From: Clostridia bacterium | GTDB taxonomy: Bacteria > Bacillota > TC1 > UBA5767 | Direction of reading: 5' to 3' | DNA: 64,000 nucleotides | Assembly: GCA_030625965.1 (NCBI GenBank) | Contig: DAOUPV010000004.1 | Span: 18,948-82,947 of the forward strand | Part shown: in pieces, positions 1 through 64,000 of the stretch | Numbering within the stretch: position 1 is the stretch's first letter | Layout of the letters: every line of letters starts with the position of its first letter | Made by a program: the position numbers and the translations under genes | The notes under the pieces: model-generated | What the model was told of the DNA's origin: nothing | Database searches by the model: none | Seen by the model: the letters and a program-made list of their open reading frames with translations, nothing else

Positions 1-153
1 CATGCGACAGACCTAATCGCGGAAGGCGTACTGGCGGTTGAAAAGGGTATCACCGTCGAGGAACTGACCAAGACCATTCACGCACACCCCACTTTGGCGG
101 AATGCGTTATGGAAGCCGCGGAAGCAGTACACGGACTGTCTGTCCATTCATAG
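1..153 (+). CDS. lpdA: dihydrolipoyl dehydrogenase (E3), C-terminal fragment entering from upstream of the window
   Basis: Frame 1 reads HATDLIAEGVLAVEKGITVEELTKTIHAHPTLAECVMEAAEAVHGLSVHS-stop. HAHPTLxE is the conserved C-terminal His-Pro-Glu motif of the lipoamide dehydrogenase dimerisation domain. A hairpin terminator follows. Confidence 0.7.
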   Translation, partial: HATDLIAEGVLAVEKGITVEELTKTIHAHPTLAECVMEAAEAVHGLSVHS

Positions 154-160
154 ACAACAA

Positions 161-185
161 GGCCCGGGAAACCGGGCTTTTTTTG
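161..185 (+). terminator. Rho-independent terminator after lpdA
   Basis: gcccgg-gaaa-ccgggc stem-loop followed by a T7 run. Confidence 0.75.
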
Positions 186-197
186 GAGGTATTAGGG

Positions 198-803
198 ATG
201 AAGATTTGTGTCTATTCGTCTTCCAGCGAAGCATTGGAAGACTCCTATTTCCGGGAAGCCAGACTGCTAGGAGAGCTGATGGCTAAGAAAAGCCATGGCC
301 TGGTCTACGGCGCCGGGGATATCGGCCTGATGGGCGAGTGTGCCCGCGGAATCTATGAAGCGGGTGGTGATGTGATCGGTGTGATACCGGAAGCGTTGAA
401 CCAGAAGGGTATAGTGTTCGAGAACTGCCTGGAACTGTATGTTACCGAGACCATGCGCGAGCGGAAAGCCATCATGGAGGAGAATGCAGACGCCTTCATC
501 GCCTTGCCTGGCGGATATGGCACACTGGAGGAGCTTCTGGAGGTCATCACACTAAAGCAACTAAAGTACCACCAGAAACCCATTGTTATACTGAATACCA
601 ACGACTTCTATGGCAAGCTTTTGTCTTTTTTCGATCATATCATCGATATGAATTTTGCCAAAGAAGCATGTCGTGAATTTTATTATGTGGCCAGCGATCC
701 CTTGGATGCGCTAAGCCATATAGAGGAGTATGAGCCCCGTGACTACGGGGATAAATGGTTCACGGAAACCACTAGGGTTCGCCAGAAACCAGAAGAACTA
801 TAG
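198..803 (+). CDS. LOG family protein (cytokinin riboside 5-prime-monophosphate phosphoribohydrolase / TIGR00730 type)
   Basis: Start MKICVYSSSS at ATG 198, preceded by GGAGG. PGGYGTLEEL matches the LOG PGGxGTxxE motif, and GAGDIGLMG is present. The longer ORF from 102 overlaps the lpdA end and its terminator. Confidence 0.85.
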   Translation: MKICVYSSSSEALEDSYFREARLLGELMAKKSHGLVYGAGDIGLMGECARGIYEAGGDVIGVIPEALNQKGIVFENCLELYVTETMRERKAIMEENADAFIALPGGYGTLEELLEVITLKQLKYHQKPIVILNTNDFYGKLLSFFDHIIDMNFAKEACREFYYVASDPLDALSHIEEYEPRDYGDKWFTETTRVRQKPEEL

Positions 804-815
804 GAGGTAGATGAT

Positions 816-1640
816 ATGAAATTCATAGGAGAATCCATCAATACCAGCATCAAGCGCATCAAGGAAGCGGTTGAACAAGGGGATGCGGATTATATCAAAC
901 GATTGGCACTGGCCCAGCAAGAAGCGGGAGCCAGTTACATCGATGTAAACTGCGGCACCAGGATCGGTGATGAGGTAGAGAAGATGGACTGGTTGGTGAA
1001 CCAGGTCCAGGAAGTGAGCAAACTGCCACTGGCTATCGACAGCCCCAGTCCTGCGGCCATAGAAAGAGGCCTTTCTCTAACCAACAACAAGAAGCAACCG
1101 ATAATAAACTCTATCACAGGTGAAAAGGAGCGGATGGCGGCTATTCTACCACTGATCTCCCGCTACAACGCCAAGGTTATCACACTATTGCTGGATGATC
1201 AGGGCATGCCTGCTTCAGCCGAGGATCGTGTCCGTGTTGCGGACGATCTGATTCCTGCTTTATTGGATGCCGGTGTGCCGGCAGATGATATCATTGTTGA
1301 CCCCATCGTCCGTCCCATAGGCACCGGGGATACAGCAGGAGTTGAAGTGTTTGAAGCCATCAAGGTTATCAAGGAACGTTATCCGGATGTACACTTCAGC
1401 ATAGGACTGAGTAATATTTCCCATGGTATACCGGTAGATGAGATGACGAACCATGCGTTCATGATCATGTGCATCATGCAGGGACTGGATTATGGTATCG
1501 TGAACATTCTGGATGAAAAAATCAAGGGATACGCTTTGGTTGCAGAGGCTCTGGTTGGCAAAGACAGATTTTGCGCCAAACTGCTAAAGGGCTACCGCAA
1601 AGGATTTTTCCCAGAAACCCAGAACTATCTGGACCTGTAA
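816..1640 (+). CDS. pterin-binding (DHPS-like) methyltetrahydrofolate:corrinoid-type methyltransferase
   Basis: 274 aa. YIDVNCG and PIINSITGE blocks are typical of MeTr/AcsE/MtrH-like pterin-binding TIM barrels. RBS GGAGG lies upstream. Confidence 0.7.
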   Translation: MKFIGESINTSIKRIKEAVEQGDADYIKRLALAQQEAGASYIDVNCGTRIGDEVEKMDWLVNQVQEVSKLPLAIDSPSPAAIERGLSLTNNKKQPIINSITGEKERMAAILPLISRYNAKVITLLLDDQGMPASAEDRVRVADDLIPALLDAGVPADDIIVDPIVRPIGTGDTAGVEVFEAIKVIKERYPDVHFSIGLSNISHGIPVDEMTNHAFMIMCIMQGLDYGIVNILDEKIKGYALVAEALVGKDRFCAKLLKGYRKGFFPETQNYLDL

Positions 1641-1811
1641 AATTTGGCGGGAGGCATCATATTTGTAAAATATTTGAACATGGTGTACAATATAAAGGTA
1701 GTTAATGAAATATATTTAGTTCTATACCAAAGATTGAAAAACCGTGAGGTTTGATCAATAGTCGCCTGAATGGCGGCGGCTCAACGGTTGTTGAGTGGGG
1801 GGGATGAACGA

Positions 1812-1841
1812 GAAAAAGTCGTGGTACGCCACGACTTTTTC
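1812..1841. terminator. bidirectional Rho-independent terminator between convergent genes
   Basis: aaaaa-gtcgtgg-tacg-ccacgac-ttttt. The stem is perfect, with an A-run on one side and a T-run on the other. Confidence 0.8.
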
Positions 1842-1884
1842 TTGTATCCGGATACTTGTGTTTTTCTTAATGTTAATGCGGTTA

Positions 1885-3381
1885 TTACAGCTCCAGGAAG
1901 TCGATTACGGATTCCTGCATGTCTGATTTTTCGACTACGTCTTTATGCAGTATGTCCTTCTTGTCAAGACCTGACAGTCCGGCAGGAATCTTCATGCCGG
2001 ATTCTTCAGAGAGTTTTGCCAGCAGAGTGATCTCGTCAGAAGCGACAACAATTTCAGGTGCTAGTATAGCTTTTGCCACTGAAGAGTTGAACTTGAAGGG
2101 GCTGGCAGTCGATACGATGACATTCTTACGATCATCTGCCACAGCCTGCTGGTACTTATGGTGAATATCCATGGCAACGGCCGTATGTGTATCCATCAGA
2201 TACCCATATTCCTCGTAAGTTGAACGGATTCTAGCAATGGTTTCATTGTCGTCACTGCACTCCGACCAGAAGAGGCTTTGAATGCTTTCCTTAAGACTGT
2301 CACTGACCTGATAACGGCCCTTATCAGCTAAGTCCTGCATATATCCACGTACCTCGGTTGCATCCTGACTGATTAGGTAAAGAAGTCTCTCCAGGTTGCT
2401 GGATATGAGGATATCCATCGAAGGCGATACGGTCTTATTGAAATCACGGTTGCGGTCGTATACGCCGCTGTTGATGAAATCGGTCAGTACATTGTTCTTA
2501 TTGGCGGCACAAACTAGTCGGTGGATGGGAAGTCCCATCTCCTTAGCAATGTAACCGGCGAGGATATTACCAAAGTTGCCGGTCGGTACCACGAAATTGA
2601 TTTCTTCGCCGAGCTTAATCTCACCTCGCTTGAGAAGATCACAGTAGCTGGAGAAGTAGTAGACGATTTGTGGTGCCAGGCGCCCCCAGTTTATGGAGTT
2701 TGCCGAGGAGAACCGGTACTGTTTATCCTCCAATTGGGACCGTAGTTTTGCATCAGAGAAGATTTGTTTCACTCCGGTCTGGGTATCATCGAAATTTCCT
2801 TTGACGGCGATGACCTTCAGATTGTCGCCTTCCTGGGTGACCATCTGAAGCTTTTGAATCGCACTGACGCCGGCGTCAGGGTAGAAGACTACGATTTTAG
2901 TGCGTGGTACATCTTGGAAACCTGACAAAGCTGCTTTACCTGTGTCGCCGGAAGTCGCCACCAGGATCACGTAGGTACGCTCGTCCTTTTGCAGAGAAGC
3001 TGAACTCATCAGGAGATGAGGCAGGATCTGCAAGGCGATATCCTTGAACGCGCAGGTCGGGCCATGGTACAGCTCTAGAACGTTGATCTGCTCGGTGAGC
3101 TTGACCAAAGGCGCTACATCCGGGTGATCGAAGGTCTGCTCGTTGTAGGCGTTTTCTACGCACTGCGAAAGAAGATCAGCAGGAAAGTCATCCAAAAAGA
3201 GCGATAGGATGGCAAAAGCCTTTTCCTGGTAGGTCAGAGATTTCATTTCGTCTATTTGTGAAAGCGAGAGTTGGGGTATGCTGTCCGGTGTGAACAGTCC
3301 ACCGTCAATGGCCAGACCGGCCAGGATGGCTTGTGCGCCGCTATGCGTCGCTTTTCCCTCTCTCGTGCTTTGATATAGCAT
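1885..3381 (-). CDS. thrC: threonine synthase
   Basis: 498 aa. GPTCAFKD contains the PLP-lysine motif. ATSGDTGKAA and the overall long-form ThrC layout are present. Confidence 0.9.
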   Translation of the reverse strand: MLYQSTREGKATHSGAQAILAGLAIDGGLFTPDSIPQLSLSQIDEMKSLTYQEKAFAILSLFLDDFPADLLSQCVENAYNEQTFDHPDVAPLVKLTEQINVLELYHGPTCAFKDIALQILPHLLMSSASLQKDERTYVILVATSGDTGKAALSGFQDVPRTKIVVFYPDAGVSAIQKLQMVTQEGDNLKVIAVKGNFDDTQTGVKQIFSDAKLRSQLEDKQYRFSSANSINWGRLAPQIVYYFSSYCDLLKRGEIKLGEEINFVVPTGNFGNILAGYIAKEMGLPIHRLVCAANKNNVLTDFINSGVYDRNRDFNKTVSPSMDILISSNLERLLYLISQDATEVRGYMQDLADKGRYQVSDSLKESIQSLFWSECSDDNETIARIRSTYEEYGYLMDTHTAVAMDIHHKYQQAVADDRKNVIVSTASPFKFNSSVAKAILAPEIVVASDEITLLAKLSEESGMKIPAGLSGLDKKDILHKDVVEKSDMQESVIDFLEL

Positions 3382-3452
3382 GTTGTTTCCTCCTCGTTAT
3401 GATATCTTAGTAATCGTACCAGATTAGATGGTACTTGTTAAGACGTTTCTTA

Positions 3453-4448
3453 CTAGGATTCCCTCTTAATAAAGCTAGCGGGCAGTTCGATGTTTCTGGC
3501 TTCACGGTCTGGGTCCTTTATGGATAACAGAAGCTCCTGTGCAGCCAATTCCCCCAATGCAGTGTTGGGATAGGCAATGGAAGACAGGGAGGGAATCTGA
3601 ACATTGTTGTACTTAGAGTCTTCACCGGCAATGACAGAGACGTCCTCTGGTACGCTGAGGCCCATTTCATGAAGTGCCCGGAGCGTTCCCATGGCCAAAG
3701 ATTCATTGGCGGCATAGATGCCTTTGGGCATAGAACCTTGCATGGACATAACCGCCTGATAACTGCAGTCCGGTTCTTCCATAGGGAGGGAGAAGATATG
3801 CTCGGGCTGAACACGGATCTTCTGTTTCTCCAGTTCATCGAGCAGCAGGTCGCAACGGCGTTTACTGAAAAGATACTCCAGCTCCCCGGAGATTATGGCC
3901 GCGCTACCAACATTTTTTTCTGCGAAATTTGTGGCAACCTGTTCCAGGGCTCCGCGCTCCTCGACATAGACCGTCGTGATTCCTTCGATCGGGCCCTTGT
4001 CGATAACGACCAGAGGGCAGTTGAGGATGTCTTGGATGGAAGTGCAGTAATCCTCCTCATGTAGATAGGAACCTGCCAGAATCAGGCCGTCCATAAAAAT
4101 ACTGGATCGCTTTTCCTGCAAGAAATCCATGAAGCTGGCCATCTTGTCCATACTCTTACTGATGTTGATGATGCTGAGCATGTAACCCGATTCAAAGAGG
4201 GCTTTTTCCGCTCCCGTGGCGATATCCATCATGAATTGGTTGTCTATGGTATTGATAAGAAGAGTAATGTTTTTGGTCCGATTGTTGATCAGGTTCCTGG
4301 CAAAAGGATTGCCGGTATAGTTATTGTCCTGCATGATTTTTCTGATTCTTAAAAGTGTTTCCGGCTTAACCTTTTCCGGCCTGTTCATTACCCTTGAGAC
4401 AGTAGCGACGGAAACGTTCGCGAGTTTGGCTATTTCACGTATATTCAT
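3453..4448 (-). CDS. LacI family transcriptional regulator
   Basis: N-terminal HTH MNIREIAKLANVSVATVSRVMN followed by a periplasmic-binding-protein-like sugar-binding fold of about 330 aa. Confidence 0.9.
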   Translation of the reverse strand: MNIREIAKLANVSVATVSRVMNRPEKVKPETLLRIRKIMQDNNYTGNPFARNLINNRTKNITLLINTIDNQFMMDIATGAEKALFESGYMLSIINISKSMDKMASFMDFLQEKRSSIFMDGLILAGSYLHEEDYCTSIQDILNCPLVVIDKGPIEGITTVYVEERGALEQVATNFAEKNVGSAAIISGELEYLFSKRRCDLLLDELEKQKIRVQPEHIFSLPMEEPDCSYQAVMSMQGSMPKGIYAANESLAMGTLRALHEMGLSVPEDVSVIAGEDSKYNNVQIPSLSSIAYPNTALGELAAQELLLSIKDPDREARNIELPASFIKRES

Positions 4449-4754
4449 GAGGCTCTCCTTTGTGTTTCTATGGGTATTATAGCAAATATATGGGATGGGG
4501 AAAATGATATAAGCAAAGAAGGTGTTCGGATTATCAAAGATATACAGTTCCGAGGTATATTTACCATTTCAGGTGAACAAACTGGGATCAGTAGTTGGCT
4601 GGGAATAACACAAGACAAATAAAAACTATGCTGACTGAATACATATAGTAGGAACGATAGAGTGCATGAACGAGTAATAACAGATAAGCAATCAAAGTAA
4701 TATTGAAAGACTAATCATCCCCAAAGATAGTGTTGCTGTTGCCTCGTTCTTTTC

Positions 4755-4763
4755 TGTTACAAT
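4755..4763 (+). promoter_or_regulatory. extended -10 promoter element (TGtTACAAT)
   Basis: tgttacaat about 80 nt upstream of the RBS-supported start at 4846. It would exclude the ATG at 4768 as a start codon. Confidence 0.35.
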
Positions 4764-4845
4764 ATAGATGAAACGGAATATTATGACATTTGGGGTTTGC
4801 CAAGTCATTGATAATCTATATTCTGATACCAGAGAGGTTGCTATC

Positions 4846-5397
4846 ATGCCGAAAAATGCCTATGACAAGTATTATATAGATGGGGATTATTTTGGGGAAC
4901 CCTATCCGGGTTTGGTGGAGTTCTTTAAAAGATATGAACCCAAGGGTACAGTGCTGGAGCTGGGATGCGGGCAGGGCAGGGATGCGCTTTTGCTTGGTAG
5001 GTTGAGTTATGAGGTAGTGGGTGTAGACAGCTCATCGGTGGGTATAGCGCAGATGAATCAAATCGCACTAAAAGAGGGACTCGCTGTCAAAGGTGTCGTG
5101 GAGGATATGTACTCCTACCCGATCAGTGACAGTCATGATATGGTGCTGTTGGATTCCATCTTCCATTTCTACAGTCGTGACCGAAAGAGGGAGAAGGCGT
5201 TCCTGTTGCGCATCTTAGCTGGATTGAAGGCAGGTGGAATCCTATGCAACTTCATGCAACAAGGGGAGGAAAGAGAGAAAATATATAAAAAAATACTGAA
5301 GGAATCCGATCATGCAATGGAGATAATTGCCGAGGAATATACGGACTATCCTGACTATGGGAGCCGTATCCACATGCATATTGTAAGAAAAAAGTAA
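4846..5397 (+). CDS. class I SAM-dependent methyltransferase
   Basis: VLELGCGQGRD is SAM-binding motif I. Start MPKNAYDKYY sits behind AGAGAGG with 8-nt spacing. Confidence 0.8.
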   Translation: MPKNAYDKYYIDGDYFGEPYPGLVEFFKRYEPKGTVLELGCGQGRDALLLGRLSYEVVGVDSSSVGIAQMNQIALKEGLAVKGVVEDMYSYPISDSHDMVLLDSIFHFYSRDRKREKAFLLRILAGLKAGGILCNFMQQGEEREKIYKKILKESDHAMEIIAEEYTDYPDYGSRIHMHIVRKK

Positions 5398-5434
5398 GCT
5401 TAAGTTGCAGAAAAGAATATAAATGAGGTAATAC

Positions 5435-6067
5435 GTGAAAGTTGTAGATTTAACACATAATATCAGAGAAGAAATGCCGATCTATCCAGGGACAGAACCA
5501 CCGAGTCTCAAGGAAACTAGTGCTATTACAGAAGATGGTTTCAAGGAGACCATGCTCAGCTTTTACAGTCACACGGGAACCCATCTGGATTGTCCGGCAC
5601 ATATCTTTCAGGACGGACTAACAACCGAGACTATGAAAATCGATCGGTTCATAGGCAGGGCCGCTGTGCTGGATGCGAGAAAAGCGGGACCCATTATCGA
5701 TAGATGCGCTTTGGAGGGCTTTCTTTCCGGGCATCCAGGACTGGATTATCTGTTATTGCGCACTGGCTGGGAGGAAAAGTGGGGACAGGACGAATATTAC
5801 AAGGGTTTCCCTGTTTTTTCTAAGGAGGCAGCGGAACTGCTGGTTTCCTCCGGCATCAAAGGAATCGGCTTGGATGCCATATCAGTAGATTCTGTCGAGG
5901 ACAGCGATCTTATGCTGCACCGCATCCTGCTCGGAGCCGGCTGCATCATCGTTGAGAATCTCTGTAATCTAGAGGAAGTCACGGATAAGGAGTTTACCTT
6001 CTCCGCATTTCCATTAAAATTTGAAAAGGGTGACGGTTCACCCGTCAGGGCGGTGGCTATCCTTTAG
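5435..6067 (+). CDS. cyclase family protein (kynurenine/aryl-formamidase-like)
   Basis: HTGTHLDCPAH matches the HxGTHxDxPxH metal-binding motif of the cyclase family. GTG start behind TGAGGT. Confidence 0.8.
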   Translation: MKVVDLTHNIREEMPIYPGTEPPSLKETSAITEDGFKETMLSFYSHTGTHLDCPAHIFQDGLTTETMKIDRFIGRAAVLDARKAGPIIDRCALEGFLSGHPGLDYLLLRTGWEEKWGQDEYYKGFPVFSKEAAELLVSSGIKGIGLDAISVDSVEDSDLMLHRILLGAGCIIVENLCNLEEVTDKEFTFSAFPLKFEKGDGSPVRAVAIL

Positions 6068-6130
6068 TATAGGAAGTGACTGCTAGGAAACCGATCGAGA
6101 TGACTTAATTGTGAAGATGCAGGAGATGTT

Positions 6131-7042
6131 ATGAATACCAAGTTTGTGAAATTAATGGTGGTGATGGGTGTGATGTTCGTATCCGTCGTGGCGCTGGTGG
6201 TCAAATCAGCAACCGCGCCCCTGATTACCACAGCATTTTTCCGTCTATTCATTACCGTACTGATCATGCTGCCGGTGGTAGTTGCCAAGAACGACCGTTC
6301 AACCAGGATTCCCAGGAAGGAACTGATGCTTTCCATGCTCAGCGGACTTATTCTTGGTGTGCATTTCTTCGGTTGGTTTGTGGCCTTGGATTACACCACA
6401 GTGGCCAATGCAACGGTCATCGTGGACGCCAGTTCGGTGTTTACATTGTTGGGAGGACATCTCTTCCTGAACGACAAGATGACCAAGAAGGAGACTATCT
6501 GCGTTACAGCGACGTTCATTGGAGCCATTCTGCTGACCTACCGGTCTCTGTCCTTTGGATCGAATGAATATATAGGGATACTTCTTTCCGTACTATCTTC
6601 AATAACCTTAGCTACGTATATGCTGATTGGGAGGAGAGTGCGACGTACCGTTTCCAATCTGAACTACACTTTCGTCGTATATCTGTTCGGCGCCATCTTC
6701 TTGGCAATTTGCAATATAATCATGGAGGGGAGCTTTAGTGGATTCCCCAGAAGCAATTACCTAATATTTCTCTATCTGGCCATATTCCCCACGCTCTTGG
6801 GACACAGCATATTTTCATGGTCTCTCAAATATATCAAGGCATCGTTTGCGGCCACCATGCTTCTTTTCGTGCCGGTGGTATCCATCATAGGGGCCTATTT
6901 CCTTTTTGGTGAATTACCTCGTGGGGAACAGTTCTTAGGAGCTGGTGTTATCATCATCAGCCTGCTCTTTTTCACGATTGGTAAGGATGAGGCCAGAGAG
7001 AGGGTAGAGGCGGAAAAGAGATTGACTGAAGAAAGCAGATAA
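6131..7042 (+). CDS. EamA/DMT family transporter
   Basis: 303 aa with about ten hydrophobic helices in two repeated halves, typical of EamA. Confidence 0.8.
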   Translation: MNTKFVKLMVVMGVMFVSVVALVVKSATAPLITTAFFRLFITVLIMLPVVVAKNDRSTRIPRKELMLSMLSGLILGVHFFGWFVALDYTTVANATVIVDASSVFTLLGGHLFLNDKMTKKETICVTATFIGAILLTYRSLSFGSNEYIGILLSVLSSITLATYMLIGRRVRRTVSNLNYTFVVYLFGAIFLAICNIIMEGSFSGFPRSNYLIFLYLAIFPTLLGHSIFSWSLKYIKASFAATMLLFVPVVSIIGAYFLFGELPRGEQFLGAGVIIISLLFFTIGKDEARERVEAEKRLTEESR

Positions 7043-7084
7043 ACCAAGTCATAGTCGGATTAGAATTTAATCATATGACAAGAA

Positions 7085-7115
7085 AAGGCTCGCATTGGTT
7101 ACCAATGCGAGCCTT
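7085..7115. terminator. bidirectional terminator between EamA gene and trpB
   Basis: aaggctcgcattgg-tt-accaatgcgagcctt, a 14-bp stem. Confidence 0.75.
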
Positions 7116-7144
7116 CAGTATTTTATTTGGTTTTTTAGGTCAGG

Positions 7145-8380
7145 CTATTCGCCATGTTCCTCATCGTACTTGGCTTTTAATTCGTAGGCCAATTTCTCGC
7201 TATCGAGGATGGTACCAACATCTTTGTCTCCACGACCGGATAGATTGACCACGATGATCTTCTCTTTGTCCTGTCCCGGAGCCAGTTTCATGGCATAGGC
7301 TAACGCATGCGCGCTTTCGATGGCTGGTATGATTCCTTCAGCTTTAGATAGATAGCGGAAGGCATCAAGAGCATCAAAGTCGGTAACGGCCACATAGTCC
7401 GCCAAGCCTTCATCATTCAAAAAGCTGTGTTCGGGGCCAACACCAGGGTAGTCCAAACCTGAGGCGATGGAATAGCAGTGATCCGGTTGACCGTCTGCAG
7501 TCTGCATCAGGTAACACTTGAAACCATGGATGACTCCAGGGTCAGCGTCCGTGATGGGTGCGGCATGTTCTCCAGTTTCTATGCCAAGACCTGCCGGCTC
7601 TACACCGATCAGTTGAACATCGTCGTTGCCGATGTATTCACTGAAGAATCCAATGGCATTGCTGCCGCCGCCGACGCAGGCGATCATGTAGTCCGGGTCG
7701 CGCCCTTCTTTTTCGGCCATCTGCACTTTCAGCTCTTTGCTGATGATGGACTGGAAGTGATGCACCATTGTGGGGTAGGGATATGGCCCTACCGCGGAAC
7801 CGAGGAGGTAGAAGGTGGTATCGTGGTTGGCAACCAGATCCATCAATGCTGCGTCAACAGCCGCTTTCAGGTCACGGTCACCGTCTTTGACGCACACTAC
7901 TTTGGCACCCAGAAGCTCCATGCGGAACACGTTCAGGTTCTGCTTGATGGTATCCAGTTCTCCCATATAGATGACGCATTCCATACCGAACTGTGCAGCA
8001 ACGGTAGCAGTCGCTACACCATGTTGTCCAGCACCAGTTTCGGCGATGATGCGTTTGACTCCCATACGTTTGGCCAACAGGATCTGACCAATGGTGTTGT
8101 TGATTTTGTGGGCGCCTGTGTGGTTCAGATCTTCACGTTTGAGATAGATCTTGGCTCCACCCAGGTCTTCGGTCATATTCTTGGCGAAGAAGAGGGGAGA
8201 AGGTTTTCCCACATAATCTTTCATATAGTAGTTATATTCTTCGATAAAATCGGGATTGTCTTTGTATTGGTTAAAGGCTTCCGCTACACGTTCCAGAACT
8301 GGAATCAATGGTGGGGGTACAAAAACACCGCCATATTCACCATAAAAGCCATCCTTACTAACTTCATATTGCTTACTCAT
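7145..8380 (-). CDS. trpB: tryptophan synthase beta chain (stand-alone)
   Basis: 411 aa. LKREDLNHTGAHKINN carries the PLP lysine. GAGQHGVATA and CVGGGSNAIG are present. No trpA or other trp genes are adjacent. Confidence 0.9.
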   Translation of the reverse strand: MSKQYEVSKDGFYGEYGGVFVPPPLIPVLERVAEAFNQYKDNPDFIEEYNYYMKDYVGKPSPLFFAKNMTEDLGGAKIYLKREDLNHTGAHKINNTIGQILLAKRMGVKRIIAETGAGQHGVATATVAAQFGMECVIYMGELDTIKQNLNVFRMELLGAKVVCVKDGDRDLKAAVDAALMDLVANHDTTFYLLGSAVGPYPYPTMVHHFQSIISKELKVQMAEKEGRDPDYMIACVGGGSNAIGFFSEYIGNDDVQLIGVEPAGLGIETGEHAAPITDADPGVIHGFKCYLMQTADGQPDHCYSIASGLDYPGVGPEHSFLNDEGLADYVAVTDFDALDAFRYLSKAEGIIPAIESAHALAYAMKLAPGQDKEKIIVVNLSGRGDKDVGTILDSEKLAYELKAKYDEEHGE

Positions 8381-8429
8381 CTCGTCTCGTCTCCTTTATA
8401 TAAATTCGCAACCTCATGTTACATGGCTC

Positions 8430-8458
8430 AGTATAACCCATTTATCTTGCAAAGGCAA
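8430..8458 (-). promoter_or_regulatory. sigma-A-type promoter for trpB
   Basis: The minus strand reads TTGCCT, then 17 nt, then TATACT, about 50 nt upstream of the trpB start. Confidence 0.4.
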
Positions 8459-8588
8459 TCAGTGTGGGGCGCTGGCAATGTCCTCCCATTACAAAAGTCA
8501 ACATTTGCATAAGAAGCCTTTTCTTTTGTAGGGAATTGGAGTATAATGCAGATACAGTATGTTGCATGCATCATACAGGAGGGAAATT

Positions 8589-9239
8589 ATGTCAATGAAT
8601 ATTAACTGTCTGACCAAGGGAGAATATGTTTACCGGATCCTTAAGGACCGCATATTTTCCGGAGAAATGGTCAAGGATAAAACCTATACTGTCGTGGAAA
8701 TTGCCGAGGAGCTGAAGGTAAGCAGGACACCTGTCAGCGAAGCGGTGAAGATCCTAACCTCGCAGGGCTATCTCACCATGCTACCCGCTGTAGGCTTCCG
8801 CGTACGCGAACTTACTTTTGAAGATATCAATGAGATTTTGCTTATCAGCTCAGCTTTGGAACGGTTGGCTTTGAGGCAAATAATCAAGAACAACATAGAA
8901 ATCGATATCGGGGCTCTGAACAAAAACTTAGATGATTGCATACGAGCGATCAGGGCTAAGGACGTGGATGAATACGCCCGTCTGACAGACGAATTCCACA
9001 AGGTGATTTATGGCGGTGCGGGACTACCTAAGCTGCTGGATGTAATGGATAGCATCAGCATCCATGAATCGTATTATCAGGAATCCGTGGTGCGTAACCC
9101 TGAATCGCTGATCGCCCTGATTGAGGACCACAAGCTTCTATTGAGGATTGTAGAGAACAATGAATTAGATGAAGTCGATGGATTTCTGGAACGTCATGTG
9201 TGCAATTGCCTGAAGACACACGAAATCTATCTGAAATAG
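8589..9239 (+). CDS. GntR family transcriptional regulator (FCD-type C-terminal domain)
   Basis: wHTH VVEIAEELKVSRTPVSEAVKILTSQGYL with an all-helical C-terminal domain. Start MSMNIN sits behind AGGAGGG. Confidence 0.85.
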   Translation: MSMNINCLTKGEYVYRILKDRIFSGEMVKDKTYTVVEIAEELKVSRTPVSEAVKILTSQGYLTMLPAVGFRVRELTFEDINEILLISSALERLALRQIIKNNIEIDIGALNKNLDDCIRAIRAKDVDEYARLTDEFHKVIYGGAGLPKLLDVMDSISIHESYYQESVVRNPESLIALIEDHKLLLRIVENNELDEVDGFLERHVCNCLKTHEIYLK

Positions 9240-9280
9240 TTTTGAAAAAAACAATCGTGGGAAACCACAAGGAGGTAAGT

Positions 9281-10012
9281 ATGAAAAGGTTTGATGGTAA
9301 AGTAGCTATCGTAACGGGCGCAGGCCAAGGTCTGGGTGCACAATACGCGAAGGATTTTGCTGCCGATGGAGCGCAGGTCATCGCAGTGGACATGAATCCT
9401 GAGACTCTTAAGAACGTAAAAGCAGAAATTGAAGGCAACGGTGGGAAAGTAGATACATATGTATTGGATATCACCGACTACGACGGCGTTGTAGCCACGG
9501 TTGACGAAGTAGCGGCAAAGTACGGTTCCGTGGATATCCTGATCAACAATGCTGCCGTACACAGAGCTATAGAAGTAGCTGAGACTAGCAAAGCGGACTG
9601 GGATCTGCAGATCAACGTAGACTTGAACGGTTCCTTCTACTGCACCAGAGCGGTATTGCCTTACATGAAAGAGAAAAAGTACGGCAAGATCATCAATATC
9701 TCATCAGCATCAGCAAAAGTATTCTTCCCGGGATTTGGTGCATACGCTGCAGCCAAAGGCGGTCTGGTCAGCTTCACGAAAACCCTGTCGGAAGAAGTGA
9801 AATACGAGAACATTAATGTCAATGCTGTCTATTTAGGCATGATCAATACAGAATATACCAGAGCCAGAATGAGCGAGCACGCATCCGTGACCATTCCTCT
9901 GGAAGAAATGATGCAACCACCTGAAGTATCCAAGGTTATCACTTGGTTGGCTTCCGATGATGCAGCTCCTATCAAGGGCGCAGCCATCGATGTGTTCGGA
10001 AACCACTACTAG
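9281..10012 (+). CDS. SDR family oxidoreductase
   Basis: TGAGQGLG matches TGxxxGxG. NNAA is present. SSASA...YAAAK matches the catalytic YxxxK. Start MKRFDGKVAIVTG sits behind GGAGG. Confidence 0.9.
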   Translation: MKRFDGKVAIVTGAGQGLGAQYAKDFAADGAQVIAVDMNPETLKNVKAEIEGNGGKVDTYVLDITDYDGVVATVDEVAAKYGSVDILINNAAVHRAIEVAETSKADWDLQINVDLNGSFYCTRAVLPYMKEKKYGKIINISSASAKVFFPGFGAYAAAKGGLVSFTKTLSEEVKYENINVNAVYLGMINTEYTRARMSEHASVTIPLEEMMQPPEVSKVITWLASDDAAPIKGAAIDVFGNHY

Positions 10013-10020
10013 GAGGTAGC

Positions 10021-10992
10021 ATGACCAAACAAGTAAGCATTAACCAGATGGCGGTTAAAATCGTCAAAGAAGAGATTATTCCCTTTGAGGCAAAACTGGG
10101 TGTTGAAGTTCACAATATGGATTGTGGCGCAACCTTGATCGATATGGGCCTCAATGTAAAGGGCAGCTGGCAAGCCGGCCTCTTGTTCACCCGTGTAACT
10201 ACTGGTGACATGGCCACCGTACAATTGGGCCGTTGGAGACTGGACGACGAGATCTCCTTCGCAGGACTGGAAATCTTTACCGAAAGCCCATTAATTGCTT
10301 GCCTGGGTTCTCAGATTGCCGGTTGGCAGCTGGGTTCAGGGGAATTTGCAACCATCGGTTCCGGCCCTGCCAGAGCGCAGGCCGTGGTCGAGAGCGACAT
10401 GTATTTTGAGATGACTGACTACCGCGACAAGAATGACGAAGTAGTCCTCTGCATCCAGGACATTAAGCTTCCTTCTGACGATATCGCCAGAGAAGTAGCC
10501 AAGGAATGTGGCGTGGATCCCAAGAATGTCTATCTGATGTTGGCACCAAGTGCCTGCTTGGTAGGTTCTATCCAGGTGACGGCCAGAATTCTGGAACAGG
10601 TTTGCCACAAGATGCATGAGAAAGGTTTCCCTGTAGAGAAGGTAGTGAATTGCTGGGGCAGCGGTCCCATCGCACCAGTTGTAAATGATGAAGTGAAAGC
10701 CATGGGACGCATCAACGATGCCATCCTCTATGGTGGAGAAGTTGAGTTCTGGGTGGATGCTGACGATGTGGAAATCGCCAAGGCTGTACATCAGCTGGTT
10801 TCTAATACATCTTCTCCTTACTATCCGGAGACTTTTGAGAAGGTCTTTGAAGAAGCCGGTAAGGACTTCTACTACATAGATCACGATTTCCACTCCATCG
10901 CAAAGATCCAGATACACAATGTTCGAACGGGCAAATGCTTTGTCGGCGGTGAGCTGAACAAAGACGTGATCCGTGAGACATTTCTTAAGTAG
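10021..10992 (+). CDS. methenyltetrahydromethanopterin cyclohydrolase (Mch) family homologue, copy 1
   Basis: 323 aa, the usual Mch length. Blocks GSGPARAQA, DPKNVYLMLAPSACLVGSIQVTARI and AMGRINDAILYGG match my recollection of the conserved Mch core. The start lies 9 nt after the SDR stop. Confidence 0.7.
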   Translation: MTKQVSINQMAVKIVKEEIIPFEAKLGVEVHNMDCGATLIDMGLNVKGSWQAGLLFTRVTTGDMATVQLGRWRLDDEISFAGLEIFTESPLIACLGSQIAGWQLGSGEFATIGSGPARAQAVVESDMYFEMTDYRDKNDEVVLCIQDIKLPSDDIAREVAKECGVDPKNVYLMLAPSACLVGSIQVTARILEQVCHKMHEKGFPVEKVVNCWGSGPIAPVVNDEVKAMGRINDAILYGGEVEFWVDADDVEIAKAVHQLVSNTSSPYYPETFEKVFEEAGKDFYYIDHDFHSIAKIQIHNVRTGKCFVGGELNKDVIRETFLK

Positions 10993-11012
10993 AGAGAGAA
11001 AGGGGTAAAGTT

Positions 11013-12035
11013 ATGGCTTTAACAAAAGATCGTCTGTGGAAAGTATATAGAGACATGGTACTGATCCGTAGATTTGAGGAAGAAGTTGAGAAGTATGCCC
11101 AAAATGGAACCATCCCAGGTTTTATCCACCTGTCTATCGGACAGGAAGCGGCACAAGCCGGTGTGGTAGAGGCATTGAAGTACACTGACTACAAGTTCCC
11201 TGACCACCGTGGTCATGGTGCCATCGTACTTTCTTCTCCCCAAGAGAGAAGAAAGAACTGCATGTCTGAGATCTTCGCCAAGGAAAGTGGTATCAACCAT
11301 GGTCGTGGCGGATCGATGCACGTTAACGATTTGGAAGCGAGAAACATGGGCTTCAATGGTATCCAGGGTTCTACCGTGGTTACCTGCCTGGGAACCGCAT
11401 TTGATTCCTACTACCGTAAAGCAAACAAGATGGAAGGTTGGGAAGCCGACGACAAGGATCTGGATGTAACTGCTGTATTCATGGGAGACGGTACTTTGGG
11501 AGAAGGTACATGTCACGAATCCTTGAACATGGCTGCTACTTGGAATTTGCCGATCATCTACTGCCTGATCAACAACCATTACGCAATTTCAACTCATTAC
11601 ACCGAATCCCATCCGCAGCAGCAACTGTCTACCTGGGGCAAAGGGTATGAAGTACCCAGTTTCACCGTTGATGGAAACGACATCGAAGCTGTTATTGAAA
11701 TTACAGAGCAAGCAGCCGAGAGAGCCAGAAAAGGTGAAGGTCCGACACTGATCGAGTTCATGACCTACCGTTGGCAAGGTCACTTCTCTGGAGACCCTGC
11801 GGCCTACAGACCAGATGGCGAATTGGAAGCTTGGCAAGCCAAATGTCCTTTGCTGCAGACCAAGAAGAAGCTAATGGAAGTACACGGCTATTCAGAAGAA
11901 GAGCTGGATGCTTTGCATGCTGAAGTGGAAGAAGAAATTCAAGGTTATGTAAAATTCTCTTTGGAATCACCCTCGCCCAAAGCTGAGGATGCTATGAAAT
12001 TTGTTTACATGGACCGTGAAGTGGAGGGAAGATAA
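11013..12035 (+). CDS. thiamine-diphosphate-dependent 2-oxoacid/acetoin-type dehydrogenase E1 alpha subunit
   Basis: GFIHLSIGQEA is present. GDGTLGEG...INNHYAIS matches the GDG-x(n)-NN ThDP motif. GGSMH is present. Confidence 0.9.
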   Translation: MALTKDRLWKVYRDMVLIRRFEEEVEKYAQNGTIPGFIHLSIGQEAAQAGVVEALKYTDYKFPDHRGHGAIVLSSPQERRKNCMSEIFAKESGINHGRGGSMHVNDLEARNMGFNGIQGSTVVTCLGTAFDSYYRKANKMEGWEADDKDLDVTAVFMGDGTLGEGTCHESLNMAATWNLPIIYCLINNHYAISTHYTESHPQQQLSTWGKGYEVPSFTVDGNDIEAVIEITEQAAERARKGEGPTLIEFMTYRWQGHFSGDPAAYRPDGELEAWQAKCPLLQTKKKLMEVHGYSEEELDALHAEVEEEIQGYVKFSLESPSPKAEDAMKFVYMDREVEGR

Positions 12036-13012
12036 TGACTAGAAAACTATCATTTTCCGGCGCTATAAACGAAGCCCTGCATCAGGAGATGGAGAGGGAC
12101 GAAACCGTATTTATTCTGGGTGAAGACGTTGCCAAGATGGGTGGAGACTTCGGTATCACCAAGGGCATCTGGGAGAAATGGCCCAACCGTGCCTACGATA
12201 CCGCTCTTTCTGAGCAAGCTATCCTAGGCCTATGTAACGGCGCAGCCGTCTGTGGCCTGAAGCCGGTAGCCGAGCTGATGTTTGCCGATTTCGTCGGCGT
12301 TTGTTACGACCAGCTGATCAACAACGCTGCCAAACTATGCTACATGTATGACGGCCAGGCTTCTGCCCAAATCGTTGTTCGTGCGGTAACCGGTGGCGGT
12401 ATCCGTTGCGCATATCACCATTCACAGTGTATCGAGCCCTGGTTGATGAACATCCCTGGTCTGGTAATCGTGGCACCGTCCAACGCCTATGAGGCTAAAG
12501 GACTTTTGGTCGGTTCAATCCGCAACCAGAACCCAGTAGTGTTTTTGGAGCACAAACTTCTGTACAACACCAAAAGCGAAGTTCCTGAAGAGCTCTATGA
12601 TATCGAGCTTTACAAGGCTAAAGTGGTTAAAGAAGGATCTGACATCACTATAGTGGCAGCAATGACCATGATGGCTTTTGCTGAGAAAGCAGCCAAGGAA
12701 CTGGAAAAAGAAGGCATCAGCGTAGAAATCATCAACCCGCTGACCATCTTCCCGCTTGATAAAGAGACCATCGTGGATTCTGTAGCCAAGACCGGACGTC
12801 TGGTCGTGGTTCAGGAAGGACCCAAAGTCATGGGCTATGCCGCTGAACTTGGAGCCATGGTAGTTGAGGATATCTTCGAATACCTGAAAGCGCCTCTGAA
12901 GCGTGTGACTTCTTTGGATGTACCAGTGCCGTTTGCACCGGTTCAGGAAGACTATGTATTGCCACATTATGACGACGTAATCAAGGCCTGCCACGAAGTA
13001 ATGGCATTTTAA
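12035..13012 (+). CDS. 2-oxoacid/acetoin-type dehydrogenase E1 beta subunit
   Basis: Transketolase-like pyrimidine-binding and C-terminal domains. The start overlaps the E1alpha stop (TAATG). Confidence 0.9.
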   Translation: MTRKLSFSGAINEALHQEMERDETVFILGEDVAKMGGDFGITKGIWEKWPNRAYDTALSEQAILGLCNGAAVCGLKPVAELMFADFVGVCYDQLINNAAKLCYMYDGQASAQIVVRAVTGGGIRCAYHHSQCIEPWLMNIPGLVIVAPSNAYEAKGLLVGSIRNQNPVVFLEHKLLYNTKSEVPEELYDIELYKAKVVKEGSDITIVAAMTMMAFAEKAAKELEKEGISVEIINPLTIFPLDKETIVDSVAKTGRLVVVQEGPKVMGYAAELGAMVVEDIFEYLKAPLKRVTSLDVPVPFAPVQEDYVLPHYDDVIKACHEVMAF

Positions 13013-13108
13013 GACTGATAGATTGATGTAAGGTTTAAGCCTTACTACATTTAGGTAAAGCGCTGGCGGGTCGATCCCGCCGGCGATTCCTTGATTAAGG
13101 AGGAGAAT

Positions 13109-13690
13109 ATGGCAACGGTAATTACTATGCCAAGATATGGCGCGAATATGGAAGAAGGTACCGTGGCTTCATGGATGGTTGAAGAAGGTGATGCGGTGGA
13201 ACAAGGTGATATCATCGGTGAAATCGCCATCGAGAAGCTGTCCAACGACCTGGAATCTCCGGTAACCGGAACGGTATTAAAACTCATTGCAGAAGAGGAA
13301 GATACTTTGTTATGTGGTGAGCCAATCGCCATTATCGGCGATGAGAATGAAGATATCTCCAGCCTGCTTGGTGCTAAGAATACAGAAGACACAGTAGAAT
13401 CAGTTGAAACTGAATCAACGGAGTCATCAACCACCAGTGGCAATTATGTCGTAGTAGAGATGCCACGTTATGGTGCCAACATGGAAGAAGGAACCGTATC
13501 TGATTGGTTTGTAGAAGTTGGTGACGAAGTAGAAGAAGGCGACGCCATTGGTGAAATCGCCATCGAGAAGCTTTCAAACGAGCTGCTGTCACCGATCAGT
13601 GGTACAGTTCTTAAACTGATTGCAGAGGCAGAAGACACATTGGATTGCGGTGCTCCCATCGCCATCATTGGTGAAGCGGGAACGGATGTA
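13109..13690 (+). repeat. in-gene tandem duplication encoding the two lipoyl domains
   Basis: The two about 230-nt segments are collinear and share an identical ggtgaaatcgccatcgagaagct core. They are separated by an acidic/Ser-Thr linker. Confidence 0.8.
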
Positions 13691-14845
13691 TCCGGTTTTG
13701 ACGGAAGTAGTGCGGCATCGGCAACTGCTCAAGAAGCTGCACCTGCAGTGGAAGCGACAACTGTAGCAGCAGTAGAAACCAGAGAGCCGGTAGGTGAAGT
13801 AAACATTACCCCTAAGGCACTCGATCTGGCGGAAAAAGAAAACATCGATTACCGGGTGATCGTGGGCACAGGAAGACACGGTGCTATCACCAGGGATGAT
13901 GTAAGAAACTATATCGCATCAGGCGCAGCCAAAGCGACAACTCCAGCTGCACCAGCACTGAGTGATGACGTGAAAGCCACACCAAAAGCCATGAAACTGG
14001 CTGAAGAAGTGGCTGTTGATGTACGCAGTATCAAGGGTACCGGCCGACATGGCATGGTTACCCGCGAGGATATCCGTAGCGCTATTGCGTCAGGTACGGC
14101 AGTGAAGCTGACTACCGGTGCAGCCACGGCAGCATCATCGACGATGAGCTTCGGTAAACCTGAAGCCAAACGCGTTAAGATGACCGAAATGCAGAAAGTC
14201 ATTTCCAAGGCCATGATGGGCAGCCTGCAAGAAACAGCGCAGACTACCATTTCTATGGACATGGATGTCAGCAATATGGTAGAAGCCTACCAGGCGAATA
14301 AAGTAGCCTACAAATCTAATGGTGTGAAACTGAGCTACACAGCAATACTGATCAAAGCTGTAGCCATGGCACTGATTGAGCACGAGGATCTGCGCACCAG
14401 CATCGAAGGAAATGATTTCGTGACTACGAATCAGATCAACATCGGTGTGGCTATAGATGTACCGGGCGGTTTGGTAGTGCCCAACATCAAAAAGGCCAAC
14501 GAGAAAGACGTAAGTACCATAGCATTGGAACTGGCGGACTTAGCAGCCAGATCCAAAGAGAATGCGCTCACCATGGATGAGATGACCGGAGGAACCTTCT
14601 CTATCACCAATTTGGGAATGTTCGGCATCAAGTATTTTACACCGGTACTCAATCCACCGGAAAGCGGCATCTTGGGTGTAGGCGCCTTGGTGCAGCAACC
14701 GGTAGTGAAAAACGGTGGTATCTTCATGAACCACGTAATGAACTTCAGTCTGACGCACGATCATCGTATCGTAAACGGCGCTCCGGCTGCTCGCTTCCTG
14801 AATGGAGTCAAAGAGATTCTGGAAAAAGCGGAAGAATTGCTTTAA
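13109..14845 (+). CDS. dihydrolipoamide acyltransferase E2 (two lipoyl domains, two subunit-binding domains, catalytic domain)
   Basis: Two copies of MPRYGANMEEGTV...GEIAIEKLSN lipoyl domains. Two GTGRHG(A/M)(I/V)TR(D/E)D(V/I)R peripheral-subunit-binding motifs. Catalytic SLTHDHRIVNGAPAARF. ATG 13109 sits behind AGGAGGAG. Confidence 0.9.
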   Translation: MATVITMPRYGANMEEGTVASWMVEEGDAVEQGDIIGEIAIEKLSNDLESPVTGTVLKLIAEEEDTLLCGEPIAIIGDENEDISSLLGAKNTEDTVESVETESTESSTTSGNYVVVEMPRYGANMEEGTVSDWFVEVGDEVEEGDAIGEIAIEKLSNELLSPISGTVLKLIAEAEDTLDCGAPIAIIGEAGTDVSGFDGSSAASATAQEAAPAVEATTVAAVETREPVGEVNITPKALDLAEKENIDYRVIVGTGRHGAITRDDVRNYIASGAAKATTPAAPALSDDVKATPKAMKLAEEVAVDVRSIKGTGRHGMVTREDIRSAIASGTAVKLTTGAATAASSTMSFGKPEAKRVKMTEMQKVISKAMMGSLQETAQTTISMDMDVSNMVEAYQANKVAYKSNGVKLSYTAILIKAVAMALIEHEDLRTSIEGNDFVTTNQINIGVAIDVPGGLVVPNIKKANEKDVSTIALELADLAARSKENALTMDEMTGGTFSITNLGMFGIKYFTPVLNPPESGILGVGALVQQPVVKNGGIFMNHVMNFSLTHDHRIVNGAPAARFLNGVKEILEKAEELL

Positions 14846-14850
14846 TAGAA

Positions 14851-14874
14851 GGGATGCTTCGGCATCCCTTTTTT
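14851..14874 (+). terminator. terminator-like hairpin between E2 and the second Mch-like gene
   Basis: gggatgc-ttcg-gcatccc followed by T6, lying 5 nt after the E2 stop and 20 nt before ATG 14894. Confidence 0.6.
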
Positions 14875-14893
14875 GAAAAATGAGGTGAAGAGT

Positions 14894-15859
14894 ATGATTA
14901 GTGTAAATAAGAATGCCATGCCCATGGTCAGGGACCTGATCAAGAGGGCTGAATCATTGGGATGCGCCTATAAGGTCCTGGACAATGGCGCCCATGTTGT
15001 GGATATGGGCATCCACATGCCAGGTAGTTGGGAAGCCGCCCGTATGTTCACGGAAATCAATATGGCCTGCCTGGGTACCTGCAGCTACCGTGATTATGAG
15101 CTGAGTGAGACATATAGCGCCCCTGCTGTCGAAGTATACTGTGACAATCCTTTGCTGGGATGCCTGGCCAGTCAGATCGCTGGATATCCACTGGGAAGCG
15201 GTGATTTTGCGGCTATCGGTTCCGGACCGGCCAGAGCCCAAGCGGCACTTGCAGAAGATCATTGCTTCGAGTACACCGATTACCGTGACCAGCATCATGA
15301 GGTGGTCATCGGAGTGCAGGCCAATGAACTTCCTAATGAGGCCATGGCTGAAAAGGTAGCTGCTGACTGTAAGGTGAAACCGGAGAATGTTTATCTACTC
15401 GCGCATAACACCACTTGCATTGTGGCCAGCGTACAGGTTTCTGCCCGTATCATGGAACAGACCGTCAACAAGATGATTGCCAAGGGATTCGATTTGGATA
15501 CCATCCAGTTCTCTAGAGGACTTTGTGTCGTGGCGCCGGTAGTCTTTGACGATGATGATGCCATGGGCAAGATCAACGACTGCTTGTTGTATGGCGGCAA
15601 GTCCGAGTTCTGGGTGCGCTGGGAGGACGAGAAGATTGAGGAAATCATCCCGCAACTCGTTACCGAGAACAGCAAAGACTACGGGACCCTGTTTAAGGAA
15701 TTGTTTTTAGAAGCCGACCGCAATTTCTACAACATGGACCTGGACATCCACTCACCGGCGGAAGTGACCATCTACAATATGAATACCGGTAACGTTTTTC
15801 ATGCCGGAAAGATCCGTAGGGACCTGATGATTAAAAGTCTATACAACAATTGCAACTAA
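14894..15859 (+). CDS. methenyltetrahydromethanopterin cyclohydrolase (Mch) family homologue, copy 2
   Basis: MISVNKNAMPMV... is an Mch-like N-terminus. GSGPARAQA, ENVYLLAHNTTCIVASVQVSARI and AMGKINDCLLYGG are present. By eye it is clearly a paralogue of 10021-10992 but strongly diverged. RBS GAGGTGAAG. Confidence 0.7.
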   Translation: MISVNKNAMPMVRDLIKRAESLGCAYKVLDNGAHVVDMGIHMPGSWEAARMFTEINMACLGTCSYRDYELSETYSAPAVEVYCDNPLLGCLASQIAGYPLGSGDFAAIGSGPARAQAALAEDHCFEYTDYRDQHHEVVIGVQANELPNEAMAEKVAADCKVKPENVYLLAHNTTCIVASVQVSARIMEQTVNKMIAKGFDLDTIQFSRGLCVVAPVVFDDDDAMGKINDCLLYGGKSEFWVRWEDEKIEEIIPQLVTENSKDYGTLFKELFLEADRNFYNMDLDIHSPAEVTIYNMNTGNVFHAGKIRRDLMIKSLYNNCN

Positions 15860-15875
15860 ATATTGAAAAGAAATG

Positions 15876-15908
15876 GTAGATATATTTAATATATCTGCTT
15901 TTTTTTAT
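15876..15908 (+). terminator. Rho-independent terminator ending the dehydrogenase/Mch cluster
   Basis: agatatat-tta-atatatct stem followed by a T8 run. Confidence 0.7.
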
Positions 15909-15985
15909 CTTTTTAGCTGGCTTGTGGTATTATATAATGGTGCGAAAAATTGTAGATGCACAATATAACAGATTGAGGTATATCA

Positions 15986-17965
15986 ATGAGTGAGTTTTTT
16001 GTTGGCATATTTTATAACGCAAGCATGCTTATCACACTGATTTTTTTCTTTGCATGTATAACATTTAGTATGGAGAATTCCAGAAAGACCTTCCATACGA
16101 TCGTGGCTGGTCTGATTATAGGCATCATGGGCATATCCTTGATGCTCAATCCCATGCCGCTCATGCCAGGCATATTTTTCGATACCAGGACCATCTTGTT
16201 GGCTATTGCGGGCTTCTTTTATGGCTGGATACCAACGTTGATCGCTAGTACCATTACCATCATTTTCCGTTTCATACAGGGGGGATCGGGAGCCTATGTA
16301 GGCTCGCTGACCATATTGATCGCCTCGCTGACCGGACTGATCTTCAGGCAGAAACGCTACCAGCAAATCATGTCCAAGAAAAATGCAAGTCTGGATTTTT
16401 ATCTAATGGGTTTTACGGTTCATGCCTTGATGCTATGTTCCATGCTACTTTTACCAGAAGACAGTATTCAAATCCTGCGCAGGATTGCAATCCCCATTAT
16501 CGTGTTGTATCCGCTGGTCCTGACGCTGATATCAATGATCATCAAGAAACTACAGGGTAACGCCAGAATCAGGATGGAACTGAAAGATAAGGAAGAGAAT
16601 TTTCAGCTATATGTAGATGCATCACCTTACGGAATATTTGTAATCGACGATCAGGGTAGTATCATTGAATACAATCGCAAAATGATAGAGTTGTGCGGCG
16701 TGGACGAGGAGGATCTGCTGGGGAGAGACTTGGTCGATTTGTTTCATGAAGACCGCCAGGATCTGCTCAGCGAGCACTTTACTAATACCAAACTGGCGGA
16801 TGCAGAAACGAATCTGACGTTGGAGTATTTAAGACATGACGGAGATAAACGCATCTTCAAAATAAAGACCATAAGAATCAAAGGCCAGAAGATTCTGGGA
16901 TACCTTGATGATATAACAGCTGAGGAATCCTTGCGCAAGGAAATAGAGTACTTAAACTATCACGACAGCTTGAGCGGCGTATTCAATCGAAGGTTCTTCG
17001 AAGAAGAATGCAAGCGACTGGATGTGACCCGCAAGATGCCCTTGGGGATCGTCATCGGGGATGTCAATGGATTGAAGATCACAAATGACGGTTTTGGTCA
17101 TCTGGCTGGTGACGATTTGATTAAAAAAGCGGCAGATGCTATGCAGCTATCTCTGCGCAAAGAAGATATCATTGCCAGATGGGGTGGGGACGAATTCATC
17201 ATCCTGCTTCCCCAGACCGGGTATAAGGATACGCTACATATCATCGAGAGAATCCAGAAGAACATCTCTAAGGTGAAAACCCAGACCGGGATCCTGTCGA
17301 TCTCATTCGGAATGGCCGTTAAGAAAGAAGAAACCCAGGACTTCCAGGATATTTTCAAGAAAGCGGAAGATTCAATGTACCGCCAGAAAATGTATGATAG
17401 TCCTAGCGCCAAGAATATAACTTTACGCACCATAATAAATACCTTGTATGAATCATCCCCCAGAGAGGAATGGCACTCGCAACGGGTTGCCAGTTATGCC
17501 AAACGGCTCAGCAAAGCTTTGGGTTATGACGAGCGCTATCAGAAGGACGTGGAAGCCGCCGGTATGTTGCACGACATCGGCAAGATTGCCGTCGGGACAG
17601 AAATTCTTGAGAAGAAGGAAAAACTGACTTCAGAGGATTGGCACGAATTGCGGAAACATCCGGAAGTAGGTTACCGTATCTTGCAGAATGTCTCCACATT
17701 GGGTGACATCACGCATACGATACTGTCCCATCATGAATGGTACGATGGATCAGGTTATCCCCAGGGACTCTGTGGAGAGAGCATACCAGAACTATCCCGG
17801 ATTATTTCCGTCGCCGATGCCTATGATGCGATGATCTCGGATCGTCCATACCGGTTGGCTCTGAGCGTGGAAACGGCCAAACAAGAACTTGAGAAAAAAA
17901 TGGGGACACAGTTCGATCCTAGAATCGCCAGAGTATTCTTGGATGAGGTCCTAATAGAAGAGTAA
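15986..17965 (+). CDS. membrane sensor: 5TMR-LYT domain, PAS, GGDEF and HD-GYP domains
   Basis: The N-terminal five-helix region with FFDTRTILLAIAG resembles the LytS-type 5TM receptor. RWGGDEFIILL is the GGDEF motif. HDIGK plus HHEWYDGSGYP form the HD-GYP motif. Confidence 0.85.
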   Translation: MSEFFVGIFYNASMLITLIFFFACITFSMENSRKTFHTIVAGLIIGIMGISLMLNPMPLMPGIFFDTRTILLAIAGFFYGWIPTLIASTITIIFRFIQGGSGAYVGSLTILIASLTGLIFRQKRYQQIMSKKNASLDFYLMGFTVHALMLCSMLLLPEDSIQILRRIAIPIIVLYPLVLTLISMIIKKLQGNARIRMELKDKEENFQLYVDASPYGIFVIDDQGSIIEYNRKMIELCGVDEEDLLGRDLVDLFHEDRQDLLSEHFTNTKLADAETNLTLEYLRHDGDKRIFKIKTIRIKGQKILGYLDDITAEESLRKEIEYLNYHDSLSGVFNRRFFEEECKRLDVTRKMPLGIVIGDVNGLKITNDGFGHLAGDDLIKKAADAMQLSLRKEDIIARWGGDEFIILLPQTGYKDTLHIIERIQKNISKVKTQTGILSISFGMAVKKEETQDFQDIFKKAEDSMYRQKMYDSPSAKNITLRTIINTLYESSPREEWHSQRVASYAKRLSKALGYDERYQKDVEAAGMLHDIGKIAVGTEILEKKEKLTSEDWHELRKHPEVGYRILQNVSTLGDITHTILSHHEWYDGSGYPQGLCGESIPELSRIISVADAYDAMISDRPYRLALSVETAKQELEKKMGTQFDPRIARVFLDEVLIEE

Positions 17966-17968
17966 GTT

Positions 17969-17998
17969 AAATGAGCCTTGAGAGAGGCTCATTTTATA
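17969..17998 (+). terminator. Rho-independent terminator
   Basis: aaatgagcct-tgagag-aggctcattt followed by T-rich sequence. Confidence 0.75.
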
Positions 17999-18053
17999 TG
18001 GTAGAATAAACATAGGAAAGAATTGTAAATATATGTTTAGATAAGGAGGCGTC

Positions 18054-19148
18054 ATGACACCCAGAGAAAAAGAGATCCTGGATATGATCCGAGAAAATCC
18101 GTTGGTGTCCCAAAACGAATTGGCCAGGAGACTAGATATCACGAGAGCCTCAATAGGGGTACATATCAGCAATCTGACTAAGAAGGGTTATCTTATTGGG
18201 AAAGGCTACATCGTTAATGAAAGCCATCCTATCACTGTGATCGGCGGTGCCAACATGGATGTACAGGCCATGCCTCATAAGAGCTTGGTTATGCATGACT
18301 CCAATCCAGGCACCATCACCATGTCCCTGGGAGGTGTTGCTAGAAACATCAGTGAGAACCTGGCACTACTGGGCCTGGATGTCAGACTGGTTAGTGCAAT
18401 CGGGGAAGACGTCTTCGGCGAACGCATCGTAAGAAATGCCTTACACCGAGGGATTAATATTAAAGATATTATTCAGAGTAAGATGGGTAGTACATCGACT
18501 TATAGCTACGTGAACGGCCTGAGTGGAGACATGCTGGTTGCTGTTTCAGATATGGAAATCTTGGAAATGCTGGATGAGACTTTTCTGAGAAACAGGTTGC
18601 CCAAGATAGACAATTCAAATATAACGGTCATTGATGCCAACCTGCCGCAAAACAGCATCTCCTATCTTTGTAACAATCTCAAGAAAACCAAGATTGTGGC
18701 TGATGCCGTTTCGACTAGCAAAGCGCCGAAGCTGCGTCCTATGCTTTCCAAAATATATCTACTGAAACCGAATCTTCTGGAGGCGGAAGTGCTTTTAGAG
18801 CGCTCTATAGTTAGTAAGAAGGAAATCATTGAAGCAGGGGACGAGTTCCTGGAAAAAGGGGTTAAGAAGATTATCATATCCCTGGGTAAAGAAGGCATCT
18901 ATTATGCGGATGAGATTCACAGCTACTTCTTGAAGCCGCGCGTGGATGAAATCGTGAATACAAACGGGGCAGGTGACGCTTTTCTAGCCGCCCTGGTCTA
19001 TGCCTTGGATGCTGATTTCGATACTAAACGCATGCTGGACTTCGCACTTTCTAGTGCTGCATTAGCCAGCATGAGTGAAGAAACAATCCATCCCGACATG
19101 AGTCTTGAACGGGTGTTGGAGATGGAGAGGAGGACCCAAGTTGAATAG
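18054..19148 (+). CDS. psuK: pseudouridine kinase (PfkB family) with N-terminal winged-helix HTH
   Basis: The N-terminus MTPREKEILDMIRENPLVSQNELARRLDITRASIGVHISNL is an HTH. The PfkB signature NTNGAGDAFLAAL is present. The gene is coupled to psuG downstream. Confidence 0.8.
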   Translation: MTPREKEILDMIRENPLVSQNELARRLDITRASIGVHISNLTKKGYLIGKGYIVNESHPITVIGGANMDVQAMPHKSLVMHDSNPGTITMSLGGVARNISENLALLGLDVRLVSAIGEDVFGERIVRNALHRGINIKDIIQSKMGSTSTYSYVNGLSGDMLVAVSDMEILEMLDETFLRNRLPKIDNSNITVIDANLPQNSISYLCNNLKKTKIVADAVSTSKAPKLRPMLSKIYLLKPNLLEAEVLLERSIVSKKEIIEAGDEFLEKGVKKIIISLGKEGIYYADEIHSYFLKPRVDEIVNTNGAGDAFLAALVYALDADFDTKRMLDFALSSAALASMSEETIHPDMSLERVLEMERRTQVE

Positions 19149-20058
19149 TTATTTGAGAGTATCAGATGAGGTAGAAGAAGCTATCCGACTGAAAAAGCCG
19201 GTGGTGGCCCTCGAGTCCACGATCATATCCCATGGTATGCCATATCCCCAGAATGTAGAGACAGCTTTGACTGTTGAGCGTATCATCCGAGAGCAGGGTG
19301 TAGTTCCGGCTACCGTGGGTATCATTAGCGGTACGCTTATTGCTGGACTGAGCCAGAGTGAAATTGAACATATGGGCAAGAATGCGAGCCAGGTCCGTAA
19401 GGTGAGCAGACGCGATCTACCTGTGGTCGTGAGCCGTAAACAGGACGGTGCCACCACGGTGGCGACCACCATGATTATCGCGAAGATGGCGGGGATACGA
19501 TTTTTCGCCACCGGTGGTATCGGTGGCGTGCACCGAGGCGCGAGCCAGAGCTTCGATATTTCAGCCGACTTGATGGAATTAGCAGAAACCGAAGTGGCTG
19601 TTATCAGTTCGGGCATCAAATCGATACTGGATATCAAGGCGACCCTGGAGGTGTTGGAAACCCAGGGGGTGACCGTATTGAGTTATGGATGCGATCGTTT
19701 GCCGGCCTTCTATCTTCGGGACAGCGGTTTGGCGGTGGATGCCAGGGTGGACACGCCGGAGGAATTGGCGGCCATGGCTTATGCCAAATGGGGGATGGGT
19801 ATGAAAGGCGGTTTGCTAATCGGGAATCCGGTCCCGCCTGAATATGAGGAGCAGAAAGGCCGCATCGACGCAGCTATAAGTCTGGCGCTGGAGGAAATGG
19901 AAGCTGACCACATCAGCGGTAAGGAAGCTACCCCGTTTCTTCTGAAGAGGATCAAGGACCTTACAAACGGAGAAAGCCTGAACACCAATATCCAGTTGGT
20001 ATACAGCAATGCCAAGTTGGCAGCCCAAGTTGCCAAAGCCTATAGCCGTTATCTATGA
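19141..20058 (+). CDS. psuG: pseudouridine-5-prime-phosphate glycosidase
   Basis: PVVALESTIISHGMPYPQN and TGGIGGVHRG are IndA/PsuG blocks. The likely start is TTG 19141, 6 nt after GGAGAGGAGGA, overlapping the psuK stop. The ORF-track start 19105 lies inside psuK. Confidence 0.85.
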   Translation: MNSYLRVSDEVEEAIRLKKPVVALESTIISHGMPYPQNVETALTVERIIREQGVVPATVGIISGTLIAGLSQSEIEHMGKNASQVRKVSRRDLPVVVSRKQDGATTVATTMIIAKMAGIRFFATGGIGGVHRGASQSFDISADLMELAETEVAVISSGIKSILDIKATLEVLETQGVTVLSYGCDRLPAFYLRDSGLAVDARVDTPEELAAMAYAKWGMGMKGGLLIGNPVPPEYEEQKGRIDAAISLALEEMEADHISGKEATPFLLKRIKDLTNGESLNTNIQLVYSNAKLAAQVAKAYSRYL

Positions 20059-20070
20059 CATGGCAAAGAG

Positions 20071-20105
20071 GAAATCCGCAGATTTAATTTGCGGATTTCG
20101 TTTTA
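20071..20105 (+). terminator. Rho-independent terminator after psuG
   Basis: gaaatccgca-(9 nt)-tgcggatttc followed by gtttt. Confidence 0.75.
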
Positions 20106-20176
20106 TAAAGAATTAGGTAAAAGATGCCCGAAATTTGGAAATGGATTCGTATATATAAGTGAAAGGGCGAGCGAGG

Positions 20177-20854
20177 ATGAGTGATAGCAACCAATTAGTA
20201 TCAAGAATTGAAAGAGCCCAAGGAGGAGCGCAGGATGAGCGTGAGAAACTCCTTCAGGAATACCTGTCTTTTGTTGCGGCTACCGTATCCGAATTTACAG
20301 GGAGATACGTGACCATCGGGGACAGTGAGGAATTCACCGTGTCGCTACTGAGCATGAACAGGGCCATCGACGCCTATGATCCTGATAAGGGATCGTTGGT
20401 CAGCTTGGCCAGGTTGATGATACGCAATCGTCTGATCGACTTGAAACGAAAAGAATCCGGACAGATTCAGCCCATTGATGATGAGATGCTGGCGCGAATC
20501 TGCACAGACAGGAATCTGGAAGATGAATCAATACTGAAATTGGAGATTGGGACATACGAAAAATCCCTGCTGGAATACGGAATCGAGTTTGAAGAACTGG
20601 TTGATAACAGCCCCAGACACAGGGATACTGTTCAGAGGCTGAAGAGATTGGCCGAGCAACTCAGTGAAGATGAGTCAATCCTACGGGAAATGATGAGATT
20701 GAAGGCGTTGCCCATACGGTTGATTCGCAAGCACTATGACGTATCCGCAAAGGTATTACGAAACCACAGAGCGTATATCATCGCTTTGGTCCTGGCCAGA
20801 AGATCGGGCTCAGAAACCATACAATATTATGTGAGAACAAAGGAGGTGGAATGA
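20177..20854 (+). CDS. sigI: RNA polymerase sigma-I factor
   Basis: A sigma-70 region-2-like N-terminus and a SigI-type C-terminal domain. The gene is immediately followed by, and overlaps (ATGA), a gene with an RsgI N-terminal domain. The ATG at 20177 has an upstream GAGG. Confidence 0.8.
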   Translation: MSDSNQLVSRIERAQGGAQDEREKLLQEYLSFVAATVSEFTGRYVTIGDSEEFTVSLLSMNRAIDAYDPDKGSLVSLARLMIRNRLIDLKRKESGQIQPIDDEMLARICTDRNLEDESILKLEIGTYEKSLLEYGIEFEELVDNSPRHRDTVQRLKRLAEQLSEDESILREMMRLKALPIRLIRKHYDVSAKVLRNHRAYIIALVLARRSGSETIQYYVRTKEVE

Positions 20855-21777
20855 TGGAAAAAGCATTGGTCATGAAAGTGAAAAAAGAATATGTACTGGT
20901 GTTAGACGATCAGTCCCGCTACTTGCGTCTGAAGTACCAGCCCGGGATTCAGCCTGGCCAGCAAATCTACTATACGGAGAGGGATCTGTACAGAAAGAAA
21001 AAAGTGAATTTCCGCATAGCGATGGCTGCTACTGTTGCTGCCCTGGTTCTGGTGAGTTACACCATGATCAACCAGTTGCCGACAGCCAATGCCCTCCCTC
21101 TTATGACCGTAAGCGTTGACGTGAATCCAAGTGTAGAACTGGATGTTGATGCAGAGATGAGAGTTATGGAAATCAGGGCACTGAACCAGGATGCAGAACC
21201 CCTGATCCAGAACAGCTGGGAAGGCGAGAAATACGATACGGTGATGCATGAATATATGATAGCGTTGAAGGACAGCGGCTATCTACAGGACAACGATGAA
21301 GTCTTATTTGGTTACGCCTGGTTAGATAATGAACGGGAGCCGGACCGTACGATGCAGGGGCAACTGCAAAGGATGGGACAGGGTGCGATAGATGAAATCA
21401 ACCGGGAAATAGGTAGACAGATAGGATCCCTACATGTTCAGATCAGTGAGAAGGAACGACTGCAGGCTATGGAAAACCAGGTATCCATCGGTAAATATAC
21501 CGTAATGAACAGGTTGCGCGTGCAGACGGAACCGGGAAAGGAAGCACCGAAAGTCGAGGAACTGAACAAAGCCTATCGCAATTACTCTCAAGAGCAGGAA
21601 AAAGACAATGAGAGGCAGGAACAACAAAAAGAGGGGAACGAGGACAGCGAAAACGTGAATCAGGAACCGCAACAGGATCAGGACCAAGCTCCAGGGAATG
21701 ATCAGACACCAGTGAACAAACCGTCCGGCTCTAGTGGAGGACAGAACAGCGACAGCGGAGGCTCAGGAAAAAACTGA
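20851..21777 (+). CDS. rsgI: anti-sigma-I factor RsgI
   Basis: The cytoplasmic RsgI_N-like beta-rich start is KALVMKVKKEYVLVLDDQSRYLRLKY. A single TM helix reads FRIAMAATVAALVLVSYTMI. The juxtamembrane segment is VSVDVNPSVELDVDAEMRVMEIRALNQDAEPL. The C-terminal tail is low-complexity and rich in Q/E/N/S/G. Confidence 0.8.
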   Translation: MMEKALVMKVKKEYVLVLDDQSRYLRLKYQPGIQPGQQIYYTERDLYRKKKVNFRIAMAATVAALVLVSYTMINQLPTANALPLMTVSVDVNPSVELDVDAEMRVMEIRALNQDAEPLIQNSWEGEKYDTVMHEYMIALKDSGYLQDNDEVLFGYAWLDNEREPDRTMQGQLQRMGQGAIDEINREIGRQIGSLHVQISEKERLQAMENQVSIGKYTVMNRLRVQTEPGKEAPKVEELNKAYRNYSQEQEKDNERQEQQKEGNEDSENVNQEPQQDQDQAPGNDQTPVNKPSGSSGGQNSDSGGSGKN

Positions 21778-21823
21778 TTGGATGATTGTTATAGAAATTT
21801 GAGATTTCTGAGGAGGTAAGAAA

Positions 21824-22405
21824 ATGAAAAAGTTAACGATTTTACTAGTAGTGACATTGCTGTTGGCTATGCCGGCCACTGTACTGGCGGATACCCCCGG
21901 ACAGCAGCTGTGTGATCCGGAACAAACCCAACAGCATCTGCAGACCATGGAAGAACTGCGTCAGCGGGTGAGGGATTGCTATGATGAGAATGAATGGGGC
22001 GATATGCAGCGCATGATGCAAGAAGTGCGCAACCGCTATCAGGATATGGAGCCCATCGATCCTACCAGAATCATCTGCCGCAGCCGCTTAATCAAGTTCG
22101 ATACTCCACCTGTAATCAAGGAAGGCAGGACCTTGTTCCCGATTCGGGCATTGACGGAATCCTTCGGTGCTACCGTGGATTGGAATGAAGAGGACCGCAC
22201 GGTGACCATTGAGATCGACGGCCAGGTAATCGTATTGGATCTGGACGAAAAAGAAGCGATTGTCGACGGCGAAGTGATTCCTTTGGATACCAAACCGGAA
22301 ATCGTGTATAACCGCACCGTCGTGCCCTTGCGTTTTATCCTGGAAACCATGGGATTTGAAGTGGAGTACAATCCGGAGACAGGAACCATCGAGATCATCG
22401 AATAG
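21824..22405 (+). CDS. secreted copper-amine-oxidase N-terminal (stalk) domain protein
   Basis: Signal peptide MKKLTILLVVTLLLAMPATVLA. FPIRALTESFGATVDWNEEDRTVTI and VPLRFILETMGFEVEYN are typical Cu_amine_oxidN1 repeats. Confidence 0.75.
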   Translation: MKKLTILLVVTLLLAMPATVLADTPGQQLCDPEQTQQHLQTMEELRQRVRDCYDENEWGDMQRMMQEVRNRYQDMEPIDPTRIICRSRLIKFDTPPVIKEGRTLFPIRALTESFGATVDWNEEDRTVTIEIDGQVIVLDLDEKEAIVDGEVIPLDTKPEIVYNRTVVPLRFILETMGFEVEYNPETGTIEIIE

Positions 22406-22425
22406 CGAAAATTGAGACAGTTGTT

Positions 22426-22453
22426 AAAGGGGCAGACCACTGCCCCTTTTTTT
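22426..22453 (+). terminator. Rho-independent terminator
   Basis: ggggcag-acca-ctgcccc followed by T7. Confidence 0.85.
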
Positions 22454-22646
22454 AATGTGCATTTAACATGAATTTAGCAAATATAGAAGGATAATGAGGT
22501 ATATATCTTGAAGAATTACTTATTGGCCGATACTGGACTATTTTGGCCATGGAATTGTGATTGGTTTATCCGTTATATGAGCATCTCTTGTCTAGCAGGA
22601 CAATGCCAATAGCAGATAAATGTAATAGATTGTTCAAGGAGGAGTT

Positions 22647-23204
22647 ATGAAAGATATGTTCAAAGTTTCAACCAGAACCATTGTAGCCACTGGTCTGGGT
22701 GCTGCCATTTTTATGCTTTTATTTATGTATGTTAAAGTACCTTCTCCGGTGCCGGAGACTAGTTTTCAAACGGCTTATGGTTTAGGCGCTTTCTTTGCAA
22801 CATTGTTCGGTCCTATCGCGGGCGCGCTGATTGCATTTATCGGTCATGCGCTCAGTGATGCCGTACAGTATGGTTCACCCTGGTGGAGCTGGGTTATCGC
22901 CTCCGGAGTAGCTGGATTCATCTATGGTTTCGCCTATAAGAGTACTTCTGTTGAAGAAGGCACATTTGAAACCAAAGACATCATCCGCTTCAATGTGATA
23001 CAGATTGTCGGAAACCTGATTGCTTGGGTCATCGTAGCGCCTGTTCTGGATATTTTGATCTATGCAGAGCCAGTAAGCTTGGTATTCACCCAAGGTATCA
23101 TTGCAGCGATCATGAATTCCATCAGTGCAGGTGTCATTGGAACATTGTTGCTTATTGCCTACGCAAAAACCAGAACCAAGGAAGGTAGCCTGACTAAAAA
23201 CTAA
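22647..23204 (+). CDS. ECF transporter S (substrate-capture) component, UPF0397/HtsT-like
   Basis: 185 aa with about six TM helices. It lies directly upstream of a fused ECF A-A' ATPase and a T component. Confidence 0.75.
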   Translation: MKDMFKVSTRTIVATGLGAAIFMLLFMYVKVPSPVPETSFQTAYGLGAFFATLFGPIAGALIAFIGHALSDAVQYGSPWWSWVIASGVAGFIYGFAYKSTSVEEGTFETKDIIRFNVIQIVGNLIAWVIVAPVLDILIYAEPVSLVFTQGIIAAIMNSISAGVIGTLLLIAYAKTRTKEGSLTKN

Positions 23205-23224
23205 TACAGGGGCGGGAGAATGTT

Positions 23225-24955
23225 ATGACGAGTAAACCAATCATTTCCTTTAAAAACTTCACCTTCCAGTATTACAGCCAGGCTGAGCCAACGCTGTATG
23301 ACATCAATCTGGACATCTATCCGGGTGAGAAAATATTGATTGTAGGACCCAGTGGAAGCGGAAAGAGCACACTGGGTCATTGTTTAAATGGACTGATTCC
23401 CTTTTCATACAAAGGGAACAGTACTGGTTCCTTGACCATTAACGGACAGGAGACCAGAGAATTGGATATATTCACGCTTTCCAAAATCATCGGTACCGTA
23501 CTGCAGGATGCAGATGGCCAGTTCGTCGGATTGACCGTTGGGGAAGATATCGCCTTCGCCATGGAGAACGATTGTGTGGACACAGACACCATGCGCAAAC
23601 GCGTTAAAGATGTCTCCGCCATGGTCGATATGGATAAATTGCTTACCAGTTCCCCTTTCGAGCTGTCGGGCGGACAGAAGCAAAGGACCTCGCTGGCCGG
23701 TGTTATGATCGACGATGTGGATGTGCTTCTTTTTGATGAACCCCTGGCCAATCTGGATCCCAAGACCGGTAAGGTGGCCATTGAGATCATCGATGATATC
23801 CAGAAACAGTCCCAAAAGACGGTGATCATCATCGAACACCGGTTGGAGGACGTGCTTCACCGGAATGTGGACCGCATACTGGTTATTGACGAAGGACGCA
23901 TCATCGCGGACAAGGATGCGCACAACTTGGTGTCATCTTCCGTTCTTCTGGATACCGGTATCAGGGAACCTCTTTATGTCACGGCGCTCAAGCTGGCTGG
24001 TGTATCAGTGAAGCCTGAGATGCTGCCAGGACATATTAGCAGCATTCAGACGAAGGAAGTGGCCATGGACGTACGGAATTGGTTCAATGCCCAGGTCAAG
24101 GCCTCTCCTGAAAAAGAAGGTAGTTCCTTGCTGACCATGGAAAAGGTATCATTCTCTTATGATGGTGTAGTGCCGATACTAAAGAACATAAATTTCGATA
24201 TAGCGGAAGGCGAGATGGTGGCCATTGTCGGCAAGAATGGTGCTGGGAAATCCACCGTATCCAAGGTGCTCTGCGGCTTCGAGCTAGAGGATGAGGGCCG
24301 GGTGCTGATCCGAGGGGAAGACATCCGCAACATGACCATAAGGGAACGGGCAGAAACCATCGGACTGGTGATGCAGAATCCCAACCAGATGATTTCCAAG
24401 CCCATGATCTATGACGAGGTGGCGTTGGGACTCAGACTTAGAGGTGTACCAGAAGAAGAAATCGAACCGAGAATCAAGAAAGTGTTAGCAGTGTGCGGCC
24501 TGGCTCCATTCATAAAATGGCCTATCTCAGCACTCAGTTACGGTCAGAAGAAGCGGGTTACCATTGCCTCCATACTGGTGTTGGAACCGGACATCCTGAT
24601 ACTTGACGAACCGACGGCAGGGCAGGACTACCGGCACTATAGTGAGATTATGGAATTCTTGGTACGTATAAACAGGCTTGGAGTCACGGTCATCATGATC
24701 ACGCATGATATGCATCTGATGCTTGAATACACGCCCCGGTCCATCGTGCTAGCCGGCGGGGAAATCGTCGCAGATACCAGTGCTTCAGCGGTGCTCACGG
24801 ATGCAGATATCATCGAGAAGGCGAATCTTAAGGTGACTTCATTGTTCAACCTGGCCCAGATGGTCGGCATCCCGGATGAGACAGCATTCGTCCAGTCGTT
24901 TATCGATGTGGAAAGGAGGTTGCGTGATCATGAAGATGAAGCTGTTCAGCTATAA
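23225..24955 (+). CDS. ECF transporter fused tandem ATPase (EcfA-EcfA')
   Basis: Two Walker A sites (GPSGSGKST, GKNGAGKST). Two signature motifs (LSGGQKQR, LSYGQKKR). Two Walker B sites (LLFDEP, LILDEP). Confidence 0.9.
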   Translation: MTSKPIISFKNFTFQYYSQAEPTLYDINLDIYPGEKILIVGPSGSGKSTLGHCLNGLIPFSYKGNSTGSLTINGQETRELDIFTLSKIIGTVLQDADGQFVGLTVGEDIAFAMENDCVDTDTMRKRVKDVSAMVDMDKLLTSSPFELSGGQKQRTSLAGVMIDDVDVLLFDEPLANLDPKTGKVAIEIIDDIQKQSQKTVIIIEHRLEDVLHRNVDRILVIDEGRIIADKDAHNLVSSSVLLDTGIREPLYVTALKLAGVSVKPEMLPGHISSIQTKEVAMDVRNWFNAQVKASPEKEGSSLLTMEKVSFSYDGVVPILKNINFDIAEGEMVAIVGKNGAGKSTVSKVLCGFELEDEGRVLIRGEDIRNMTIRERAETIGLVMQNPNQMISKPMIYDEVALGLRLRGVPEEEIEPRIKKVLAVCGLAPFIKWPISALSYGQKKRVTIASILVLEPDILILDEPTAGQDYRHYSEIMEFLVRINRLGVTVIMITHDMHLMLEYTPRSIVLAGGEIVADTSASAVLTDADIIEKANLKVTSLFNLAQMVGIPDETAFVQSFIDVERRLRDHEDEAVQL

Positions 24956-25763
24956 CCTAGTCGATACCTATGTACACCGGCTTTCAGGACTTACCAAGCT
25001 GATCTGTTTTCTTCTGCTTACCTTCGCAGTTATGTTCTCCTATGATATCAGGGTGTTGATCTTTGTTCTTGCTTTTTCACTGTGGATCCTCAGGATATCC
25101 CTTATCAAGTATAAACAGATCCGCCTTATGGTTATCTATGTGGCGGTTTTTCTCATCACCAATGCAATCATAGCCTATCTTTTCGCGCCCGAGTACGGGG
25201 TTGACCTCTATGGAACTAGACATGAACTGGCACATATTCTGGGACGCTACAGCATTACCCAGGAACAGATGTTTTACCAGATGACCAAGCTGATCAAGTA
25301 TGCATCGGTCATACCTTTGGGTATCATCTTCCTGCTTACGACCAATCCCAGCGAATTCGCTTCCTCACTGAACGGAGTAGGTGTGCATTACAAGGCGGCA
25401 TTTGCCGTGGAATTGACGCTTAGGTATTTTCCAGACGTGCAGAGGGAGTACCACGATATCAGTCAGGCACAACAGGCAAGAGGACTCGAACTGTCAAGCA
25501 AGACCAAGTTAGGCACGAGATTCAAGAATTCATTACAGATTATAATACCGCTTATCTTTTCGACGCTGGACCGCATTGAGCTGATCTCCAACGCCATGGA
25601 TCTGCGGGGCTTCGGAAAACAGAAGAAAAGAACCTGGTACAACCAGCGTAGGTTGACCAAGGAGGATGTCTTGGCCATCGTGGTTTCTGTGGCTATATTC
25701 CTGTTTACCATCGCCGTATCGGTGTTCGTGAATCATAGCAGATTCTATAATCCATTCATATAA
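24930..25763 (+). CDS. ECF transporter T (transmembrane energy-coupling) component, CbiQ family
   Basis: A polytopic membrane protein with the ECF-T Ala-Arg-Gly signature (AQQARGLE) and a second AMDLRGF. ATG 24930 lies 10 nt after GAAAGGAGG and overlaps the end of the ATPase gene. Confidence 0.85.
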   Translation: MKMKLFSYNLVDTYVHRLSGLTKLICFLLLTFAVMFSYDIRVLIFVLAFSLWILRISLIKYKQIRLMVIYVAVFLITNAIIAYLFAPEYGVDLYGTRHELAHILGRYSITQEQMFYQMTKLIKYASVIPLGIIFLLTTNPSEFASSLNGVGVHYKAAFAVELTLRYFPDVQREYHDISQAQQARGLELSSKTKLGTRFKNSLQIIIPLIFSTLDRIELISNAMDLRGFGKQKKRTWYNQRRLTKEDVLAIVVSVAIFLFTIAVSVFVNHSRFYNPFI

Positions 25764-25773
25764 GGGGGAGCAA

Positions 25774-26628
25774 ATGAAACCAATTTTGGTATTTCAGACA
25801 GATTTCACTTACAAGGAAGGCGCCATCTGCGCCATGTACGGTGTCGTTAAGAGTGTGGACCGGGAACTGGAAATCATCGACGGGACCCATGAGATACCCC
25901 AGTATGACACATGGAGTGCTTCCTACCGGTTGTTCCAGTCCATGAAGTTCTGGCCTGATGGAACGGTTTTCGTATCGGTGGTGGATCCCGGTGTGGGCAC
26001 ACCCAGGAAAGCTTCTGTAGCCAAGACTTCAGATGGATACTACGTGGTCACTCCAGATAACGGTTCTTTAACCCACCTGAAAAGATGGGTGGGCATTGAA
26101 GAAATCCGTGAAATCGACGAATCAGTCAACCGCTTGCGCGGCAAGGATACGGAAGGGGTGGCAATCTTCCATGGTCGCGATCTGTTTGGCTACTGTGCGG
26201 CCAGATTGGCCAGCGGTATCATCAGCTTCGGAGAAGTTGGACCCAGCTATCCTGTGGACGAGATCGTGGAACATGAGCTCCGGGAGCCCGAGATGAAAGA
26301 CGGCGTAATGCATGCTCATATTGAGATTGGAGACCCCAATTTCGGTAACCTGTGGACCAATGTGCCCCTGAATACTTTTACATCTGCCGGTTTCGCTTAT
26401 GGCGAGCATATTCAATTGGTCATCCGATATCAGGGTGAGGAGCGTTTCAATAAGGTTCTTCTGTTCGAGAAATCCTTCGGTTACGCTGACAAAGGCCAGC
26501 CCATGATCTATAACAACGAGCTGATGCGCATCGCACTCGCGGTAAATCAGGGAAGTTTTGAGAAAACATATGACCTGGGATATGGAGAAGGATGGACCTT
26601 GGAATTCAGGAAGTTCGTCCATGATTGA
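25774..26628 (+). CDS. SAM hydroxide adenosyltransferase family protein (DUF62; fluorinase/chlorinase fold), copy 1
   Basis: FQTDFTYKEGA, VSVVDPGVGTPRK, VTPDNGSLT and IFHGRDLF are the conserved DUF62/SalL/FlA-fold blocks. Confidence 0.85.
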   Translation: MKPILVFQTDFTYKEGAICAMYGVVKSVDRELEIIDGTHEIPQYDTWSASYRLFQSMKFWPDGTVFVSVVDPGVGTPRKASVAKTSDGYYVVTPDNGSLTHLKRWVGIEEIREIDESVNRLRGKDTEGVAIFHGRDLFGYCAARLASGIISFGEVGPSYPVDEIVEHELREPEMKDGVMHAHIEIGDPNFGNLWTNVPLNTFTSAGFAYGEHIQLVIRYQGEERFNKVLLFEKSFGYADKGQPMIYNNELMRIALAVNQGSFEKTYDLGYGEGWTLEFRKFVHD

Positions 26629-27427
26629 GAAAGCTCAGACCATAAATGAATCGGCAATCTTGGAGTATTGCAGAAAGGAACCGGAACTCAATATCTTCCT
26701 AATAGGGGATATATTGAATTATGGGTTCGACCAACCCTTTCAAGAAATTTATATGGCCAGCGACCAGGGTGGACTCTATGCTGTCATCCTGCGCTACTAT
26801 CGCAATCATATCGTCTACACCCAGGATGAAAAACACGGATTAGAGGAAGTGGCGGACTTTCTGAATATGCAGAAGCCTGAAGTGCTGTCTGCCAAACGGG
26901 AGATCATCGACCGTTTGCTGCCGAAACTCACATCGCCCCATACCAGGAGGGATATGCTTTTTAGCCGTTTGCTGGATTCTTCAAAGCTCCTTGCGGAGAC
27001 GGGTGAGGTGCAAAAAGCTCATATGGAGGAAGCGAAACATATTGCTGAGGTCATGGGAGAAATCGATGAGTTTAAAGTGCTCTATGCGGATATCCTAGAG
27101 GAGAGGGCGGGACAGATTGAAAACCGAATTTTGTCGGGGGAAGGGGTACATCTTTTCATCAGACGGAATGACGAGATCATTGCGCATGCCAATTCAACGG
27201 CAGAGACTACGGACTCGGGGATTATAGCCGGTGTGTTCACGATACCATCGGTACGTCGCCAAGGTTACGCCAAGAAAGTGGTTTCGGCGCTATGCTCGGA
27301 TATGTTATCCCGTGGGAAAACTCCGTGTCTTTTCTATGATAATGAGCAAGCCGGTGCCCTATACAATATGTTGGGTTTCCAGTTGAGTGGCTACTGGAGT
27401 GTATTAGGAGGAAATGAAGATGAATAA
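26621..27427 (+). CDS. GNAT family N-acetyltransferase
   Basis: VRRQGYAKKVV is acetyl-CoA-binding motif A. The start ATG overlaps the DUF62 stop (ATGATTGA). Confidence 0.75.
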   Translation: MIEKAQTINESAILEYCRKEPELNIFLIGDILNYGFDQPFQEIYMASDQGGLYAVILRYYRNHIVYTQDEKHGLEEVADFLNMQKPEVLSAKREIIDRLLPKLTSPHTRRDMLFSRLLDSSKLLAETGEVQKAHMEEAKHIAEVMGEIDEFKVLYADILEERAGQIENRILSGEGVHLFIRRNDEIIAHANSTAETTDSGIIAGVFTIPSVRRQGYAKKVVSALCSDMLSRGKTPCLFYDNEQAGALYNMLGFQLSGYWSVLGGNEDE

Positions 27428-28268
27428 ACTGTTGGTGTTCCAAAGTGATTTTGGACTCGTTGACGGCGCTGTAGCCGCCATGTATGGCGTAGCCCATGAA
27501 GTAGATAGGGATCTTAGGACTTATGACCTCACGCATGACATCAAGCCTTTTAATATCTGGGAAGCCAGCTACCGACTGTTCCAGGCTTTAGAATATTGGC
27601 CTACGGACACAGTGTTCGTATCAGTCGTGGATCCGGGTGTGGGTTCTAAAAGAAAAAGCGTAGTTGCCAAAACGGCTAAGGGGCAGCTTATTGTGACGCC
27701 AGACAATGGGACGCTGACTCATTTGAAGAAATTTATTGGGATTACGGAAGTTAGGGAAATCGAAGAATCGAAACACAGGCGCAAGGATTCAGAGCATTCT
27801 CATACCTTCCATGGGCGAGATGTATATGCCTTTACAGGTGCCAAATTGGCTTCTCAGACCATTAGTTTTGAGGAAGTCGGACCAGAATTGACGGTGGAAG
27901 GAATCGTTGAGGTTGTGCTGGGTGAGGTGTTCAAGACGGAAGATAGCATCCGTGGTAGCATCGATATATTGGATGTGCGATTCGGATCCTTGTGGACCAA
28001 TATCACAAGAGAAGATTTCAATGAGATGGGCTTTGATTATGGGGAGAGGATTGAGGTCATCATCAAGAATGGTCCAACCATGGTCTACAACAACCGCATC
28101 ACTTTCGGGAAATCTTTTGCCGATGTGTATGCCAGCGAACCGATCATCTATATCAATTCGCTCTACCGGGTGGCTGTAGCCATCAACCAAGGGAATTTCG
28201 CCCGTGCCTACAATATCGGAACGGGAATCCATTGGGCCATTGAATTTCGCAGGTTAGAAGAAAAATAA
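27414..28268 (+). CDS. SAM hydroxide adenosyltransferase family protein (DUF62), copy 2
   Basis: FQSDFGLVDGA, VSVVDPGVGSKRK, VTPDNGTLT and TFHGRDVY are present. It overlaps the end of the GNAT gene. Confidence 0.85.
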   Translation: MKMNKLLVFQSDFGLVDGAVAAMYGVAHEVDRDLRTYDLTHDIKPFNIWEASYRLFQALEYWPTDTVFVSVVDPGVGSKRKSVVAKTAKGQLIVTPDNGTLTHLKKFIGITEVREIEESKHRRKDSEHSHTFHGRDVYAFTGAKLASQTISFEEVGPELTVEGIVEVVLGEVFKTEDSIRGSIDILDVRFGSLWTNITREDFNEMGFDYGERIEVIIKNGPTMVYNNRITFGKSFADVYASEPIIYINSLYRVAVAINQGNFARAYNIGTGIHWAIEFRRLEEK

Positions 28269-28269
28269 A

Positions 28270-28289
28270 GCCCGCAGATCACTGCGGGC
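28270..28289. terminator. hairpin shared by convergent DUF62 and ferredoxin genes
   Basis: gcccgcag-atca-ctgcgggc. It overlaps the last codons of the minus-strand gene. Confidence 0.6.
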
Positions 28290-28632
28290 GGGTAATGGCT
28301 GTGAATGAGCAGACAGGTACACATCGTCCACAACCTACACAGCGGTCTTCGACGATAAATGCCTTCTGGTTATCCATTTCTATGGCGCCCATGGGGCAGA
28401 CGTGCATACACTTGCTGCAACCTGTGCAGGTTTGAGGATCGATTTTTGGTATGGGTCCTCTGTTGACCTTTGGAACGGCGATCGGTTCCATGGCAGTCTT
28501 GCAATTAGGGCAGGATTTCTGGGGAGCTTCCCCATACGATACGGTACTGGTGCCGTATCCGCAGCTAGGACATTTGATGAACTGGATTATGGGGCGCTTG
28601 CGTTTTGCTTTATCGTTCTTATTGTCTGTCAT
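28279..28632 (-). CDS. 2x[4Fe-4S] ferredoxin domain protein with N-terminal zinc-ribbon
   Basis: CPSCG...CPNC forms the zinc ribbon. CTGCSKCMHVCP and CVGCGRCVPVCS are two CxxCxxCxxxC(P/S) cluster motifs. Confidence 0.8.
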   Translation of the reverse strand: MTDNKNDKAKRKRPIIQFIKCPSCGYGTSTVSYGEAPQKSCPNCKTAMEPIAVPKVNRGPIPKIDPQTCTGCSKCMHVCPMGAIEMDNQKAFIVEDRCVGCGRCVPVCSFTAITRPQ

Positions 28633-28884
28633 TTTTCGAACCTCACTTGTTTTTGTATTTACTAATAATACACCCGGGGGGTATTGGTGTCAAATGTAAG
28701 TAATATATGTATATATCTTGATTGTCAAAGCAATGTTCATAGACAAACCATTTATTATGATGTACTATTAATATGGTATGACGGATATATATTTGGTATA
28801 GCATAAGTAAAGGACTTATGCGGAAAAGGCGTTAATTGGCGCTTCCGCATGATTGAGCAAGGGAAGAGACAGTGTGAGGTATCT

Positions 28885-29265
28885 ATGAGAGTAACCATGA
28901 TATGGCCGCGTTGTGACGAGTTTAGAGATTCAACGATCTGTGAGTACAAGGACTTGTACTGGGTGGAATGCCCAGCCGATGACGCTGAAAAAAAGATATT
29001 CCCGTATATGAAACAAAGCAAGGTACTTGAGGCCATAAGGACGATACGGGAAGAGACCAATGATATGACAGTTATGGACAAGTATGGCAATCGGACCAAC
29101 TGTCTATATTTCCTGATTTCCAAGGATCTAAGCATCATCAAGCCGATGCTGTGGTTTTATCCATGTAGCCATGATGTAAGCGGAAACCGTCCACTAAGAG
29201 AAATCGAAGAGGTTAGAATGAAAGAACTGACAGAGTTAGCACATGTACAACCTAAATTAATATGA
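28885..29265 (+). CDS. hypothetical Cys-containing protein
   Basis: An ORF with GAGG 6 nt upstream of ATG 28885 and a strong terminator 8 nt after its stop. I recognise no family. Confidence 0.45.
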   Translation: MRVTMIWPRCDEFRDSTICEYKDLYWVECPADDAEKKIFPYMKQSKVLEAIRTIREETNDMTVMDKYGNRTNCLYFLISKDLSIIKPMLWFYPCSHDVSGNRPLREIEEVRMKELTELAHVQPKLI

Positions 29266-29272
29266 AAAACGT

Positions 29273-29309
29273 TGACGCATTCCATATACAAGGAATGCGT
29301 CATTTTTTT
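29273..29309 (+). terminator. Rho-independent terminator
   Basis: tgacgcattcc-(8 nt)-ggaatgcgtca followed by T7. Confidence 0.85.
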
Positions 29310-29418
29310 GCAAATATTTTTTTAGCGCGATTCTGCGAAGGATAAATTACAGTTTAGGCTAAAGGAGTGATATTATTTAGGTAGAAGGGAAGTCTAGGTG
29401 CCATTCCAGGAGGAATAG

Positions 29419-30504
29419 ATGAATAAAATATTGGTAATAAACCCTGGCTCCACATCAACCAAGGTTGCGCTCTATCTGGACCAGAACATGCAGTTTGAGC
29501 ATGTAATCCGACATGATGCCAGAGAGCTGGCAAAATTCGACTGTATCTATGACCAGTACAGATGGCGCAAGACGATGATCTTAGAAGAGCTGAAAGCTGA
29601 GAAACTGGATATGAAGACCTTGTCTGCGGTGGTGGCCAGAGGTGGCGCGGTGCGTCCCATGAAGAGTGGAACCTATCGAATCAACAATCAGTTCAAGGAA
29701 GATTGCCGAAGTGGCTATTCCGGGCAGCATGCCTCCAATTTGGGAGCGATCCTAGCGGATGAGATTGCTGTAGAACTTGGTATAGATGCTTTCGTGGTCG
29801 ACCCGCCTACGGTCGACGAGATGCAGGAGGTGGCCAGAATAACCGGTTTACCAAACATGCACAGGAAGAGTCGTTTTCATGCTCTGAACCAGAAGGCCTC
29901 GGCTAGAAAAGCGGCCAATACTTTAGGGATGGAATACGAGGAAACAAGATTGATCGTAGCCCATTTGGGTGGCGGGATTTCTGTGGGAGTCCACTTGGGT
30001 GGGCGGGTGGTCGACGTGAACGATTGCTACGACTCTGAAGGTCCCATAATGCCGGAAAGGGCCGGTACACTACCGGTTGGTCAGGTTGTGGAAATGTGTT
30101 TCTCAGGGCAATATGACCGGAAGCAGATTGAACGTAAACTGGTTGGACAAGGTGGGTTGGTGGCTCATCTTGGAACCAACAGTCTAGAAGAAGTGATGCG
30201 ACGCATAGAGGCAGGTGACAGAAAGGCAGAACTGGTCTATGAGGCCATGGCCTACCAGTGTGCAAAACATATCGCAGCCAGTGCGGCGGTCCTGAAGGGA
30301 CGGACAGATGTCATAGTGATCACAGGCGGAATGGCCTACGACAACCGCTTGATATCCCTGATCCGTGAGCGGGTGGAGTGGATAGCGCCCTTGCTGATAT
30401 TCCCAGGTGACAACGAAATGGAAGCAATGGCGTATGGTGCTTATCGTGTGCTTATTGGTGAGGAAGAGGCAAAGAATTATGACGAGCATAACTACTTCGA
30501 TTGA
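29419..30504 (+). CDS. buk: butyrate kinase
   Basis: MNKILVINPGSTSTKVALY is the ASKHA acetate/butyrate kinase N-terminus. The 361-aa length and AHLGGGISVG are typical of Buk. Confidence 0.9.
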   Translation: MNKILVINPGSTSTKVALYLDQNMQFEHVIRHDARELAKFDCIYDQYRWRKTMILEELKAEKLDMKTLSAVVARGGAVRPMKSGTYRINNQFKEDCRSGYSGQHASNLGAILADEIAVELGIDAFVVDPPTVDEMQEVARITGLPNMHRKSRFHALNQKASARKAANTLGMEYEETRLIVAHLGGGISVGVHLGGRVVDVNDCYDSEGPIMPERAGTLPVGQVVEMCFSGQYDRKQIERKLVGQGGLVAHLGTNSLEEVMRRIEAGDRKAELVYEAMAYQCAKHIAASAAVLKGRTDVIVITGGMAYDNRLISLIRERVEWIAPLLIFPGDNEMEAMAYGAYRVLIGEEEAKNYDEHNYFD

Positions 30505-30531
30505 TTTCGTGAGTTGAGAGGAGGGGCGAAG

Positions 30532-30771
30532 TTGTCAGATATTAAGTTTCTGGTGGCCTTTGACCGTGAAACGTGCAAAGGATGCGGCCTCTGCCAGTCT
30601 GTCTGTCCGGAAAATATCATCCTGATGGACCAAGAACATGTCAATGGACGGGGTTACCATCCTGCCTATATTCAGGATATGGAGCAGTGCATCGGGTGCC
30701 AGCGCTGTGCCCTGATCTGCCCCGACGTCGTTATACGTATAGAGAAGATCGATGCGAAGGAGGAATCCTAG
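30532..30771 (+). CDS. 2-oxoacid:ferredoxin oxidoreductase delta (ferredoxin) subunit
   Basis: [12 protein letters not shown] and [12 protein letters not shown] are two [4Fe-4S] motifs. The probable start is TTG 30532, downstream of GGAGGGG. The ORF-track start is 30514. Confidence 0.8.
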
Positions 30772-31836
30772 ATGGCAAAAGTATTGATGAAAGGCAATGA
30801 GGCCATCGCCTTGGCGGCCATTAAAGCGGGATGCCGCTATTATTTCGGATACCCTATCACGCCACAGACGGAACTGTTGGAGTATATGGCCAGTGAATTG
30901 CCTAAAGTCGGGGGTGTCTTCGTACAAGCCGAGAGCGAAGTAGCCGCCATCAATATGGTGTACGGGGCTGCTGCGGCAGGAGGTCGTGTGATGACCACTA
31001 CGTCCTCACCGGGTTATGCCTTGATGCAGGAAGGAATCAGCTATATTGCAGCAGCTGAAACACCCTGCGTTATTGTCAATATTTCCCGGGGTGGACCGGG
31101 TCTAGGCAACATCCAACCGGCCCAGTCGGATTACTTTCAAAACACCCGAGGTGGCGGGAGTGGAGATTATCGTCTGCTCATATTTGCGCCTGCTAGCTTA
31201 CAGGAAACCGTGGATTTGGTTCAGGAGTCCTTCACATTGGCCCAGAAATATCGCATGGTCGTATTGATTTCGGCGGATGGCATGTTGGGCCAGATGATGG
31301 AGCCGGTCGATATCAAAGAAGTGGATTCCCCTGAAGATGAAGAGAAGCAGTGGGCATTGACAGCGACGGAGGGAAAGCGGCCGCCAAGAGCCATCTATTC
31401 TCTGTATCTTGACCCTGTAGAGCTGGAAAAAGCGAATGAACGCCTTCAAGCCAATTATGAAAAAGTCAGCAAGCTGGAGGAGCGATACGAGCTACTGCAG
31501 ATGGACGATGCCCAATTGGTGATTGTCACCTATGGCAGCGTTTCCAGGATTGTGAAGAGTGCCATATCACTACTTGCTGGCGAAGGAATCAAGGTGGGGT
31601 TGATACGACCAATCAGCCTATGGCCGTTTCCTAAGAAGGCCTTTGAGCAGATACCAGATAGCGCAAAAGGTCTGCTTACCGTGGAACTCAGCCGGGGACA
31701 GATGGTCGATGATGTTAGAATTGCTGCCAAGGGAGCTTTACCGGTACATTTCTACGGCAGATGCGGGGGCATGATCCCTTCACCGCGAGAAATTGCCGAT
31801 GAGGTGAAACGGATACTCAGGGGTGATAAGTCATGA
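30772..31836 (+). CDS. 2-oxoacid:ferredoxin oxidoreductase alpha subunit
   Basis: MAKVLMKGNEAIALAAIKAGCRYYFGYPITPQTE is the typical Kor/Vor/Por alpha N-terminus. Confidence 0.9.
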   Translation: MAKVLMKGNEAIALAAIKAGCRYYFGYPITPQTELLEYMASELPKVGGVFVQAESEVAAINMVYGAAAAGGRVMTTTSSPGYALMQEGISYIAAAETPCVIVNISRGGPGLGNIQPAQSDYFQNTRGGGSGDYRLLIFAPASLQETVDLVQESFTLAQKYRMVVLISADGMLGQMMEPVDIKEVDSPEDEEKQWALTATEGKRPPRAIYSLYLDPVELEKANERLQANYEKVSKLEERYELLQMDDAQLVIVTYGSVSRIVKSAISLLAGEGIKVGLIRPISLWPFPKKAFEQIPDSAKGLLTVELSRGQMVDDVRIAAKGALPVHFYGRCGGMIPSPREIADEVKRILRGDKS

Positions 31837-32579
31837 CCGTATTGTTCGAGAAAACCAGTGGACTAACGGACGAACCGACCATTTATTGTCCAGGTTGCAG
31901 CCATGGCATAATTCAAAGACTTGTAGCCGAGGTATTGGATGAGCTGGGTCTGATGGATTCAACAATAGGAGTTGCTGCTGTCGGTTGTTCAGTTCTTTCT
32001 TACAATTATTTCAACTGTGACATGCTGGGTGCGGCACATGGCAGGGCACCTGCGTCAGCCACCGGAATCAAGAGGGTGCATCCAGGAAAGATGGTATTCA
32101 CTTATCAGGGTGACGGTGACCTGGCTTCAATCGGCACGGCGGAAATCATCCATGCGGCCGTACGGGGAGAGAAGATTACTGCTATTTTCGTAAATAATGC
32201 CATTTATGGCATGACAGGAGGGCAGATGGCTCCGACTACCCTGCTAGGACAGAAGACCAGTACCTCGCCAGATGGGCGGAAAGCGGAAAGTGCTGGAATG
32301 CCCATCAGGATGTGCGAGATGCTCGCCACCCTTGAAGGAGCTGCTTTCGTAGAGCGGGTGGCGGTGAATACACCGGCACATATACGTTCGGCCAAGCAGG
32401 CGATACGACAGGCTTTTAAAACCCAGCAAGCAGGACAGGGATTTTCCATTGTGGAAGTATTGTCTTCCTGTCCTACCAATTGGAAACTTACACCTGTTGC
32501 TGCGATGCAATGGGTGGAGGATCAGATGATACCATACTATCCACTAAAGAATTTCCGCACACCTGGGGAGGCGAGATAG
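31833..32579 (+). CDS. 2-oxoacid:ferredoxin oxidoreductase beta (ThDP-binding) subunit
   Basis: CPGCSHG and YQGDGDLASIG are ThDP/Fe-S subunit motifs. ATGA overlap with the alpha subunit gene. Confidence 0.9.
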   Translation: MTVLFEKTSGLTDEPTIYCPGCSHGIIQRLVAEVLDELGLMDSTIGVAAVGCSVLSYNYFNCDMLGAAHGRAPASATGIKRVHPGKMVFTYQGDGDLASIGTAEIIHAAVRGEKITAIFVNNAIYGMTGGQMAPTTLLGQKTSTSPDGRKAESAGMPIRMCEMLATLEGAAFVERVAVNTPAHIRSAKQAIRQAFKTQQAGQGFSIVEVLSSCPTNWKLTPVAAMQWVEDQMIPYYPLKNFRTPGEAR

Positions 32580-32580
32580 T

Positions 32581-33120
32581 ATGAAAACAGAAAAGATTAT
32601 CTGCGCCGGATTCGGCGGTCAAGGGATCCTCTCCATGGGCCAACTTCTGGCTTATGCTGGGATGGATGAAGGAAAACATGTAACCTGGCTTCCGTCCTAC
32701 GGACCGGAAATGAGAGGTGGCACGGCCAATTGCCATGTCATCTTGTCTCAAGAACCCATAGATTCACCAATCATCAGTCAGGCGACGACTGTAGTGGTTA
32801 TGAATCTGCCATCGCTCAGGAAATTTGAACCGTACCTTGAATCTGGTGGGTTGCTATTGATTAACAGCACGTTGGTCAAGGAAGAATCTGGGAGAGTGGA
32901 TGTAAGGACGCTCAGAGTGCCAGCCACCCAGTGTGCCATTGATCTCGGCAGGGATGAAGTGGCCAATATGGTGATGTTGGGAGCATTACTGGCTCTGACC
33001 GATGTCGTAGAACCGGATTCTGTAATAAGGTCTTTTGACAAGGCCTTCGAGCATACTACACCTGAGCTGAGTGAGCTGGATGTGCAAGCCATGAAGCTGG
33101 GTGAATCACTGATAAAGTAA
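32581..33120 (+). CDS. 2-oxoacid:ferredoxin oxidoreductase gamma subunit
   Basis: IICAGFGGQGILSMGQLLA is the gamma-subunit signature. Confidence 0.9.
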   Translation: MKTEKIICAGFGGQGILSMGQLLAYAGMDEGKHVTWLPSYGPEMRGGTANCHVILSQEPIDSPIISQATTVVVMNLPSLRKFEPYLESGGLLLINSTLVKEESGRVDVRTLRVPATQCAIDLGRDEVANMVMLGALLALTDVVEPDSVIRSFDKAFEHTTPELSELDVQAMKLGESLIK

Positions 33121-33171
33121 AACAGCGGGTCTTACAAAGGATTAGATATATATCCAAGGAGGATAAAGAAT

Positions 33172-33660
33172 ATGTTCAAATTTGACGATGGTACTAAGGT
33201 GCATGTATTCTACGAGACCAGATACGGGCTTGAATGCTGTACGCAAAACGATGCAGCGCTGGGTGGGGAATGCAGGGTATCCGTAGAAGCTGAATTTCCA
33301 GATAATGATGAAGAAGCGAAGATAGCATTGAGCGACTACGAATGGTTCCCTGCAGAGGAACTGCTGACCAGAAAGTTGTTCGTCGGAGGCCTGTGCCGTT
33401 TAGAACCCAAAGAAGGGGATACGGTACGGGTATATAGCGAAGAGCAGTTCGGCAATTACAGTTACAATGAACTAATAGAGCTCGGTTTCATGTCGGATCT
33501 GGATACAGAACCATTGAAGGATATGCGGGTTACTGAGAAGATGGATGCTGTAGCTGATTTCTGTGGTAAAAATGATATTTCTTATGTGAAACTATTCAAT
33601 GAAGAAACAGATGCCAATGAATTTGCTGAGTTTCTGCACGATGAGGGATTTGTGGAATAG
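33172..33660 (+). CDS. hypothetical acidic protein
   Basis: 162-aa ORF with RBS AAGGAGG upstream and a terminator downstream. I recognise no family. Confidence 0.5.
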   Translation: MFKFDDGTKVHVFYETRYGLECCTQNDAALGGECRVSVEAEFPDNDEEAKIALSDYEWFPAEELLTRKLFVGGLCRLEPKEGDTVRVYSEEQFGNYSYNELIELGFMSDLDTEPLKDMRVTEKMDAVADFCGKNDISYVKLFNEETDANEFAEFLHDEGFVE

Positions 33661-33674
33661 AGAATATTCTTTGT

Positions 33675-33707
33675 GAGAGAGCCTTAACAGGGCTCTCTAT
33701 TTTTTTA
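33675..33707 (+). terminator. Rho-independent terminator
   Basis: gagagcc-ttaacag-ggctctc followed by tattttttt. Confidence 0.8.
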
Positions 33708-33728
33708 GTATCTTCATTCTGTTGACAG

Positions 33729-33742
33729 TAGACAGGTGTCTA
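33729..33742. promoter_or_regulatory. operator-like palindrome TAGACA-GG-TGTCTA
   Basis: Perfect 6-bp inverted arms with a 2-nt spacer, immediately after a TTGACA hexamer and about 25 nt upstream of the extended -10. Confidence 0.3.
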
Positions 33743-33763
33743 AATAGGATTATTCTTCAAAAA

Positions 33764-33772
33764 TGCTATAAT
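33764..33772 (+). promoter_or_regulatory. extended -10 promoter element (TGcTATAAT) for the Rieske/GGDEF operon
   Basis: tgctataat lies about 50 nt upstream of ATG 33822. Confidence 0.45.
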
Positions 33773-33821
33773 TGTAATATGTATCATAAATTCCAACTCA
33801 AAGAAGACGGAAAGGACGAGT

Positions 33822-34829
33822 ATGATTCCCAATCGATGGTATGCAGCACTTTCGGAAAAAGAACTGAGGGGAAGGAATCTCTTGGGCTTCAAGCGTTTCG
33901 GCTTGGATCTGGCTTTGTGGCGCAGAAAAGACGGGACATACGTTTGTCTGAGTGACAGGTGCTGTCACCGCGGAGCCAGCTTGTCTCATGGCAGCGTGGT
34001 TGATGATCAACTGTATTGTCCTTTTCATGGGATGTCCTATGACGAGACTGGTCATGTAAGACAGATTCCCGCCAATGGAAAGAACATGCAAGTACAGGAG
34101 CGGTTCCATGTCAGGAGGTTTCCTACTCAGGTCAAATACGGATTCTTGTGGATCTACTATGGTGACGAGAATCAAATGCTACCGGATGTTCCCTTTGTCG
34201 ATGAACTTAAATCGGGATACATATATAGTGAATTTTCTGAAGTCTGGCCAGTACACTATACCAGAGCTGTGGAAAATCAGCTGGATGTGGCCCATCTTCC
34301 GTTCGTTCATAACACAACCATCGGAAGAGGGCAGAAGACACTGGTTCATGGTCCAGTGGTCATATGGGAAGAAGAGAAGATGACGTTCTATGTCAAGAAT
34401 GCGAATGATGAGGGGACAAAAACACCGCAGAAACCGGATGAAATCAGACCGTATGAACAGCTTTTCTCGTTACAGTATCAAGCACCTAATATCTGGCAGA
34501 ATCGAATATCTGACAAGCTGCGGATCGTGGCCGCGTTTGCTCCGATTGATGATGATCATACCAGAATCTACCTTAGAACCTACCAGAGCATGGTGAAAGT
34601 ACCTTTGGTAGGAAACTTATTGGCCAATGTGTTGCAACTGAGCAACAAGGTTATTCTGCATCAGGACCGAAGAGTGGTAATTGGACAAAAGCCGGTAAAG
34701 AGTGCATTAAGAATGGATGAGAACCTGATTCAGGCTGATTTGCCAATCATTGAATTTAGGAGAAAACGCGAAGAATTGCAACGGACAGAAATTAGCCAAC
34801 AGGAGGGAGAATCAGATGGCACTAGATGA
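33822..34829 (+). CDS. Rieske [2Fe-2S] non-haem-iron oxygenase alpha-type protein
   Basis: CCHRGASL...CPFHG matches the CxH-x(n)-CxxH Rieske motif. DVAHLPFVH matches the DxxHxxxxH mononuclear-iron motif. Confidence 0.85.
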   Translation: MIPNRWYAALSEKELRGRNLLGFKRFGLDLALWRRKDGTYVCLSDRCCHRGASLSHGSVVDDQLYCPFHGMSYDETGHVRQIPANGKNMQVQERFHVRRFPTQVKYGFLWIYYGDENQMLPDVPFVDELKSGYIYSEFSEVWPVHYTRAVENQLDVAHLPFVHNTTIGRGQKTLVHGPVVIWEEEKMTFYVKNANDEGTKTPQKPDEIRPYEQLFSLQYQAPNIWQNRISDKLRIVAAFAPIDDDHTRIYLRTYQSMVKVPLVGNLLANVLQLSNKVILHQDRRVVIGQKPVKSALRMDENLIQADLPIIEFRRKREELQRTEISQQEGESDGTR

Positions 34830-35721
34830 ACGGGAACTATACCGAAAATTATTGAACCAGATCGATGATGGAATATATTTTGTGGATCGTGAGCGTACCA
34901 TCAGCTACTGGAACCTGGCGGCAGAACGCATCACAGGATATACAGCCGAGGAAGTGGTGGGGAGTAAATGCTATGATAATATCCTTAACCATATCGATAA
35001 GAAGGGTGTTCATCTCTGTCATGTAGGTTGTCCGCTACTGAAGACCATGCAGGATGGATTGGACAGACAGGCTCCAGTCTATCTCAGTCACAAACTTGGT
35101 CACCGGGTCCCGGTCAGCATCAAGAGCATGCCCATATATGATAAGGGTTTGATCGTAGGTGCCATTGAGATATTTACGGATAGAGATCAGCCATACAATC
35201 TTCTGGAAAGCATTGAGGAACTGAAGGTTCTCGCTCATTTCGATCCTCTGACTGGGCTGGCTAACAGACGGAAGGTGAATGATTTTCTGGCACAGCACCA
35301 GAATAACCAAAATGAACTGGACATTCCCTTTGGGGTGGTGATGGCGGATATCGACTTTTTTAAAAAGGTCAACGATACCTACGGGCATGATGCCGGTGAT
35401 GAAGTGCTGAAGATGACAGCGAAGGTACTCGCGAGCGTCGGCCGCAAGAGTGACCTGGTAGGACGATGGGGCGGTGAGGAATTCACAGGTATTTTCCCAG
35501 GTATTTCAATGGGATTTCTAGCGTCATCTGCCGAAAAAATGCGTGTGTTAATTGAGGAATCTGCCATTTACTATAAAGAGGAGACGATTAAAATAAGTAT
35601 ATCGATCGGTGCCACCATGTCCCGGAAGGGAGAAACACTGGCTGACTTATTGTGTCGGGCAGATGAGTTGCTTTATTGCAGTAAATCAAGTGGTAGAAAT
35701 CGTGTTAGCATGGATAAATGA
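34816..35721 (+). CDS. PAS-domain diguanylate cyclase (GGDEF)
   Basis: The PAS S-box reads RTISYWNLAAERITGY. RWGGEEFTGIF is the GGEEF active site. ATG 34816 sits behind GGAGGGAG and overlaps the last 14 nt of the Rieske gene. Confidence 0.85.
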   Translation: MALDERELYRKLLNQIDDGIYFVDRERTISYWNLAAERITGYTAEEVVGSKCYDNILNHIDKKGVHLCHVGCPLLKTMQDGLDRQAPVYLSHKLGHRVPVSIKSMPIYDKGLIVGAIEIFTDRDQPYNLLESIEELKVLAHFDPLTGLANRRKVNDFLAQHQNNQNELDIPFGVVMADIDFFKKVNDTYGHDAGDEVLKMTAKVLASVGRKSDLVGRWGGEEFTGIFPGISMGFLASSAEKMRVLIEESAIYYKEETIKISISIGATMSRKGETLADLLCRADELLYCSKSSGRNRVSMDK

Positions 35722-35732
35722 TTGCAGAAAAA

Positions 35733-35755
35733 ATGGCGGGCTTTTAGCCCGCCAT
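35733..35755. terminator. bidirectional terminator
   Basis: atggcgggc-tttta-gcccgccat flanked by an A-run and a T/A-run between convergent genes. Confidence 0.8.
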
Positions 35756-35765
35756 AAATAATTCC

Positions 35766-36266
35766 TTATAAAAGCAATAATTTTTCTTGAAGTGTTGCCG
35801 CCCAGGATTCAACTTTAGACCAGTCGCGGGCATCCATCGGTGCATGTTTGTAAACTCCGAAAAGAAGGCGTGCGAAGGTTGGGAATTCATCAGTAATCCG
35901 TCCGCCGAATTTTCCTTTGGTCAAAACGTGGAACTCATCATCATAGTAATCTAGGCTTTTGGCGATTTGTCTGCGCCAAAAAGGCCGGGCAAGATGATAC
36001 AAATAACTGGAATAGAACAGGGCAAGTGGTTTGCGTTTGAGCGTGTCCTGGTGTGCATGCAAATAGGTAGATGCTTCCTTGGCCCAATGCATACCGTGAA
36101 TGGGTGCTCCGATGACGATGATGTCGTATATGGACAGGTCCACATGTTGGGAGAATGGTAGTGCTTCAACTCGCAGATTGTCATGACGAAGGAGTGATGC
36201 GAGTCGTTCTGCTATTTCCCGTGTACTGTCAGTGCGGGTGTAATAGGCGATTAATACCGATTTCAT
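35766..36266 (-). CDS. flavodoxin-domain protein (HemG-like flavodoxin_5 type)
   Basis: MKSVLIAYYTRTDSTREIAERL is a flavodoxin N-terminus. The start at 36266 sits behind GGAGGTG. The ORF-track start 36344 has no RBS. Confidence 0.75.
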   Translation of the reverse strand: MKSVLIAYYTRTDSTREIAERLASLLRHDNLRVEALPFSQHVDLSIYDIIVIGAPIHGMHWAKEASTYLHAHQDTLKRKPLALFYSSYLYHLARPFWRRQIAKSLDYYDDEFHVLTKGKFGGRITDEFPTFARLLFGVYKHAPMDARDWSKVESWAATLQEKLLLL

Positions 36267-36609
36267 GAATTCACCTCCGCGTTTATTATAGCACGTCTGA
36301 TTCCATACTTGGGAACTATGATTAAGGAAAAGAAAAATGCACATATGGGTTTCCAGAATAGAACCGGAACGTCATGAACCTTGTAAAATATAGAAGGAGA
36401 GAAGAGAAGAAAACTGCGATAATCAGTCGTTCAAAGGCTGATTATCTATCATATATCTCGCAATTTCTGAGTGAAAATAAATCTGGAAACATCCTGCAGG
36501 CAGGAATATGCGGATTGGAAAAGGTATACTATAAAGAGAACCTGATAATTGGATGATAGCGGAACCGGAGCGTATATAACACGTCTATGGAGTAGAGGAG
36601 GGATTTAGT

Positions 36610-37824
36610 ATGTTTTTCAAGATGAGTAGAATCATGATCAGTCTTTTACTTTGCTTAGTTTTACTACTGACGTTAACAGGATGTGAAGAAGCGGTGGAAC
36701 CGATAGACCTCTCAGTGGACGAAGAATTGGCTATGGCCAATCAATCGTTTACCTTCAACATGCTGAGGATGTTGAATGAAGAAGAAGGAGAGCACAACCT
36801 ATTCTATTCGCCCTTAAGCATCTCAATGGCGCTCAGTATGGCCCTCAATGGTGCACAAGGTGAGACCAGGGAAGAGATGATACGAGCTCTTTCCTATCAG
36901 GGGCTGGAGCTAGAGGAAATCAATGTGTCGTATGCGGAGTACCAGCGTTATCTGGATCAGAACCTGGGGACAACCGAGCTATATCTGAAGAACTCCATCT
37001 GGATTCGCGAAGGTGAGACCTTGAAGGAAGATTACTTGGATATTATTAGCAATGACTATCTGGCGCAGTCGGACTATCTGGACTTCAGTGATCCGGGTGC
37101 AGCAGACGTAATGAATGGTTGGATAGAGGAAGCTACCAAGGGGAAAATCAAGGATATGTTGACACCGCCTTTGCCAGCGGACGCTGTATTGTACTTGATC
37201 AATGCAATTTATTTCAAAGGGGACTGGGCCAATCAATTCGATGAGGATCAGACCTTTGATACGGACTTCCATAACCAGAGCGGAAGTGTCAGCTCGGTAG
37301 AGATGATGAGCGACAAGCGGACGGTCTGGTATATGGAAGATGAGAACCTACAGGCAGTACGGCTCCCCTATGAAGATGAAAAAAGAAGCATGATCATCCT
37401 TCTTCCGGATGAAACCGGAGACATAGATAGCCTTATAAAGGATCTGGATGAAGAGATGTTCAATACCATCAATGACAGGTTTTATGAAGCGGAAGACCTG
37501 ATCTTGCAGATACCAAAATTCGAGATGGAATACGGTACCAAGAACTTGAATCAGGCACTGAAGAATTTGGGCATGGTAATAGCCTTCACAGGTGACGCGG
37601 ACCTATCCGGTATCAGGGATGGATTGTTCATCTCTAGGGTGTTGCACAAAGCCTTTATCGAAGTTAATGAGAAGGGTAGCGAAGCTGCCGCCGCTACCGT
37701 GGTTGAGGTGCTGGAGAGTGCAACGATGGAACCCCTGATCTTCAGGGCGGATCATCCATTCTTGTTTCTCATTTATGATGAGGTAGCAGAAAGCATCCTG
37801 TTTATGGGCAAGTACAGCGAATAG
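36610..37824 (+). CDS. serpin family lipoprotein (inhibitory-type reactive-centre loop)
   Basis: Lipobox LLLTLTGC. The RCL hinge EVNEKGSEAAAATVVEV is present. The C-terminus ADHPFLFLIYD...ILFMGKY matches the serpin signature. Confidence 0.9.
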   Translation: MFFKMSRIMISLLLCLVLLLTLTGCEEAVEPIDLSVDEELAMANQSFTFNMLRMLNEEEGEHNLFYSPLSISMALSMALNGAQGETREEMIRALSYQGLELEEINVSYAEYQRYLDQNLGTTELYLKNSIWIREGETLKEDYLDIISNDYLAQSDYLDFSDPGAADVMNGWIEEATKGKIKDMLTPPLPADAVLYLINAIYFKGDWANQFDEDQTFDTDFHNQSGSVSSVEMMSDKRTVWYMEDENLQAVRLPYEDEKRSMIILLPDETGDIDSLIKDLDEEMFNTINDRFYEAEDLILQIPKFEMEYGTKNLNQALKNLGMVIAFTGDADLSGIRDGLFISRVLHKAFIEVNEKGSEAAAATVVEVLESATMEPLIFRADHPFLFLIYDEVAESILFMGKYSE

Positions 37825-37856
37825 GAGTGAATGAATCTTAAGCCGAGGGGGAAAGA

Positions 37857-39704
37857 ATGAAAAAGAAACCAGGCATCAAGACAGTGAAGAACGGACCGTT
37901 TGTAGTCGAGGAGATGGATCAGCTTCAGGCATCCACCGGGAGGGAGGTGCCTGTGGAAGAACCGATGGCACTCTGCCGCTGCGGCGGATCATCCAACATG
38001 CCGTTCTGCGATGGAAGTCATGGTAACAACGGATTCAAAGACGAAAAGGATCCCCGACGGATAGAACGGAATCGTTCCAGCTACATCGGCAGCGGGATCA
38101 CTATTCATGATGACCGGGGCATTTGCTCCCATGCCGGATTCTGCACAGATGAGTTGCCGAACGTATTTCGCATGCGAACAGAACCGTGGATTGATCCGGA
38201 TGCTGAAGATGTGGAGAAGATCATCTCCACCATTCGCAAATGCCCATCCGGAGCGCTAAGTTATACCATTGATGAAAACCTGTATGACACTTTTAGCGAC
38301 CAGCCGAAGATTCAGGCCATCGCTGAAGGGCCATATTACGTATCCGGTTCGCTGTCCTTCGATAATGAGGAGGAACTGGCGTCGAAGGAACACTATGCAC
38401 TTTGCCGATGCGGCCATTCCAAGAACAAACCGTTTTGCAGCGGTGAACACTGGTATGTAGGGTTTGACGAGACTGGTCTCATTAGAGAGCCGCAACATCA
38501 AATACATAAGAAACCAGAAGAAATCGGGAAGAATGAACAGATTTATGAGCTGGCAAAGAGTGGTGAAAGTAAGAATACAGCCATGAGCACTCTTAAGGCC
38601 TATCCAGGTTGGGAGCACCTGCTTTTTACAGCCGCGCAGCTGAACCGCATGCCTCTGAACGAGGAAGAACCGGTCAACCTTAGTACTGTAATTGGCAAGA
38701 ATTGCCGGAAACCGTTGGACCTGGCACTACCTTTCTACGTCTCACATATGAGTTATGGTGCAATTTCAAAAGAAGCGAAAGTGGCGCTAGCCACGGGTTC
38801 CGCCATCATGGATACAGCCATATGCTCAGGAGAAGGGGGCTTTTTGGCACCAGAAAGGGAGAGCGCCAAACATTATATTTATGAATTGGGAACAGCAGCA
38901 TTTTCGCATGACGAAGCTGCCATAGCCAAAGCGGATGCTGTGGAAATAAAAATCGGTCAAGGTGTCAAACCTGGTGTTGGCGGTCATCTCCCAGCAGAGA
39001 AGGTTACAAAGGAAATCGCTATGATTCGCCATCTGGAGCCGGGTCAGGATTCGGTATCACCAGGCCGATTCTCCAGAATAGATACTATTGAAGATCTGGA
39101 CAAGGTGATGCAGTGGATCAGAAGTATCAATCCGGATGTTCCGGTGGGCATCAAGATCGCAACCGGACAGATAGAAGAGGATGTCTGGGCTGCTTTGCGG
39201 GCGAAACCGGACTTCATTACCATAGACTGTCGAGGTGGAGCGACAGGTTCGTCTCCGGGGTTTCTGAAAGACAACGTCGGGGTACCGGCGGTCTATGCCA
39301 TTCCAAGAGCGAAGAAGATCATCTTGGAAGCAGGTGTCGATGTGGCTCTTATGGCAACAGGCGGTTTCAGGACCAGCGCTGATATAGCTAAGGGTTTGGC
39401 ACTTGGGGCGGATGGTATCGCGTTGGCAACGGCTTCCTTGATTGGTATCGGGTGCATTCAGGCCAGGATCTGTCACACTGGGAAATGTCCGGTCGGCATT
39501 GCTACCCAGGATGAAAAACTTCGTGTGTTGTTGAAACACAATCGTGCAGTGCAGGGGCTGGTAAATCTCTACAAGACGCTGGCAGAGGAGTTGCGCGTAT
39601 TCTGCAGGATCAGCGGCAAACAGGATATCCATATGCTGGGTGTTGAGGATTTGATGAGCAATAGCGAACAGATTGTTAAGGCTACTGGCGTCCGCAATAT
39701 GTGA
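37857..39704 (+). CDS. multi-Fe-S fusion: CDGSH, divergent 4Fe-4S mono-cluster, CDGSH, then glutamate-synthase-type FMN (GltS central) domain
   Basis: CRCGGSSNMPFCDGSH and CRCGHSKNKPFCSGEH are CDGSH-type motifs. ICSHAGFC...CPSGAL is a ferredoxin-like mono-cluster. The C-terminal 400 aa (LPFYVSHMSYGAIS, GEGG, KIGQGVKPGVGGHLP, DCRGGATGSSP) resemble the GltB FMN domain. Confidence 0.8.
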   Translation: MKKKPGIKTVKNGPFVVEEMDQLQASTGREVPVEEPMALCRCGGSSNMPFCDGSHGNNGFKDEKDPRRIERNRSSYIGSGITIHDDRGICSHAGFCTDELPNVFRMRTEPWIDPDAEDVEKIISTIRKCPSGALSYTIDENLYDTFSDQPKIQAIAEGPYYVSGSLSFDNEEELASKEHYALCRCGHSKNKPFCSGEHWYVGFDETGLIREPQHQIHKKPEEIGKNEQIYELAKSGESKNTAMSTLKAYPGWEHLLFTAAQLNRMPLNEEEPVNLSTVIGKNCRKPLDLALPFYVSHMSYGAISKEAKVALATGSAIMDTAICSGEGGFLAPERESAKHYIYELGTAAFSHDEAAIAKADAVEIKIGQGVKPGVGGHLPAEKVTKEIAMIRHLEPGQDSVSPGRFSRIDTIEDLDKVMQWIRSINPDVPVGIKIATGQIEEDVWAALRAKPDFITIDCRGGATGSSPGFLKDNVGVPAVYAIPRAKKIILEAGVDVALMATGGFRTSADIAKGLALGADGIALATASLIGIGCIQARICHTGKCPVGIATQDEKLRVLLKHNRAVQGLVNLYKTLAEELRVFCRISGKQDIHMLGVEDLMSNSEQIVKATGVRNM

Positions 39705-39737
39705 AGAGAAAATGTGAAAGAATATAGGAATGAGAAT

Positions 39738-39770
39738 GCGGCGATACATTGTTTCGCCGCATCGTGTTTT
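39738..39770 (+). terminator. terminator-like hairpin
   Basis: gcggcga-(9 nt)-tcgccgc followed, after 5 nt, by a T5 run. Confidence 0.5.
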
Positions 39771-39852
39771 TGGATGTATTAGGGGATTTAGATGTGGAGC
39801 CATTGGTAATATGAGCAGGTCTGGTTAATACGGATTTGGGCCCTATGGTATA

Positions 39853-39907
39853 ATTATAGTAGACGTGTCATATGACCGACCAGATGACCGTCAACCTATT
39901 ATAGTAG
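39853..39907. promoter_or_regulatory. two ATTATAGTAG direct repeats flanking a perfect GTCATATGAC palindrome
   Basis: The 10-nt repeat occurs at 39853-39862 and 39898-39907. The 10-bp palindrome is at 39867-39876. The first repeat overlaps a TATAAT hexamer. The region is upstream of the b5-like gene. Confidence 0.3.
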
Positions 39908-40038
39908 GGTATTTTATTTTAATTGGCGCCTCATGGACACAGGAGATCATAGGGAAATCCTTCCTGGGAGGTTAGATAGAAATCGTATTGATTTAAGAAT
40001 TTCGGATTAGCCTTAGATGTGTAATTGGGAGGAATGAC

Positions 40039-40383
40039 ATGAAACGTAAATGTATAGCCGTTCTGATGATGATGGCTCTATTCCTGATGCCAGCTTGTAA
40101 TGCGACAACCGACGAGGCATTAGAAGAACCACCTGCTGAGGAGCCCGAGGAACTGATTCTTACACTTGAAGAACTAAAAGAATATGACGGACAGGATGGC
40201 ACCCCAGCTTATATCGCCGTCGATGGAATTATATATGACGTTAGTGATGTGAAGGCATGGAATGTGGGGCAGCATAATGGATTTTCTGCAGGAAAGGAAG
40301 TTACCGAGGCAATTAAGTCTGAGTCGCCACACGGACTGAGTGTTCTCGATAATTTACCAGAAGTTGGAATCATTGAAGAGTGA
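40039..40383 (+). CDS. cytochrome b5-like haem/steroid-binding domain lipoprotein
   Basis: Lipobox LFLMPAC. LEELKEYDGQDGTPAYIAVDGIIYDVSDVKAW...HNGFSAGKEVTEAI is the b5-like/PGRMC-type fold signature. Confidence 0.8.
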   Translation: MKRKCIAVLMMMALFLMPACNATTDEALEEPPAEEPEELILTLEELKEYDGQDGTPAYIAVDGIIYDVSDVKAWNVGQHNGFSAGKEVTEAIKSESPHGLSVLDNLPEVGIIEE

Positions 40384-40401
40384 AAGAAAGAGGCGAAGCA
40401 T

Positions 40402-40791
40402 ATGGCAACATATCTAGCATGGTTGAATATTCTATTAATCCTATACTTAATTTCACCTCTATTGATTAAGCGCTATACCAGATGGAAAGGGCGGAATATC
40501 ACCACAAGTTTGAAACTGGGAATCATGAAACTTCACAGGTTCCACAAACCTGCAGGCATGGCTTTGTTGATCTTGGGTCTGGCACACGGTTATCTGGCGC
40601 TAGGTAACCGGTTCGACATCAACCATAGTGGGTTCATGTTATGGGTATTCGTGCTTTTTACCACTGTGTTGGGCATAATCAAGGAGAATACGGAGAACAA
40701 AAAGCTTGAGAAAGTTCACGTCCAATATGCGATTTTGATTATCGTGGCTTTGATTTATCATTATTTCTTGCCGGGACCAATAATAGGATAG
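40402..40791 (+). CDS. small integral membrane protein (four predicted helices, several membrane-embedded His)
   Basis: 129 aa with four hydrophobic segments. His residues occur in LAHGY, INHSG and IYHYF. The gene starts 18 nt after the b5-like gene. Confidence 0.6.
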   Translation: MATYLAWLNILLILYLISPLLIKRYTRWKGRNITTSLKLGIMKLHRFHKPAGMALLILGLAHGYLALGNRFDINHSGFMLWVFVLFTTVLGIIKENTENKKLEKVHVQYAILIIVALIYHYFLPGPIIG

Positions 40792-40816
40792 AAAAAAATA
40801 ACAGATTGGGGAGAGT

Positions 40817-42142
40817 ATGTTAAAAAAACCGATCGACATCCAATCAACATTGAACAATCTGCATATGCCAGAGAATCTGGCTATCGGTCTGATGGTAGCG
40901 GAGCAGAAGATAAAATGCCAGCAGATCGGTTGCGACTTTGAGTACTTCGGCTTTGCCTTCGGTGAATCCCCATTCCCAGTCATGACCCGCTTGGAGCAGG
41001 AATTGAGGAAACACACTCTTGATTCCAACTACGCATCGGCATTGGGGATTGAGCCACTTCGCTCGGCAGTAGCATCTTTTTATAACCGGGTATTTCAAGT
41101 GAAGAGACGGCCGGAGCAGATCGTTGTAGGCCTTGGTACCAAGATGCTGGTTTATATGCTCTTGCAGATTCTGGAAGGGGATGTCGTCATCCCTACACCC
41201 GCCTGGATTGGATACGCCCCTCAGGCCGGTATGTTGGGTAGGGCCTGGCATCCGCTGCCTTTGAGAAAAGAAGACGGGTACATGATTGATCCGAAGGCCT
41301 TGGAACACTATTTGGTGTCCCTGCCACCATGTCAGCACTTACTGATTATCAATAACCCCAACAATCCGACAGGCGTCCTGTATACCAAGAGCGAACTAGA
41401 GGAAATCGTTTCTGTTTGTCGGCGCAACAACACACTCATTCTGGCGGATGAGATCTACGCGCTAACTTCCTATCAGTATCCGGACTTTGTTAGTTTGGGT
41501 CAGATTTACCCGGAAGGAACTTTTGTGACTGGGGGTCTGTCCAAGGACCGTTCTGCTGGTGGGTATCGTCTAGGCGTCCTCTTGATGCCTGAAGACTCAG
41601 ATGTGGCCCTCGTAGATGCATTTGAAAAATTAGCGGCCACTATATACTCGAGCATCCCGACACCGATACAATGGGCAGCTATTGCTGCCTATGAAGATCA
41701 TCCTAGCGACTATTTTTACTACGATCGGGTCAGAAATATCCATCGTATTATGGGGACTACACTGAGTGGAATGTGCAATCGTATAAACGGATTGAATGCC
41801 ACCATACCTCAGGGTGGATTCTACTATTATTTGGATTTTCAGGAATTACAGGCCAAGTTAAGTAGTAAAGGCATAGAAACATCAAATCAGTTGGGGAAAG
41901 CTTTGCTGGCCCACCCTTATCATATTGCTACAGTCACTGGAGACGCCATTATGCTACCCCCGGGATCTTTCGGGGCACGTATCGCATTTGTTGATTACGA
42001 TGGCAAAGCGGCATACGAGCATTATGAACGACATACGCCAAAAAATGAACAGGAAGATATCCAGTTCGTACGAGATATGGCCCCTAACATGATTGAAGGA
42101 GTGGAAGCCATAAAGCAATTCGTGATGGATTTGGATAGCTGA
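40817..42142 (+). CDS. class I/II PLP-dependent aminotransferase
   Basis: NNPNNPTG and LSKDRSAGGYRLG (PLP-lysine motif) are present. 441 aa. Confidence 0.85.
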   Translation: MLKKPIDIQSTLNNLHMPENLAIGLMVAEQKIKCQQIGCDFEYFGFAFGESPFPVMTRLEQELRKHTLDSNYASALGIEPLRSAVASFYNRVFQVKRRPEQIVVGLGTKMLVYMLLQILEGDVVIPTPAWIGYAPQAGMLGRAWHPLPLRKEDGYMIDPKALEHYLVSLPPCQHLLIINNPNNPTGVLYTKSELEEIVSVCRRNNTLILADEIYALTSYQYPDFVSLGQIYPEGTFVTGGLSKDRSAGGYRLGVLLMPEDSDVALVDAFEKLAATIYSSIPTPIQWAAIAAYEDHPSDYFYYDRVRNIHRIMGTTLSGMCNRINGLNATIPQGGFYYYLDFQELQAKLSSKGIETSNQLGKALLAHPYHIATVTGDAIMLPPGSFGARIAFVDYDGKAAYEHYERHTPKNEQEDIQFVRDMAPNMIEGVEAIKQFVMDLDS

Positions 42143-42314
42143 TGGGAAAGAGTATCGGTACAATGCTTAGAATGGGTCAATTTTGGAAAGAAAGTATTGA
42201 AATGGGGATACAATCTTGTTAGGATTATCAAGGAGATAGAATTAGGAGTAGAACGGGTATATGACAAAACGCATGATTGTTAAAAACAATGTGATGGGTA
42301 TGGTCGTTCAGAAG

Positions 42315-42346
42315 ATAGCCATGCACTAGCATAGGCTATTTTTTTA
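42315..42346 (+). terminator. Rho-independent terminator upstream of the glycogen operon
   Basis: atagccatgc-acta-gcat(a)ggctat followed by T7. Confidence 0.7.
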
Positions 42347-42471
42347 TCTTGAATTTTATGAAAATTTACTTTGAAAAACAAGGTAAAATGACAATAAACG
42401 TAGAATATGAAGAACTCATAGGGAGGGGATGAGTATATCCCGGGTGTCTTTGTCTAAGGAAAGAGGCCAAT

Positions 42472-44388
42472 ATGTATGTAAAACCCAGTGAAGAAGATCT
42501 ATACCTATTTGGAAACGGTATCCTGTATCAGGCGTACCGCATCTTCGGTGCCCATCCGGTCACTGAAGATGGTCGACAGGGTGTCCAGTTCATGGTATAT
42601 GCACCCAATGCTGTTTCAGTGTCCGTGGTAGGAGACTTTAACCAATGGGATGCTGATAGGCATCCGATGAAGCCAAGCCACGATAGTGGAACCTGGCGTG
42701 TATTCGTACATGACCTAGCTCAAGGCGCCAAATATAAATATGCAATCCGTACTGCAAGCGGCGAACTGCTGTACAAGGTGGATCCGTATGCTTTTCATGC
42801 AGAGGTACGTCCTAAGACAGCTTCCGTGGTGTATGACCTGAGTGGATATGACTGGCAAGATACGGAATGGCAGTCAAGGATAATCAAGGATGAGAATGAG
42901 GACATGGGACCCATGAACATCTATGAGATGCATCTGGGTTCTTGGAAACAACATGAGGATGGGTCACACTACAGTTACCGGGATCTCGCGGAAGAACTTC
43001 CGGGTTACATCAAGGAGATGGGCTACACTCATGTTGAGTTTTTGCCGTTGATGGAGCATCCCTTTGACGGTTCCTGGGGTTATCAGATCACCGGATATTA
43101 TGCCGCCACCAGCCGATATGGATCACCGAAGGATCTGATGTATTTAATTGACAGATTGCACCAGGCGAACATCGGTGTAATTATGGACTGGGTACCGGTA
43201 CATTTCTGCAAGGACGCACATGGGCTTAGCCGTTTTGATGGCGGGCCGGTTTATGAATTCCAGGATCCTGTGCGTGCGGAGCAGAGCAACTGGGGGACTG
43301 GCAGCTTCGATCTGGGCAAGAACCAGGTCAAGAGTTTCCTGATCTCCAATGCGCTATTCTGGCTCGAATTATTCCATGTGGACGGTCTTCGCGTGGATGC
43401 CGTAGCCAGTATGCTCTATCTGGATTTTGAAAGAAGTAATGAACAGTGGACGGCCAACAGATATGGTGGCCGGGAGAATATCGAGGGCATAGATTTCCTG
43501 AGACACCTTAACTTGGTCGTGCGCGAACGTTGCCCAGCCGCCCGGATGATCGCTGAAGAGTCTAGCGCCTGGCCGCATGTCAGTAAAATCGTTGAAGAAG
43601 GAGGGCTGGGTTTTCACTATAAATGGAATATGGGGTGGATGAACGACACACTCCGGTATATGAAGAAGGACACAATCTATCGCAAGCATCACCACAATCT
43701 TCTCACGTTTTCCTTTTTCTATGCGTTCTCCGAGCAGTTCGTGTTGCCCTTGTCGCACGACGAGGTGGTGCATGGCAAGAAGTCCCTGGTAAACAAGATG
43801 CCGGGAGACTATTGGCAGAAGTTCGCCAATCTGCGTGTTTTCCTTGGGTACATGATGACCCATCCAGGAAAGAAACTGAGCTTCATGGGGGCGGAATTCG
43901 CCCAGTTTATTGAATGGGATGAAGAACGCCCATTGGACTGGTTCCTGCTGGAATATCCGGCACATCGTGATGCGCATCTTTATACTAAAGCGCTGAACCA
44001 CCTGTATCTTGAAAATCCATCTCTTTGGGAGAGAGATAAGGAGATGGGTGGTTTCCAGTGGATCGAGGCCAACGATTATTCGCAGAGTATAATCAGTTTC
44101 ATACGCTATGATGCCGAGGCCAATCCACTTATAATTATTTGTAATTTTACTCCGGTAGTACATGAAGACTACCGCATTGGGATTCCGCTAGATGCAGGGT
44201 ACCAAGAAATTTTCAACAGTGATAGTCCGGAATATGGAGGGTCCGGCGTCATCAACATCGGGATTTTGAATAGGGAGCAAACATCTTGGCATAATTTTTC
44301 ACAGAGCTTACGCCTTCGCGTACCGCCATTGGGGATGGTAGTACTGGCGCCTGTTTATTTAAGAAAGGTTAAAGAGGATGAAAAGTAA
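42472..44388 (+). CDS. glgB: 1,4-alpha-glucan branching enzyme
   Basis: 638 aa. GH13 regions [17 protein letters not shown] and IAEESSAWP, plus the GlgB-type N-terminal CBM48 region. Confidence 0.95.
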
Positions 44389-45511
44389 AAAGACTGTTGC
44401 AATGTTGCTGGCTGGAGGAGAAGGTCGCCGTCTGGCGCCTTTTACCAAGAATCTGGCCAAACCTGCTATAGCTTTCGGAGCCAAATACCGGATCATCGAT
44501 TTTCCTCTTAGCAATTGCACAAATTCTGGAATCAGCAAAGTGGGGGTACTTACTCAGTTCCACCCGCTCGTTTTAAACGAACATATAGGCTCGGGGGATC
44601 CGTGGGATCTGAACCGCAAGAATGGCGGACTCTCGATTCTTCCTCCTCATATCAAGCAGGGGGACAGCAATTGGTACAAAGGTACTGCCAACGCCATCTA
44701 TCAAAACATCGACTATATCGACCAGTACAGCCCGAAATATGTACTGGTAATTTCTGGCGACCATATTTATAAGATGGACTATTCGACCATGCTGTCTTAT
44801 CACATCGACAACAATTCAACGGCGACCGTTGCCGTACGTGAAGTCCCATGGGAGGATGCATCCCGTTTCGGAATCATGAATACAGATCACTTCAACCGCA
44901 TCCTCGAATTTGATGAGAAGCCCGAAAAGCCCAAGAGCAACCTGGCCTCCATGGGTATCTATATCTTCAATTGGTCTGATTTAAGACGCCATCTGATTGA
45001 AGATGAGCAGAATCCGGAATCCAGTAATGACTTTGGAAAAGACGTAATACCAAAGATGCTCAAAGAGTCTGATCCTATGTACGCTTACCCGTTCGAAGGA
45101 TACTGGCAGGATGTGGGCACCATAGAGTCCTACTGGCAGACCAGTATGGAAATCCTAGAAGGAAGAGGCATCGATCTTTATGATCAAAATTGGCCCATTT
45201 ATACCGTCAATCATGATAAACCACCCACATTCATAAAACAGCAGGCCATAGCTGTGGACAGCATTTTCGGGGATGGCGCTCAGGTGAGTGGGGAAATCCG
45301 TAAGAGTGTTATCTTCGGCGGAGCAGTTGTGGGGAAGAACTCGAAAATTGTAGAGTCGATCATCATGCCGGATGCCCGCGTTGGAGACAATGTGACCCTC
45401 TACCGCACCATCGTGGGTGAAAGAGCGACCATCGAAGACGGAGTTACCTTGGGAGATCCCGATAAGGACGAATTGACCATTGTGGACCACTGCCAAGTAG
45501 TATTCGAATAG
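44378..45511 (+). CDS. glgC: glucose-1-phosphate adenylyltransferase
   Basis: [24 protein letters not shown] and [11 protein letters not shown] are present, along with a C-terminal left-handed beta-helix. Confidence 0.95.
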
Positions 45512-45520
45512 GAGGTAACC

Positions 45521-46942
45521 ATGAAAGTATTAATGATAGCCTCCGAGGCTTATCCTTTCGTCAAGTCCGGAGGATTGGGAGATGTTTTGGGCTCCCTGCC
45601 CAAAGCTCTGCGAGATCTGGGCGTGGATGTCCGGGTAGTGATACCCAAATACCAGGATATTGACGAATCCTACCAGGAGCAGATGACACATCTTGCGGAT
45701 TTCCAGGTTGATCTGGCTTGGAGAAACCAGTTTTGCGGTATAGAAACACTTGAATACCAGGGTATTCCAATCTATTTCGTAGACAATGAGTACTACTTCA
45801 AGAGACAAGGACTCTATGGTTTCTTTGACGAGGCTGAACGTTTTGCGTTCTTTTCCAAAGCGGTGCTTGAGATGCTGCCCCATATCGATTTCATGCCGGA
45901 CATATTGCATGCCCATGACTGGCAGGCTTCTTTGGTGAGTGTATACCACAAGACGCGATACGCACATTTGGATGGCTACAAGGATATGAAGAGTGTTCTG
46001 ACCATTCATAATCTGAAATACCAAGGGGTATTCGCCAAAGAGGTGCTGGGAGATATCCTAGCTTTGGACGAGAGCCTTTTCCACGAAGAATATATGGAAT
46101 TTAACGGCGCCATCAGCTTTCTGAAGGGTGGTATCGTGTTCTGCGATAGGGTGAGTACTGTAAGCAAGACTTATGCAGAAGAGATCAAAACTGCCTATTT
46201 TGGCGAGCAGTTAGAAGGCGTTTTAAGCAAGAAGGGGGATATCTATGGCATCGTGAACGGTATCGACTACCGGACGTTCAATCCGCTGAAGGATCCTGCT
46301 CTTTCCAAAAGATATAAATCCAGCTATAAGAGCAAGCTGTTGAACAAGGAACCTCTGCAGAAGGAACTGGGTCTCACTGTGGATAAGGACATTCCGATGA
46401 TCATTTTCATTTCCCGTCTGGTGGAACAGAAGGGACTGGACCTCATTTTGCATGTCGTGCCGGAAATCTTGGCAGAGGGTGTGCAGTTGGTTGTTCTGGG
46501 AACCGGTGAAGAGCATTATCACCAGGCGCTGTCGGAATATGCAGAAAGATATCCAGAGCAGTTGTCTGTCAATCTCTACTATAGTGAAGAAATGGCCCAT
46601 AAGCTCTACGGTGCTTCAGATATGACACTGTTACCATCCAAGTACGAGCCATGCGGACTGACCCAGCTGATTGCGTTACGTTACGGTTCATTGCCCATTG
46701 TAAGGGAAACTGGTGGTTTGGCGGATACGGTTGATTCATATTGGCCAGAGACGGGTATGGGTAACGGATTCAGCTTCAGCAATTACAACGCGCATGACAT
46801 GCTTCATACTATACATCGGGCAATGACATTCTACAGAAATCCTGAGGTATGGGAGAAGATCGTCAAGAATGCCATGGAAGCTGACAATAGCTGGAAAAAT
46901 TCAGCGGCAGAATATCTGGATCTGTATGAGGAACTGGGTTAG
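45521..46942 (+). CDS. glgA: glycogen synthase (ADP-glucose type)
   Basis: MKVLMIASEAYPFVKSGGLGDV contains the KxGGL motif. PSKYEPCGL is present. Confidence 0.95.
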   Translation: MKVLMIASEAYPFVKSGGLGDVLGSLPKALRDLGVDVRVVIPKYQDIDESYQEQMTHLADFQVDLAWRNQFCGIETLEYQGIPIYFVDNEYYFKRQGLYGFFDEAERFAFFSKAVLEMLPHIDFMPDILHAHDWQASLVSVYHKTRYAHLDGYKDMKSVLTIHNLKYQGVFAKEVLGDILALDESLFHEEYMEFNGAISFLKGGIVFCDRVSTVSKTYAEEIKTAYFGEQLEGVLSKKGDIYGIVNGIDYRTFNPLKDPALSKRYKSSYKSKLLNKEPLQKELGLTVDKDIPMIIFISRLVEQKGLDLILHVVPEILAEGVQLVVLGTGEEHYHQALSEYAERYPEQLSVNLYYSEEMAHKLYGASDMTLLPSKYEPCGLTQLIALRYGSLPIVRETGGLADTVDSYWPETGMGNGFSFSNYNAHDMLHTIHRAMTFYRNPEVWEKIVKNAMEADNSWKNSAAEYLDLYEELG

Positions 46943-46972
46943 GATAGGTTGCATACGGAAGGAAGCGATAAT

Positions 46973-49399
46973 ATGTTTGGGAGCAAAGAATCGATTCGTA
47001 AGGAATTGGCCCATAGAATCCGCACGACTTATGCCAAGCCGTTCCGGGAAGCCACCAACAATGAGATTTACCAATGCTTGTCCAGAATGATCATGCAGGA
47101 GATCGGTGAGCGCTACGCCGATGGTCTGGATTTGAGAAAGGGTCTGCACAAGAGACGAGTATACTATTTTTCCATGGAATACCTGTTGGGCAAGATGATG
47201 ACTCTTCACCTGCAAAACCTGGGTCTGAAGACTCTGGTGATCGATGCACTGGACGATATGGGCCTCGATTACGAGGTTATCCGGGAGTCTGAAATGGAGG
47301 CTGGTCTTGGCAACGGTGGCCTGGGGCGTTTGGCGGCCTGCTATATCGACTCCATGGCCTCGCTGGGTATCAGCGCCTGCGGCTGCGGTATCGGTTACCG
47401 CCACGGTCTGTTTCGGCAGAAAATCGTCGAGGGTGAGCAGATTGAACTGCCGGACCAATGGCTCAAGGAATCCTTCCCTTGGGATATCAGGCATCTGGAC
47501 GATGCAGTCGATGTGAATTTCTATGGTCAGGTGGGTGTAGACTATCGTGAAGGGAAGCTGCATTTCAGACATTACGACTACCAGACCGTACGGGCCATTC
47601 CCTATTATATGCCCATCGTGGGCACCGTAAGTGGACAGATCAACATGCTGAAGCTATGGTCAGCAGATTTGCCGGAAGAGGATATGGACTATTCCCAATT
47701 TGGGAACATGCATCTGCGGACCCAGATCAGGGAAAAACAGTGGCAGGTTGAACAGATTACCGAGTTCCTATACCCGGATGACAGCCAGATCGAGGGACGT
47801 ATCCTCAGGCTGAAGCAGCAGTATTTCCTATCCAGCGCCGGGGTGCAGAGCATCATCAGGGATTTTAAAAAGGAAGAACTGCCATTTAGTGAGTTGCCTA
47901 AGCATGCAGCCATCCACATCAATGATACACATCCGGTTTTGGTCATACCTGAGCTGATGCGGGTCCTGATGGATCAGGAGAATCTGGATTGGGACGACGC
48001 CTGGGCCATAACCCTGAAGACTGTTTCCTATACCAATCATACTATCATGCCGGAAGCGTTGGAGACCTGGCCACTGGATATGATGCGAAACCTGCTTCCC
48101 AGGATTACCATGATCATCGAGGAAATGAACATCCGCACCAACCAGGCTTGCCAGGAAAAAGGGTATTGCGATCCCAATGTACTACAGCGTCTGGGTGTGG
48201 TCCAGAACGGAATGGTACATATGGCCAATCTGGCGGTTGCCTATAGCTACAGCGTTAACGGTGTTGCAGCCTTGCATACCGACCTACTCAAAACCAAGGT
48301 CATGGCAGATTTCTACCAGGTTTATCCCGACAAGTTCAAGAATGTAACCAACGGCATCAATCACCGGCGCTGGGTATCCTGCGCCAATCCGACCCTCTGC
48401 CGGCTGATTACGGACAGCATCGGTGAAGAGTGGAAGAATGAAGCCAGCCATCTGGTTGACCTGCTTCCATACACGGAGGACAGCGCCTTCAAGGAGTCAT
48501 TCAGAAAGGTCAAACAGGACAACAAGCAGAAACTGACTGACTATATACTGGATACCATGGACATCAAGGTGGATCCCGAATCCATCTTCGATGTGCAGAT
48601 AAAACGGTTGCATGGTTACAAACGGCAATTAATGAACATATTGCATATCGTGAACCTCTATTTGGAGCTGAAGGACAATCCGAATTTGGATGTGCATCCC
48701 CGCACTTTCCTGTTCGGAGCCAAGGCTGCACCAAGTTACTACTTTGCCAAGGATGTAATCAAGCTGATCAATACAGTGGCAGAGACAATCAACAACGATA
48801 CAGAAATCAACGACCTGCTGAAGGTTGTCTTCCTGGAGGACTACCGAGTGAGTCTGGCGGAGCGCATCATCCCTGCGGTTGATGTAAGCGAACAGATCTC
48901 CACTGCCAGCAAGGAAGCTTCCGGAACTGGGAATATGAAGATGATGATGAACGGGGCGTTGACCATCGGTACCTTGGATGGTGCCAATGTGGAGATCAAG
49001 GACGCAGTCGGAGAAGAGAATATCTTCTTGTTCGGACTTACTGCCGATGAAGTCATGGCCTACTATCAGAACGGTAGCTACAGCGCCATGGAGGCCATGA
49101 TTTGTAATCCCGTCCTTCAGCGGGTACTAGCCGCATTGGACCAAGGTGCATTCCATAAGGCTCAAAGTGCCATCCACAATATCAAGAACTCACTTCTGTT
49201 GGAGAACGATCAGTATTTCGTACTTAAGGATTTTGCTTCCTACCAGGAGGCTCAGAAGAGAGTGAAGGCTTGCTATCGGGATCAAGACCTATGGACTAGG
49301 AAAGCCATCATCAACGTGGCTAAGTCCGGTTATTTCACCGGTGACAGGGCCATCAGGGAATATGCTAAGAACATTTGGAATATCAAACTGAGAGGTTGA
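46973..49399 (+). CDS. glgP: glycogen/maltodextrin phosphorylase
   Basis: LGNGGLGRLAAC and EASGTGNMKMMMNGALT (PLP-lysine motif) are present. ATG 46973 sits behind GGAAGGAAG. Confidence 0.95.
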   Translation: MFGSKESIRKELAHRIRTTYAKPFREATNNEIYQCLSRMIMQEIGERYADGLDLRKGLHKRRVYYFSMEYLLGKMMTLHLQNLGLKTLVIDALDDMGLDYEVIRESEMEAGLGNGGLGRLAACYIDSMASLGISACGCGIGYRHGLFRQKIVEGEQIELPDQWLKESFPWDIRHLDDAVDVNFYGQVGVDYREGKLHFRHYDYQTVRAIPYYMPIVGTVSGQINMLKLWSADLPEEDMDYSQFGNMHLRTQIREKQWQVEQITEFLYPDDSQIEGRILRLKQQYFLSSAGVQSIIRDFKKEELPFSELPKHAAIHINDTHPVLVIPELMRVLMDQENLDWDDAWAITLKTVSYTNHTIMPEALETWPLDMMRNLLPRITMIIEEMNIRTNQACQEKGYCDPNVLQRLGVVQNGMVHMANLAVAYSYSVNGVAALHTDLLKTKVMADFYQVYPDKFKNVTNGINHRRWVSCANPTLCRLITDSIGEEWKNEASHLVDLLPYTEDSAFKESFRKVKQDNKQKLTDYILDTMDIKVDPESIFDVQIKRLHGYKRQLMNILHIVNLYLELKDNPNLDVHPRTFLFGAKAAPSYYFAKDVIKLINTVAETINNDTEINDLLKVVFLEDYRVSLAERIIPAVDVSEQISTASKEASGTGNMKMMMNGALTIGTLDGANVEIKDAVGEENIFLFGLTADEVMAYYQNGSYSAMEAMICNPVLQRVLAALDQGAFHKAQSAIHNIKNSLLLENDQYFVLKDFASYQEAQKRVKACYRDQDLWTRKAIINVAKSGYFTGDRAIREYAKNIWNIKLRG

Positions 49400-49411
49400 T
49401 GAGGAGACGCT

Positions 49412-52400
49412 ATGACTTGGCTTTTACACAACTCATTCAAGCAAGAATATCGAGAACCGTTTGGCGCCTTAATAGTACGGCAGGACGTCACGATTCGATT
49501 GGTCTGGCTCATGGACGAGCCGCAACCGAAGGGGGAAATCGGCATGGTTCAGTTGATACTTGCCGACGACGAGGGCTGGGAGAAACCCCATCTCATGCAG
49601 CTTTTGGGGGAATATCCGTCGGACGGTGTACTTGGTCGCAGGAAAGTGTATGAGACGACACTGCATATGCCTAAGGACCCCCAGCTTTTATGGTATGTCT
49701 TCCGGGTCGCCAAGGATGGGATGACGTATTCCTATGGGCGCAGGGAAGCTTCCCTGAGCGGACCCGGTGAAGTATGCAATGAAACGGACAATCTTCGCCC
49801 TTACCAGATTACCGTATACAAGCCAAAGAGGAGGATACCGGACTGGTACAAGAAAGGGATCGTCTACCAGATTTTTGTGGACCGTTTCCGCCGGACCGAA
49901 TCGAAGGGGTCAGAAGCTTGGTGTGAACAGGTGACCCGGCCCAACCGTGTGCTGCACCTCGACTGGCATGACGATCCATTCTATGTCAGGGACGAAAAAT
50001 CGGGAGCGGTCAGGTATTGGGATTTCTTCGGCGGCAATCTGGATGGCATCATAGAGAAACTGCCCTATTTGAAAACGCTAGGTGTGCGTTGCCTTTATCT
50101 GAATCCTATCTTCGAATCCCTTAGCAACCACAAGTACGATACCGGAGATTACCTGAAGATTGATCCCATGTTCGGAACCCAGGAAACCTTCGAACGGTTG
50201 GTTCATGAAGCCGGGCGGCAGGACATACGTATCATCCTAGACGGCGTGTTCAGCCACACTGGGGAGGACAGCCGCTACTTCAACCGCTATGGGAATTATG
50301 ACTCGTTTGGAGCCTGCCAGTCACAGGATTCACCTTATTATGACTGGTACAGATTCCGCAATTATCCGCATGACTACGAATGTTGGTGGGATGTCACGGC
50401 GCTGCCCAATGTCAACGAAATGCATCCTGGCTATCTTGATTTCATCATCCGGGACAAGGGGAGCGTGCTGGACCATTGGATGGAGGCTGGTGTAGCCGGC
50501 TGGCGCCTGGACGTGGCGGATGAACTGCCGGACCGGTTTATCCGGTTATTCAAGAAAAGCATGCTTAAGAAGAACCAAGACAGTGTTCTGATCGGTGAGG
50601 TCTGGGAGGATGCCACCAACAAGGTGAGCTATGGAGAGAGAAGGGAGTATCTGCTGGGTGCGGAGCTTGACGCTACCATGCATTATCCGTTCCGGGATAC
50701 CGTGTTGGATTTCCTGAAGGGGGAGATCAGCGCAAGCAGGGCAGCCTCCCAGTTGAATACGATAAAGGAACACTATCCTCCGGATGTGTTTCAGGCCCTG
50801 CTCAACATCCTAGGTACCCATGATACCAGAAGGTTGCTGACGGAACTGGAAGGGGATACAGAACGACTGACATCAGCCTTCCTCTGGCAGATGTGTTCAC
50901 CCGGCGTCCCGCACATCTACTATGGGGACGAAGCGGGACTGACTGGCGAGAAAGATCCTATGAATCGGAAACCATACCCATGGGGCAGGGAGAACGGTCA
51001 CATCCTTCATCAGTACCGCCAGCTTGCAGCAGTAAGGTCGCTCTATCCTGTCCTGCAGAAGGGGGAGTTCTCCTGCCATGCCATAGACGAGAAAATCATC
51101 TGTCTGAAACGTGAGCAAAGGGAGCAGGATTCTATAGAAAACCGGGCCCTGGTCTTCATCAACGGACACGATGAGGAGTGGACTATCCATGCTGATATTC
51201 GGGATTGGCCGATGGGACCTCTGCAGGAAGTCTTTCCCGACCATCGGACACATCTTCCTCAGAACGGCATGCTTACAGTGACGCTGAAACCCGGATCCGG
51301 GATACTGCTGTTGCAGAATCCGTGGGTTCGGGAGGAGATGGAACGACGTCAAGCCGGCATCCTTATGCCCATCAGTGCCCTGCCGTCCGCATTCGGCGTG
51401 GGGAATCTGGGTGGAAGTGCAGAAAGATTCCTAGACTTTCTAGAGGAGGCCGGCCATCAGGTCTGGCAGATCCTGCCTTACTCCCAGGGGGATACGTTCC
51501 ATTCGCCCTACTGCTCCATTTCCTCTTTTGCCGGCAACCTACTCTACATCGATCCTGAGGATCTGGTCCAGAGAGGATTGCTGGATCAGGAGGCGTTGAC
51601 GATTGCTTCTGAGTCAGAATTCCCTGAAGAGGAGGTTGATTACGACAAGGCTTGGATTCTGAAGAAGGAACTGCTGCGCCTGGCGTTCCTGCGCTACCGG
51701 AAGGATTCCTCGCGCTTTGCGGAGATGGAGAGGGATATCAAAGCTTTTCGGGAAAAAGAGGGGTATTGGTTGGAAGACCATGCCCTGTTCAAAGCATTGA
51801 AACGAGCGGGACACGAGAGCGTGTGGAACCAATGGGAGCCAGAATTGGTACGCAGGGATGAAGCGACTCTTAACTACTACAGCAACCAGCTGATGGAACA
51901 GATTGATGAGGAAGTGTTCTATCAGTATCTCTTCTTCTCCCAGTGGGATATCATGAAGGAAAAAGCAGTAAAAAGGGGTATTCGAATCATCGGAGATATG
52001 CCACTCTATGTTGCCTTTGATTCGGCCGATGTTTGGTGTCACCAGGAGCTTTACAAGCTGGACGATGAAGGTTCACCAGCTGTGGTTGCCGGCGTACCTC
52101 CGGATTACTTTTCTGAAACAGGACAGCTCTGGGGCAATCCCATCTATGATTGGGCGGAACATGAGCGAACGGATTACGACTGGTGGGTACAGCGGATTGC
52201 TACCCTGCAACGCCGCGTGGATACTATCAGGATCGACCATTTTCGCGGGTTGGCCGACTATTATGAGGTTCCCGCCTGTGAAGAGACGGCCGAACACGGA
52301 ACTTGGCAGAAGGGGCCTGGAATACGTTTCTTCGAAGAGCTTGAGCGGCAGGTGGACGGACTGGATCTGCTATCAGAGAATCTGGGATACCTTTCCTACG

Positions 52401-52825
52401 AAGCCAATCAGCTCAAGGAACAGAGCGGATACCCGGGCATGCTGGTGCTGCAACACTGTAACGATGCGATGGACGAGAACCGGCCGTTCCCGCCCCTCTA
52501 TCTTAGAGGAGAGGTGCTCTACACTGGTACTCATGACGATGAGACCCTGATGGCCTGGCTGCAGAATCGAGGGATGCCCCATAACCTTACGCTGAAGGAA
52601 TTCGCGGTTCACACTTTAACAAGACTCTACTACAGTGATGCTGAACTACTTGTCATCCCCCTGCAGGACCTGCTGCTGCTTGGGAACGAGGCCCGTTTCA
52701 ATCGACCTGGCGTGGCCGGAGGCAACTGGCTATGGCGGGCCACCAACGAACAGCTGAGCGAGAAACTGTCGAGCCGAATACGGGTCTGGGCTGCGGAGTC
52801 CGGACGGTTGCCGAGACCGAGATAA
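49412..52825 (+). CDS. bifunctional fusion: GH13 neopullulanase/cyclomaltodextrinase-like domain plus GH77 4-alpha-glucanotransferase (MalQ) domain
   Basis: The N-terminal half has GH13 regions ILDGVFSHTG, GWRLDVADELP, IGEVWED and ILGTHDTRR. From about nt 51320 the sequence RQAGILMPISALPSAFGVGNLGGSAERFLDFLEEAGHQVWQILP and later IRIDHFRG and YTGTHDDETL are GH77 MalQ blocks. Confidence 0.9.
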   Translation: MTWLLHNSFKQEYREPFGALIVRQDVTIRLVWLMDEPQPKGEIGMVQLILADDEGWEKPHLMQLLGEYPSDGVLGRRKVYETTLHMPKDPQLLWYVFRVAKDGMTYSYGRREASLSGPGEVCNETDNLRPYQITVYKPKRRIPDWYKKGIVYQIFVDRFRRTESKGSEAWCEQVTRPNRVLHLDWHDDPFYVRDEKSGAVRYWDFFGGNLDGIIEKLPYLKTLGVRCLYLNPIFESLSNHKYDTGDYLKIDPMFGTQETFERLVHEAGRQDIRIILDGVFSHTGEDSRYFNRYGNYDSFGACQSQDSPYYDWYRFRNYPHDYECWWDVTALPNVNEMHPGYLDFIIRDKGSVLDHWMEAGVAGWRLDVADELPDRFIRLFKKSMLKKNQDSVLIGEVWEDATNKVSYGERREYLLGAELDATMHYPFRDTVLDFLKGEISASRAASQLNTIKEHYPPDVFQALLNILGTHDTRRLLTELEGDTERLTSAFLWQMCSPGVPHIYYGDEAGLTGEKDPMNRKPYPWGRENGHILHQYRQLAAVRSLYPVLQKGEFSCHAIDEKIICLKREQREQDSIENRALVFINGHDEEWTIHADIRDWPMGPLQEVFPDHRTHLPQNGMLTVTLKPGSGILLLQNPWVREEMERRQAGILMPISALPSAFGVGNLGGSAERFLDFLEEAGHQVWQILPYSQGDTFHSPYCSISSFAGNLLYIDPEDLVQRGLLDQEALTIASESEFPEEEVDYDKAWILKKELLRLAFLRYRKDSSRFAEMERDIKAFREKEGYWLEDHALFKALKRAGHESVWNQWEPELVRRDEATLNYYSNQLMEQIDEEVFYQYLFFSQWDIMKEKAVKRGIRIIGDMPLYVAFDSADVWCHQELYKLDDEGSPAVVAGVPPDYFSETGQLWGNPIYDWAEHERTDYDWWVQRIATLQRRVDTIRIDHFRGLADYYEVPACEETAEHGTWQKGPGIRFFEELERQVDGLDLLSENLGYLSYEANQLKEQSGYPGMLVLQHCNDAMDENRPFPPLYLRGEVLYTGTHDDETLMAWLQNRGMPHNLTLKEFAVHTLTRLYYSDAELLVIPLQDLLLLGNEARFNRPGVAGGNWLWRATNEQLSEKLSSRIRVWAAESGRLPRPR

Positions 52826-52857
52826 GGGAGAAGGCAAGACTTGGCGGATCTGGTAAG

Positions 52858-52910
52858 AATACTGTTTGGAATCATCCGATTTTATCGGAAATTCCAAACA
52901 GTATTTTTTA
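52858..52910 (+). terminator. strong compound Rho-independent terminator of the glycogen operon
   Basis: A 15-bp perfect stem aatactgtttggaat/attccaaacagtatt encloses a second 6-bp stem tccgat/atcgga. A T6 run follows. Confidence 0.9.
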
Positions 52911-53024
52911 TTTGACTACCCCCTAATGGGGAGCTGTTCAAGAATACTGTTGGTTTGCTGTATACTTTTGTTTGGGTTAAACGTTCTATCAATGAGATCT
53001 CAAAACTGGGAAAGGCAGGTAGCG

Positions 53025-54053
53025 ATGGACAATCTTGAAGCACAACTGGTTATAGAAAAAGCAGACATCGTAATTCGTTACTTTCTTAGCATCGGAGTGG
53101 AAGGGCAGACGGCAGAGGATCTGACCGGAGAGGCTATATACAATGCGATACTATATTTTGAGGGAATCGAGCCTGACAAACTGAAAGCCTGGCTGTTCAG
53201 GGTGGCCTTAAATGGCTATTACGACAGCTTGAAGAAGAACAGAAGACAGGTACTGTATGGAACCGTCGACCTGGACAAGATTAGCCGGTATCTGGGAGAG
53301 ACCAATCGCTTTGAGGGCTTATTCCACGGGCATTGCGAAGTATCCACCTACAAACTGATCGGGGGAAAGGTCGTGGCAACGGAACCATTCATGTACAGTT
53401 AGGGCCTGTTCCAGGACTATCGCGGCGACTGGACCGGTTCTTCCAATCCGGAAATCCTATCCAGAAGCCATACGGAAGAAGACGCCGTTGCTGTCCACTA
53501 CAATGTTTTGGGCCAGCGTGAAATGGTATTCTACTACCCCTTCATCGAATATGAATCTTACCGCAACGATCTTAAACTGTTGCTAGATGCGGAAGGTGGC
53601 CAGTTGGCGGAAATTGCCATATCGCTGGATGACTATTACTGCATTACACAGATTGATGCTTTGTTTCCCCAGGAACTGATTGCCTGGTATTGACTTGATG
53701 ATATGGATGAAACGGCAAAGCAGGGTGCGAAAAGTCACATCAGCGTTCAGAAGACCGATGATGGAGAAATCAATCATGAGATGCCCAACTGGATTCGTTC
53801 TGAACAAATAGCATACGGCGTCAAAGCCTATTCCGAGAACGGTATCCGATACGATGAACTGCTGAAGCAGTTCAATCGAGCTGTGAATAAGGGTAGCGCA
53901 CGAGACACCCGCTTCCAGAGTGAGTTTGAACGAATCTACCTGGACGTTTGGCAGGGACAGGAACTGACGGAGGACATGCCCATTTTCGGAGGATTGGTAC
54001 TCAGCGGGACCGCGGAGGAACTACTTGAACTGCTGGATCACCCACATGTGTAA
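53025..54053 (+). pseudogene. decayed ECF-type sigma factor (region 2 only) joined in frame to an anti-sigma-factor C-terminal-domain remnant, interrupted by TAG and TGA
   Basis: One reading frame carries sigma-70 region 2 (AWLFRVALNGYYDSLKKNRRQ) with no region 4. An in-frame TAG follows at 53400-53402. Sigma-regulator C-domain-like sequence follows (EIAISLDDYY...IAWY-TGA-LDD...IFGGLVLSGTAEELLELL), with an in-frame TGA at 53691-53693 where a Trp would fit. Confidence 0.5.
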
Positions 54054-54266
54054 GCCAGTACACTGGGGTTAACGGCTAATCCATTCTAGGAATTCTCAGG
54101 ATGTTTGAATCACCTGCCAAAAGCCATCTCAAGGTTCAGGGGAGATGGTAGAATAATATGTAAAATATGAAAAAAATAATATCCCCCGATACCTTTGATA
54201 CGTAAGGATATCCTCAGGTATTTGGATTTCAGTAATTTATTTGACGTTATAACTTCCATTTATTTA

Positions 54267-54275
54267 TGTTATACT
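54267..54275 (+). promoter_or_regulatory. extended -10 promoter element (TGtTATACT)
   Basis: tgttatact lies about 30 nt upstream of ATG 54307. Confidence 0.4.
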
Positions 54276-54306
54276 GAACAGGAAAAATTTGCATTGGATG
54301 TGAGAT

Positions 54307-55755
54307 ATGCTAAATACAGAATTTGCCGCAGTACTATTATTTTCAGCGGCCATACTATTAAATTTAACATACTACGGATATCGACGAAAGCACCTACCGG
54401 GAGCGAAGCCCTTCTGCCTGCTTATGTTGGCTATGAGCATACAGACCATCGGCTATGCCTTCGAAATCTTGAGCGTCAATCTGGATACGATGGTGTTATG
54501 GCTGCGTATAGAGTATATTGGGGCTTCATTCTATCCTGTGCTAATCATGTATTTCATTCGGGAATATCTTGATGAACGCCGGATCGCCAATAGATATATG
54601 ATTATGTTCCTTCTAGCGCAGAACATATTGACATTGGTCTTGGTTTGGACCAACCCTTTGCACCATCTCTACCATGCGTCATACAGTATGGGACAGACTT
54701 GGGGATTCGAGGTTTTGGCTTTAAGTCGTGGCATCTGGTACTATGTGCACGTATTCGTTTTCTACATGGTGATTATTTTCGGAGCTTATCGGTTGCATCA
54801 GACATATACCAGCGCGACGGGTGTCTACCGCAAGAAGACCATGTTCATCTTCTGCTCCGTTCTGATTCCGATAGTTGTATTCTTAGCCTATCTGTTCGGT
54901 TTAGGTCCAGATCATATTGATACGACCATATTTTCCTATGTTGTGATGGGAGCACTCATTGCCTATGGTTTATATGAGCATGATTTCCTGAACCTTCTAC
55001 CACTGACGCAACAGGATGTGCTGGATGCCATCGACGAGTCGGTTATTGTGCTGGATGCGAATGATAACCTACTGGACTATAATGCGGCGGCAGGGCGGAA
55101 TTTCAACAAGCTGGAGAAAAGCAAATTGGGTAACCTGTTCAGAGAGATAGCTCCATTCGGCCGATTCAATCTGGAACAGTCCGAATCCCAGTTCCATCAT
55201 GAAGGTCTTGTCTTTGGTGCAAAGGTGCGAAACGGGATGAAGAATCGATTCCGCATCGTCGTTTTGCAGGATATTACCAAAAGAGAGACGGCTTATAGAG
55301 AGCTTAAAAAATTTGCCGATAGGGATGCGTTGACATCCTTGTACAACCGACGTTATTTCCTCAATCTGTTTGAGAAGTCATTGAATGATGGGGTTGTGGC
55401 TATATTGGACATAGACTATTTTAAACGGATCAATGATAGTTATGGGCACCTGGCTGGAGATAAGACGCTGGTGGCCTTCTCAAAGAGTCTGAAGAGTTGT
55501 TTTAAGGACTATCCGGTATGCCGCTATGGTGGCGAGGAATTTGCCATATTTGCGGAAGGCCTGACTGTGGCTGAGTTCCAAAGAATGCTGGAAGACTGCC
55601 AGATGAAGCAAGCCGGGGATGCAGACCTAAATGCCATAACATTTTCAGCAGGAATTTCGACCTATAAAGCTGGATATATCGAAGTGGCCATCATCAATGC
55701 CGATGAAAAGCTCTACGAGGCCAAGAAAGCTGGAAGGAACCTGGTGGTTGCCTGA
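54307..55755 (+). CDS. membrane diguanylate cyclase: 7TM sensor domain, PAS-like linker, GGDEF
   Basis: The N-terminal seven-helix region resembles the histidine-kinase-type 7TM sensor module. RYGGEEFAIFA is the GGEEF site. DIDYFKRINDSYGH is present. Confidence 0.85.
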   Translation: MLNTEFAAVLLFSAAILLNLTYYGYRRKHLPGAKPFCLLMLAMSIQTIGYAFEILSVNLDTMVLWLRIEYIGASFYPVLIMYFIREYLDERRIANRYMIMFLLAQNILTLVLVWTNPLHHLYHASYSMGQTWGFEVLALSRGIWYYVHVFVFYMVIIFGAYRLHQTYTSATGVYRKKTMFIFCSVLIPIVVFLAYLFGLGPDHIDTTIFSYVVMGALIAYGLYEHDFLNLLPLTQQDVLDAIDESVIVLDANDNLLDYNAAAGRNFNKLEKSKLGNLFREIAPFGRFNLEQSESQFHHEGLVFGAKVRNGMKNRFRIVVLQDITKRETAYRELKKFADRDALTSLYNRRYFLNLFEKSLNDGVVAILDIDYFKRINDSYGHLAGDKTLVAFSKSLKSCFKDYPVCRYGGEEFAIFAEGLTVAEFQRMLEDCQMKQAGDADLNAITFSAGISTYKAGYIEVAIINADEKLYEAKKAGRNLVVA

Positions 55756-55784
55756 TACGGCTGACCTATCAATAACGGTGTTTA

Positions 55785-55793
55785 TGTTATAAT
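55785..55793 (+). promoter_or_regulatory. orphan extended -10 element (TGtTATAAT)
   Basis: tgttataat lies 30 nt after the GGDEF stop and about 45 nt before the next terminator hairpin. Confidence 0.3.
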
Positions 55794-55839
55794 TTGGTGC
55801 TGTCTTGCTGTATTCATGCACAATTGCCTAAAGTGATAA

Positions 55840-55868
55840 AAAAAAGAATCTTCGGATTCTTTTTTTTA
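55840..55868 (+). terminator. Rho-independent terminator
   Basis: An A8 run, then aagaatc-ttcg-gattctt, then T7. Confidence 0.8.
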
Positions 55869-55967
55869 TGCAATTTTTGTCAATAGCGTCAAATGGCTCA
55901 TAAGCATCGTTAACGAATTATACATTTAGGGGATTAGGGAGTTACTAAAATTTCAGGAGGAAAGATT

Positions 55968-57008
55968 ATGAGAAAGTTCCAAACTGCTATTGCTTTAGTA
56001 CTGTGCCTATTAATGACCATCTTACCGGTAGCCTGTTCCAATTCGGAACCTGCGGCGGTAGAAGGTGAAAGCGAACCTGCAGAGGTGGAAGAGACGACAC
56101 CAGAGGTGCCCTCGGTTGCACTGCTTTTGAACGGACCCATCAGTGACATGGGGTGGAACGCTTCTGCTTTCAATGCTCTAGGGATGATTGAGGAGCAATA
56201 TGGAGCGCAGATCTCCTTTGCGGAGAGTGTGTCCCAATCGGATATGGAAGAAATCTACCGTAATTACGCAACTACCGGTTTTGACATCATATACGGACAT
56301 GGATCACAGTTCACTGATGCTTGTCTGACTGTGGCTAAGGATTTCCCGGAAACCCAGTTCATCATCATAAATGGATCAGCTGCAGTGGAGCCCAACGTGG
56401 CCTGCATGCAGATTGCAGATGATCACCAGGGATTTCTGATGGGGGCTATTGCCGGCATGATGACAGAAACCGGAACAGTTGGTGTCATGGGTGGTTTAGA
56501 GATTCCCCCGATTACCAATGCAGTGAAAGGGTTCCTGGCCGGTGCTAAGTATGTAAATCCGGATGTAGAGATTCTCTCCGCTATGACAGGAAGCTTCGAT
56601 GATGCGGCCAAAGCCAAAGAAACGACGCTAGCCTTTATTGATGCTGGAGCGGACTATGTAGGTGCCATTGCCGGAGCGGCTGGAATGGGCTCCATTGAGG
56701 CTTGTCAGGACCAAGGTGTATACGCCATCGGCGGAGCCGGTGGAGACCAGAACAGTGCAGCACCAGAGACCGTGTTGGTCAGCGTGATTAAGGATGTGCC
56801 AGTACCCTTCTTGTACGCCTATGAGAAGTACTTGGATGGCAGCTTGGAACAGAAGAATTACAGGGTTGGTGTAGGAGAGCGGGCTGTATATTATTCCTCG
56901 TTCCACGGTTTTGAAGACACTGTACCGCAGGATGTAAAGGATGAGCTGGCGAAGGTCATCGAGGCACTCAGCAACGATGAAATCGACTATGGTGACGTCA
57001 GCTACTAG
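55968..57008 (+). CDS. BMP family (PnrA-like, nucleoside-binding) ABC transporter substrate-binding lipoprotein
   Basis: Lipobox ILPVACS followed by an acidic linker. The Bmp-type fold has GWNASAFNAL, IYGHGSQF and GGLEIPPI. No permease or ATPase genes are adjacent. Confidence 0.8.
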   Translation: MRKFQTAIALVLCLLMTILPVACSNSEPAAVEGESEPAEVEETTPEVPSVALLLNGPISDMGWNASAFNALGMIEEQYGAQISFAESVSQSDMEEIYRNYATTGFDIIYGHGSQFTDACLTVAKDFPETQFIIINGSAAVEPNVACMQIADDHQGFLMGAIAGMMTETGTVGVMGGLEIPPITNAVKGFLAGAKYVNPDVEILSAMTGSFDDAAKAKETTLAFIDAGADYVGAIAGAAGMGSIEACQDQGVYAIGGAGGDQNSAAPETVLVSVIKDVPVPFLYAYEKYLDGSLEQKNYRVGVGERAVYYSSFHGFEDTVPQDVKDELAKVIEALSNDEIDYGDVSY

Positions 57009-57063
57009 AAGTTCATAGCAACGAATTCAAATTTGGCCTTGCTAGCCAAACATAAATACCTCT

Positions 57064-57095
57064 AAGAAGAACCCATTCGTGGGTTCTTCTTTTTG
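57064..57095 (+). terminator. Rho-independent terminator
   Basis: aagaagaaccca-ttcg-tgggttcttctt followed by ttt. Confidence 0.85.
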
Positions 57096-57373
57096 TATCG
57101 TAGGGAGATAGGATACTGAGCCAATAGGTTCTATCGAGATGACATGATAATATTAGAGGGTTAAATGATAAGTGTTATATATGTATGATTAATGTTTAGT
57201 GTATAATTAAATACATATTTGAGCGCAGAGAAACATGCTTACATGTAGGCTTCTTGGATATTGGGCCAGCCTTAAACTGAAAATCAGAAACACATACTTT
57301 TTAGCTGAAAGTTAGAATCAGAATCGAATGTCATCATCTGCTACGATCTAAAGCGAAAAGCAATGGAGGTACT

Positions 57374-58513
57374 ATGAAATTTCTTCACCTTGGGGATCTA
57401 CACATCGGAAAACGTGTAAATGAATTCCCTATGATCGAAGACCAACGATATATTTTCAAACAGATTCTTGAGATCGCCGAGAAAGAACAAGTGGATGGAG
57501 TGATACTGGCGGGAGATATCTATGACAAGGCACTCCCTTCGGGAGAATCGGTGGAGCTGTTCGATCATCTACTGACTCGTCTGTCAGAGATGGATCTTCA
57601 GGTTTACGGTATAAGTGGAAATCATGACAGCGCGGAGAGAATCGGTTATGGGTCCAGAATCATGGCCCACAGAGGCGTATATCTTTCCAAACCATACGAC
57701 GGAGAATTAGAAAGCATAGATCTGGTCGATGATTATGGACCGCTGCGCATTTATCTGTTGCCATTCATTAAGCCGGCCAATGTCAGGCGATTCGATGAAG
57801 ATATTGAAATCGGGAGTTATGAGGATGCCGTAAGATCTGTCTTTCGTAGAAGCGCTATCGGGACTGACAGTAGGAATATCCTGGTTGCCCATCAATTCGT
57901 TACCAACAATGGAGTCGAGCCGGAACGCAGCGATTCTGAAGTGGTGTCCGTCGGGGGGCTAGATAACATAGACGCATCTGTTTTTAAAGATTTTGATTAT
58001 GTGGCCTTAGGACATATCCACAGACCACAGCGTGTAGCCAAAGAGACAATCCGCTACTCAGGTTCTCCACTTAAATATTCGTTCTCTGAAGTCAACCACA
58101 GGAAATCTGTGACCATCGTGGATGTACGCACCAAAGGGGATGTGCAGTTGAAACAGATCGAATTGATACCCCTGAAGGATATGAAGAAAATCAAGGGGTC
58201 TATTACGGAGTTGCTGAATCCGGACTTTTATACGAACCTAAATACGAATGACTATTACCATGTCACGCTGACTGATGAGGCGGTAATGGACGCCATTGGC
58301 AAGCTGCGCATGGTCTTTCCAAATATTATGCGGTTGGAATTTGAAGGCAGTGAAGCCGAACGAGCAGCGGAACTGAGGGTGCTGGAAAAAATGGAGCTCT
58401 CCAGTACTATGGAGATTTTTGAGGAATTCTATGATATGCAGAACGGGAGACAAATGGACGAGTCCAGAAAAGCCATCATCAGAGAGCTTTTGAGTGAGGA
58501 GAGACAAGCATGA
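57374..58513 (+). CDS. sbcD: exonuclease SbcCD nuclease subunit D (Mre11 family)
   Basis: The calcineurin-like phosphoesterase motifs GDLHIG, AGDIYD, GNHD and GHIH are present. 379 aa. Confidence 0.9.
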   Translation: MKFLHLGDLHIGKRVNEFPMIEDQRYIFKQILEIAEKEQVDGVILAGDIYDKALPSGESVELFDHLLTRLSEMDLQVYGISGNHDSAERIGYGSRIMAHRGVYLSKPYDGELESIDLVDDYGPLRIYLLPFIKPANVRRFDEDIEIGSYEDAVRSVFRRSAIGTDSRNILVAHQFVTNNGVEPERSDSEVVSVGGLDNIDASVFKDFDYVALGHIHRPQRVAKETIRYSGSPLKYSFSEVNHRKSVTIVDVRTKGDVQLKQIELIPLKDMKKIKGSITELLNPDFYTNLNTNDYYHVTLTDEAVMDAIGKLRMVFPNIMRLEFEGSEAERAAELRVLEKMELSSTMEIFEEFYDMQNGRQMDESRKAIIRELLSEERQA

Positions 58514-61278
58514 AACCAATCCATCTGACGATGAGCGCATTCGGTCCATATGCCGGTAAAATTGAGGTTCCCTTGTCTGAGTTGGGGGAAAGTGGACTCT
58601 ATCTGATTACCGGTGATACAGGTTCGGGGAAAACAACCATTTTTGATGCTATAGCCTTTGCCTTGTATGGTGAAGCCAGTGGCGATTCGAGAGAAAGTGA
58701 CATGTTTCGAAGCGACTTTGCCAAACCACAGGATAAGACCTATGTTGAGCTTCGTTTCTTATTCCGCGGAGAGGAATATGAGGTTATTCGAAATCCGCGT
58801 TACACCAGACCCAAAAAGACCGGAGAAGGAGTAACCACTGAGAATCCTGATGCCATACTTAATATGCCAGATGGTAGGGTGATTACCGGTAGCAGCAAAG
58901 TAACCAATGAGATTTGTGTACTGACAGGATTGGATCGCAAGCAGTTCAGCCAGATTGTTATGATCGCACAAGGGGATTTTCTGAAACTGTTGCATGCGAA
59001 TACCAAGGACAAAGGGGAAATATTCCGAAAAATCTTCAATACGGATAGCTTCAAGCAATTTCAGGACAGCCTGAAACGAGAAGCTATTTTATGGAACGGT
59101 AAATATCAGGAGCAAAAGAACCGCATCTTGCAATCCATGAATCAGATTTCGATTGCGGAAGATGCACCGGAAGCTGAGCACCTAAGGTCAATTTTGGCGG
59201 AAGGAAACGTGCATTACCTGGCTGATACGATGGAAATTCTAACAACGTTCAGTGGTAGGGACGAAGTATTACTACAGACAATCATTGAGTATATACAAGG
59301 AATGGATGCTAAAATCGAACAGTTGGACCAGAGCATAGGACGGTTGAGCGAAGAAGATAAGATTAGACAGGATATCAAGGATACAGGTGCGGTGTTAACA
59401 GCGCTAAAAGATAATTTAGCAACAGTCCAGAAGGCCTACGAGCAGGCCAAAGCGAAAGGGCCCGAACTGGAAGGATTGAAAGAGGAGATCACCACACTCA
59501 GGAACGCCTTACCGGAATATAACCGTTTGGCGGAAAAGCAGATGGAGCAGAAACAGATTGAAATCTCACTGGAGAAGGTGAAATCAGATAACGAAACTCT
59601 AGCAGGACATATAGAAGAGCTACAGAAGAGACGCGCCGAAGCAATAAGCGAAATTGAGGTCATTGGAGAAGTTGGAGAAGAACTGGAGCGCTGCTACGCC
59701 AAGAAAAAGGAACTGGCGGTCAGTTTGGAAAAATTTGGTGAAATTGCAAATTTGCATAGCAGATTCCTTGAAGTTAGCAAGAGACTCTCTATGGAACAAG
59801 CAGAATATCGCCAGTCAGCCGATGTTGAAAAGGAACTGACTGACAGGTACCAGCAGGCACATCGTACCTATCTTAAGAACATGGCGGGCATCCTGGCGGA
59901 GGATATTCGTGAAGGAGAACCTTGTCCAGTTTGTGGATCCACTGAACACCCAGTTATAGCACAAAAAGCGCAAGAGACCTTGAATAAAGAGGAAATCGAT
60001 GCCTTGCAGGATAAGGCAGCCCAGGCGGTCGAAGCACTAAGACGTACCAGCGAACTAGCTGTCGCCAGCAACAAGGAAAAGAACCTGCTATGGGAGCAGT
60101 TAGAGCGGCAGGCAGCTCAGATGCTGGATACCGTAGAGATTACGCTTATAGGCGAGCGGTTGAATGCGGCTCAAAAAGATGTGAGACAGTTCTTAGATGA
60201 TCTACATAGTAACATCATGGAACTGGAGGAAATGCAGCTGAAAAAGCAGGGCTTGCGTAAGGAATTGGAACGTTGCATCCTGAAACAAGAAAAGCTGGAC
60301 ATGGACTCGGAAAAATTTAAGCTCGAGCTTGATGTGCTGGCCATAGAAAACAGCCAGCTTATCGGTCATATAGCTTCAATAAAGGGTTCGCTTCGCTACG
60401 ATAGCATAGAGGCCGTACAGCTAAAGCTTGAGGAAAAAGAAGAGGAACGCGACCTTTTGATGCAGGAACTGGAGCATACAGAAGAATCACTGAGAAAGAA
60501 TGAGCGTCAGATAAAGGTAGAATCATCTCGTCTGCAGACCTTGGAGGAACAGATCACAGAGGAAAACCCAGTTGTCCTTGAAAACCTGAAAGAGGAAAGA
60601 TTGGGTAAGGACAGGGAGCGGCAGAACCTTCTTGTAAGAAAATCGGATGTTCAGGAACGAATGAACAGAAATCGGAGTATTTCGGAGCAACTACGGGTTC
60701 AGGAGGAAAGCCTCAAGGAAACCGAAGAGAAAGCATTGATGTACTCCAATCTATCGGATACGGCAAACGGTAATTTGAGCGAGAGAAGAAAGATTGCTTT
60801 TGAACAGTATATCCAGTCGGTCTACCTGGATCGTATTTTGGTCCTAGCGAATCAAAGACTGAAGGCTATGACATCCGGAAGATACGTCCTGTTGCGAAAA
60901 GAGGAAGCGGAGAATTTGAGAAGCCAGTCTGGTTTGGATCTGGATGTGCTGGACCGCCATACGAACAAAGTGCGTAGCGTCAAGACGTTGTCTGGTGGAG
61001 AATCGTTCAAGGCCTCGTTAGCGCTAGCGTTGGGAATGTCCGACGTTATTCAGCAGTATGCCGGTGGGGTGCAGGTCGAAGCTATGTTTGTGGATGAAGG
61101 ATTTGGATCGCTGGATCAGGAATCCTTATCTCAAGCCATTGACATCCTCATTCAACTGTCAGATAGCGATCGAATCGTGGGCATCATTTCCCATGTATCC
61201 GAATTGAGGGAGAGAATCGATAAGAAAATCATCATTCAAAAGGGTTTACAGGGGAGCTCAGTCCGACTAGAGCAATAA
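58510..61278 (+). CDS. sbcC: exonuclease SbcCD ATPase subunit C (Rad50/SMC-like)
   Basis: Walker A GDTGSGKTT, a long coiled coil with the zinc hook CPVCGSTEHP, signature LSGGESF and Walker B MFVDEGFGSLD are present. ATGA overlap with sbcD. Confidence 0.9.
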   Translation: MKPIHLTMSAFGPYAGKIEVPLSELGESGLYLITGDTGSGKTTIFDAIAFALYGEASGDSRESDMFRSDFAKPQDKTYVELRFLFRGEEYEVIRNPRYTRPKKTGEGVTTENPDAILNMPDGRVITGSSKVTNEICVLTGLDRKQFSQIVMIAQGDFLKLLHANTKDKGEIFRKIFNTDSFKQFQDSLKREAILWNGKYQEQKNRILQSMNQISIAEDAPEAEHLRSILAEGNVHYLADTMEILTTFSGRDEVLLQTIIEYIQGMDAKIEQLDQSIGRLSEEDKIRQDIKDTGAVLTALKDNLATVQKAYEQAKAKGPELEGLKEEITTLRNALPEYNRLAEKQMEQKQIEISLEKVKSDNETLAGHIEELQKRRAEAISEIEVIGEVGEELERCYAKKKELAVSLEKFGEIANLHSRFLEVSKRLSMEQAEYRQSADVEKELTDRYQQAHRTYLKNMAGILAEDIREGEPCPVCGSTEHPVIAQKAQETLNKEEIDALQDKAAQAVEALRRTSELAVASNKEKNLLWEQLERQAAQMLDTVEITLIGERLNAAQKDVRQFLDDLHSNIMELEEMQLKKQGLRKELERCILKQEKLDMDSEKFKLELDVLAIENSQLIGHIASIKGSLRYDSIEAVQLKLEEKEEERDLLMQELEHTEESLRKNERQIKVESSRLQTLEEQITEENPVVLENLKEERLGKDRERQNLLVRKSDVQERMNRNRSISEQLRVQEESLKETEEKALMYSNLSDTANGNLSERRKIAFEQYIQSVYLDRILVLANQRLKAMTSGRYVLLRKEEAENLRSQSGLDLDVLDRHTNKVRSVKTLSGGESFKASLALALGMSDVIQQYAGGVQVEAMFVDEGFGSLDQESLSQAIDILIQLSDSDRIVGIISHVSELRERIDKKIIIQKGLQGSSVRLEQ

Positions 61279-61427
61279 AAGTGAAGAGTTGTAAGACGTT
61301 AAACATAGCAGGATTTGAGCGCATAAGCGCTAATTTAAGGATGTTTTTCCCTTCTAGTTGAAGTACAATGTTTACATGCTCAGAGAACACATTCTGGTCA
61401 ACTGTCATTGGAAAGAGGAACTCATAT

Positions 61428-62627
61428 ATGCCAGCTAAAATTGAACAAATTGTATTGAACGCTCTGCTGGATAGATTTGAGCGAAGAAAAGAAGGATCGA
61501 CCAGGCGAGTCATGCTTAGGCCGGACCAGTATGTGGAGTACGGGTTGGACTATCTGGTGAACAAAGAATCGTTTCATGAAGCAGTCTACAGTTTAGCGAC
61601 TGAAGGATATATAGAACTAGAATGGAAACACGATCAGGAAAGAAAGAACCTTAGTTGTGTAGTATTAAGTAAGGATTACGTGTCAGAGAGCTATAAATAT
61701 TTAGGACGTCTGCCTAAAGGTACACAAAACGAGGAATACCTGAAGGAACTGAAGAACATATTGAATATCTATCATTCCGAATGGATCAGGGATTTCATCC
61801 AGGAGTGCATCACCATACTGGAGGTAGAAGGAAAACTGAGCGGATCCCTGTCGGGAGACAAGAAGATTCGTGAGGATTTCTACAAGCTTTTGAAGGCGGT
61901 GGAGGATGGTGTGGAGACCAGCAGCCGCTACCTTAGTACTAGACTGTATGGGGACAGCAAGACTTTGGAGAGGTATCACCTGTCCAAGCTGGTGACCGTA
62001 GCCAAGAAGTATCTGGATCTGGATTTGGACAAGAAGAAGGTACTGGATTTTCTAGGCATCCAGAATCATCCCACGGAGATTCTGATCAAAGGTGACTTGA
62101 GCTATAGGCTGGGTGAAGGTAATGTGATTGAAACTTCAATGCACACCTTCGGGACCTCCATAAACGCCCATGCTATACAAGTGATGGAACCAATATCCCT
62201 GTCATGCAGTCGAATTCTCACCATTGAGACCAAGGCGACCTACTATGAATACATTAAGAATGCGGAAGAAGGGGAGCTTGTCATCTATCTTGGTGGCTAC
62301 TATGGCAAGGCAACAAGGGACTTTCTGAAAAAGCTGAGTCCGATCATTACACCAGAAACACCATTCTATCACTGGGGTGATGTGGACCTAGGTGGATTGC
62401 GATTCTTCATCAATCTCTGTGAGATACTGAATCGTCAGGTGCTTCCCATGCGGATGGACCGCGACACTTACTTGCAGTACTACAGCCAGGAGCTGGGGTT
62501 GACGGAAGATCAGTTGAAGAAAGTGGAACAGCTGAAGTCTAGTCCATGGTCCGGTGTCATTGAAGAGTCTATCGATGTGCTTCTGGAAACCAAGTATCGC
62601 TTGGAACAGGAACGAATTCCATTGTAA
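61428..62627 (+). CDS. JetD-like protein (DUF2220-type Toprim / Topo VI-A-like C-terminal domain)
   Basis: The C-terminal third carries ILTIETKATYYEY (Toprim Glu), LVIYLGGYYG, YHWGDVDLGGLRFF (DxD) and PMRMDRDTY. I recognise these as the Wadjet JetD/MksG C-terminal domain pattern. ATG 61428 sits behind AAGAGGA. Confidence 0.65.
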   Translation: MPAKIEQIVLNALLDRFERRKEGSTRRVMLRPDQYVEYGLDYLVNKESFHEAVYSLATEGYIELEWKHDQERKNLSCVVLSKDYVSESYKYLGRLPKGTQNEEYLKELKNILNIYHSEWIRDFIQECITILEVEGKLSGSLSGDKKIREDFYKLLKAVEDGVETSSRYLSTRLYGDSKTLERYHLSKLVTVAKKYLDLDLDKKKVLDFLGIQNHPTEILIKGDLSYRLGEGNVIETSMHTFGTSINAHAIQVMEPISLSCSRILTIETKATYYEYIKNAEEGELVIYLGGYYGKATRDFLKKLSPIITPETPFYHWGDVDLGGLRFFINLCEILNRQVLPMRMDRDTYLQYYSQELGLTEDQLKKVEQLKSSPWSGVIEESIDVLLETKYRLEQERIPL

Positions 62628-62647
62628 AAGAATAGCGAAATGAAGTT

Positions 62648-62688
62648 AACAATGGACCGAGAAGTATCATACTTATCGGTCCATTGTT
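62648..62688 (+). terminator. strong hairpin after the JetD-like gene
   Basis: A 13-bp perfect stem aacaatggaccga/tcggtccattgtt with a 15-nt loop. There is no clean T-run. Confidence 0.5.
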
Positions 62689-62768
62689 CTATGCGCGTTG
62701 ACTGAATTTCTTCAGCGTAATATATGTGTTAAGATTTAAGTAATAATATTCATAAGTCAAGCAGATGA

Positions 62769-64000
<1,232 letters not shown>

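Follow-up and report, generated by a model that had tools for sequence, protein, structure and literature searches.

Mch-like cyclohydrolases within a recurrent ThDP- and lipoate-dependent dehydrogenase operon: a probable marker of an undescribed N-heterocycle breakdown pathway

In the 64,000-nucleotide stretch of Clostridia bacterium DNA analysed here (the window), two homologues of the cyclohydrolase Mch are encoded together with an SDR oxidoreductase and the E1 and E2 components of a dehydrogenase complex. What could such a combination of enzymes do? A preliminary description of the locus proposed that the Mch fold had been recruited as a cyclic amidine hydrolase in an uncharacterised catabolic route. 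The features on which the argument rests are the following.

1..153, + strand: 3' end of an E3 (dihydrolipoyl dehydrogenase) gene, comprising its final 50 codons and the stop; the window edge truncates the gene (tblastn)
5435..6067, + strand: arylformamidase-like "cyclase", a weak candidate for an accessory gene (PF04199, E=5e-32)
8542..8588, + strand: putative promoter/operator region (sequence reading and palindrome search)
8589..9239, + strand: GntR-family regulator with FCD ligand-binding domain (PF00392, E=2e-10; PF07729, E=3e-15)
9278..10012, + strand: classical SDR oxidoreductase (PF00106, E=5e-59; TGxxxGxG and YxxxK)
10021..10992, + strand: Mch-like cyclohydrolase 1 (Mch1), clade M1, between SDR and E1alpha (PF02289, TIGR03120)
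11013..12035, + strand: ThDP-dependent E1 alpha subunit, PDH/acetoin-DH type (PF00676, E=1e-70)
12035..13012, + strand: E1 beta subunit, its start overlapping the E1alpha stop (PF02779 and PF02780)
13109..14845, + strand: E2 dihydrolipoyl acyltransferase (PF00364 twice, PF02817 twice, PF00198, E=4e-76)
14894..15859, + strand: Mch-like cyclohydrolase 2 (Mch2), clade M2, after E2 (PF02289, TIGR03120)
15878..15906, + strand: putative terminator, an AT-rich hairpin (AGATATAT-TTAA-TATATCT) followed by a T-run (sequence reading)

The layout given in the preliminary description was confirmed. All seven open reading frames lie on the + strand with tight spacing (the SDR gene ends at 10012 and mch1 begins at 10021; mch1 ends at 10992 and the E1alpha gene begins at 11013), and the E1alpha and E1beta genes share an ATGA overlap at 12035. 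Profile matches upheld the family assigned to each product, and the motifs cited for E1alpha and E2 are present and also conserved in homologues. Alternative TTG starts exist for E2 (13091) and Mch2 (14873). Upstream of the regulator gene, the sequence reads as a -10-like TATAAT (8542-8547), a 20-bp palindrome, GTATGTTGCATGCATCATAC (8557-8576), which is a candidate GntR operator, and a ribosome binding site, AGGAGGG (8577-8583). Only loci L001 and L002 share the identical palindrome; in loci further removed, the GntR boxes are of the TAGTTGACTA type. The hairpin at 15878..15906 is likely to mark the end of the operon; a consensus terminator scan missed it because its stem contains no G-C pairs.

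Both cyclohydrolase-like proteins match PF02289 from end to end (E=2.6e-106 for Mch1 and E=3e-102 for Mch2), and their sequences match 1QLM with E=2.6e-77 and E=2e-73, respectively. An AF2 model of Mch1 (pLDDT 93.5) gives a Foldseek TM of 0.93 to the same structure, so that profile, sequence and fold comparisons all bear out the view of these proteins as members of the Mch fold. They are 42% identical to each other (BLASTP) and 40-45% identical to archaeal enzymes. Since they also exceed the cutoff of the equivalog model TIGR03120 (320.6 and 306.1 bits; cutoff 228.8), activity on a methenyl-tetrahydropterin is conceivable for both. R189 and E192 of Mch1 correspond to R183 and E186 of the A. 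fulgidus enzyme, and this catalytic pair is kept in Mch1, Mch2 and every sequence of our Mch alignment, A1. The substitution E186Q distinguishes the sequence of 4GVQ from those of 4GVR and 4GVS.

In methanogen Mch, 140 alignment columns reach a conservation of 90% or more. All of the cluster clades retain 56 of these, among them Q93, R113, Q179, R183, E186, N226 and D227. Other positions are switched in the cluster clades and conserved within them (E140Q, T225I, F280H, D289N and F105A), a signature missing from methanogen and haloarchaeal Mch. The signature residues of Mch1 are Q146, I231, H291, N300, A110 and I99, and Mch2 shares with it the Arg/Glu pair and the Q/I/H signature. About 100 of 130 representatives of the family, Halorubrum and Halorutilales proteins included, possess E140, T225 and F280, and about 30 combine Q140 with isoleucine or valine at 225 and with histidine, aspartate or asparagine at 280. 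Judging from their nearness in sequence to the catalytic residues, and from what the A. fulgidus Mch structure reportedly shows, the switched positions would line the ligand pocket. The conservation of these clade-specific residues indicates that a new function is under purifying selection.

To determine how general this gene arrangement is, we compared about 80 loci with Mch relatives (78 genome loci listed; 80 non-redundant loci scored) from Bacillota, Chloroflexota, Spirochaetota, Halanaerobiales and one Fusobacteria-labelled MAG. Mch and E1alpha occur together, in the SDR-Mch-E1-E2 arrangement, in 47 of the 80, and this set spans Bacillota, Chloroflexota, Spirochaetota and Halanaerobiales. 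The recurrence of one arrangement in so many loci and in several phyla argues that the operon reflects more than chance. The commonest immediate neighbor of Mch is the SDR gene (44 times), followed by E1alpha (37) and E2 (22); most loci place Mch between SDR and E1alpha, which suggests a shared pathway. Twenty-one of the 80 loci have a GntR-FCD gene, mostly directly upstream of SDR. Carriers include cultured Pseudoflavonifractor and Clostridioides difficile-labelled genomes, the latter assumed by us to represent cryptic clades. From their record names, many of the source samples appear to come from anoxic, probably methanogenic habitats.

The dehydrogenase module is less unusual than its company. 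SDR, E1alpha/beta, E2, E3 and a lipoate synthase or ligase together form what we take to be the gene set for acetoin/2,3-butanediol catabolism, as in the Pelobacter carbinolicus and Bacillus aco clusters. The SDR, whose motifs are kept in 55 homologues, has meso-2,3-butanediol dehydrogenase among its best sub-threshold matches (NF052558 BudC, 181 bits; cutoff 270). E1alpha likewise falls below the cutoff of TIGR03182 (295 bits; cutoff 394), its top PDB match is human PDH E1alpha (E=1e-41), and its GDG-x27-NN motif is conserved in homologues; E1beta passes the PDH E1beta subfamily cutoff of NF006667 (325.8 bits; cutoff 321). E2 contains two lipoyl domains, in which the lipoyl lysine has an unusual IEKLxN context, two peripheral-subunit-binding (E3-binding) domains and one catalytic domain with HDHRIVNG, a motif (HDHRxxNG) conserved across 42 E2 sequences. 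The complex had been called E3-less, and this holds for the operon itself but not for its surroundings. The first 150 nucleotides of the window encode a C-terminus that is 92% identical to residues 410-459 of the E3 of the closest relative, L001 (tblastn), which scores 586 bits against TIGR01350 (cutoff 408.8). The window edge thus truncates an E3 gene located 8.4 kb upstream of the operon, a placement that agrees with synteny in L001 and L006; in 21 loci the E3 gene is part of the cluster. The truncated E3 of the window probably serves this E1/E2 complex.

Beyond the core, the clusters of most lineages encode E3 (546 bits with TIGR01350), a lipoate synthase or ligase, a RibD_C/DHFR-fold reductase side by side with a COG0402 amidohydrolase, a molybdoenzyme of the XDH family (XdhA-like, 639 bits) together with its 2Fe-2S subunit, and a transporter, which is a nucleobase permease (pbuX-like, 349 bits) or an ABC transporter of the Bmp/PnrA type. 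Mch is accompanied by the amidohydrolase or the reductase in 37 of 80 loci, and the two adjoin one another in 22 of the 23 loci that have both. The nearest relatives of the COG0402 protein are 8-oxoguanine and MTA/SAH deaminases, and those of the reductase model are Rib7 and pteridine-bound Rv2671. Among the approximately 45 window ORFs that were scanned, comprising most of those of at least 150 aa, no reductase, amidohydrolase, XDH or cluster-linked transporter was found; since the window's lineage does without these peripheral genes, the heterocycle link is made by association with homologous clusters. The same scan bears out the earlier remark that the window contains no Fae, Mtd, Ftr, Fhc or H4MPT-biosynthesis gene, and the 80 related loci contained no H4MPT C1 genes either. 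A search for a riboswitch that would name the ligand found none. The product of 5435..6067 scores 114 bits against TIGR03035 (cutoff 223) and might remove the formyl group from an N-formyl compound made by an Mch-type reaction. Since L001 does not conserve the gene, its link to the operon is tentative.

Several other readings of these data must be considered. The Mch homologues may perform ordinary C1 chemistry, interconverting methenyl- and formyl-tetrahydrofolate or an H4MPT-like cofactor and serving formate-level units freed during fermentation of a substrate, with the SDR, E1 and E2 as a mere neighboring dehydrogenase. Their equivalog-level scores, their R183 and E186 and their 40-45% identity to solved Mch all agree with this, as does a methyl-THF:corrinoid methyltransferase gene (window 816-1640; NF005719, 307 bits) that lies near the cluster in 9 loci. 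Haloarchaea, which lack H4MPT, retain an Mch that is proposed to use THF (PMC8305020). However, the cluster clades lack the E140/T225/F280 common to the H4MPT-type and haloarchaeal proteins, the clusters have two or three Mch paralogues, Mch sits inside the dehydrogenase module in most loci, and neither Fae, Mtd, Ftr and Fhc nor FolD, Fhs and formiminotransferase were present among the recurrent neighbors or in annotated loci, so that we regard this reading as improbable. Degradation of pterin-type cofactors is somewhat easier to entertain, although still unlikely; the candidates would be methanopterin set free by methanogens, folates, and polyhydroxyalkyl pterins, for example neopterin or biopterin. 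The RibD_C-fold enzyme would reduce the pteridine ring, the amidohydrolase would remove the 2-amino group, the Mch-like enzymes would open a methenyl-bridged imidazoline on the (deaminated) tetrahydropteridine, and SDR/E1/E2 would cleave a methyl-branched or polyol side chain to an acyl-CoA. To our knowledge all known Mch substrates are methenyl-tetrahydropterins, Rv2671 was crystallised with dihydro- and tetrahydropteridine, and the COG0402 and XDH families contain pterin-active members. With E140Q and D289N, two carboxylates give way to amides, which would fit a 2-oxo (lumazine-like) ring in place of a 2-amino one. L001 and L084 have equivalog-level FolB (dihydroneopterin aldolase) proteins within the cluster or close to it, a homologue is found at L052/L076 (tblastn), and one L084 copy, fused to an arylformamidase domain, adjoins Mch. 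Some variants add DAO/SoxA-like amine oxidases, a 2-hydroxyacid dehydrogenase, an FGGY kinase, a DeoC-type aldolase and a GH31 glycosidase, and the apparently methanogenic source habitats also fit. But FolB and arylformamidase are limited to about four lineages, the NCS2 nucleobase permease of the C. difficile-labelled and Clostridium sp. clusters is an unlikely carrier of large cofactors, and, since simple pterins have no cyclic formamidine, Mch would be accounted for only with methenyl-bridged cofactors.

Two further possibilities have very little probability. If this were an ordinary acetoin/2,3-butanediol or pyruvate dehydrogenase operon with the Mch genes as unrelated passengers or decaying relics, the standard aco/bud gene content, the PDH-like E1beta and the BudC-like SDR would be explained; the retention of Mch inside the module across phyla, the full length, intact catalytic residues and confidently predicted fold of both copies, and the conserved clade-specific residues would not. 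A cluster for the biosynthesis of an imidazoline or formamide cofactor or natural product, with E2 as acyl donor, draws on the fact that the Mch reaction is reversible and could run in the ring-closing direction, on acyl transfer by E2-type domains and on the FolB neighbors. We give it equally little credence, since the regulators (GntR/FCD, GntR/UTRA, LacI and XRE-cupin) and uptake transporters (Bmp ABC and NCS2) are typical of catabolic operons, XDH, the COG0402 hydrolase and carbamoyltransferase are hallmarks of catabolism, and no synthetase, ligase or tailoring enzyme recurs among the neighbors in the 80 loci.

As a whole, these results favor, with a probability of roughly 0.55, the conclusion that the operon is the core of a widespread, uncharacterised catabolic pathway of strict anaerobes acting on a fused-pyrimidine (purine- or pteridine-type) N-heterocycle. 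The substrate would tentatively be a purine base or nucleoside unsubstituted at C8 or C2; a pteridine, folate or methanopterin-type compound is a weaker candidate, and some other cyclic amidine weaker still. An acetoin-like moiety on which the SDR/E1 module could act is not evident in a purine base, and this counts against the favored explanation. In the proposed catabolic route, the N-heterocycle would be taken up and, where the peripheral genes are present, the molybdoenzyme would set its oxidation state, after which the reductase/amidohydrolase pair would carry out reductive dearomatisation with hydrolysis or deamination. The Mch-like enzymes would then hydrolyse a non-aromatic cyclic formamidine, an imidazoline-type ring with the functional group of methenyl-H4MPT, to an N-formyl amine, with the glutamate as general base. 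The SDR would oxidise the leftover hydroxylated carbon fragment to an alpha-hydroxyketone or 2-oxo compound, which E1 would cleave with ThDP, loading the acyl group onto lipoyl-E2 for transfer to CoA; the upstream-encoded E3 would reoxidise the lipoamide, and ATP could be obtained from the acyl-CoA. The window's lineage is limited to the core, with its regulator, SDR, E1, E2 and two Mch proteins, and so it may use an already reduced or opened intermediate.

The recruitment of Mch as a cyclic amidine hydrolase thus gains support, at the level of sequence, from the Arg/Glu pair, the predicted pocket signature and the heterocycle-catabolic neighbors. That no pathway with this gene combination has been described was borne out within the full-text literature searched, and the recurrent arrangement probably marks an undescribed route of N-heterocycle breakdown. 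There is a precedent for coupling a reductase to a COG0402 hydrolase, namely YgfK/UacX and SsnA of the reductive urate pathway (PMC12507026), and it is by analogy with these that a role is proposed for the reductase and amidohydrolase of the cluster.

The seven plus-strand open reading frames that the preliminary description had drawn are all present with the spacing it gave, and the family of each was confirmed by Pfam and NCBIfam. The genes of the operon, in window coordinates, are:

8589-9239, + strand: GntR/FCD regulator (PF00392, N-terminal GntR winged helix-turn-helix; PF07729, C-terminal FCD domain)
9278-10012, + strand: SDR (Pfam and NCBIfam)
10021-10992, + strand: Mch1 (PF02289, TIGR03120)
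11013-12035, + strand: E1alpha (PF00676)
12035-13012, + strand: E1beta (PF02779 and PF02780), its start overlapping the E1alpha stop
13109-14845, + strand: E2 (two PF00364, two PF02817 and one PF00198 domain), with TTG at 13091 as an alternative start
14894-15859, + strand: Mch2 (PF02289, TIGR03120), with TTG at 14873 as an alternative start

A -10-like box, a 20-bp palindrome (8557-8576) and a ribosome-binding site all lie 5' of the regulator gene, and an AT-rich hairpin with a T-run (15878-15906), spotted by eye, lies 3' of Mch2; consensus scans for promoters and terminators gave counts at the level of chance. Since promoter-like signals precede the GntR gene and a hairpin follows Mch2, the unit looks like one operon. 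The hairpin is a likely terminator, and the palindrome, a candidate operator, is common only to the window and its closest relatives. No riboswitch reached the gathering score in the window and 18 loci, where tRNAs alone were detected. Immediately downstream of the operon lie the gene of a 5TM-PAS-GGDEF-HD signalling protein (15986-17965) and then a pseudouridine kinase/glycosidase-like pair (HTH+PfkB, 18054-19148; Indigoidine_A, 19105-20058), and this set (15986-20058) also follows the operon in L001, the locus of the closest relative.

About 45 ORFs of the window were scanned, covering most of those of at least 150 amino acids. Outside the operon they include genes for glycogen metabolism, 2-oxoacid:ferredoxin oxidoreductase, GGDEF proteins, an ECF transporter, SbcCD and others. 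Fae, Mtd, Ftr/Fhc, Mer and H4MPT-biosynthesis genes were not found among these 45 or so, in keeping with the earlier remark that the window holds no H4MPT-pathway genes. In the region 22647-28268 the ECF transporter module comprises an S component of family PF07155 (22647-23204), an ATPase that is a fusion (23225-24955) and a T component of CbiQ type (24876-25763). It is directly followed by two paralogous SAM hydroxide adenosyltransferase genes (DUF62, SAM_HAT_N/C; 25774-26628 and 27414-28268), an unusual pairing that suggests uptake or processing of an adenosyl compound. A full-length bacterial serpin (36610-37824; PF00079, E=8e-112) is present in this Clostridia genome. Two further proteins are unusual for an apparently strict anaerobe: an oxygenase-like protein with Rieske and VanA_C domains (33822-34829) and a fusion of two CDGSH zinc fingers, Fer4_19 and a glutamate-synthase domain (37857-39704). 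Finally, SbcD (57374-58513), an SbcC-like ATPase (58510-61278) and a protein with the Wadjet JetD C-terminal domain (61368-62627) are encoded in a row (57374-62627), and this trio may be related to defence.

Sequence, fold and catalytic residues all place Mch1 and Mch2 in the Mch family, as the preliminary description had proposed. They match PF02289 from end to end (355.8 bits, E=2.6e-106, and 342.5 bits, E=3e-102, respectively; cutoff 25 bits) and exceed the curated cutoff of 228.8 bits of the TIGR03120 equivalog (320.6 and 306.1 bits). Both align over their full length with solved enzymes, Mch1 with 1QLM (E=2.6e-77), 4FIO and 4GVQ, and Mch2 with 1QLM at a phmmer E of 2e-73. An AlphaFold (AF2) model of Mch1 (pLDDT 93.5, pTM 0.92) superimposes on 1QLM with a Foldseek TM of 0.93 (E=4e-41), the significant matches being Mch entries only, and Mch1 is therefore predicted to have the two-domain alpha/beta Mch fold. 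Upadhyay et al. reportedly described in 2012 an active site made up of segment 93-95 together with Arg183 and Glu186 (positions follow A. fulgidus Mch unless given for Mch1 or Mch2). We placed Glu186 by means of the single difference between the wild-type and mutant A. fulgidus PDB sequences (4GVQ versus 4GVR; RIVE versus RIVQ). The equivalents of Arg183 and Glu186 are R189 and E192 in Mch1 and R185 and E188 in Mch2. The two window proteins share 42% identity, and each is about 40% identical to the archaeal enzymes.

When 85 Mch sequences from related loci were clustered with 32 canonical sequences, the canonical group, which includes one Bathyarchaeia locus, split from three bacterial clades that are linked to genomic context. 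Clade M1, to which Mch1 belongs, is encoded between SDR and E1alpha; M2, which includes Mch2, is encoded after E2 or in clusters of reductase, amidohydrolase, Mch and amine oxidase; and M3, which has no member in the window, adjoins SDR. Arg183 and Glu186 are 100% conserved across M1-M3. In methanogen Mch, 140 columns are conserved at 90% or more, and all three clades retain 56 of these, among them Q93, R113, Q179, R183, E186, N226 and D227. Other canonical invariants have been exchanged for residues that are themselves conserved (E140Q, T225I, F280H, D289N, F105A, and YYY236-238 to EFW), and the first five of these replacements are found in both Mch1 and Mch2 (in Mch1 they correspond to Q146, I231, H291, N300 and A110). 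Lys94Ile (K94I) was considered as a diagnostic switch and rejected, because position 94 varies family-wide (Y, K, L, M). The robust signature is E140Q/T225I/F280H. An exhaustive search of 1.84 billion representatives returned 1031 members of the family. About 100 of the 130 full-length family representatives carry E140/T225/F280, and about 30 combine Q140 with I/V at position 225 and H/D/N at position 280; the latter, a sizeable minority of the family, are bacterial paralogues with a pocket predicted to be altered, encoded within catabolic clusters. Haloarchaea are thought to use tetrahydrofolate (PMC8305020), and the Mch of Halorubrum and Halorutilales have the canonical E140/T225/F280 signature. 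Because these presumed THF-type enzymes keep it, the bacterial signature is not the adaptation from H4MPT to folate. E140Q and D289N are carboxylate-to-amide changes, of the type that, we infer, could switch recognition from a 2-amino-pyrimidinone to a 2-oxo ring.

The closest relative is Clostridia bacterium CP069393.1, in which the Mch1 protein is 96% identical, the operon DNA about 81% identical, and the make-up and flanks of the operon the same as in the window. A scan that retained one genome per species gave 78 loci, and neighbours were counted over 80 non-redundant loci after ORFs had been called and clustered and the recurrent families annotated. The 78 loci come from Peptococcaceae and other Bacillota MAGs, Anaerolineae/Chloroflexota, Sphaerochaeta, Sediminispirochaeta, Halanaerobiales, Oscillospiraceae, Christensenellaceae, cultured Pseudoflavonifractor species, a Clostridium sp. 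and three genomes labelled Clostridioides difficile. Each of these three is a separate species representative, and they are taken to be cryptic clades.

Recurrent neighbours of Mch-like genes in 80 non-redundant loci.
E1alpha: 57 loci, 47 of them also with a called Mch ORF
SDR: 47 loci
E1beta: 45 loci
E2: 44 loci
COG0402-type amidohydrolase: 36 loci
RibD_C-fold protein of about 330 aa: 28 loci
E3: 21 loci
Bmp/PnrA-type binding protein with ABC permeases and ATPase: 20 loci
XDH-family Mo subunit: 19 loci
2Fe-2S subunit of the XDH-family enzyme: 15 loci
DAO-type amine oxidase subunit: 14 loci
ABM-like protein (TIGR03792): 14 loci
FMN reductase: 14 loci
SoxA-type amine oxidase subunit: 10 loci
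NCS2 (pbuX-like) permease: 8 loci

Lipoate ligase or synthase, FGGY kinase, DeoC/LsrF-type aldolase, 2-hydroxyacid dehydrogenase and carbamoyltransferase each occur in several loci. Mch genes directly adjoin SDR 44 times, E1alpha 37 times and E2 22 times, and of the 23 loci with both a reductase and an amidohydrolase gene, 22 have the two side by side. Fae, Mtd, Ftr/Fhc, Mer and H4MPT biosynthesis are absent from the recurrent neighbours in the 80 loci. Two tests of Mch function, possession of the conserved signature and genomic association with C1 enzymes in the ORFs and loci scanned, come out negative for Mch1 and Mch2. The seven loci that lack a partner are short contigs, an archaeal locus and a divergent Anaerolineae group. 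Two more non-canonical Mch representatives are also found in such catabolic contexts: one (locus L084) adjoins a Bmp transporter, a 2-hydroxyacid dehydrogenase and a FolB-arylformamidase fusion, and the other lies in an amidohydrolase-DAO-Mch row, after which come aldolase and kinase. The arrangement is genuine and is found reproducibly in different phyla.

The fullest operon, that of the C. difficile-labelled loci L030, L033 and L035, has 12 genes: permease, 2Fe-2S subunit, XDH, SDR, Mch, E1alpha, E1beta, E2, amidohydrolase, RibD_C-fold reductase, E3 and ABM. No purine riboswitch was found upstream of the pbuX-like permease in these three loci, and the cluster there adjoins genes for a DUF5058 membrane protein, an Amidohydro_3 protein and a peptidase M19. 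The lineage of the window has the core genes only; in the 2.56-Mb genome of its closest relative a protein search of limited sensitivity returned no RibD_C-fold homologue. A lone gene for a Bmp/PnrA-family binding protein (55968-57008) lies about 40 kb from the operon in the window, with no permease or ATPase genes adjacent.

The motifs cited in the preliminary description are present and conserved in 42 to 57 homologues. The ThDP motif of E1alpha, GDG-x27-NN, is conserved in 57 homologues, E2 carries HDHRIVNG (HDHRxxNG in homologues), and the TGxxxGxG and YxxxK motifs of the SDR are likewise conserved. E1alpha is PDH-like (295 bits against a PDH cutoff of 394), E1beta narrowly passes the cutoff of the PDH E1beta subfamily (325.8 against 321 bits), E2 falls under every equivalog cutoff, and the SDR has sub-threshold scores of both BudC and FabG type. 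The module has the structure that defines a 2-oxoacid/acetoin dehydrogenase complex, and its scores do not assign it to any one known substrate class. It had been called E3-less; this holds for the operon itself and not for its neighbourhood, where nt 1-150 of the window code for the C-terminal 50 residues of a dihydrolipoyl dehydrogenase (E3) whose gene ends at nt 153, 8.4 kb upstream. The closest relative has an E3 (586 bits on TIGR01350) that matches this fragment at 92% identity, and in 21 of 80 loci an E3 gene is part of the cluster itself. SDR, E1alpha/beta, E2 and E3 together with a lipoate enzyme make up the gene set for acetoin/2,3-butanediol catabolism (Pelobacter carbinolicus and the Bacillus aco clusters). 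The usual context of the lipoyl lysine is E-T-D-K-A. Here it is I-E-K-L-x-N, in which K and N are 100% conserved in the window E2 and 42 homologous E2 proteins, and this context could be due to an enzyme dedicated to its lipoylation, given that the cluster often includes LplA/LipB-type and LipA genes.

Among the accessory proteins, the amidohydrolase is closest to 8-oxoguanine deaminase and to the MTA/SAH, 5'-deoxyadenosine and guanine deaminases, and its score on the SsnA model is 222 bits, under the cutoff of 444. The Mo subunit scores 639 bits on the XdhA model (cutoff 780) and retains an Arg and a Glu that we take to match the substrate Arg and the catalytic Glu of xanthine dehydrogenase; its nearest solved relative is 4-hydroxybenzoyl-CoA reductase, a dehydroxylase. 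The model of the RibD_C-fold protein (pLDDT 87) is about equally like the Rib7/RibD ribosylaminopyrimidine reductases and M. tuberculosis Rv2671, which was crystallised with dihydro- and tetrahydropteridine, and for this reason it was dropped as a discriminator of substrate. The binding protein was not decisive as a clue to the ligand, its best PDB matches being "Lbp" 7X0R, BmpA/D, Med and an atrazine/guanine binder.

Several other genes were seen near the clusters. The FolB (dihydroneopterin aldolase)-arylformamidase fusion (L084, 15771-16835) adjoins both a non-canonical Mch gene and a Bmp ABC transporter, a stand-alone arylformamidase-like gene is present in the window (5435-6067), and FolB in the closest relative (L001, 6277-6654) has a matching relative position upstream of the operon; this link to FolB and arylformamidase is real but sporadic, extending over about four lineages, and counts as no more than a lead. 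A methyl-THF:corrinoid methyltransferase gene (Pterin_bind; window 816-1640) recurs near the cluster in 9 loci (including L045, L049, L051, L053, L054 and L081). Its companions in Halanaerobiales are a methyltransferase of the URO-D family and a GH31 glycosidase, a hint that the substrate may reach some variants in methylated or glycosylated form.

The Mch paralogues, which appear to be catalytically intact and neofunctionalised, are genetically locked to an acetoin/PDH-type ThDP-lipoyl module. In most lineages they are also locked to purine/pteridine-type catabolic enzymes and uptake systems. We propose, with a probability of roughly 0.55, that the cluster serves the catabolism of a fused-pyrimidine heterocycle. 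Such a compound would be imported, its oxidation state would be set by the Mo enzyme, and the reductase/amidohydrolase pair would dearomatise it and then hydrolyse or deaminate it. In the reductive urate pathway the reductase must couple to a COG0402 hydrolase, which is encoded adjacent to it (PMC12507026). The non-aromatic cyclic formamidine left over would be converted to an N-formyl amine by Mch-like hydrolysis; the ring of the urate pathway has C8=O and so needs a hydantoinase, and a C-H ring would need a cyclohydrolase. The SDR would then oxidise the hydroxylated carbon fragment, E1 would cleave it, E2 would deliver an acyl-CoA and E3 would regenerate the lipoamide. The weak point of this scheme is the joining of ring opening to the E1 substrate. 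Since no more than a C3 skeleton is available from a purine base, this substrate would favour a pyruvate-type reading of E1, and polyol-bearing pterins or nucleosides would favour an acetoin-type reading. Within the scheme we tentatively put a purine base or nucleoside forward as the substrate; a pteridine, folate or methanopterin-type compound seems unlikely and some other cyclic amidine improbable. Ectoine and hydroxyectoine (cyclic acetamidine) were rejected as candidates, as they leave the XDH, the COG0402 hydrolase, the RibD_C reductase and the nucleobase permeases unexplained. Queuine, riboflavin and histidine-derived imidazoles were also set aside, since either a non-aromatic formamidine open to hydrolysis is missing from them or the accessory genes do not suit them.

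Other explanations must be weighed against the breakdown of a fused-pyrimidine heterocycle. Catabolism of a pterin cofactor agrees with the ancestry of Mch, with the pteridine-binding relative of the reductase, and with the FolB neighbours and amine oxidases; the nucleobase permeases do not fit it, and we hold it to be rather unlikely. A more specific possibility, which we regard as speculative and improbable, is that bacteria living beside methanogens, and their gut relatives, scavenge and catabolise pterin C1 cofactors (methanopterin, its methenyl form, and related folates and pterins). The neofunctionalised Mch would in that case open the methenyl-bridged imidazoline of a deaminated (lumazine-type) tetrahydropteridine, and the acetoin-dehydrogenase-like complex would take the methyl-branched or polyol carbon skeleton as acyl-CoA. 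If true, the cluster would be the first pathway by which a methanogen cofactor is catabolised, and an enzyme of methanogenesis would have been horizontally re-used for feeding on methanogen necromass.

An ordinary C1 function on methenyl-THF or H4MPT is quite unlikely: the signature is non-canonical, C1 partner genes are missing from the ORFs and loci scanned, and there are several Mch paralogues per cluster. It is very improbable that these are plain aco/PDH operons with Mch genes as passengers, given that Mch has been kept inside the dehydrogenase module across phyla. A biosynthetic cluster would have to be reconciled with regulators of catabolic type and with uptake transporters, and we give it hardly any weight.

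Methanogenesis, anaerobic methane oxidation and H4MPT-dependent methylotrophy are the processes for which Mch serves as a marker, and metagenome surveys, like the NCBI annotation pipeline, label these bacterial genes "methenyltetrahydromethanopterin cyclohydrolase". Since about 30 of the 130 Mch representatives would be altered-pocket paralogues in catabolic clusters, carried by Clostridia, Anaerolineae, spirochaetes and Halanaerobiales, such annotations and counts of methane pathways are misleading for them. If the function that we propose holds, these organisms would have a new anaerobic route for the degradation of purine- or pteridine-type heterocycles, in which a cyclohydrolase replaces the hydantoinase of the reductive urate pathway and energy is conserved through the ThDP/lipoyl complex. 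Carriers in the gut include Pseudoflavonifractor, Oscillospiraceae and the C. difficile-labelled genomes, and purine turnover in the gut bears on host urate balance. Because cultured carriers exist, the question is directly testable; candidates are Pseudoflavonifractor gallinarum DSM 107456, Pseudoflavonifractor sp. MSJ-37, Clostridium sp. 1001271st1_H5 and the strains HC132 and CD160, which bear the C. difficile label.

With canonical Mch (PF02289/TIGR03120; 1QLM, 4GVQ-4GVS, 4FIO), Mch1 and Mch2 share full-length homology, the fold, Arg183/Glu186 and many core residues, and presumably also the chemistry, the hydrolysis of a cyclic formamidinium to an N-formyl amine. They differ in forming separate bacterial clades (M1-M3) with replaced invariants and two to three paralogues per cluster, and in being encoded without Fae/Mtd/Ftr/Fhc inside a dehydrogenase-complex operon of anaerobic Bacillota, Chloroflexota and Spirochaetota. 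The haloarchaeal enzymes of the HVO_2573 type, proposed to be methenyl-THF cyclohydrolases (PMC8305020), offer a precedent for an Mch homologue that operates without H4MPT, but they have the canonical signature and belong to C1 metabolism, whereas Mch1 and Mch2 lack the signature and stand in a catabolic context.

The SDR and the heterotetramer-type ThDP E1alpha/beta are like those of PDH and of the AcoABCL, BudC/ButA and lipoate synthase systems of Pelobacter carbinolicus and Bacillus subtilis, as are the lipoyl E2 with PSBD and DHR motif, the E3 and lipoate ligase or synthase of many loci, and the expected output, an acyl-CoA. Unlike those systems, the present ones have Mch genes between SDR and E1alpha and after E2, an E1alpha under the curated PDH cutoff, the IEKLxN lipoyl-lysine context and co-occurring purine/pterin-type enzymes. 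The early steps of riboflavin and archaeal pterin synthesis (GTP cyclohydrolase II/III, formamide hydrolase, RibD deaminase and reductase) present a similar trio of formamidine-ring cyclohydrolase, 2-amino deaminase and RibD_C-fold reductase, and here an arylformamidase-like gene is sometimes near. The cyclohydrolase and deaminase proteins are unrelated, however, the substrates here are not nucleotides as far as can be told, and the context is a catabolic one with transporters and an acyl-CoA-forming complex.

The closest pathway is the reductive uric-acid (2,8-dioxopurine) route, which uses XdhD, YgfK/UacX, SsnA, HyuA, YgeW/UacY, YgeY and YgeX (PMC12507026; bioRxiv 10.1101/2025.04.24.650524), and the resemblance is in logic only. 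Both are anaerobic heterocycle pathways that combine an enzyme of the XDH family with a reductase that dearomatises the ring and is genetically coupled to a COG0402 amidohydrolase; both also use a further ring hydrolase and lead to a C3 or C2 acid, and the phylogenetic range is similar, including C. difficile, Chloroflexota and Spirochaetota. In the present clusters, however, the reductase has the RibD_C/DHFR fold, unlike YgfK or PydA-type enzymes, the second ring hydrolase is an Mch-like protein, fit for a C-H formamidine, in place of a hydantoinase, fit for a C=O ureide, and the end module is an SDR with a ThDP/lipoyl complex where the other route has a PLP diaminopropionate lyase. HyuA, YgeY, YgeX and YgfK/UacX are absent from the window and the related clusters, and both 2,8-dioxopurine papers leave Mch and lipoyl enzymes unmentioned (PMC12507026; bioRxiv 10.1101/2025.04.24.650524). 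Full-text searches for Mch with E1/E2, XDH, or purine or pterin catabolism found no such paper, returning instead methanogenesis gene lists, a haloarchaeal annotation paper and the two 2,8-dioxopurine papers, in keeping with the earlier statement that no described pathway with these genes was known. The original interpretation, of an Mch fold recruited to open a cyclic amidine whose product passes through the SDR and the ThDP/lipoate complex, is partly supported overall, and from its gene content we rate the cluster as a probable catabolic heterocycle cluster with an acetoin/PDH-type complex, into which an enzyme of methanogenesis type has been recruited.

What the first reader, a model, noticed from the sequence alone, without database searches (positions are those of the whole stretch)
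57374..62627. sbcD-sbcC followed by an orphan JetD-like Toprim protein: a possible Rad50/Mre11-coupled analogue of the Wadjet effector arrangement
Seen: sbcD and sbcC are translationally coupled (ATGA). An ORF follows 149 nt downstream on the same strand. I found no convincing intrinsic terminator in that gap, and a 13-bp hairpin follows the ORF. Its C-terminal domain has the pattern ETK..(Toprim Glu), WGDVDLGG (DxD) and MDRDT. Established: this DUF2220/JetD-C domain is the Topo VI-A/Spo11-like nuclease of Wadjet (JetABCD/MksBEFG). There it is activated by an SMC-family loop-extruding ATPase to cleave plasmids. SbcC is itself an SMC-like Rad50 ATPase, and in eukaryotes Mre11-Rad50 processes Spo11-capped breaks. 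No jetA/B/C-like genes are in the window, and this SbcC (922 aa) is shorter than E. coli or B. subtilis SbcC. Inference: this may be a three-gene module in which SbcCD supplies the DNA-sensing or end-processing partner for a JetD-type nuclease. Its role could be defence against foreign DNA or a specialised repair function.
Basis: partly seen in the sequence, partly recalled or inferred. Interest (0 to 1): 0.75.

Follow-up and report, generated by a model that had tools for sequence, protein, structure and literature searches.

The report
Orphan JetD nuclease fixed behind sbcDC
In a rarely sampled group of Clostridia, the DNA-cutting subunit of the Wadjet anti-plasmid system has lost its usual partner genes, sits directly behind the ordinary SbcCD (Mre11-Rad50) repair genes and is conserved like a housekeeping gene, which suggests, but does not prove, that it has taken on a new job.

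Summary
sbcD (57374-58513) and sbcC (58510-61278) overlap by ATGA. The next ORF (true start 61428, end 62627) is a full-length type-I JetD/MksG nuclease, not only a JetD C-terminal domain. It matches PADLOC JetD1 at E=7e-84 end to end. Its predicted fold matches MksG, JetD, Topo VI-A and Spo11. The Toprim Glu, DxD and C-terminal ExE residues are intact.

No jetA/B/C is present in the 64-kb window. All five relatives with genomic context, including the complete genome CP069393.1, keep sbcD-sbcC-jetD. All 22 JetD loci outside this clade have a JetC-sized gene directly upstream and no SbcCD.

The orphan is not decaying. Its dN/dS is 0.02-0.045, lower than sbcC or sbcD, and it is more conserved than its neighbours. 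In canonical operons JetD is the fastest-evolving subunit.

The 922-aa SbcC is the normal Clostridial length. The linkage arose once, in one lineage. A strongly conserved non-coding block in the sbcC-jetD gap suggests jetD has its own control element.

Verdict: a domesticated orphan JetD. Coupling to SbcCD is plausible but unproven.

The parts
57064..57091 (+). Intrinsic terminator of the upstream Bmp/PnrA-like lipoprotein gene. It marks the 5' boundary of the unit.
   Evidence: Scan hit with a 12-bp stem and a T-run. The hairpin core is conserved in L001 and L032.
57200..57207 (+). TGTATAAT, an extended -10-like box of the sbcD promoter, followed by a leader of about 165 nt.
   Evidence: GTGTATAATT is conserved upstream of sbcD in the window, L001, L032 and L003. 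No expression data.
57374..58513 (+). sbcD, the Mre11-type nuclease subunit (379 aa).
   Evidence: Pfam Metallophos plus SbcD_C. NCBIfam TIGR00619 scores 153.6 bits against a cutoff of 77.65. dN/dS is 0.062.
58510..61278 (+). sbcC, the Rad50-type ATPase (922 aa). It is translationally coupled to sbcD by ATGA.
   Evidence: AAA_23 plus SbcC_Walker_B; Walker A, signature motif, Walker B and zinc hook CPVC at residue 472. The length is typical for Clostridia. dN/dS is 0.095-0.115.
61339..61378 (+). Conserved non-coding block GGATGTTTTTC-N8-TTGAAGTACAATGTTTACATG in the sbcC-jetD gap. It is a candidate promoter or operator for jetD.
   Evidence: Block 2 is identical in the window, L001 and L032, one base different in L002, and mostly kept in the 54%-GC locus L003 (17 of its 21 columns are invariant across all five), although synonymous sites are saturated between the subclades. 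No Rfam match and no conserved fold. The function is inferred.
61410..61420 (+). Ribosome-binding site GGAAAGAGGAA of jetD.
   Evidence: Conserved in all five loci, 7-8 nt before the conserved ATG.
61428..62627 (+). Orphan type-I jetD (399 aa): an aCAP domain (about residues 1-215) and a Toprim domain (about 216-399).
   Evidence: PADLOC JetD1 at 7e-84 over the full length. AF2 model with pLDDT 89. Foldseek hits 8b7f MksG, 7til JetD, Topo VI-A and Spo11. E267, D318 and D320 are invariant; E393 and E395 are at least 90% conserved. dN/dS is 0.02-0.045.
62648..62688 (+). Hairpin with 20-nt arms after jetD, the probable 3' end of the transcription unit.
   Evidence: A hairpin is visible at the same place in the L002 and L001 sequences, and L032 has a scan-called terminator there.

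Best explanation
An ancestor of this Clostridia lineage acquired or retained only the nuclease gene of a Firmicute type-I Wadjet system. That gene became fixed as the third gene behind the lineage's ordinary sbcD-sbcC operon. This much is shown.

The protein keeps everything a JetD needs to cut DNA: a Toprim domain with the Glu/DxD metal site, the C-terminal ExE, and a highly conserved aCAP arm. It is under housekeeping-grade purifying selection.

Inferred mechanism: a Toprim-mediated JetD dimer makes Mg2+/Mn2+-dependent double-strand cuts in bent or otherwise distorted DNA. It works in the same DNA-break pathway as SbcCD. It is transcribed by read-through from sbcDC and also from its own conserved element in the gap. 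SbcCD either processes the ends JetD makes or, in the stronger form, supplies through the SbcC head the SMC-type docking and activation that JetC normally provides.

The pathway-level link with SbcCD is an inference from position and family logic. It is not demonstrated.
For: - Identity as JetD.
- Origin: the clade is nested inside operon-encoded type-I JetDs in an NJ tree, sister to P0006. The nearest relatives P0007, P0013 and P0015 lie in jetABCD operons. P0006 and P0014 share contig lengths with JetC hits P0197 and P0204.
- Conserved order: all five clade genomes with context (window=L033, L002, L001, L032, L003) have sbcD-sbcC-jetD on one strand. Genes on both sides vary: gdhA versus ADP-ribosylglycohydrolase plus mutY downstream, and Bmp present or absent upstream. 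GC content ranges from 37.5 to 53.8%.
- No terminator in the gap.
- Strong constraint: jetD dN/dS is 0.045 and 0.020, against 0.115 and 0.095 for sbcC and 0.062 for sbcD. JetD identity is 74-75% and 92%, against SbcD 69-70/82, SbcC 58-60/78, GGDEF 65-68/78 and MutY 71. It is similar to pyrophosphatase at 93%.
- Regime shift: in canonical operons JetD is the fastest-evolving subunit, at 42-47% identity against 54-73% for JetA, JetB and JetC.
- The aCAP domain, including the N-terminal arm, is as conserved as the Toprim domain.
- Clade SbcC proteins deviate at 6-8 of 130 near-universal sites. The 113 other SbcC proteins deviate at 0-4.
- Literature: JetD is autoinhibited alone and needs docking on an SMC head (bioRxiv 10.1101/2023.11.03.565488). 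SbcC is the adjacent SMC-like ATPase.
Against: - The linkage has a single evolutionary origin. No SbcCD lies next to the 20 non-clade JetD loci searched by tblastn, two more carry jetA/B/C by Pfam, and no JetD lies next to 3 more distant SbcCD loci. No paper links JetD or DUF2220 with SbcCD.
- Upstream neighbours (sigma, anti-sigma, GGDEF) are also syntenic in the clade, so simple vertical inheritance explains much of the conserved order.
- The conserved block in the gap suggests separate regulation.
- SbcC has no clade-specific indel, and its deviant residues are mostly conservative changes.
- No JetB-like N-terminal helix motif exists in these loci.
- JetD pairing with JetABC is type-specific (bioRxiv 10.1101/2025.03.10.642339), so docking on Rad50 would need a new interface.
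- The finding was selected because of the adjacency, which is an ascertainment bias.
Confidence: 0.45

Rival explanations
1. JetD here is a stand-alone domesticated nuclease. It is still functional and strongly selected, but it works without SbcCD, for example as a self-regulated endonuclease switched on by its own promoter under a particular condition. The position behind sbcC is a historical accident of one insertion or deletion event, kept by ordinary synteny.
For: - The conserved promoter/operator-like block lies directly upstream of jetD.
- The linkage has a single origin.
- The whole neighbourhood is syntenic within the clade.
- SbcCD looks like the ordinary lineage copy.
- C. glutamicum MksG alone cuts plasmid DNA in vitro at 5 uM with Mn2+ (PMC10123090).
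Against: - JetD of type-I systems is reported inactive or autoinhibited in isolation, and is non-specific at high concentration (PMC10586767; bioRxiv 10.1101/2023.11.03.565488). An unregulated copy would be dangerous.
- The aCAP arm that normally docks on partners is the best-conserved part of the protein, at 82-84%.
- By my own estimate (not computed), landing next to one of the few SMC-like ATPase genes of a genome of about 2,500 genes by chance is well under 1% per event.
- Rearrangements occur on both sides of the trio but never inside it.
Confidence: 0.3
2. JetD still serves an SMC complex encoded elsewhere in the genome: a split Wadjet (jetABC at another locus), an MksBEF-type condensin, or Smc-ScpAB. 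The sbcCD neighbourhood is then irrelevant.
For: - JetD keeps the conserved N-terminal arm and aCAP used to dock on JetC and JetB (bioRxiv 10.1101/2023.11.03.565488).
- Only 64 kb of this genome and +/-10 kb of relatives could be inspected.
Against: - No JetA, JetB or JetC in the window or in any clade locus.
- Among the 120 best database matches (down to 36% identity) to the nearest-operon JetC, none comes from a contig of 2,563,013 bp (CP069393.1) or 87,217 bp (the contig that carries the window's SbcC). This is a weak negative.
- In canonical systems jetD overlaps jetC. All 22 other loci examined keep a JetC-sized gene directly upstream, so split systems appear rare.
- The shift from fastest-evolving subunit to housekeeping-like conservation argues for a changed role.
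Confidence: 0.15
3. The gene is a decaying remnant of a lost Wadjet locus with no present function.
For: jetABC is absent. The nearby sigma/anti-sigma pair in the window is visibly degenerate, so gene decay does occur in this region.
Against: - Intact reading frames of 399-400 aa in the four error-free clade loci (window=L033, L002, L001, L032); the L003 copy is shifted at its C-terminus, consistent with assembly errors that also split sbcC and gdhA there.
- Catalytic residues are invariant.
- dN/dS is 0.02-0.045 with synonymous sites saturated.
- The gene is more conserved than sbcC, sbcD or mutY.
Confidence: 0.02

Closest known systems
Type-I Wadjet / MksBEFG nuclease subunit JetD (MksG), e.g. 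C. glutamicum MksG (PDB 8b7f) and P. aeruginosa JetD (7til)
   Same: - Full-length homology to the JetD1 HMM.
- The same aCAP plus Toprim architecture and fold.
- The same acidic metal-site residues and C-terminal ExE.
- Phylogenetically nested among operon-encoded Firmicute JetDs.
   Different: - No jetA, jetB or jetC next to it.
- It follows sbcC with a 99-156-nt gap (149 nt in the window), measured in four clade loci, that holds a conserved non-coding block. Canonical jetD overlaps jetC.
- It evolves slowly (dN/dS 0.02-0.045), whereas JetD is the fastest-evolving subunit in canonical operons.
Topo VI-A / Spo11 with Mre11-Rad50 end processing
   Same: - Toprim fold and metal site. The family profile hits Topo VI-A 2zbk at E=7.6e-8, and Foldseek hits Topo VI-A and Spo11.
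- A Topo VI-A-like DNA breaker encoded beside an Mre11-Rad50 complex echoes the Spo11-MRN relationship.
   Different: - JetD is reported to lack the catalytic tyrosine and to act as a hydrolytic nuclease (PMC10586767), so there is no covalent adduct for SbcCD to remove.
- No Topo VI-B-like partner is present.
- The analogy is conceptual and was not tested.
ABC-ATPase plus Toprim-nuclease defence pairs (PARIS AriA/AriB, Gabija GajA, OLD family). This comparison is from my own knowledge.
   Same: A coiled-coil or ABC ATPase gene next to a Toprim nuclease gene, which is the recurring logic of an ATPase sensor controlling a Toprim effector.
   Different: - The Toprim protein is of the JetD/Topo VI-A type, not the OLD/AriB type. 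PADLOC returned only JetD models for it.
- The ATPase is the ordinary lineage SbcC with its Mre11 partner, not a dedicated defence ATPase.
- The locus is syntenic and slowly evolving, not in a defence island.
P. aeruginosa MksBEF, a Wadjet-type condensin that lost JetD (PMC10586767)
   Same: A Wadjet-derived component retained on its own and apparently turned to a chromosomal, non-defence role.
   Different: It is the reciprocal case. There the SMC core survives without the nuclease. Here the nuclease survives without the SMC core.

Membership tests
JetD/MksG nuclease family (PF09983 JetD_C with N-terminal aCAP) | Full-length sequence match to JetD profiles | tested here: met
   PADLOC JetD1 PDLC00533 at E=7.2e-84, protein residues 24-417 of the 419-aa ORF against model positions 3-405 of 409. 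Six further JetD1 models score below 1e-30. Pfam JetD_C at 2.8e-22, 79.3 bits against a cutoff of 22.
JetD/MksG nuclease family (PF09983 JetD_C with N-terminal aCAP) | Toprim metal-binding Glu and DxD, plus the C-terminal conserved glutamates | tested here: met
   E267, D318 and D320 are invariant, and E393 and E395 are at least 90% conserved, in the 41-sequence alignment A1. They align with the Topo VI-A E and DxD. They correspond by motif to MksG E236/D279 and E349/E351 (PMC10123090).
JetD/MksG nuclease family (PF09983 JetD_C with N-terminal aCAP) | Two-domain fold (aCAP plus Toprim) like solved JetD/MksG structures | tested here: met
   AF2 model with pLDDT 89.2. The best Foldseek PDB hit is 8b7f MksG at E=1.1e-10 over 427 columns, followed by 7til JetD, Topo VI-A and Spo11. 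TM scores are only about 0.4, as expected for a flexible two-domain protein.
Wadjet system (JetABCD) | jetA (kleisin), jetB (KITE) and jetC (SMC) encoded with jetD, with jetC directly upstream | tested here: not met
   No JetA or JetB match in the window or the five clade loci. JetC queries hit only the SbcC Walker A region. Pfam of the ORFs in the upstream ~17 kb (40817-57008) shows glycogen, sigma, GGDEF and Bmp genes. All 22 non-clade loci do have a JetC-sized gene upstream.
Wadjet system (JetABCD) | jetABC present elsewhere in the same genome (split system) | tested here: inconclusive
   Only an indirect test was possible. None of the 120 best JetC matches carries the contig length of CP069393.1 or of the contig that carries the window's SbcC (87,217 bp). 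The whole genome could not be scanned with these tools.
Wadjet system (JetABCD) | Partner motif for the aCAP domain (JetB N-terminal helix, MID-R[FY]D[KR]L in the nearest operons) | tested here: not met
   The motif is present at the N-terminus of JetB in L004-L006. It is absent from all six frames of the window and the clade loci.
SbcCD (bacterial Mre11-Rad50) | SbcD metallophosphatase with SbcD_C; SbcC with Walker A/B, signature motif and CxxC zinc hook; the two genes translationally coupled | tested here: met
   SbcC scores 246 bits on TIGR00618, below the 478.5 cutoff of a model built on longer proteins, but its 922-aa length is shared by dozens of Clostridial SbcC proteins.
Topo VI-A / Spo11 | Catalytic tyrosine in a 5Y-CAP domain forming a covalent DNA link | not tested
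   Only the Toprim part aligns significantly. The literature states that the JetD CAP lacks the catalytic Tyr (PMC10586767). Y38 and Y89 are conserved family-wide in the aCAP domain, but their role was not examined.
   Co-occurrence is conserved in one clade (5 of 5 genomes). It was not seen in the 20 non-clade JetD loci searched by tblastn or in 3 other SbcCD loci, and L037 and L038 carry jetA/B/C by Pfam. Physical dependence is not testable with these tools.

The most novel reading that the evidence does not exclude
JetD has switched SMC-family partner. In this lineage its aCAP arm docks on the head or neck of the Rad50-type SbcC instead of JetC. SbcCD-JetD would then be a three-protein machine in which a Rad50 ATPase licenses a Topo VI-A-like nuclease and Mre11 processes the resulting ends. 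That would be a bacterial counterpart of the Spo11/MRN relationship, acting on chromosomal or foreign DNA.
Probability: 0.2. Interest if true: 0.85.

Novelty: new variant of a known kind. Interest (0 to 1): 0.5.

Why it matters
JetD is described as exclusive to JET/Wadjet SMC complexes and as inactive without them (bioRxiv 10.1101/2023.11.03.565488). Here a catalytically intact JetD has survived without jetABC across a lineage deep enough to saturate synonymous sites and to span 37-54% GC. It is conserved more tightly than the repair genes beside it.

That means a defence nuclease has been recruited to a stable cellular role. If the partner is SbcCD, it would show that Toprim/Topo VI-A-type nucleases can be coupled to Rad50 as well as to kleisin-SMC motors. 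It would also give a simple three-gene bacterial system for studying how an SMC-family ATPase licenses a DNA breaker.

If there is no partner, it would show that JetD autoinhibition can be managed without JetABC. Either result can be tested directly with the cloned cassette.

Tried and rejected
- **Short SbcC as a specialised partner:** rejected. About 920 aa is the common Clostridial length, and there are no clade-specific indels.
- **Pseudogene or remnant:** rejected by dN/dS and intact motifs.
- **N-terminal extension from ATG 61368:** rejected. It is not conserved and is interrupted by stops in L001 and L032.
- **Known RNA, riboswitch or attenuator in the gap:** no Rfam match at E<=1, and only 3 predicted pairs with no covariation.
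- **The gap as a relic of the jetC 3' end:** translations do not resemble JetC C-termini. Only the SD-like AAAGAGGA is shared.
- **sbcC 3' end derived from jetC by recombination:** JetC queries match only Walker A.
- **Shared operator between the sbcD and jetD upstream regions:** only 8-mers are shared, which I estimate is about what chance would give (not computed). One 11-mer is shared in the window only.
- **JetB-like docking helix in SbcC, SbcD or elsewhere:** none found.
- **More clade members:** the scan of GTDB representative genomes and the JGI metagenome scan returned only distant canonical JetDs.
- **Plasmid and phage collections:** six distant plasmid JetDs, one beside an annotated SbcC/MukB-like Walker B (JetC-type) gene; none in phages.
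- **Sigma-factor assignment of the conserved block:** I compared it by eye with sigma-A, sigma-H and sigma-E/K consensus sequences recalled from memory. No assignment was convincing, so none is claimed.
- **A fused-chain AlphaFold run for SbcC-JetD:** not attempted. The tool returns no interface information and accepts only native sequences.
Full report
**1. What is there**

The ORF list confirms sbcD at 57374-58513 and sbcC at 58510-61278, overlapping by ATGA. A third same-strand ORF ends at 62627.

- SbcD matches Metallophos plus SbcD_C and passes the TIGR00619 cutoff.
- SbcC matches AAA_23 plus SbcC_Walker_B. It has Walker A, signature and Walker B motifs and a CPVC zinc hook at residue 472.
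- The unit is bounded upstream by a terminator at 57064-57091 and a conserved TGTATAAT at 57200.
- It is bounded downstream by a hairpin with 20-nt arms at 62648-62688. Glutamate dehydrogenase follows.
- The third ORF's conserved start is ATG 61428, with the ribosome-binding site GGAAAGAGGAA just before it. The upstream in-frame ATG at 61368 is not conserved.

**2. The third gene is a complete JetD**

- PADLOC's JetD1 model PDLC00533 matches end to end at E=7e-84. Pfam JetD_C matches at 2.8e-22.
- An AlphaFold2 model built on a 41-sequence alignment has mean pLDDT 89.
- Its best PDB matches are the C. glutamicum MksG nuclease (8b7f, E=1e-10), Topo VI-A, P. aeruginosa JetD (7til) and Spo11.
- The family profile also hits Topo VI-A by sequence, aligning the Toprim Glu and DxD.
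- E267, D318 and D320 are invariant in the family alignment, and the C-terminal E393/E395 are at least 90% conserved.

**3. It is an orphan, and that is unusual**

- Pfam scans of the ORFs in the upstream ~17 kb (40817-57008) show glycogen metabolism, a sigma factor, a GGDEF protein and a Bmp lipoprotein.
- tblastn with JetA, JetB and JetC from the three nearest operons finds nothing in the window or in relatives' loci except the generic Walker A of SbcC.
- Every JetD locus outside this clade that has upstream sequence carries a JetC-sized gene directly upstream, 22 of 22:
  - L004, L005, L006, L037 and L038 have Pfam-annotated jetA-jetB-jetC.
  - 11 loci have a complete 1110-1182-aa Walker-A ORF.
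  - 6 loci have a long ORF truncated by the contig end.
- None of the 20 of these loci in the tblastn search (L004-L031) has SbcC or SbcD.

**4. The clade**

A search of 5.8 billion proteins found only five close clusters at 71-91% identity, followed by a drop to 44%. Genomic context is available for five distinct genomes:

- the window, which is identical to L033;
- L002;
- L001;
- L003;
- L032, which is the complete 2.56-Mb genome CP069393.1 ('Clostridia bacterium'; JetD is QRN86196.1).

All five read sbcD-sbcC-jetD. Flanking genes vary. Downstream is gdhA in the window and L003, but ADP-ribosylglycohydrolase plus mutY in L001, L002 and L032. The Bmp gene upstream is present or absent. GC content ranges from 37.5 to 53.8%.

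An NJ tree nests the clade inside operon-encoded Firmicute type-I JetDs. More distant SbcCD operons, at about 40% identity, are followed by ybeY and not jetD. The arrangement therefore arose once, in the ancestor of a deep but narrow lineage.

**5. It is functional and has changed evolutionary regime**

Nei-Gojobori estimates and amino-acid identities between subclades:

| Gene | dN/dS | Identity (window vs L001/L032) | Identity (L001 vs L032) |
|---|---|---|---|
| jetD | 0.045 (window-L002), 0.020 (L001-L032) | 74-75% | 92% |
| sbcC | 0.115, 0.095 | 58-60% | 78% |
| sbcD | 0.062 | 69-70% | 82% |
| GGDEF | not computed | 65-68% | 78% |
| mutY | not computed | not available | 71% |
| pyrophosphatase | not computed | not available | 93% |

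- Synonymous sites are saturated between the two subclades.
- In the nearest canonical operons JetD is the fastest-evolving subunit, at 42-47% identity against 54-73% for JetA, JetB and JetC.
- The aCAP domain, including the N-terminal arm that docks JetD on JetC and JetB in Wadjet, is as conserved as the Toprim domain. Residues 1-45 are 82-84% identical.
- The neighbouring sigma/anti-sigma pair in the window is visibly degenerate, with three in-frame stops. Decay does happen in this region, but jetD has escaped it.

**6. Is it coupled to SbcCD?**

For coupling:

- The trio is never broken, although both flanks rearrange.
- No terminator or conserved hairpin lies in the gap.
- Published work shows type-I JetD is autoinhibited alone and needs docking on the JetC head. 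JetD and JetABC of different types are not interchangeable (bioRxiv 10.1101/2023.11.03.565488 and 10.1101/2025.03.10.642339; PMC10586767). A conserved orphan therefore probably has some partner, and SbcC is the adjacent SMC-like ATPase.
- Clade SbcC proteins deviate at 6-8 of the 130 sites that are at least 97% conserved among 113 other Clostridial SbcC proteins. Any other single sequence deviates at 0-4, with a median of 0. Five changes are fixed in the clade: R168K, Q458M, F773L, L843M and D857E. This is a mild signal, and most changes are conservative.

Against coupling:

- The linkage has one origin and no independent recurrence in my small sample. No literature links the two.
- The upstream genes are syntenic too.
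- SbcC has the ordinary length and no special indel.
- No JetB-like docking motif is present.
- The gap contains a conserved block, GGATGTTTTTC-N8-TTGAAGTACAATGTTTACATG (61339-61378). Its second part is identical in the window, L001 and L032, one base different in L002, and largely kept in the 54%-GC locus L003 (17 of its 21 columns are invariant across all five). It matches no Rfam family and has no conserved fold. I read it as a DNA-level promoter or operator for jetD. That means at least partly separate control.

**7. jetABC elsewhere?**

Whole genomes could not be scanned. Indirectly, none of the 120 best matches (down to 36% identity) to the nearest-operon JetC comes from a contig of 2,563,013 bp or 87,217 bp. 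The same contig-length fingerprint does link P0006, P0013, P0014 and P0015 to their JetC proteins. This is a weak negative for a closely related JetC. It says nothing about divergent SMC partners.

**8. Verdict**

The gene is a bona fide JetD but not part of a Wadjet system. It is a domesticated orphan kept under housekeeping-grade constraint behind an ordinary sbcDC operon.

My estimates are:

- about 0.45 that it functions in the same pathway as SbcCD, of which about 0.2 is the strong form (SbcC replaces JetC as the activating ATPase);
- about 0.3 that it is an independent nuclease whose position is historical;
- about 0.15 that it serves an SMC complex encoded elsewhere.

Novelty: a new variant of a known kind. 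Interest is moderate at 0.5. The regime shift and the orphan status are real and would surprise Wadjet specialists. However, the headline Rad50 coupling rests on a single evolutionary event.

Noticed in passing
window 61339-61378 (also L001 9905-9946, L032 12773-12814, L002 ~3018-3059, L003 ~9390-9432): Bipartite non-coding block GGATG(A/T)TTTTC-N8-TTGAAGTACAATGTTTACATG upstream of jetD. It is conserved across genomes of 37-54% GC whose synonymous sites are saturated. It occurs once in the window even when 3 mismatches are allowed. It has no Rfam match and no conserved fold. It is probably a promoter or operator, and the sigma factor or regulator is unknown.
   Followed up: partly
window 52866-54086: The sigma/anti-sigma pair found intact in L001 and L032 (Sigma70_r2/r4 plus Sigma_reg_N/C) looks degenerate here. 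The sigma ORF has only a weak r2 hit and no r4 hit. It runs in frame into an anti-sigma homologue (58% identity to L032 residues 86-353) that is broken by three in-frame stops.
   Followed up: partly
window 58510-61278 (SbcC residues 168, 458, 773, 843, 857): SbcC of the JetD-linked clade carries fixed substitutions (R168K, Q458M, F773L, L843M, D857E) at sites that are at least 97% conserved in 113 other Clostridial SbcC proteins. Each clade member has 6-8 such deviations, against 0-4 for any other sequence. Their meaning is unknown.
   Followed up: partly
window 57217-57227 and 61313-61323: The 11-mer ATTTGAGCGCA occurs both in the sbcD 5' leader and in the sbcC-jetD spacer. I estimate about 0.02 such matches by chance (not computed). 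It is not conserved in the other clade loci.
   Followed up: no
window 57208-57373: An untranslated leader of about 165 nt lies between the conserved TGTATAAT box and the sbcD start. It is much longer than in L001 or L032 and is not conserved with them.
   Followed up: no
window 49412-52825: A 1137-aa ORF fuses an alpha-amylase catalytic domain (residues 153-520) to a complete GH77 4-alpha-glucanotransferase (652-1115). It lies at the end of a glycogen gene cluster (branching enzyme, ADP-glucose pyrophosphorylase, glycogen synthase and phosphorylase).
   Followed up: no
L003 (ENA ERZ21831104 ctg76040l) 6584-12293: sbcC, jetD and gdhA are each split or frame-shifted in this long-read metagenome contig. 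These are most likely assembly indel errors rather than real pseudogenes, so L003 was left out of the dN/dS estimates.
   Followed up: partly
L004 7453-10002: The nearest canonical jetABCD operon is followed by an 849-aa AAA_23/AAA_13/SMC_N ATPase gene, a second SMC-like or ABC ATPase right after jetD. It may be a neighbouring defence gene.
   Followed up: no
window 61428-62627, residue 268: The residue after the Toprim Glu is Thr (IETK) in the window and in L001, but Asn (IENK) in P0001, P0002 and P0004 and in at least 90% of the family. M. jannaschii Topo VI-A also has IETS, so Thr is probably tolerated.
   Followed up: no
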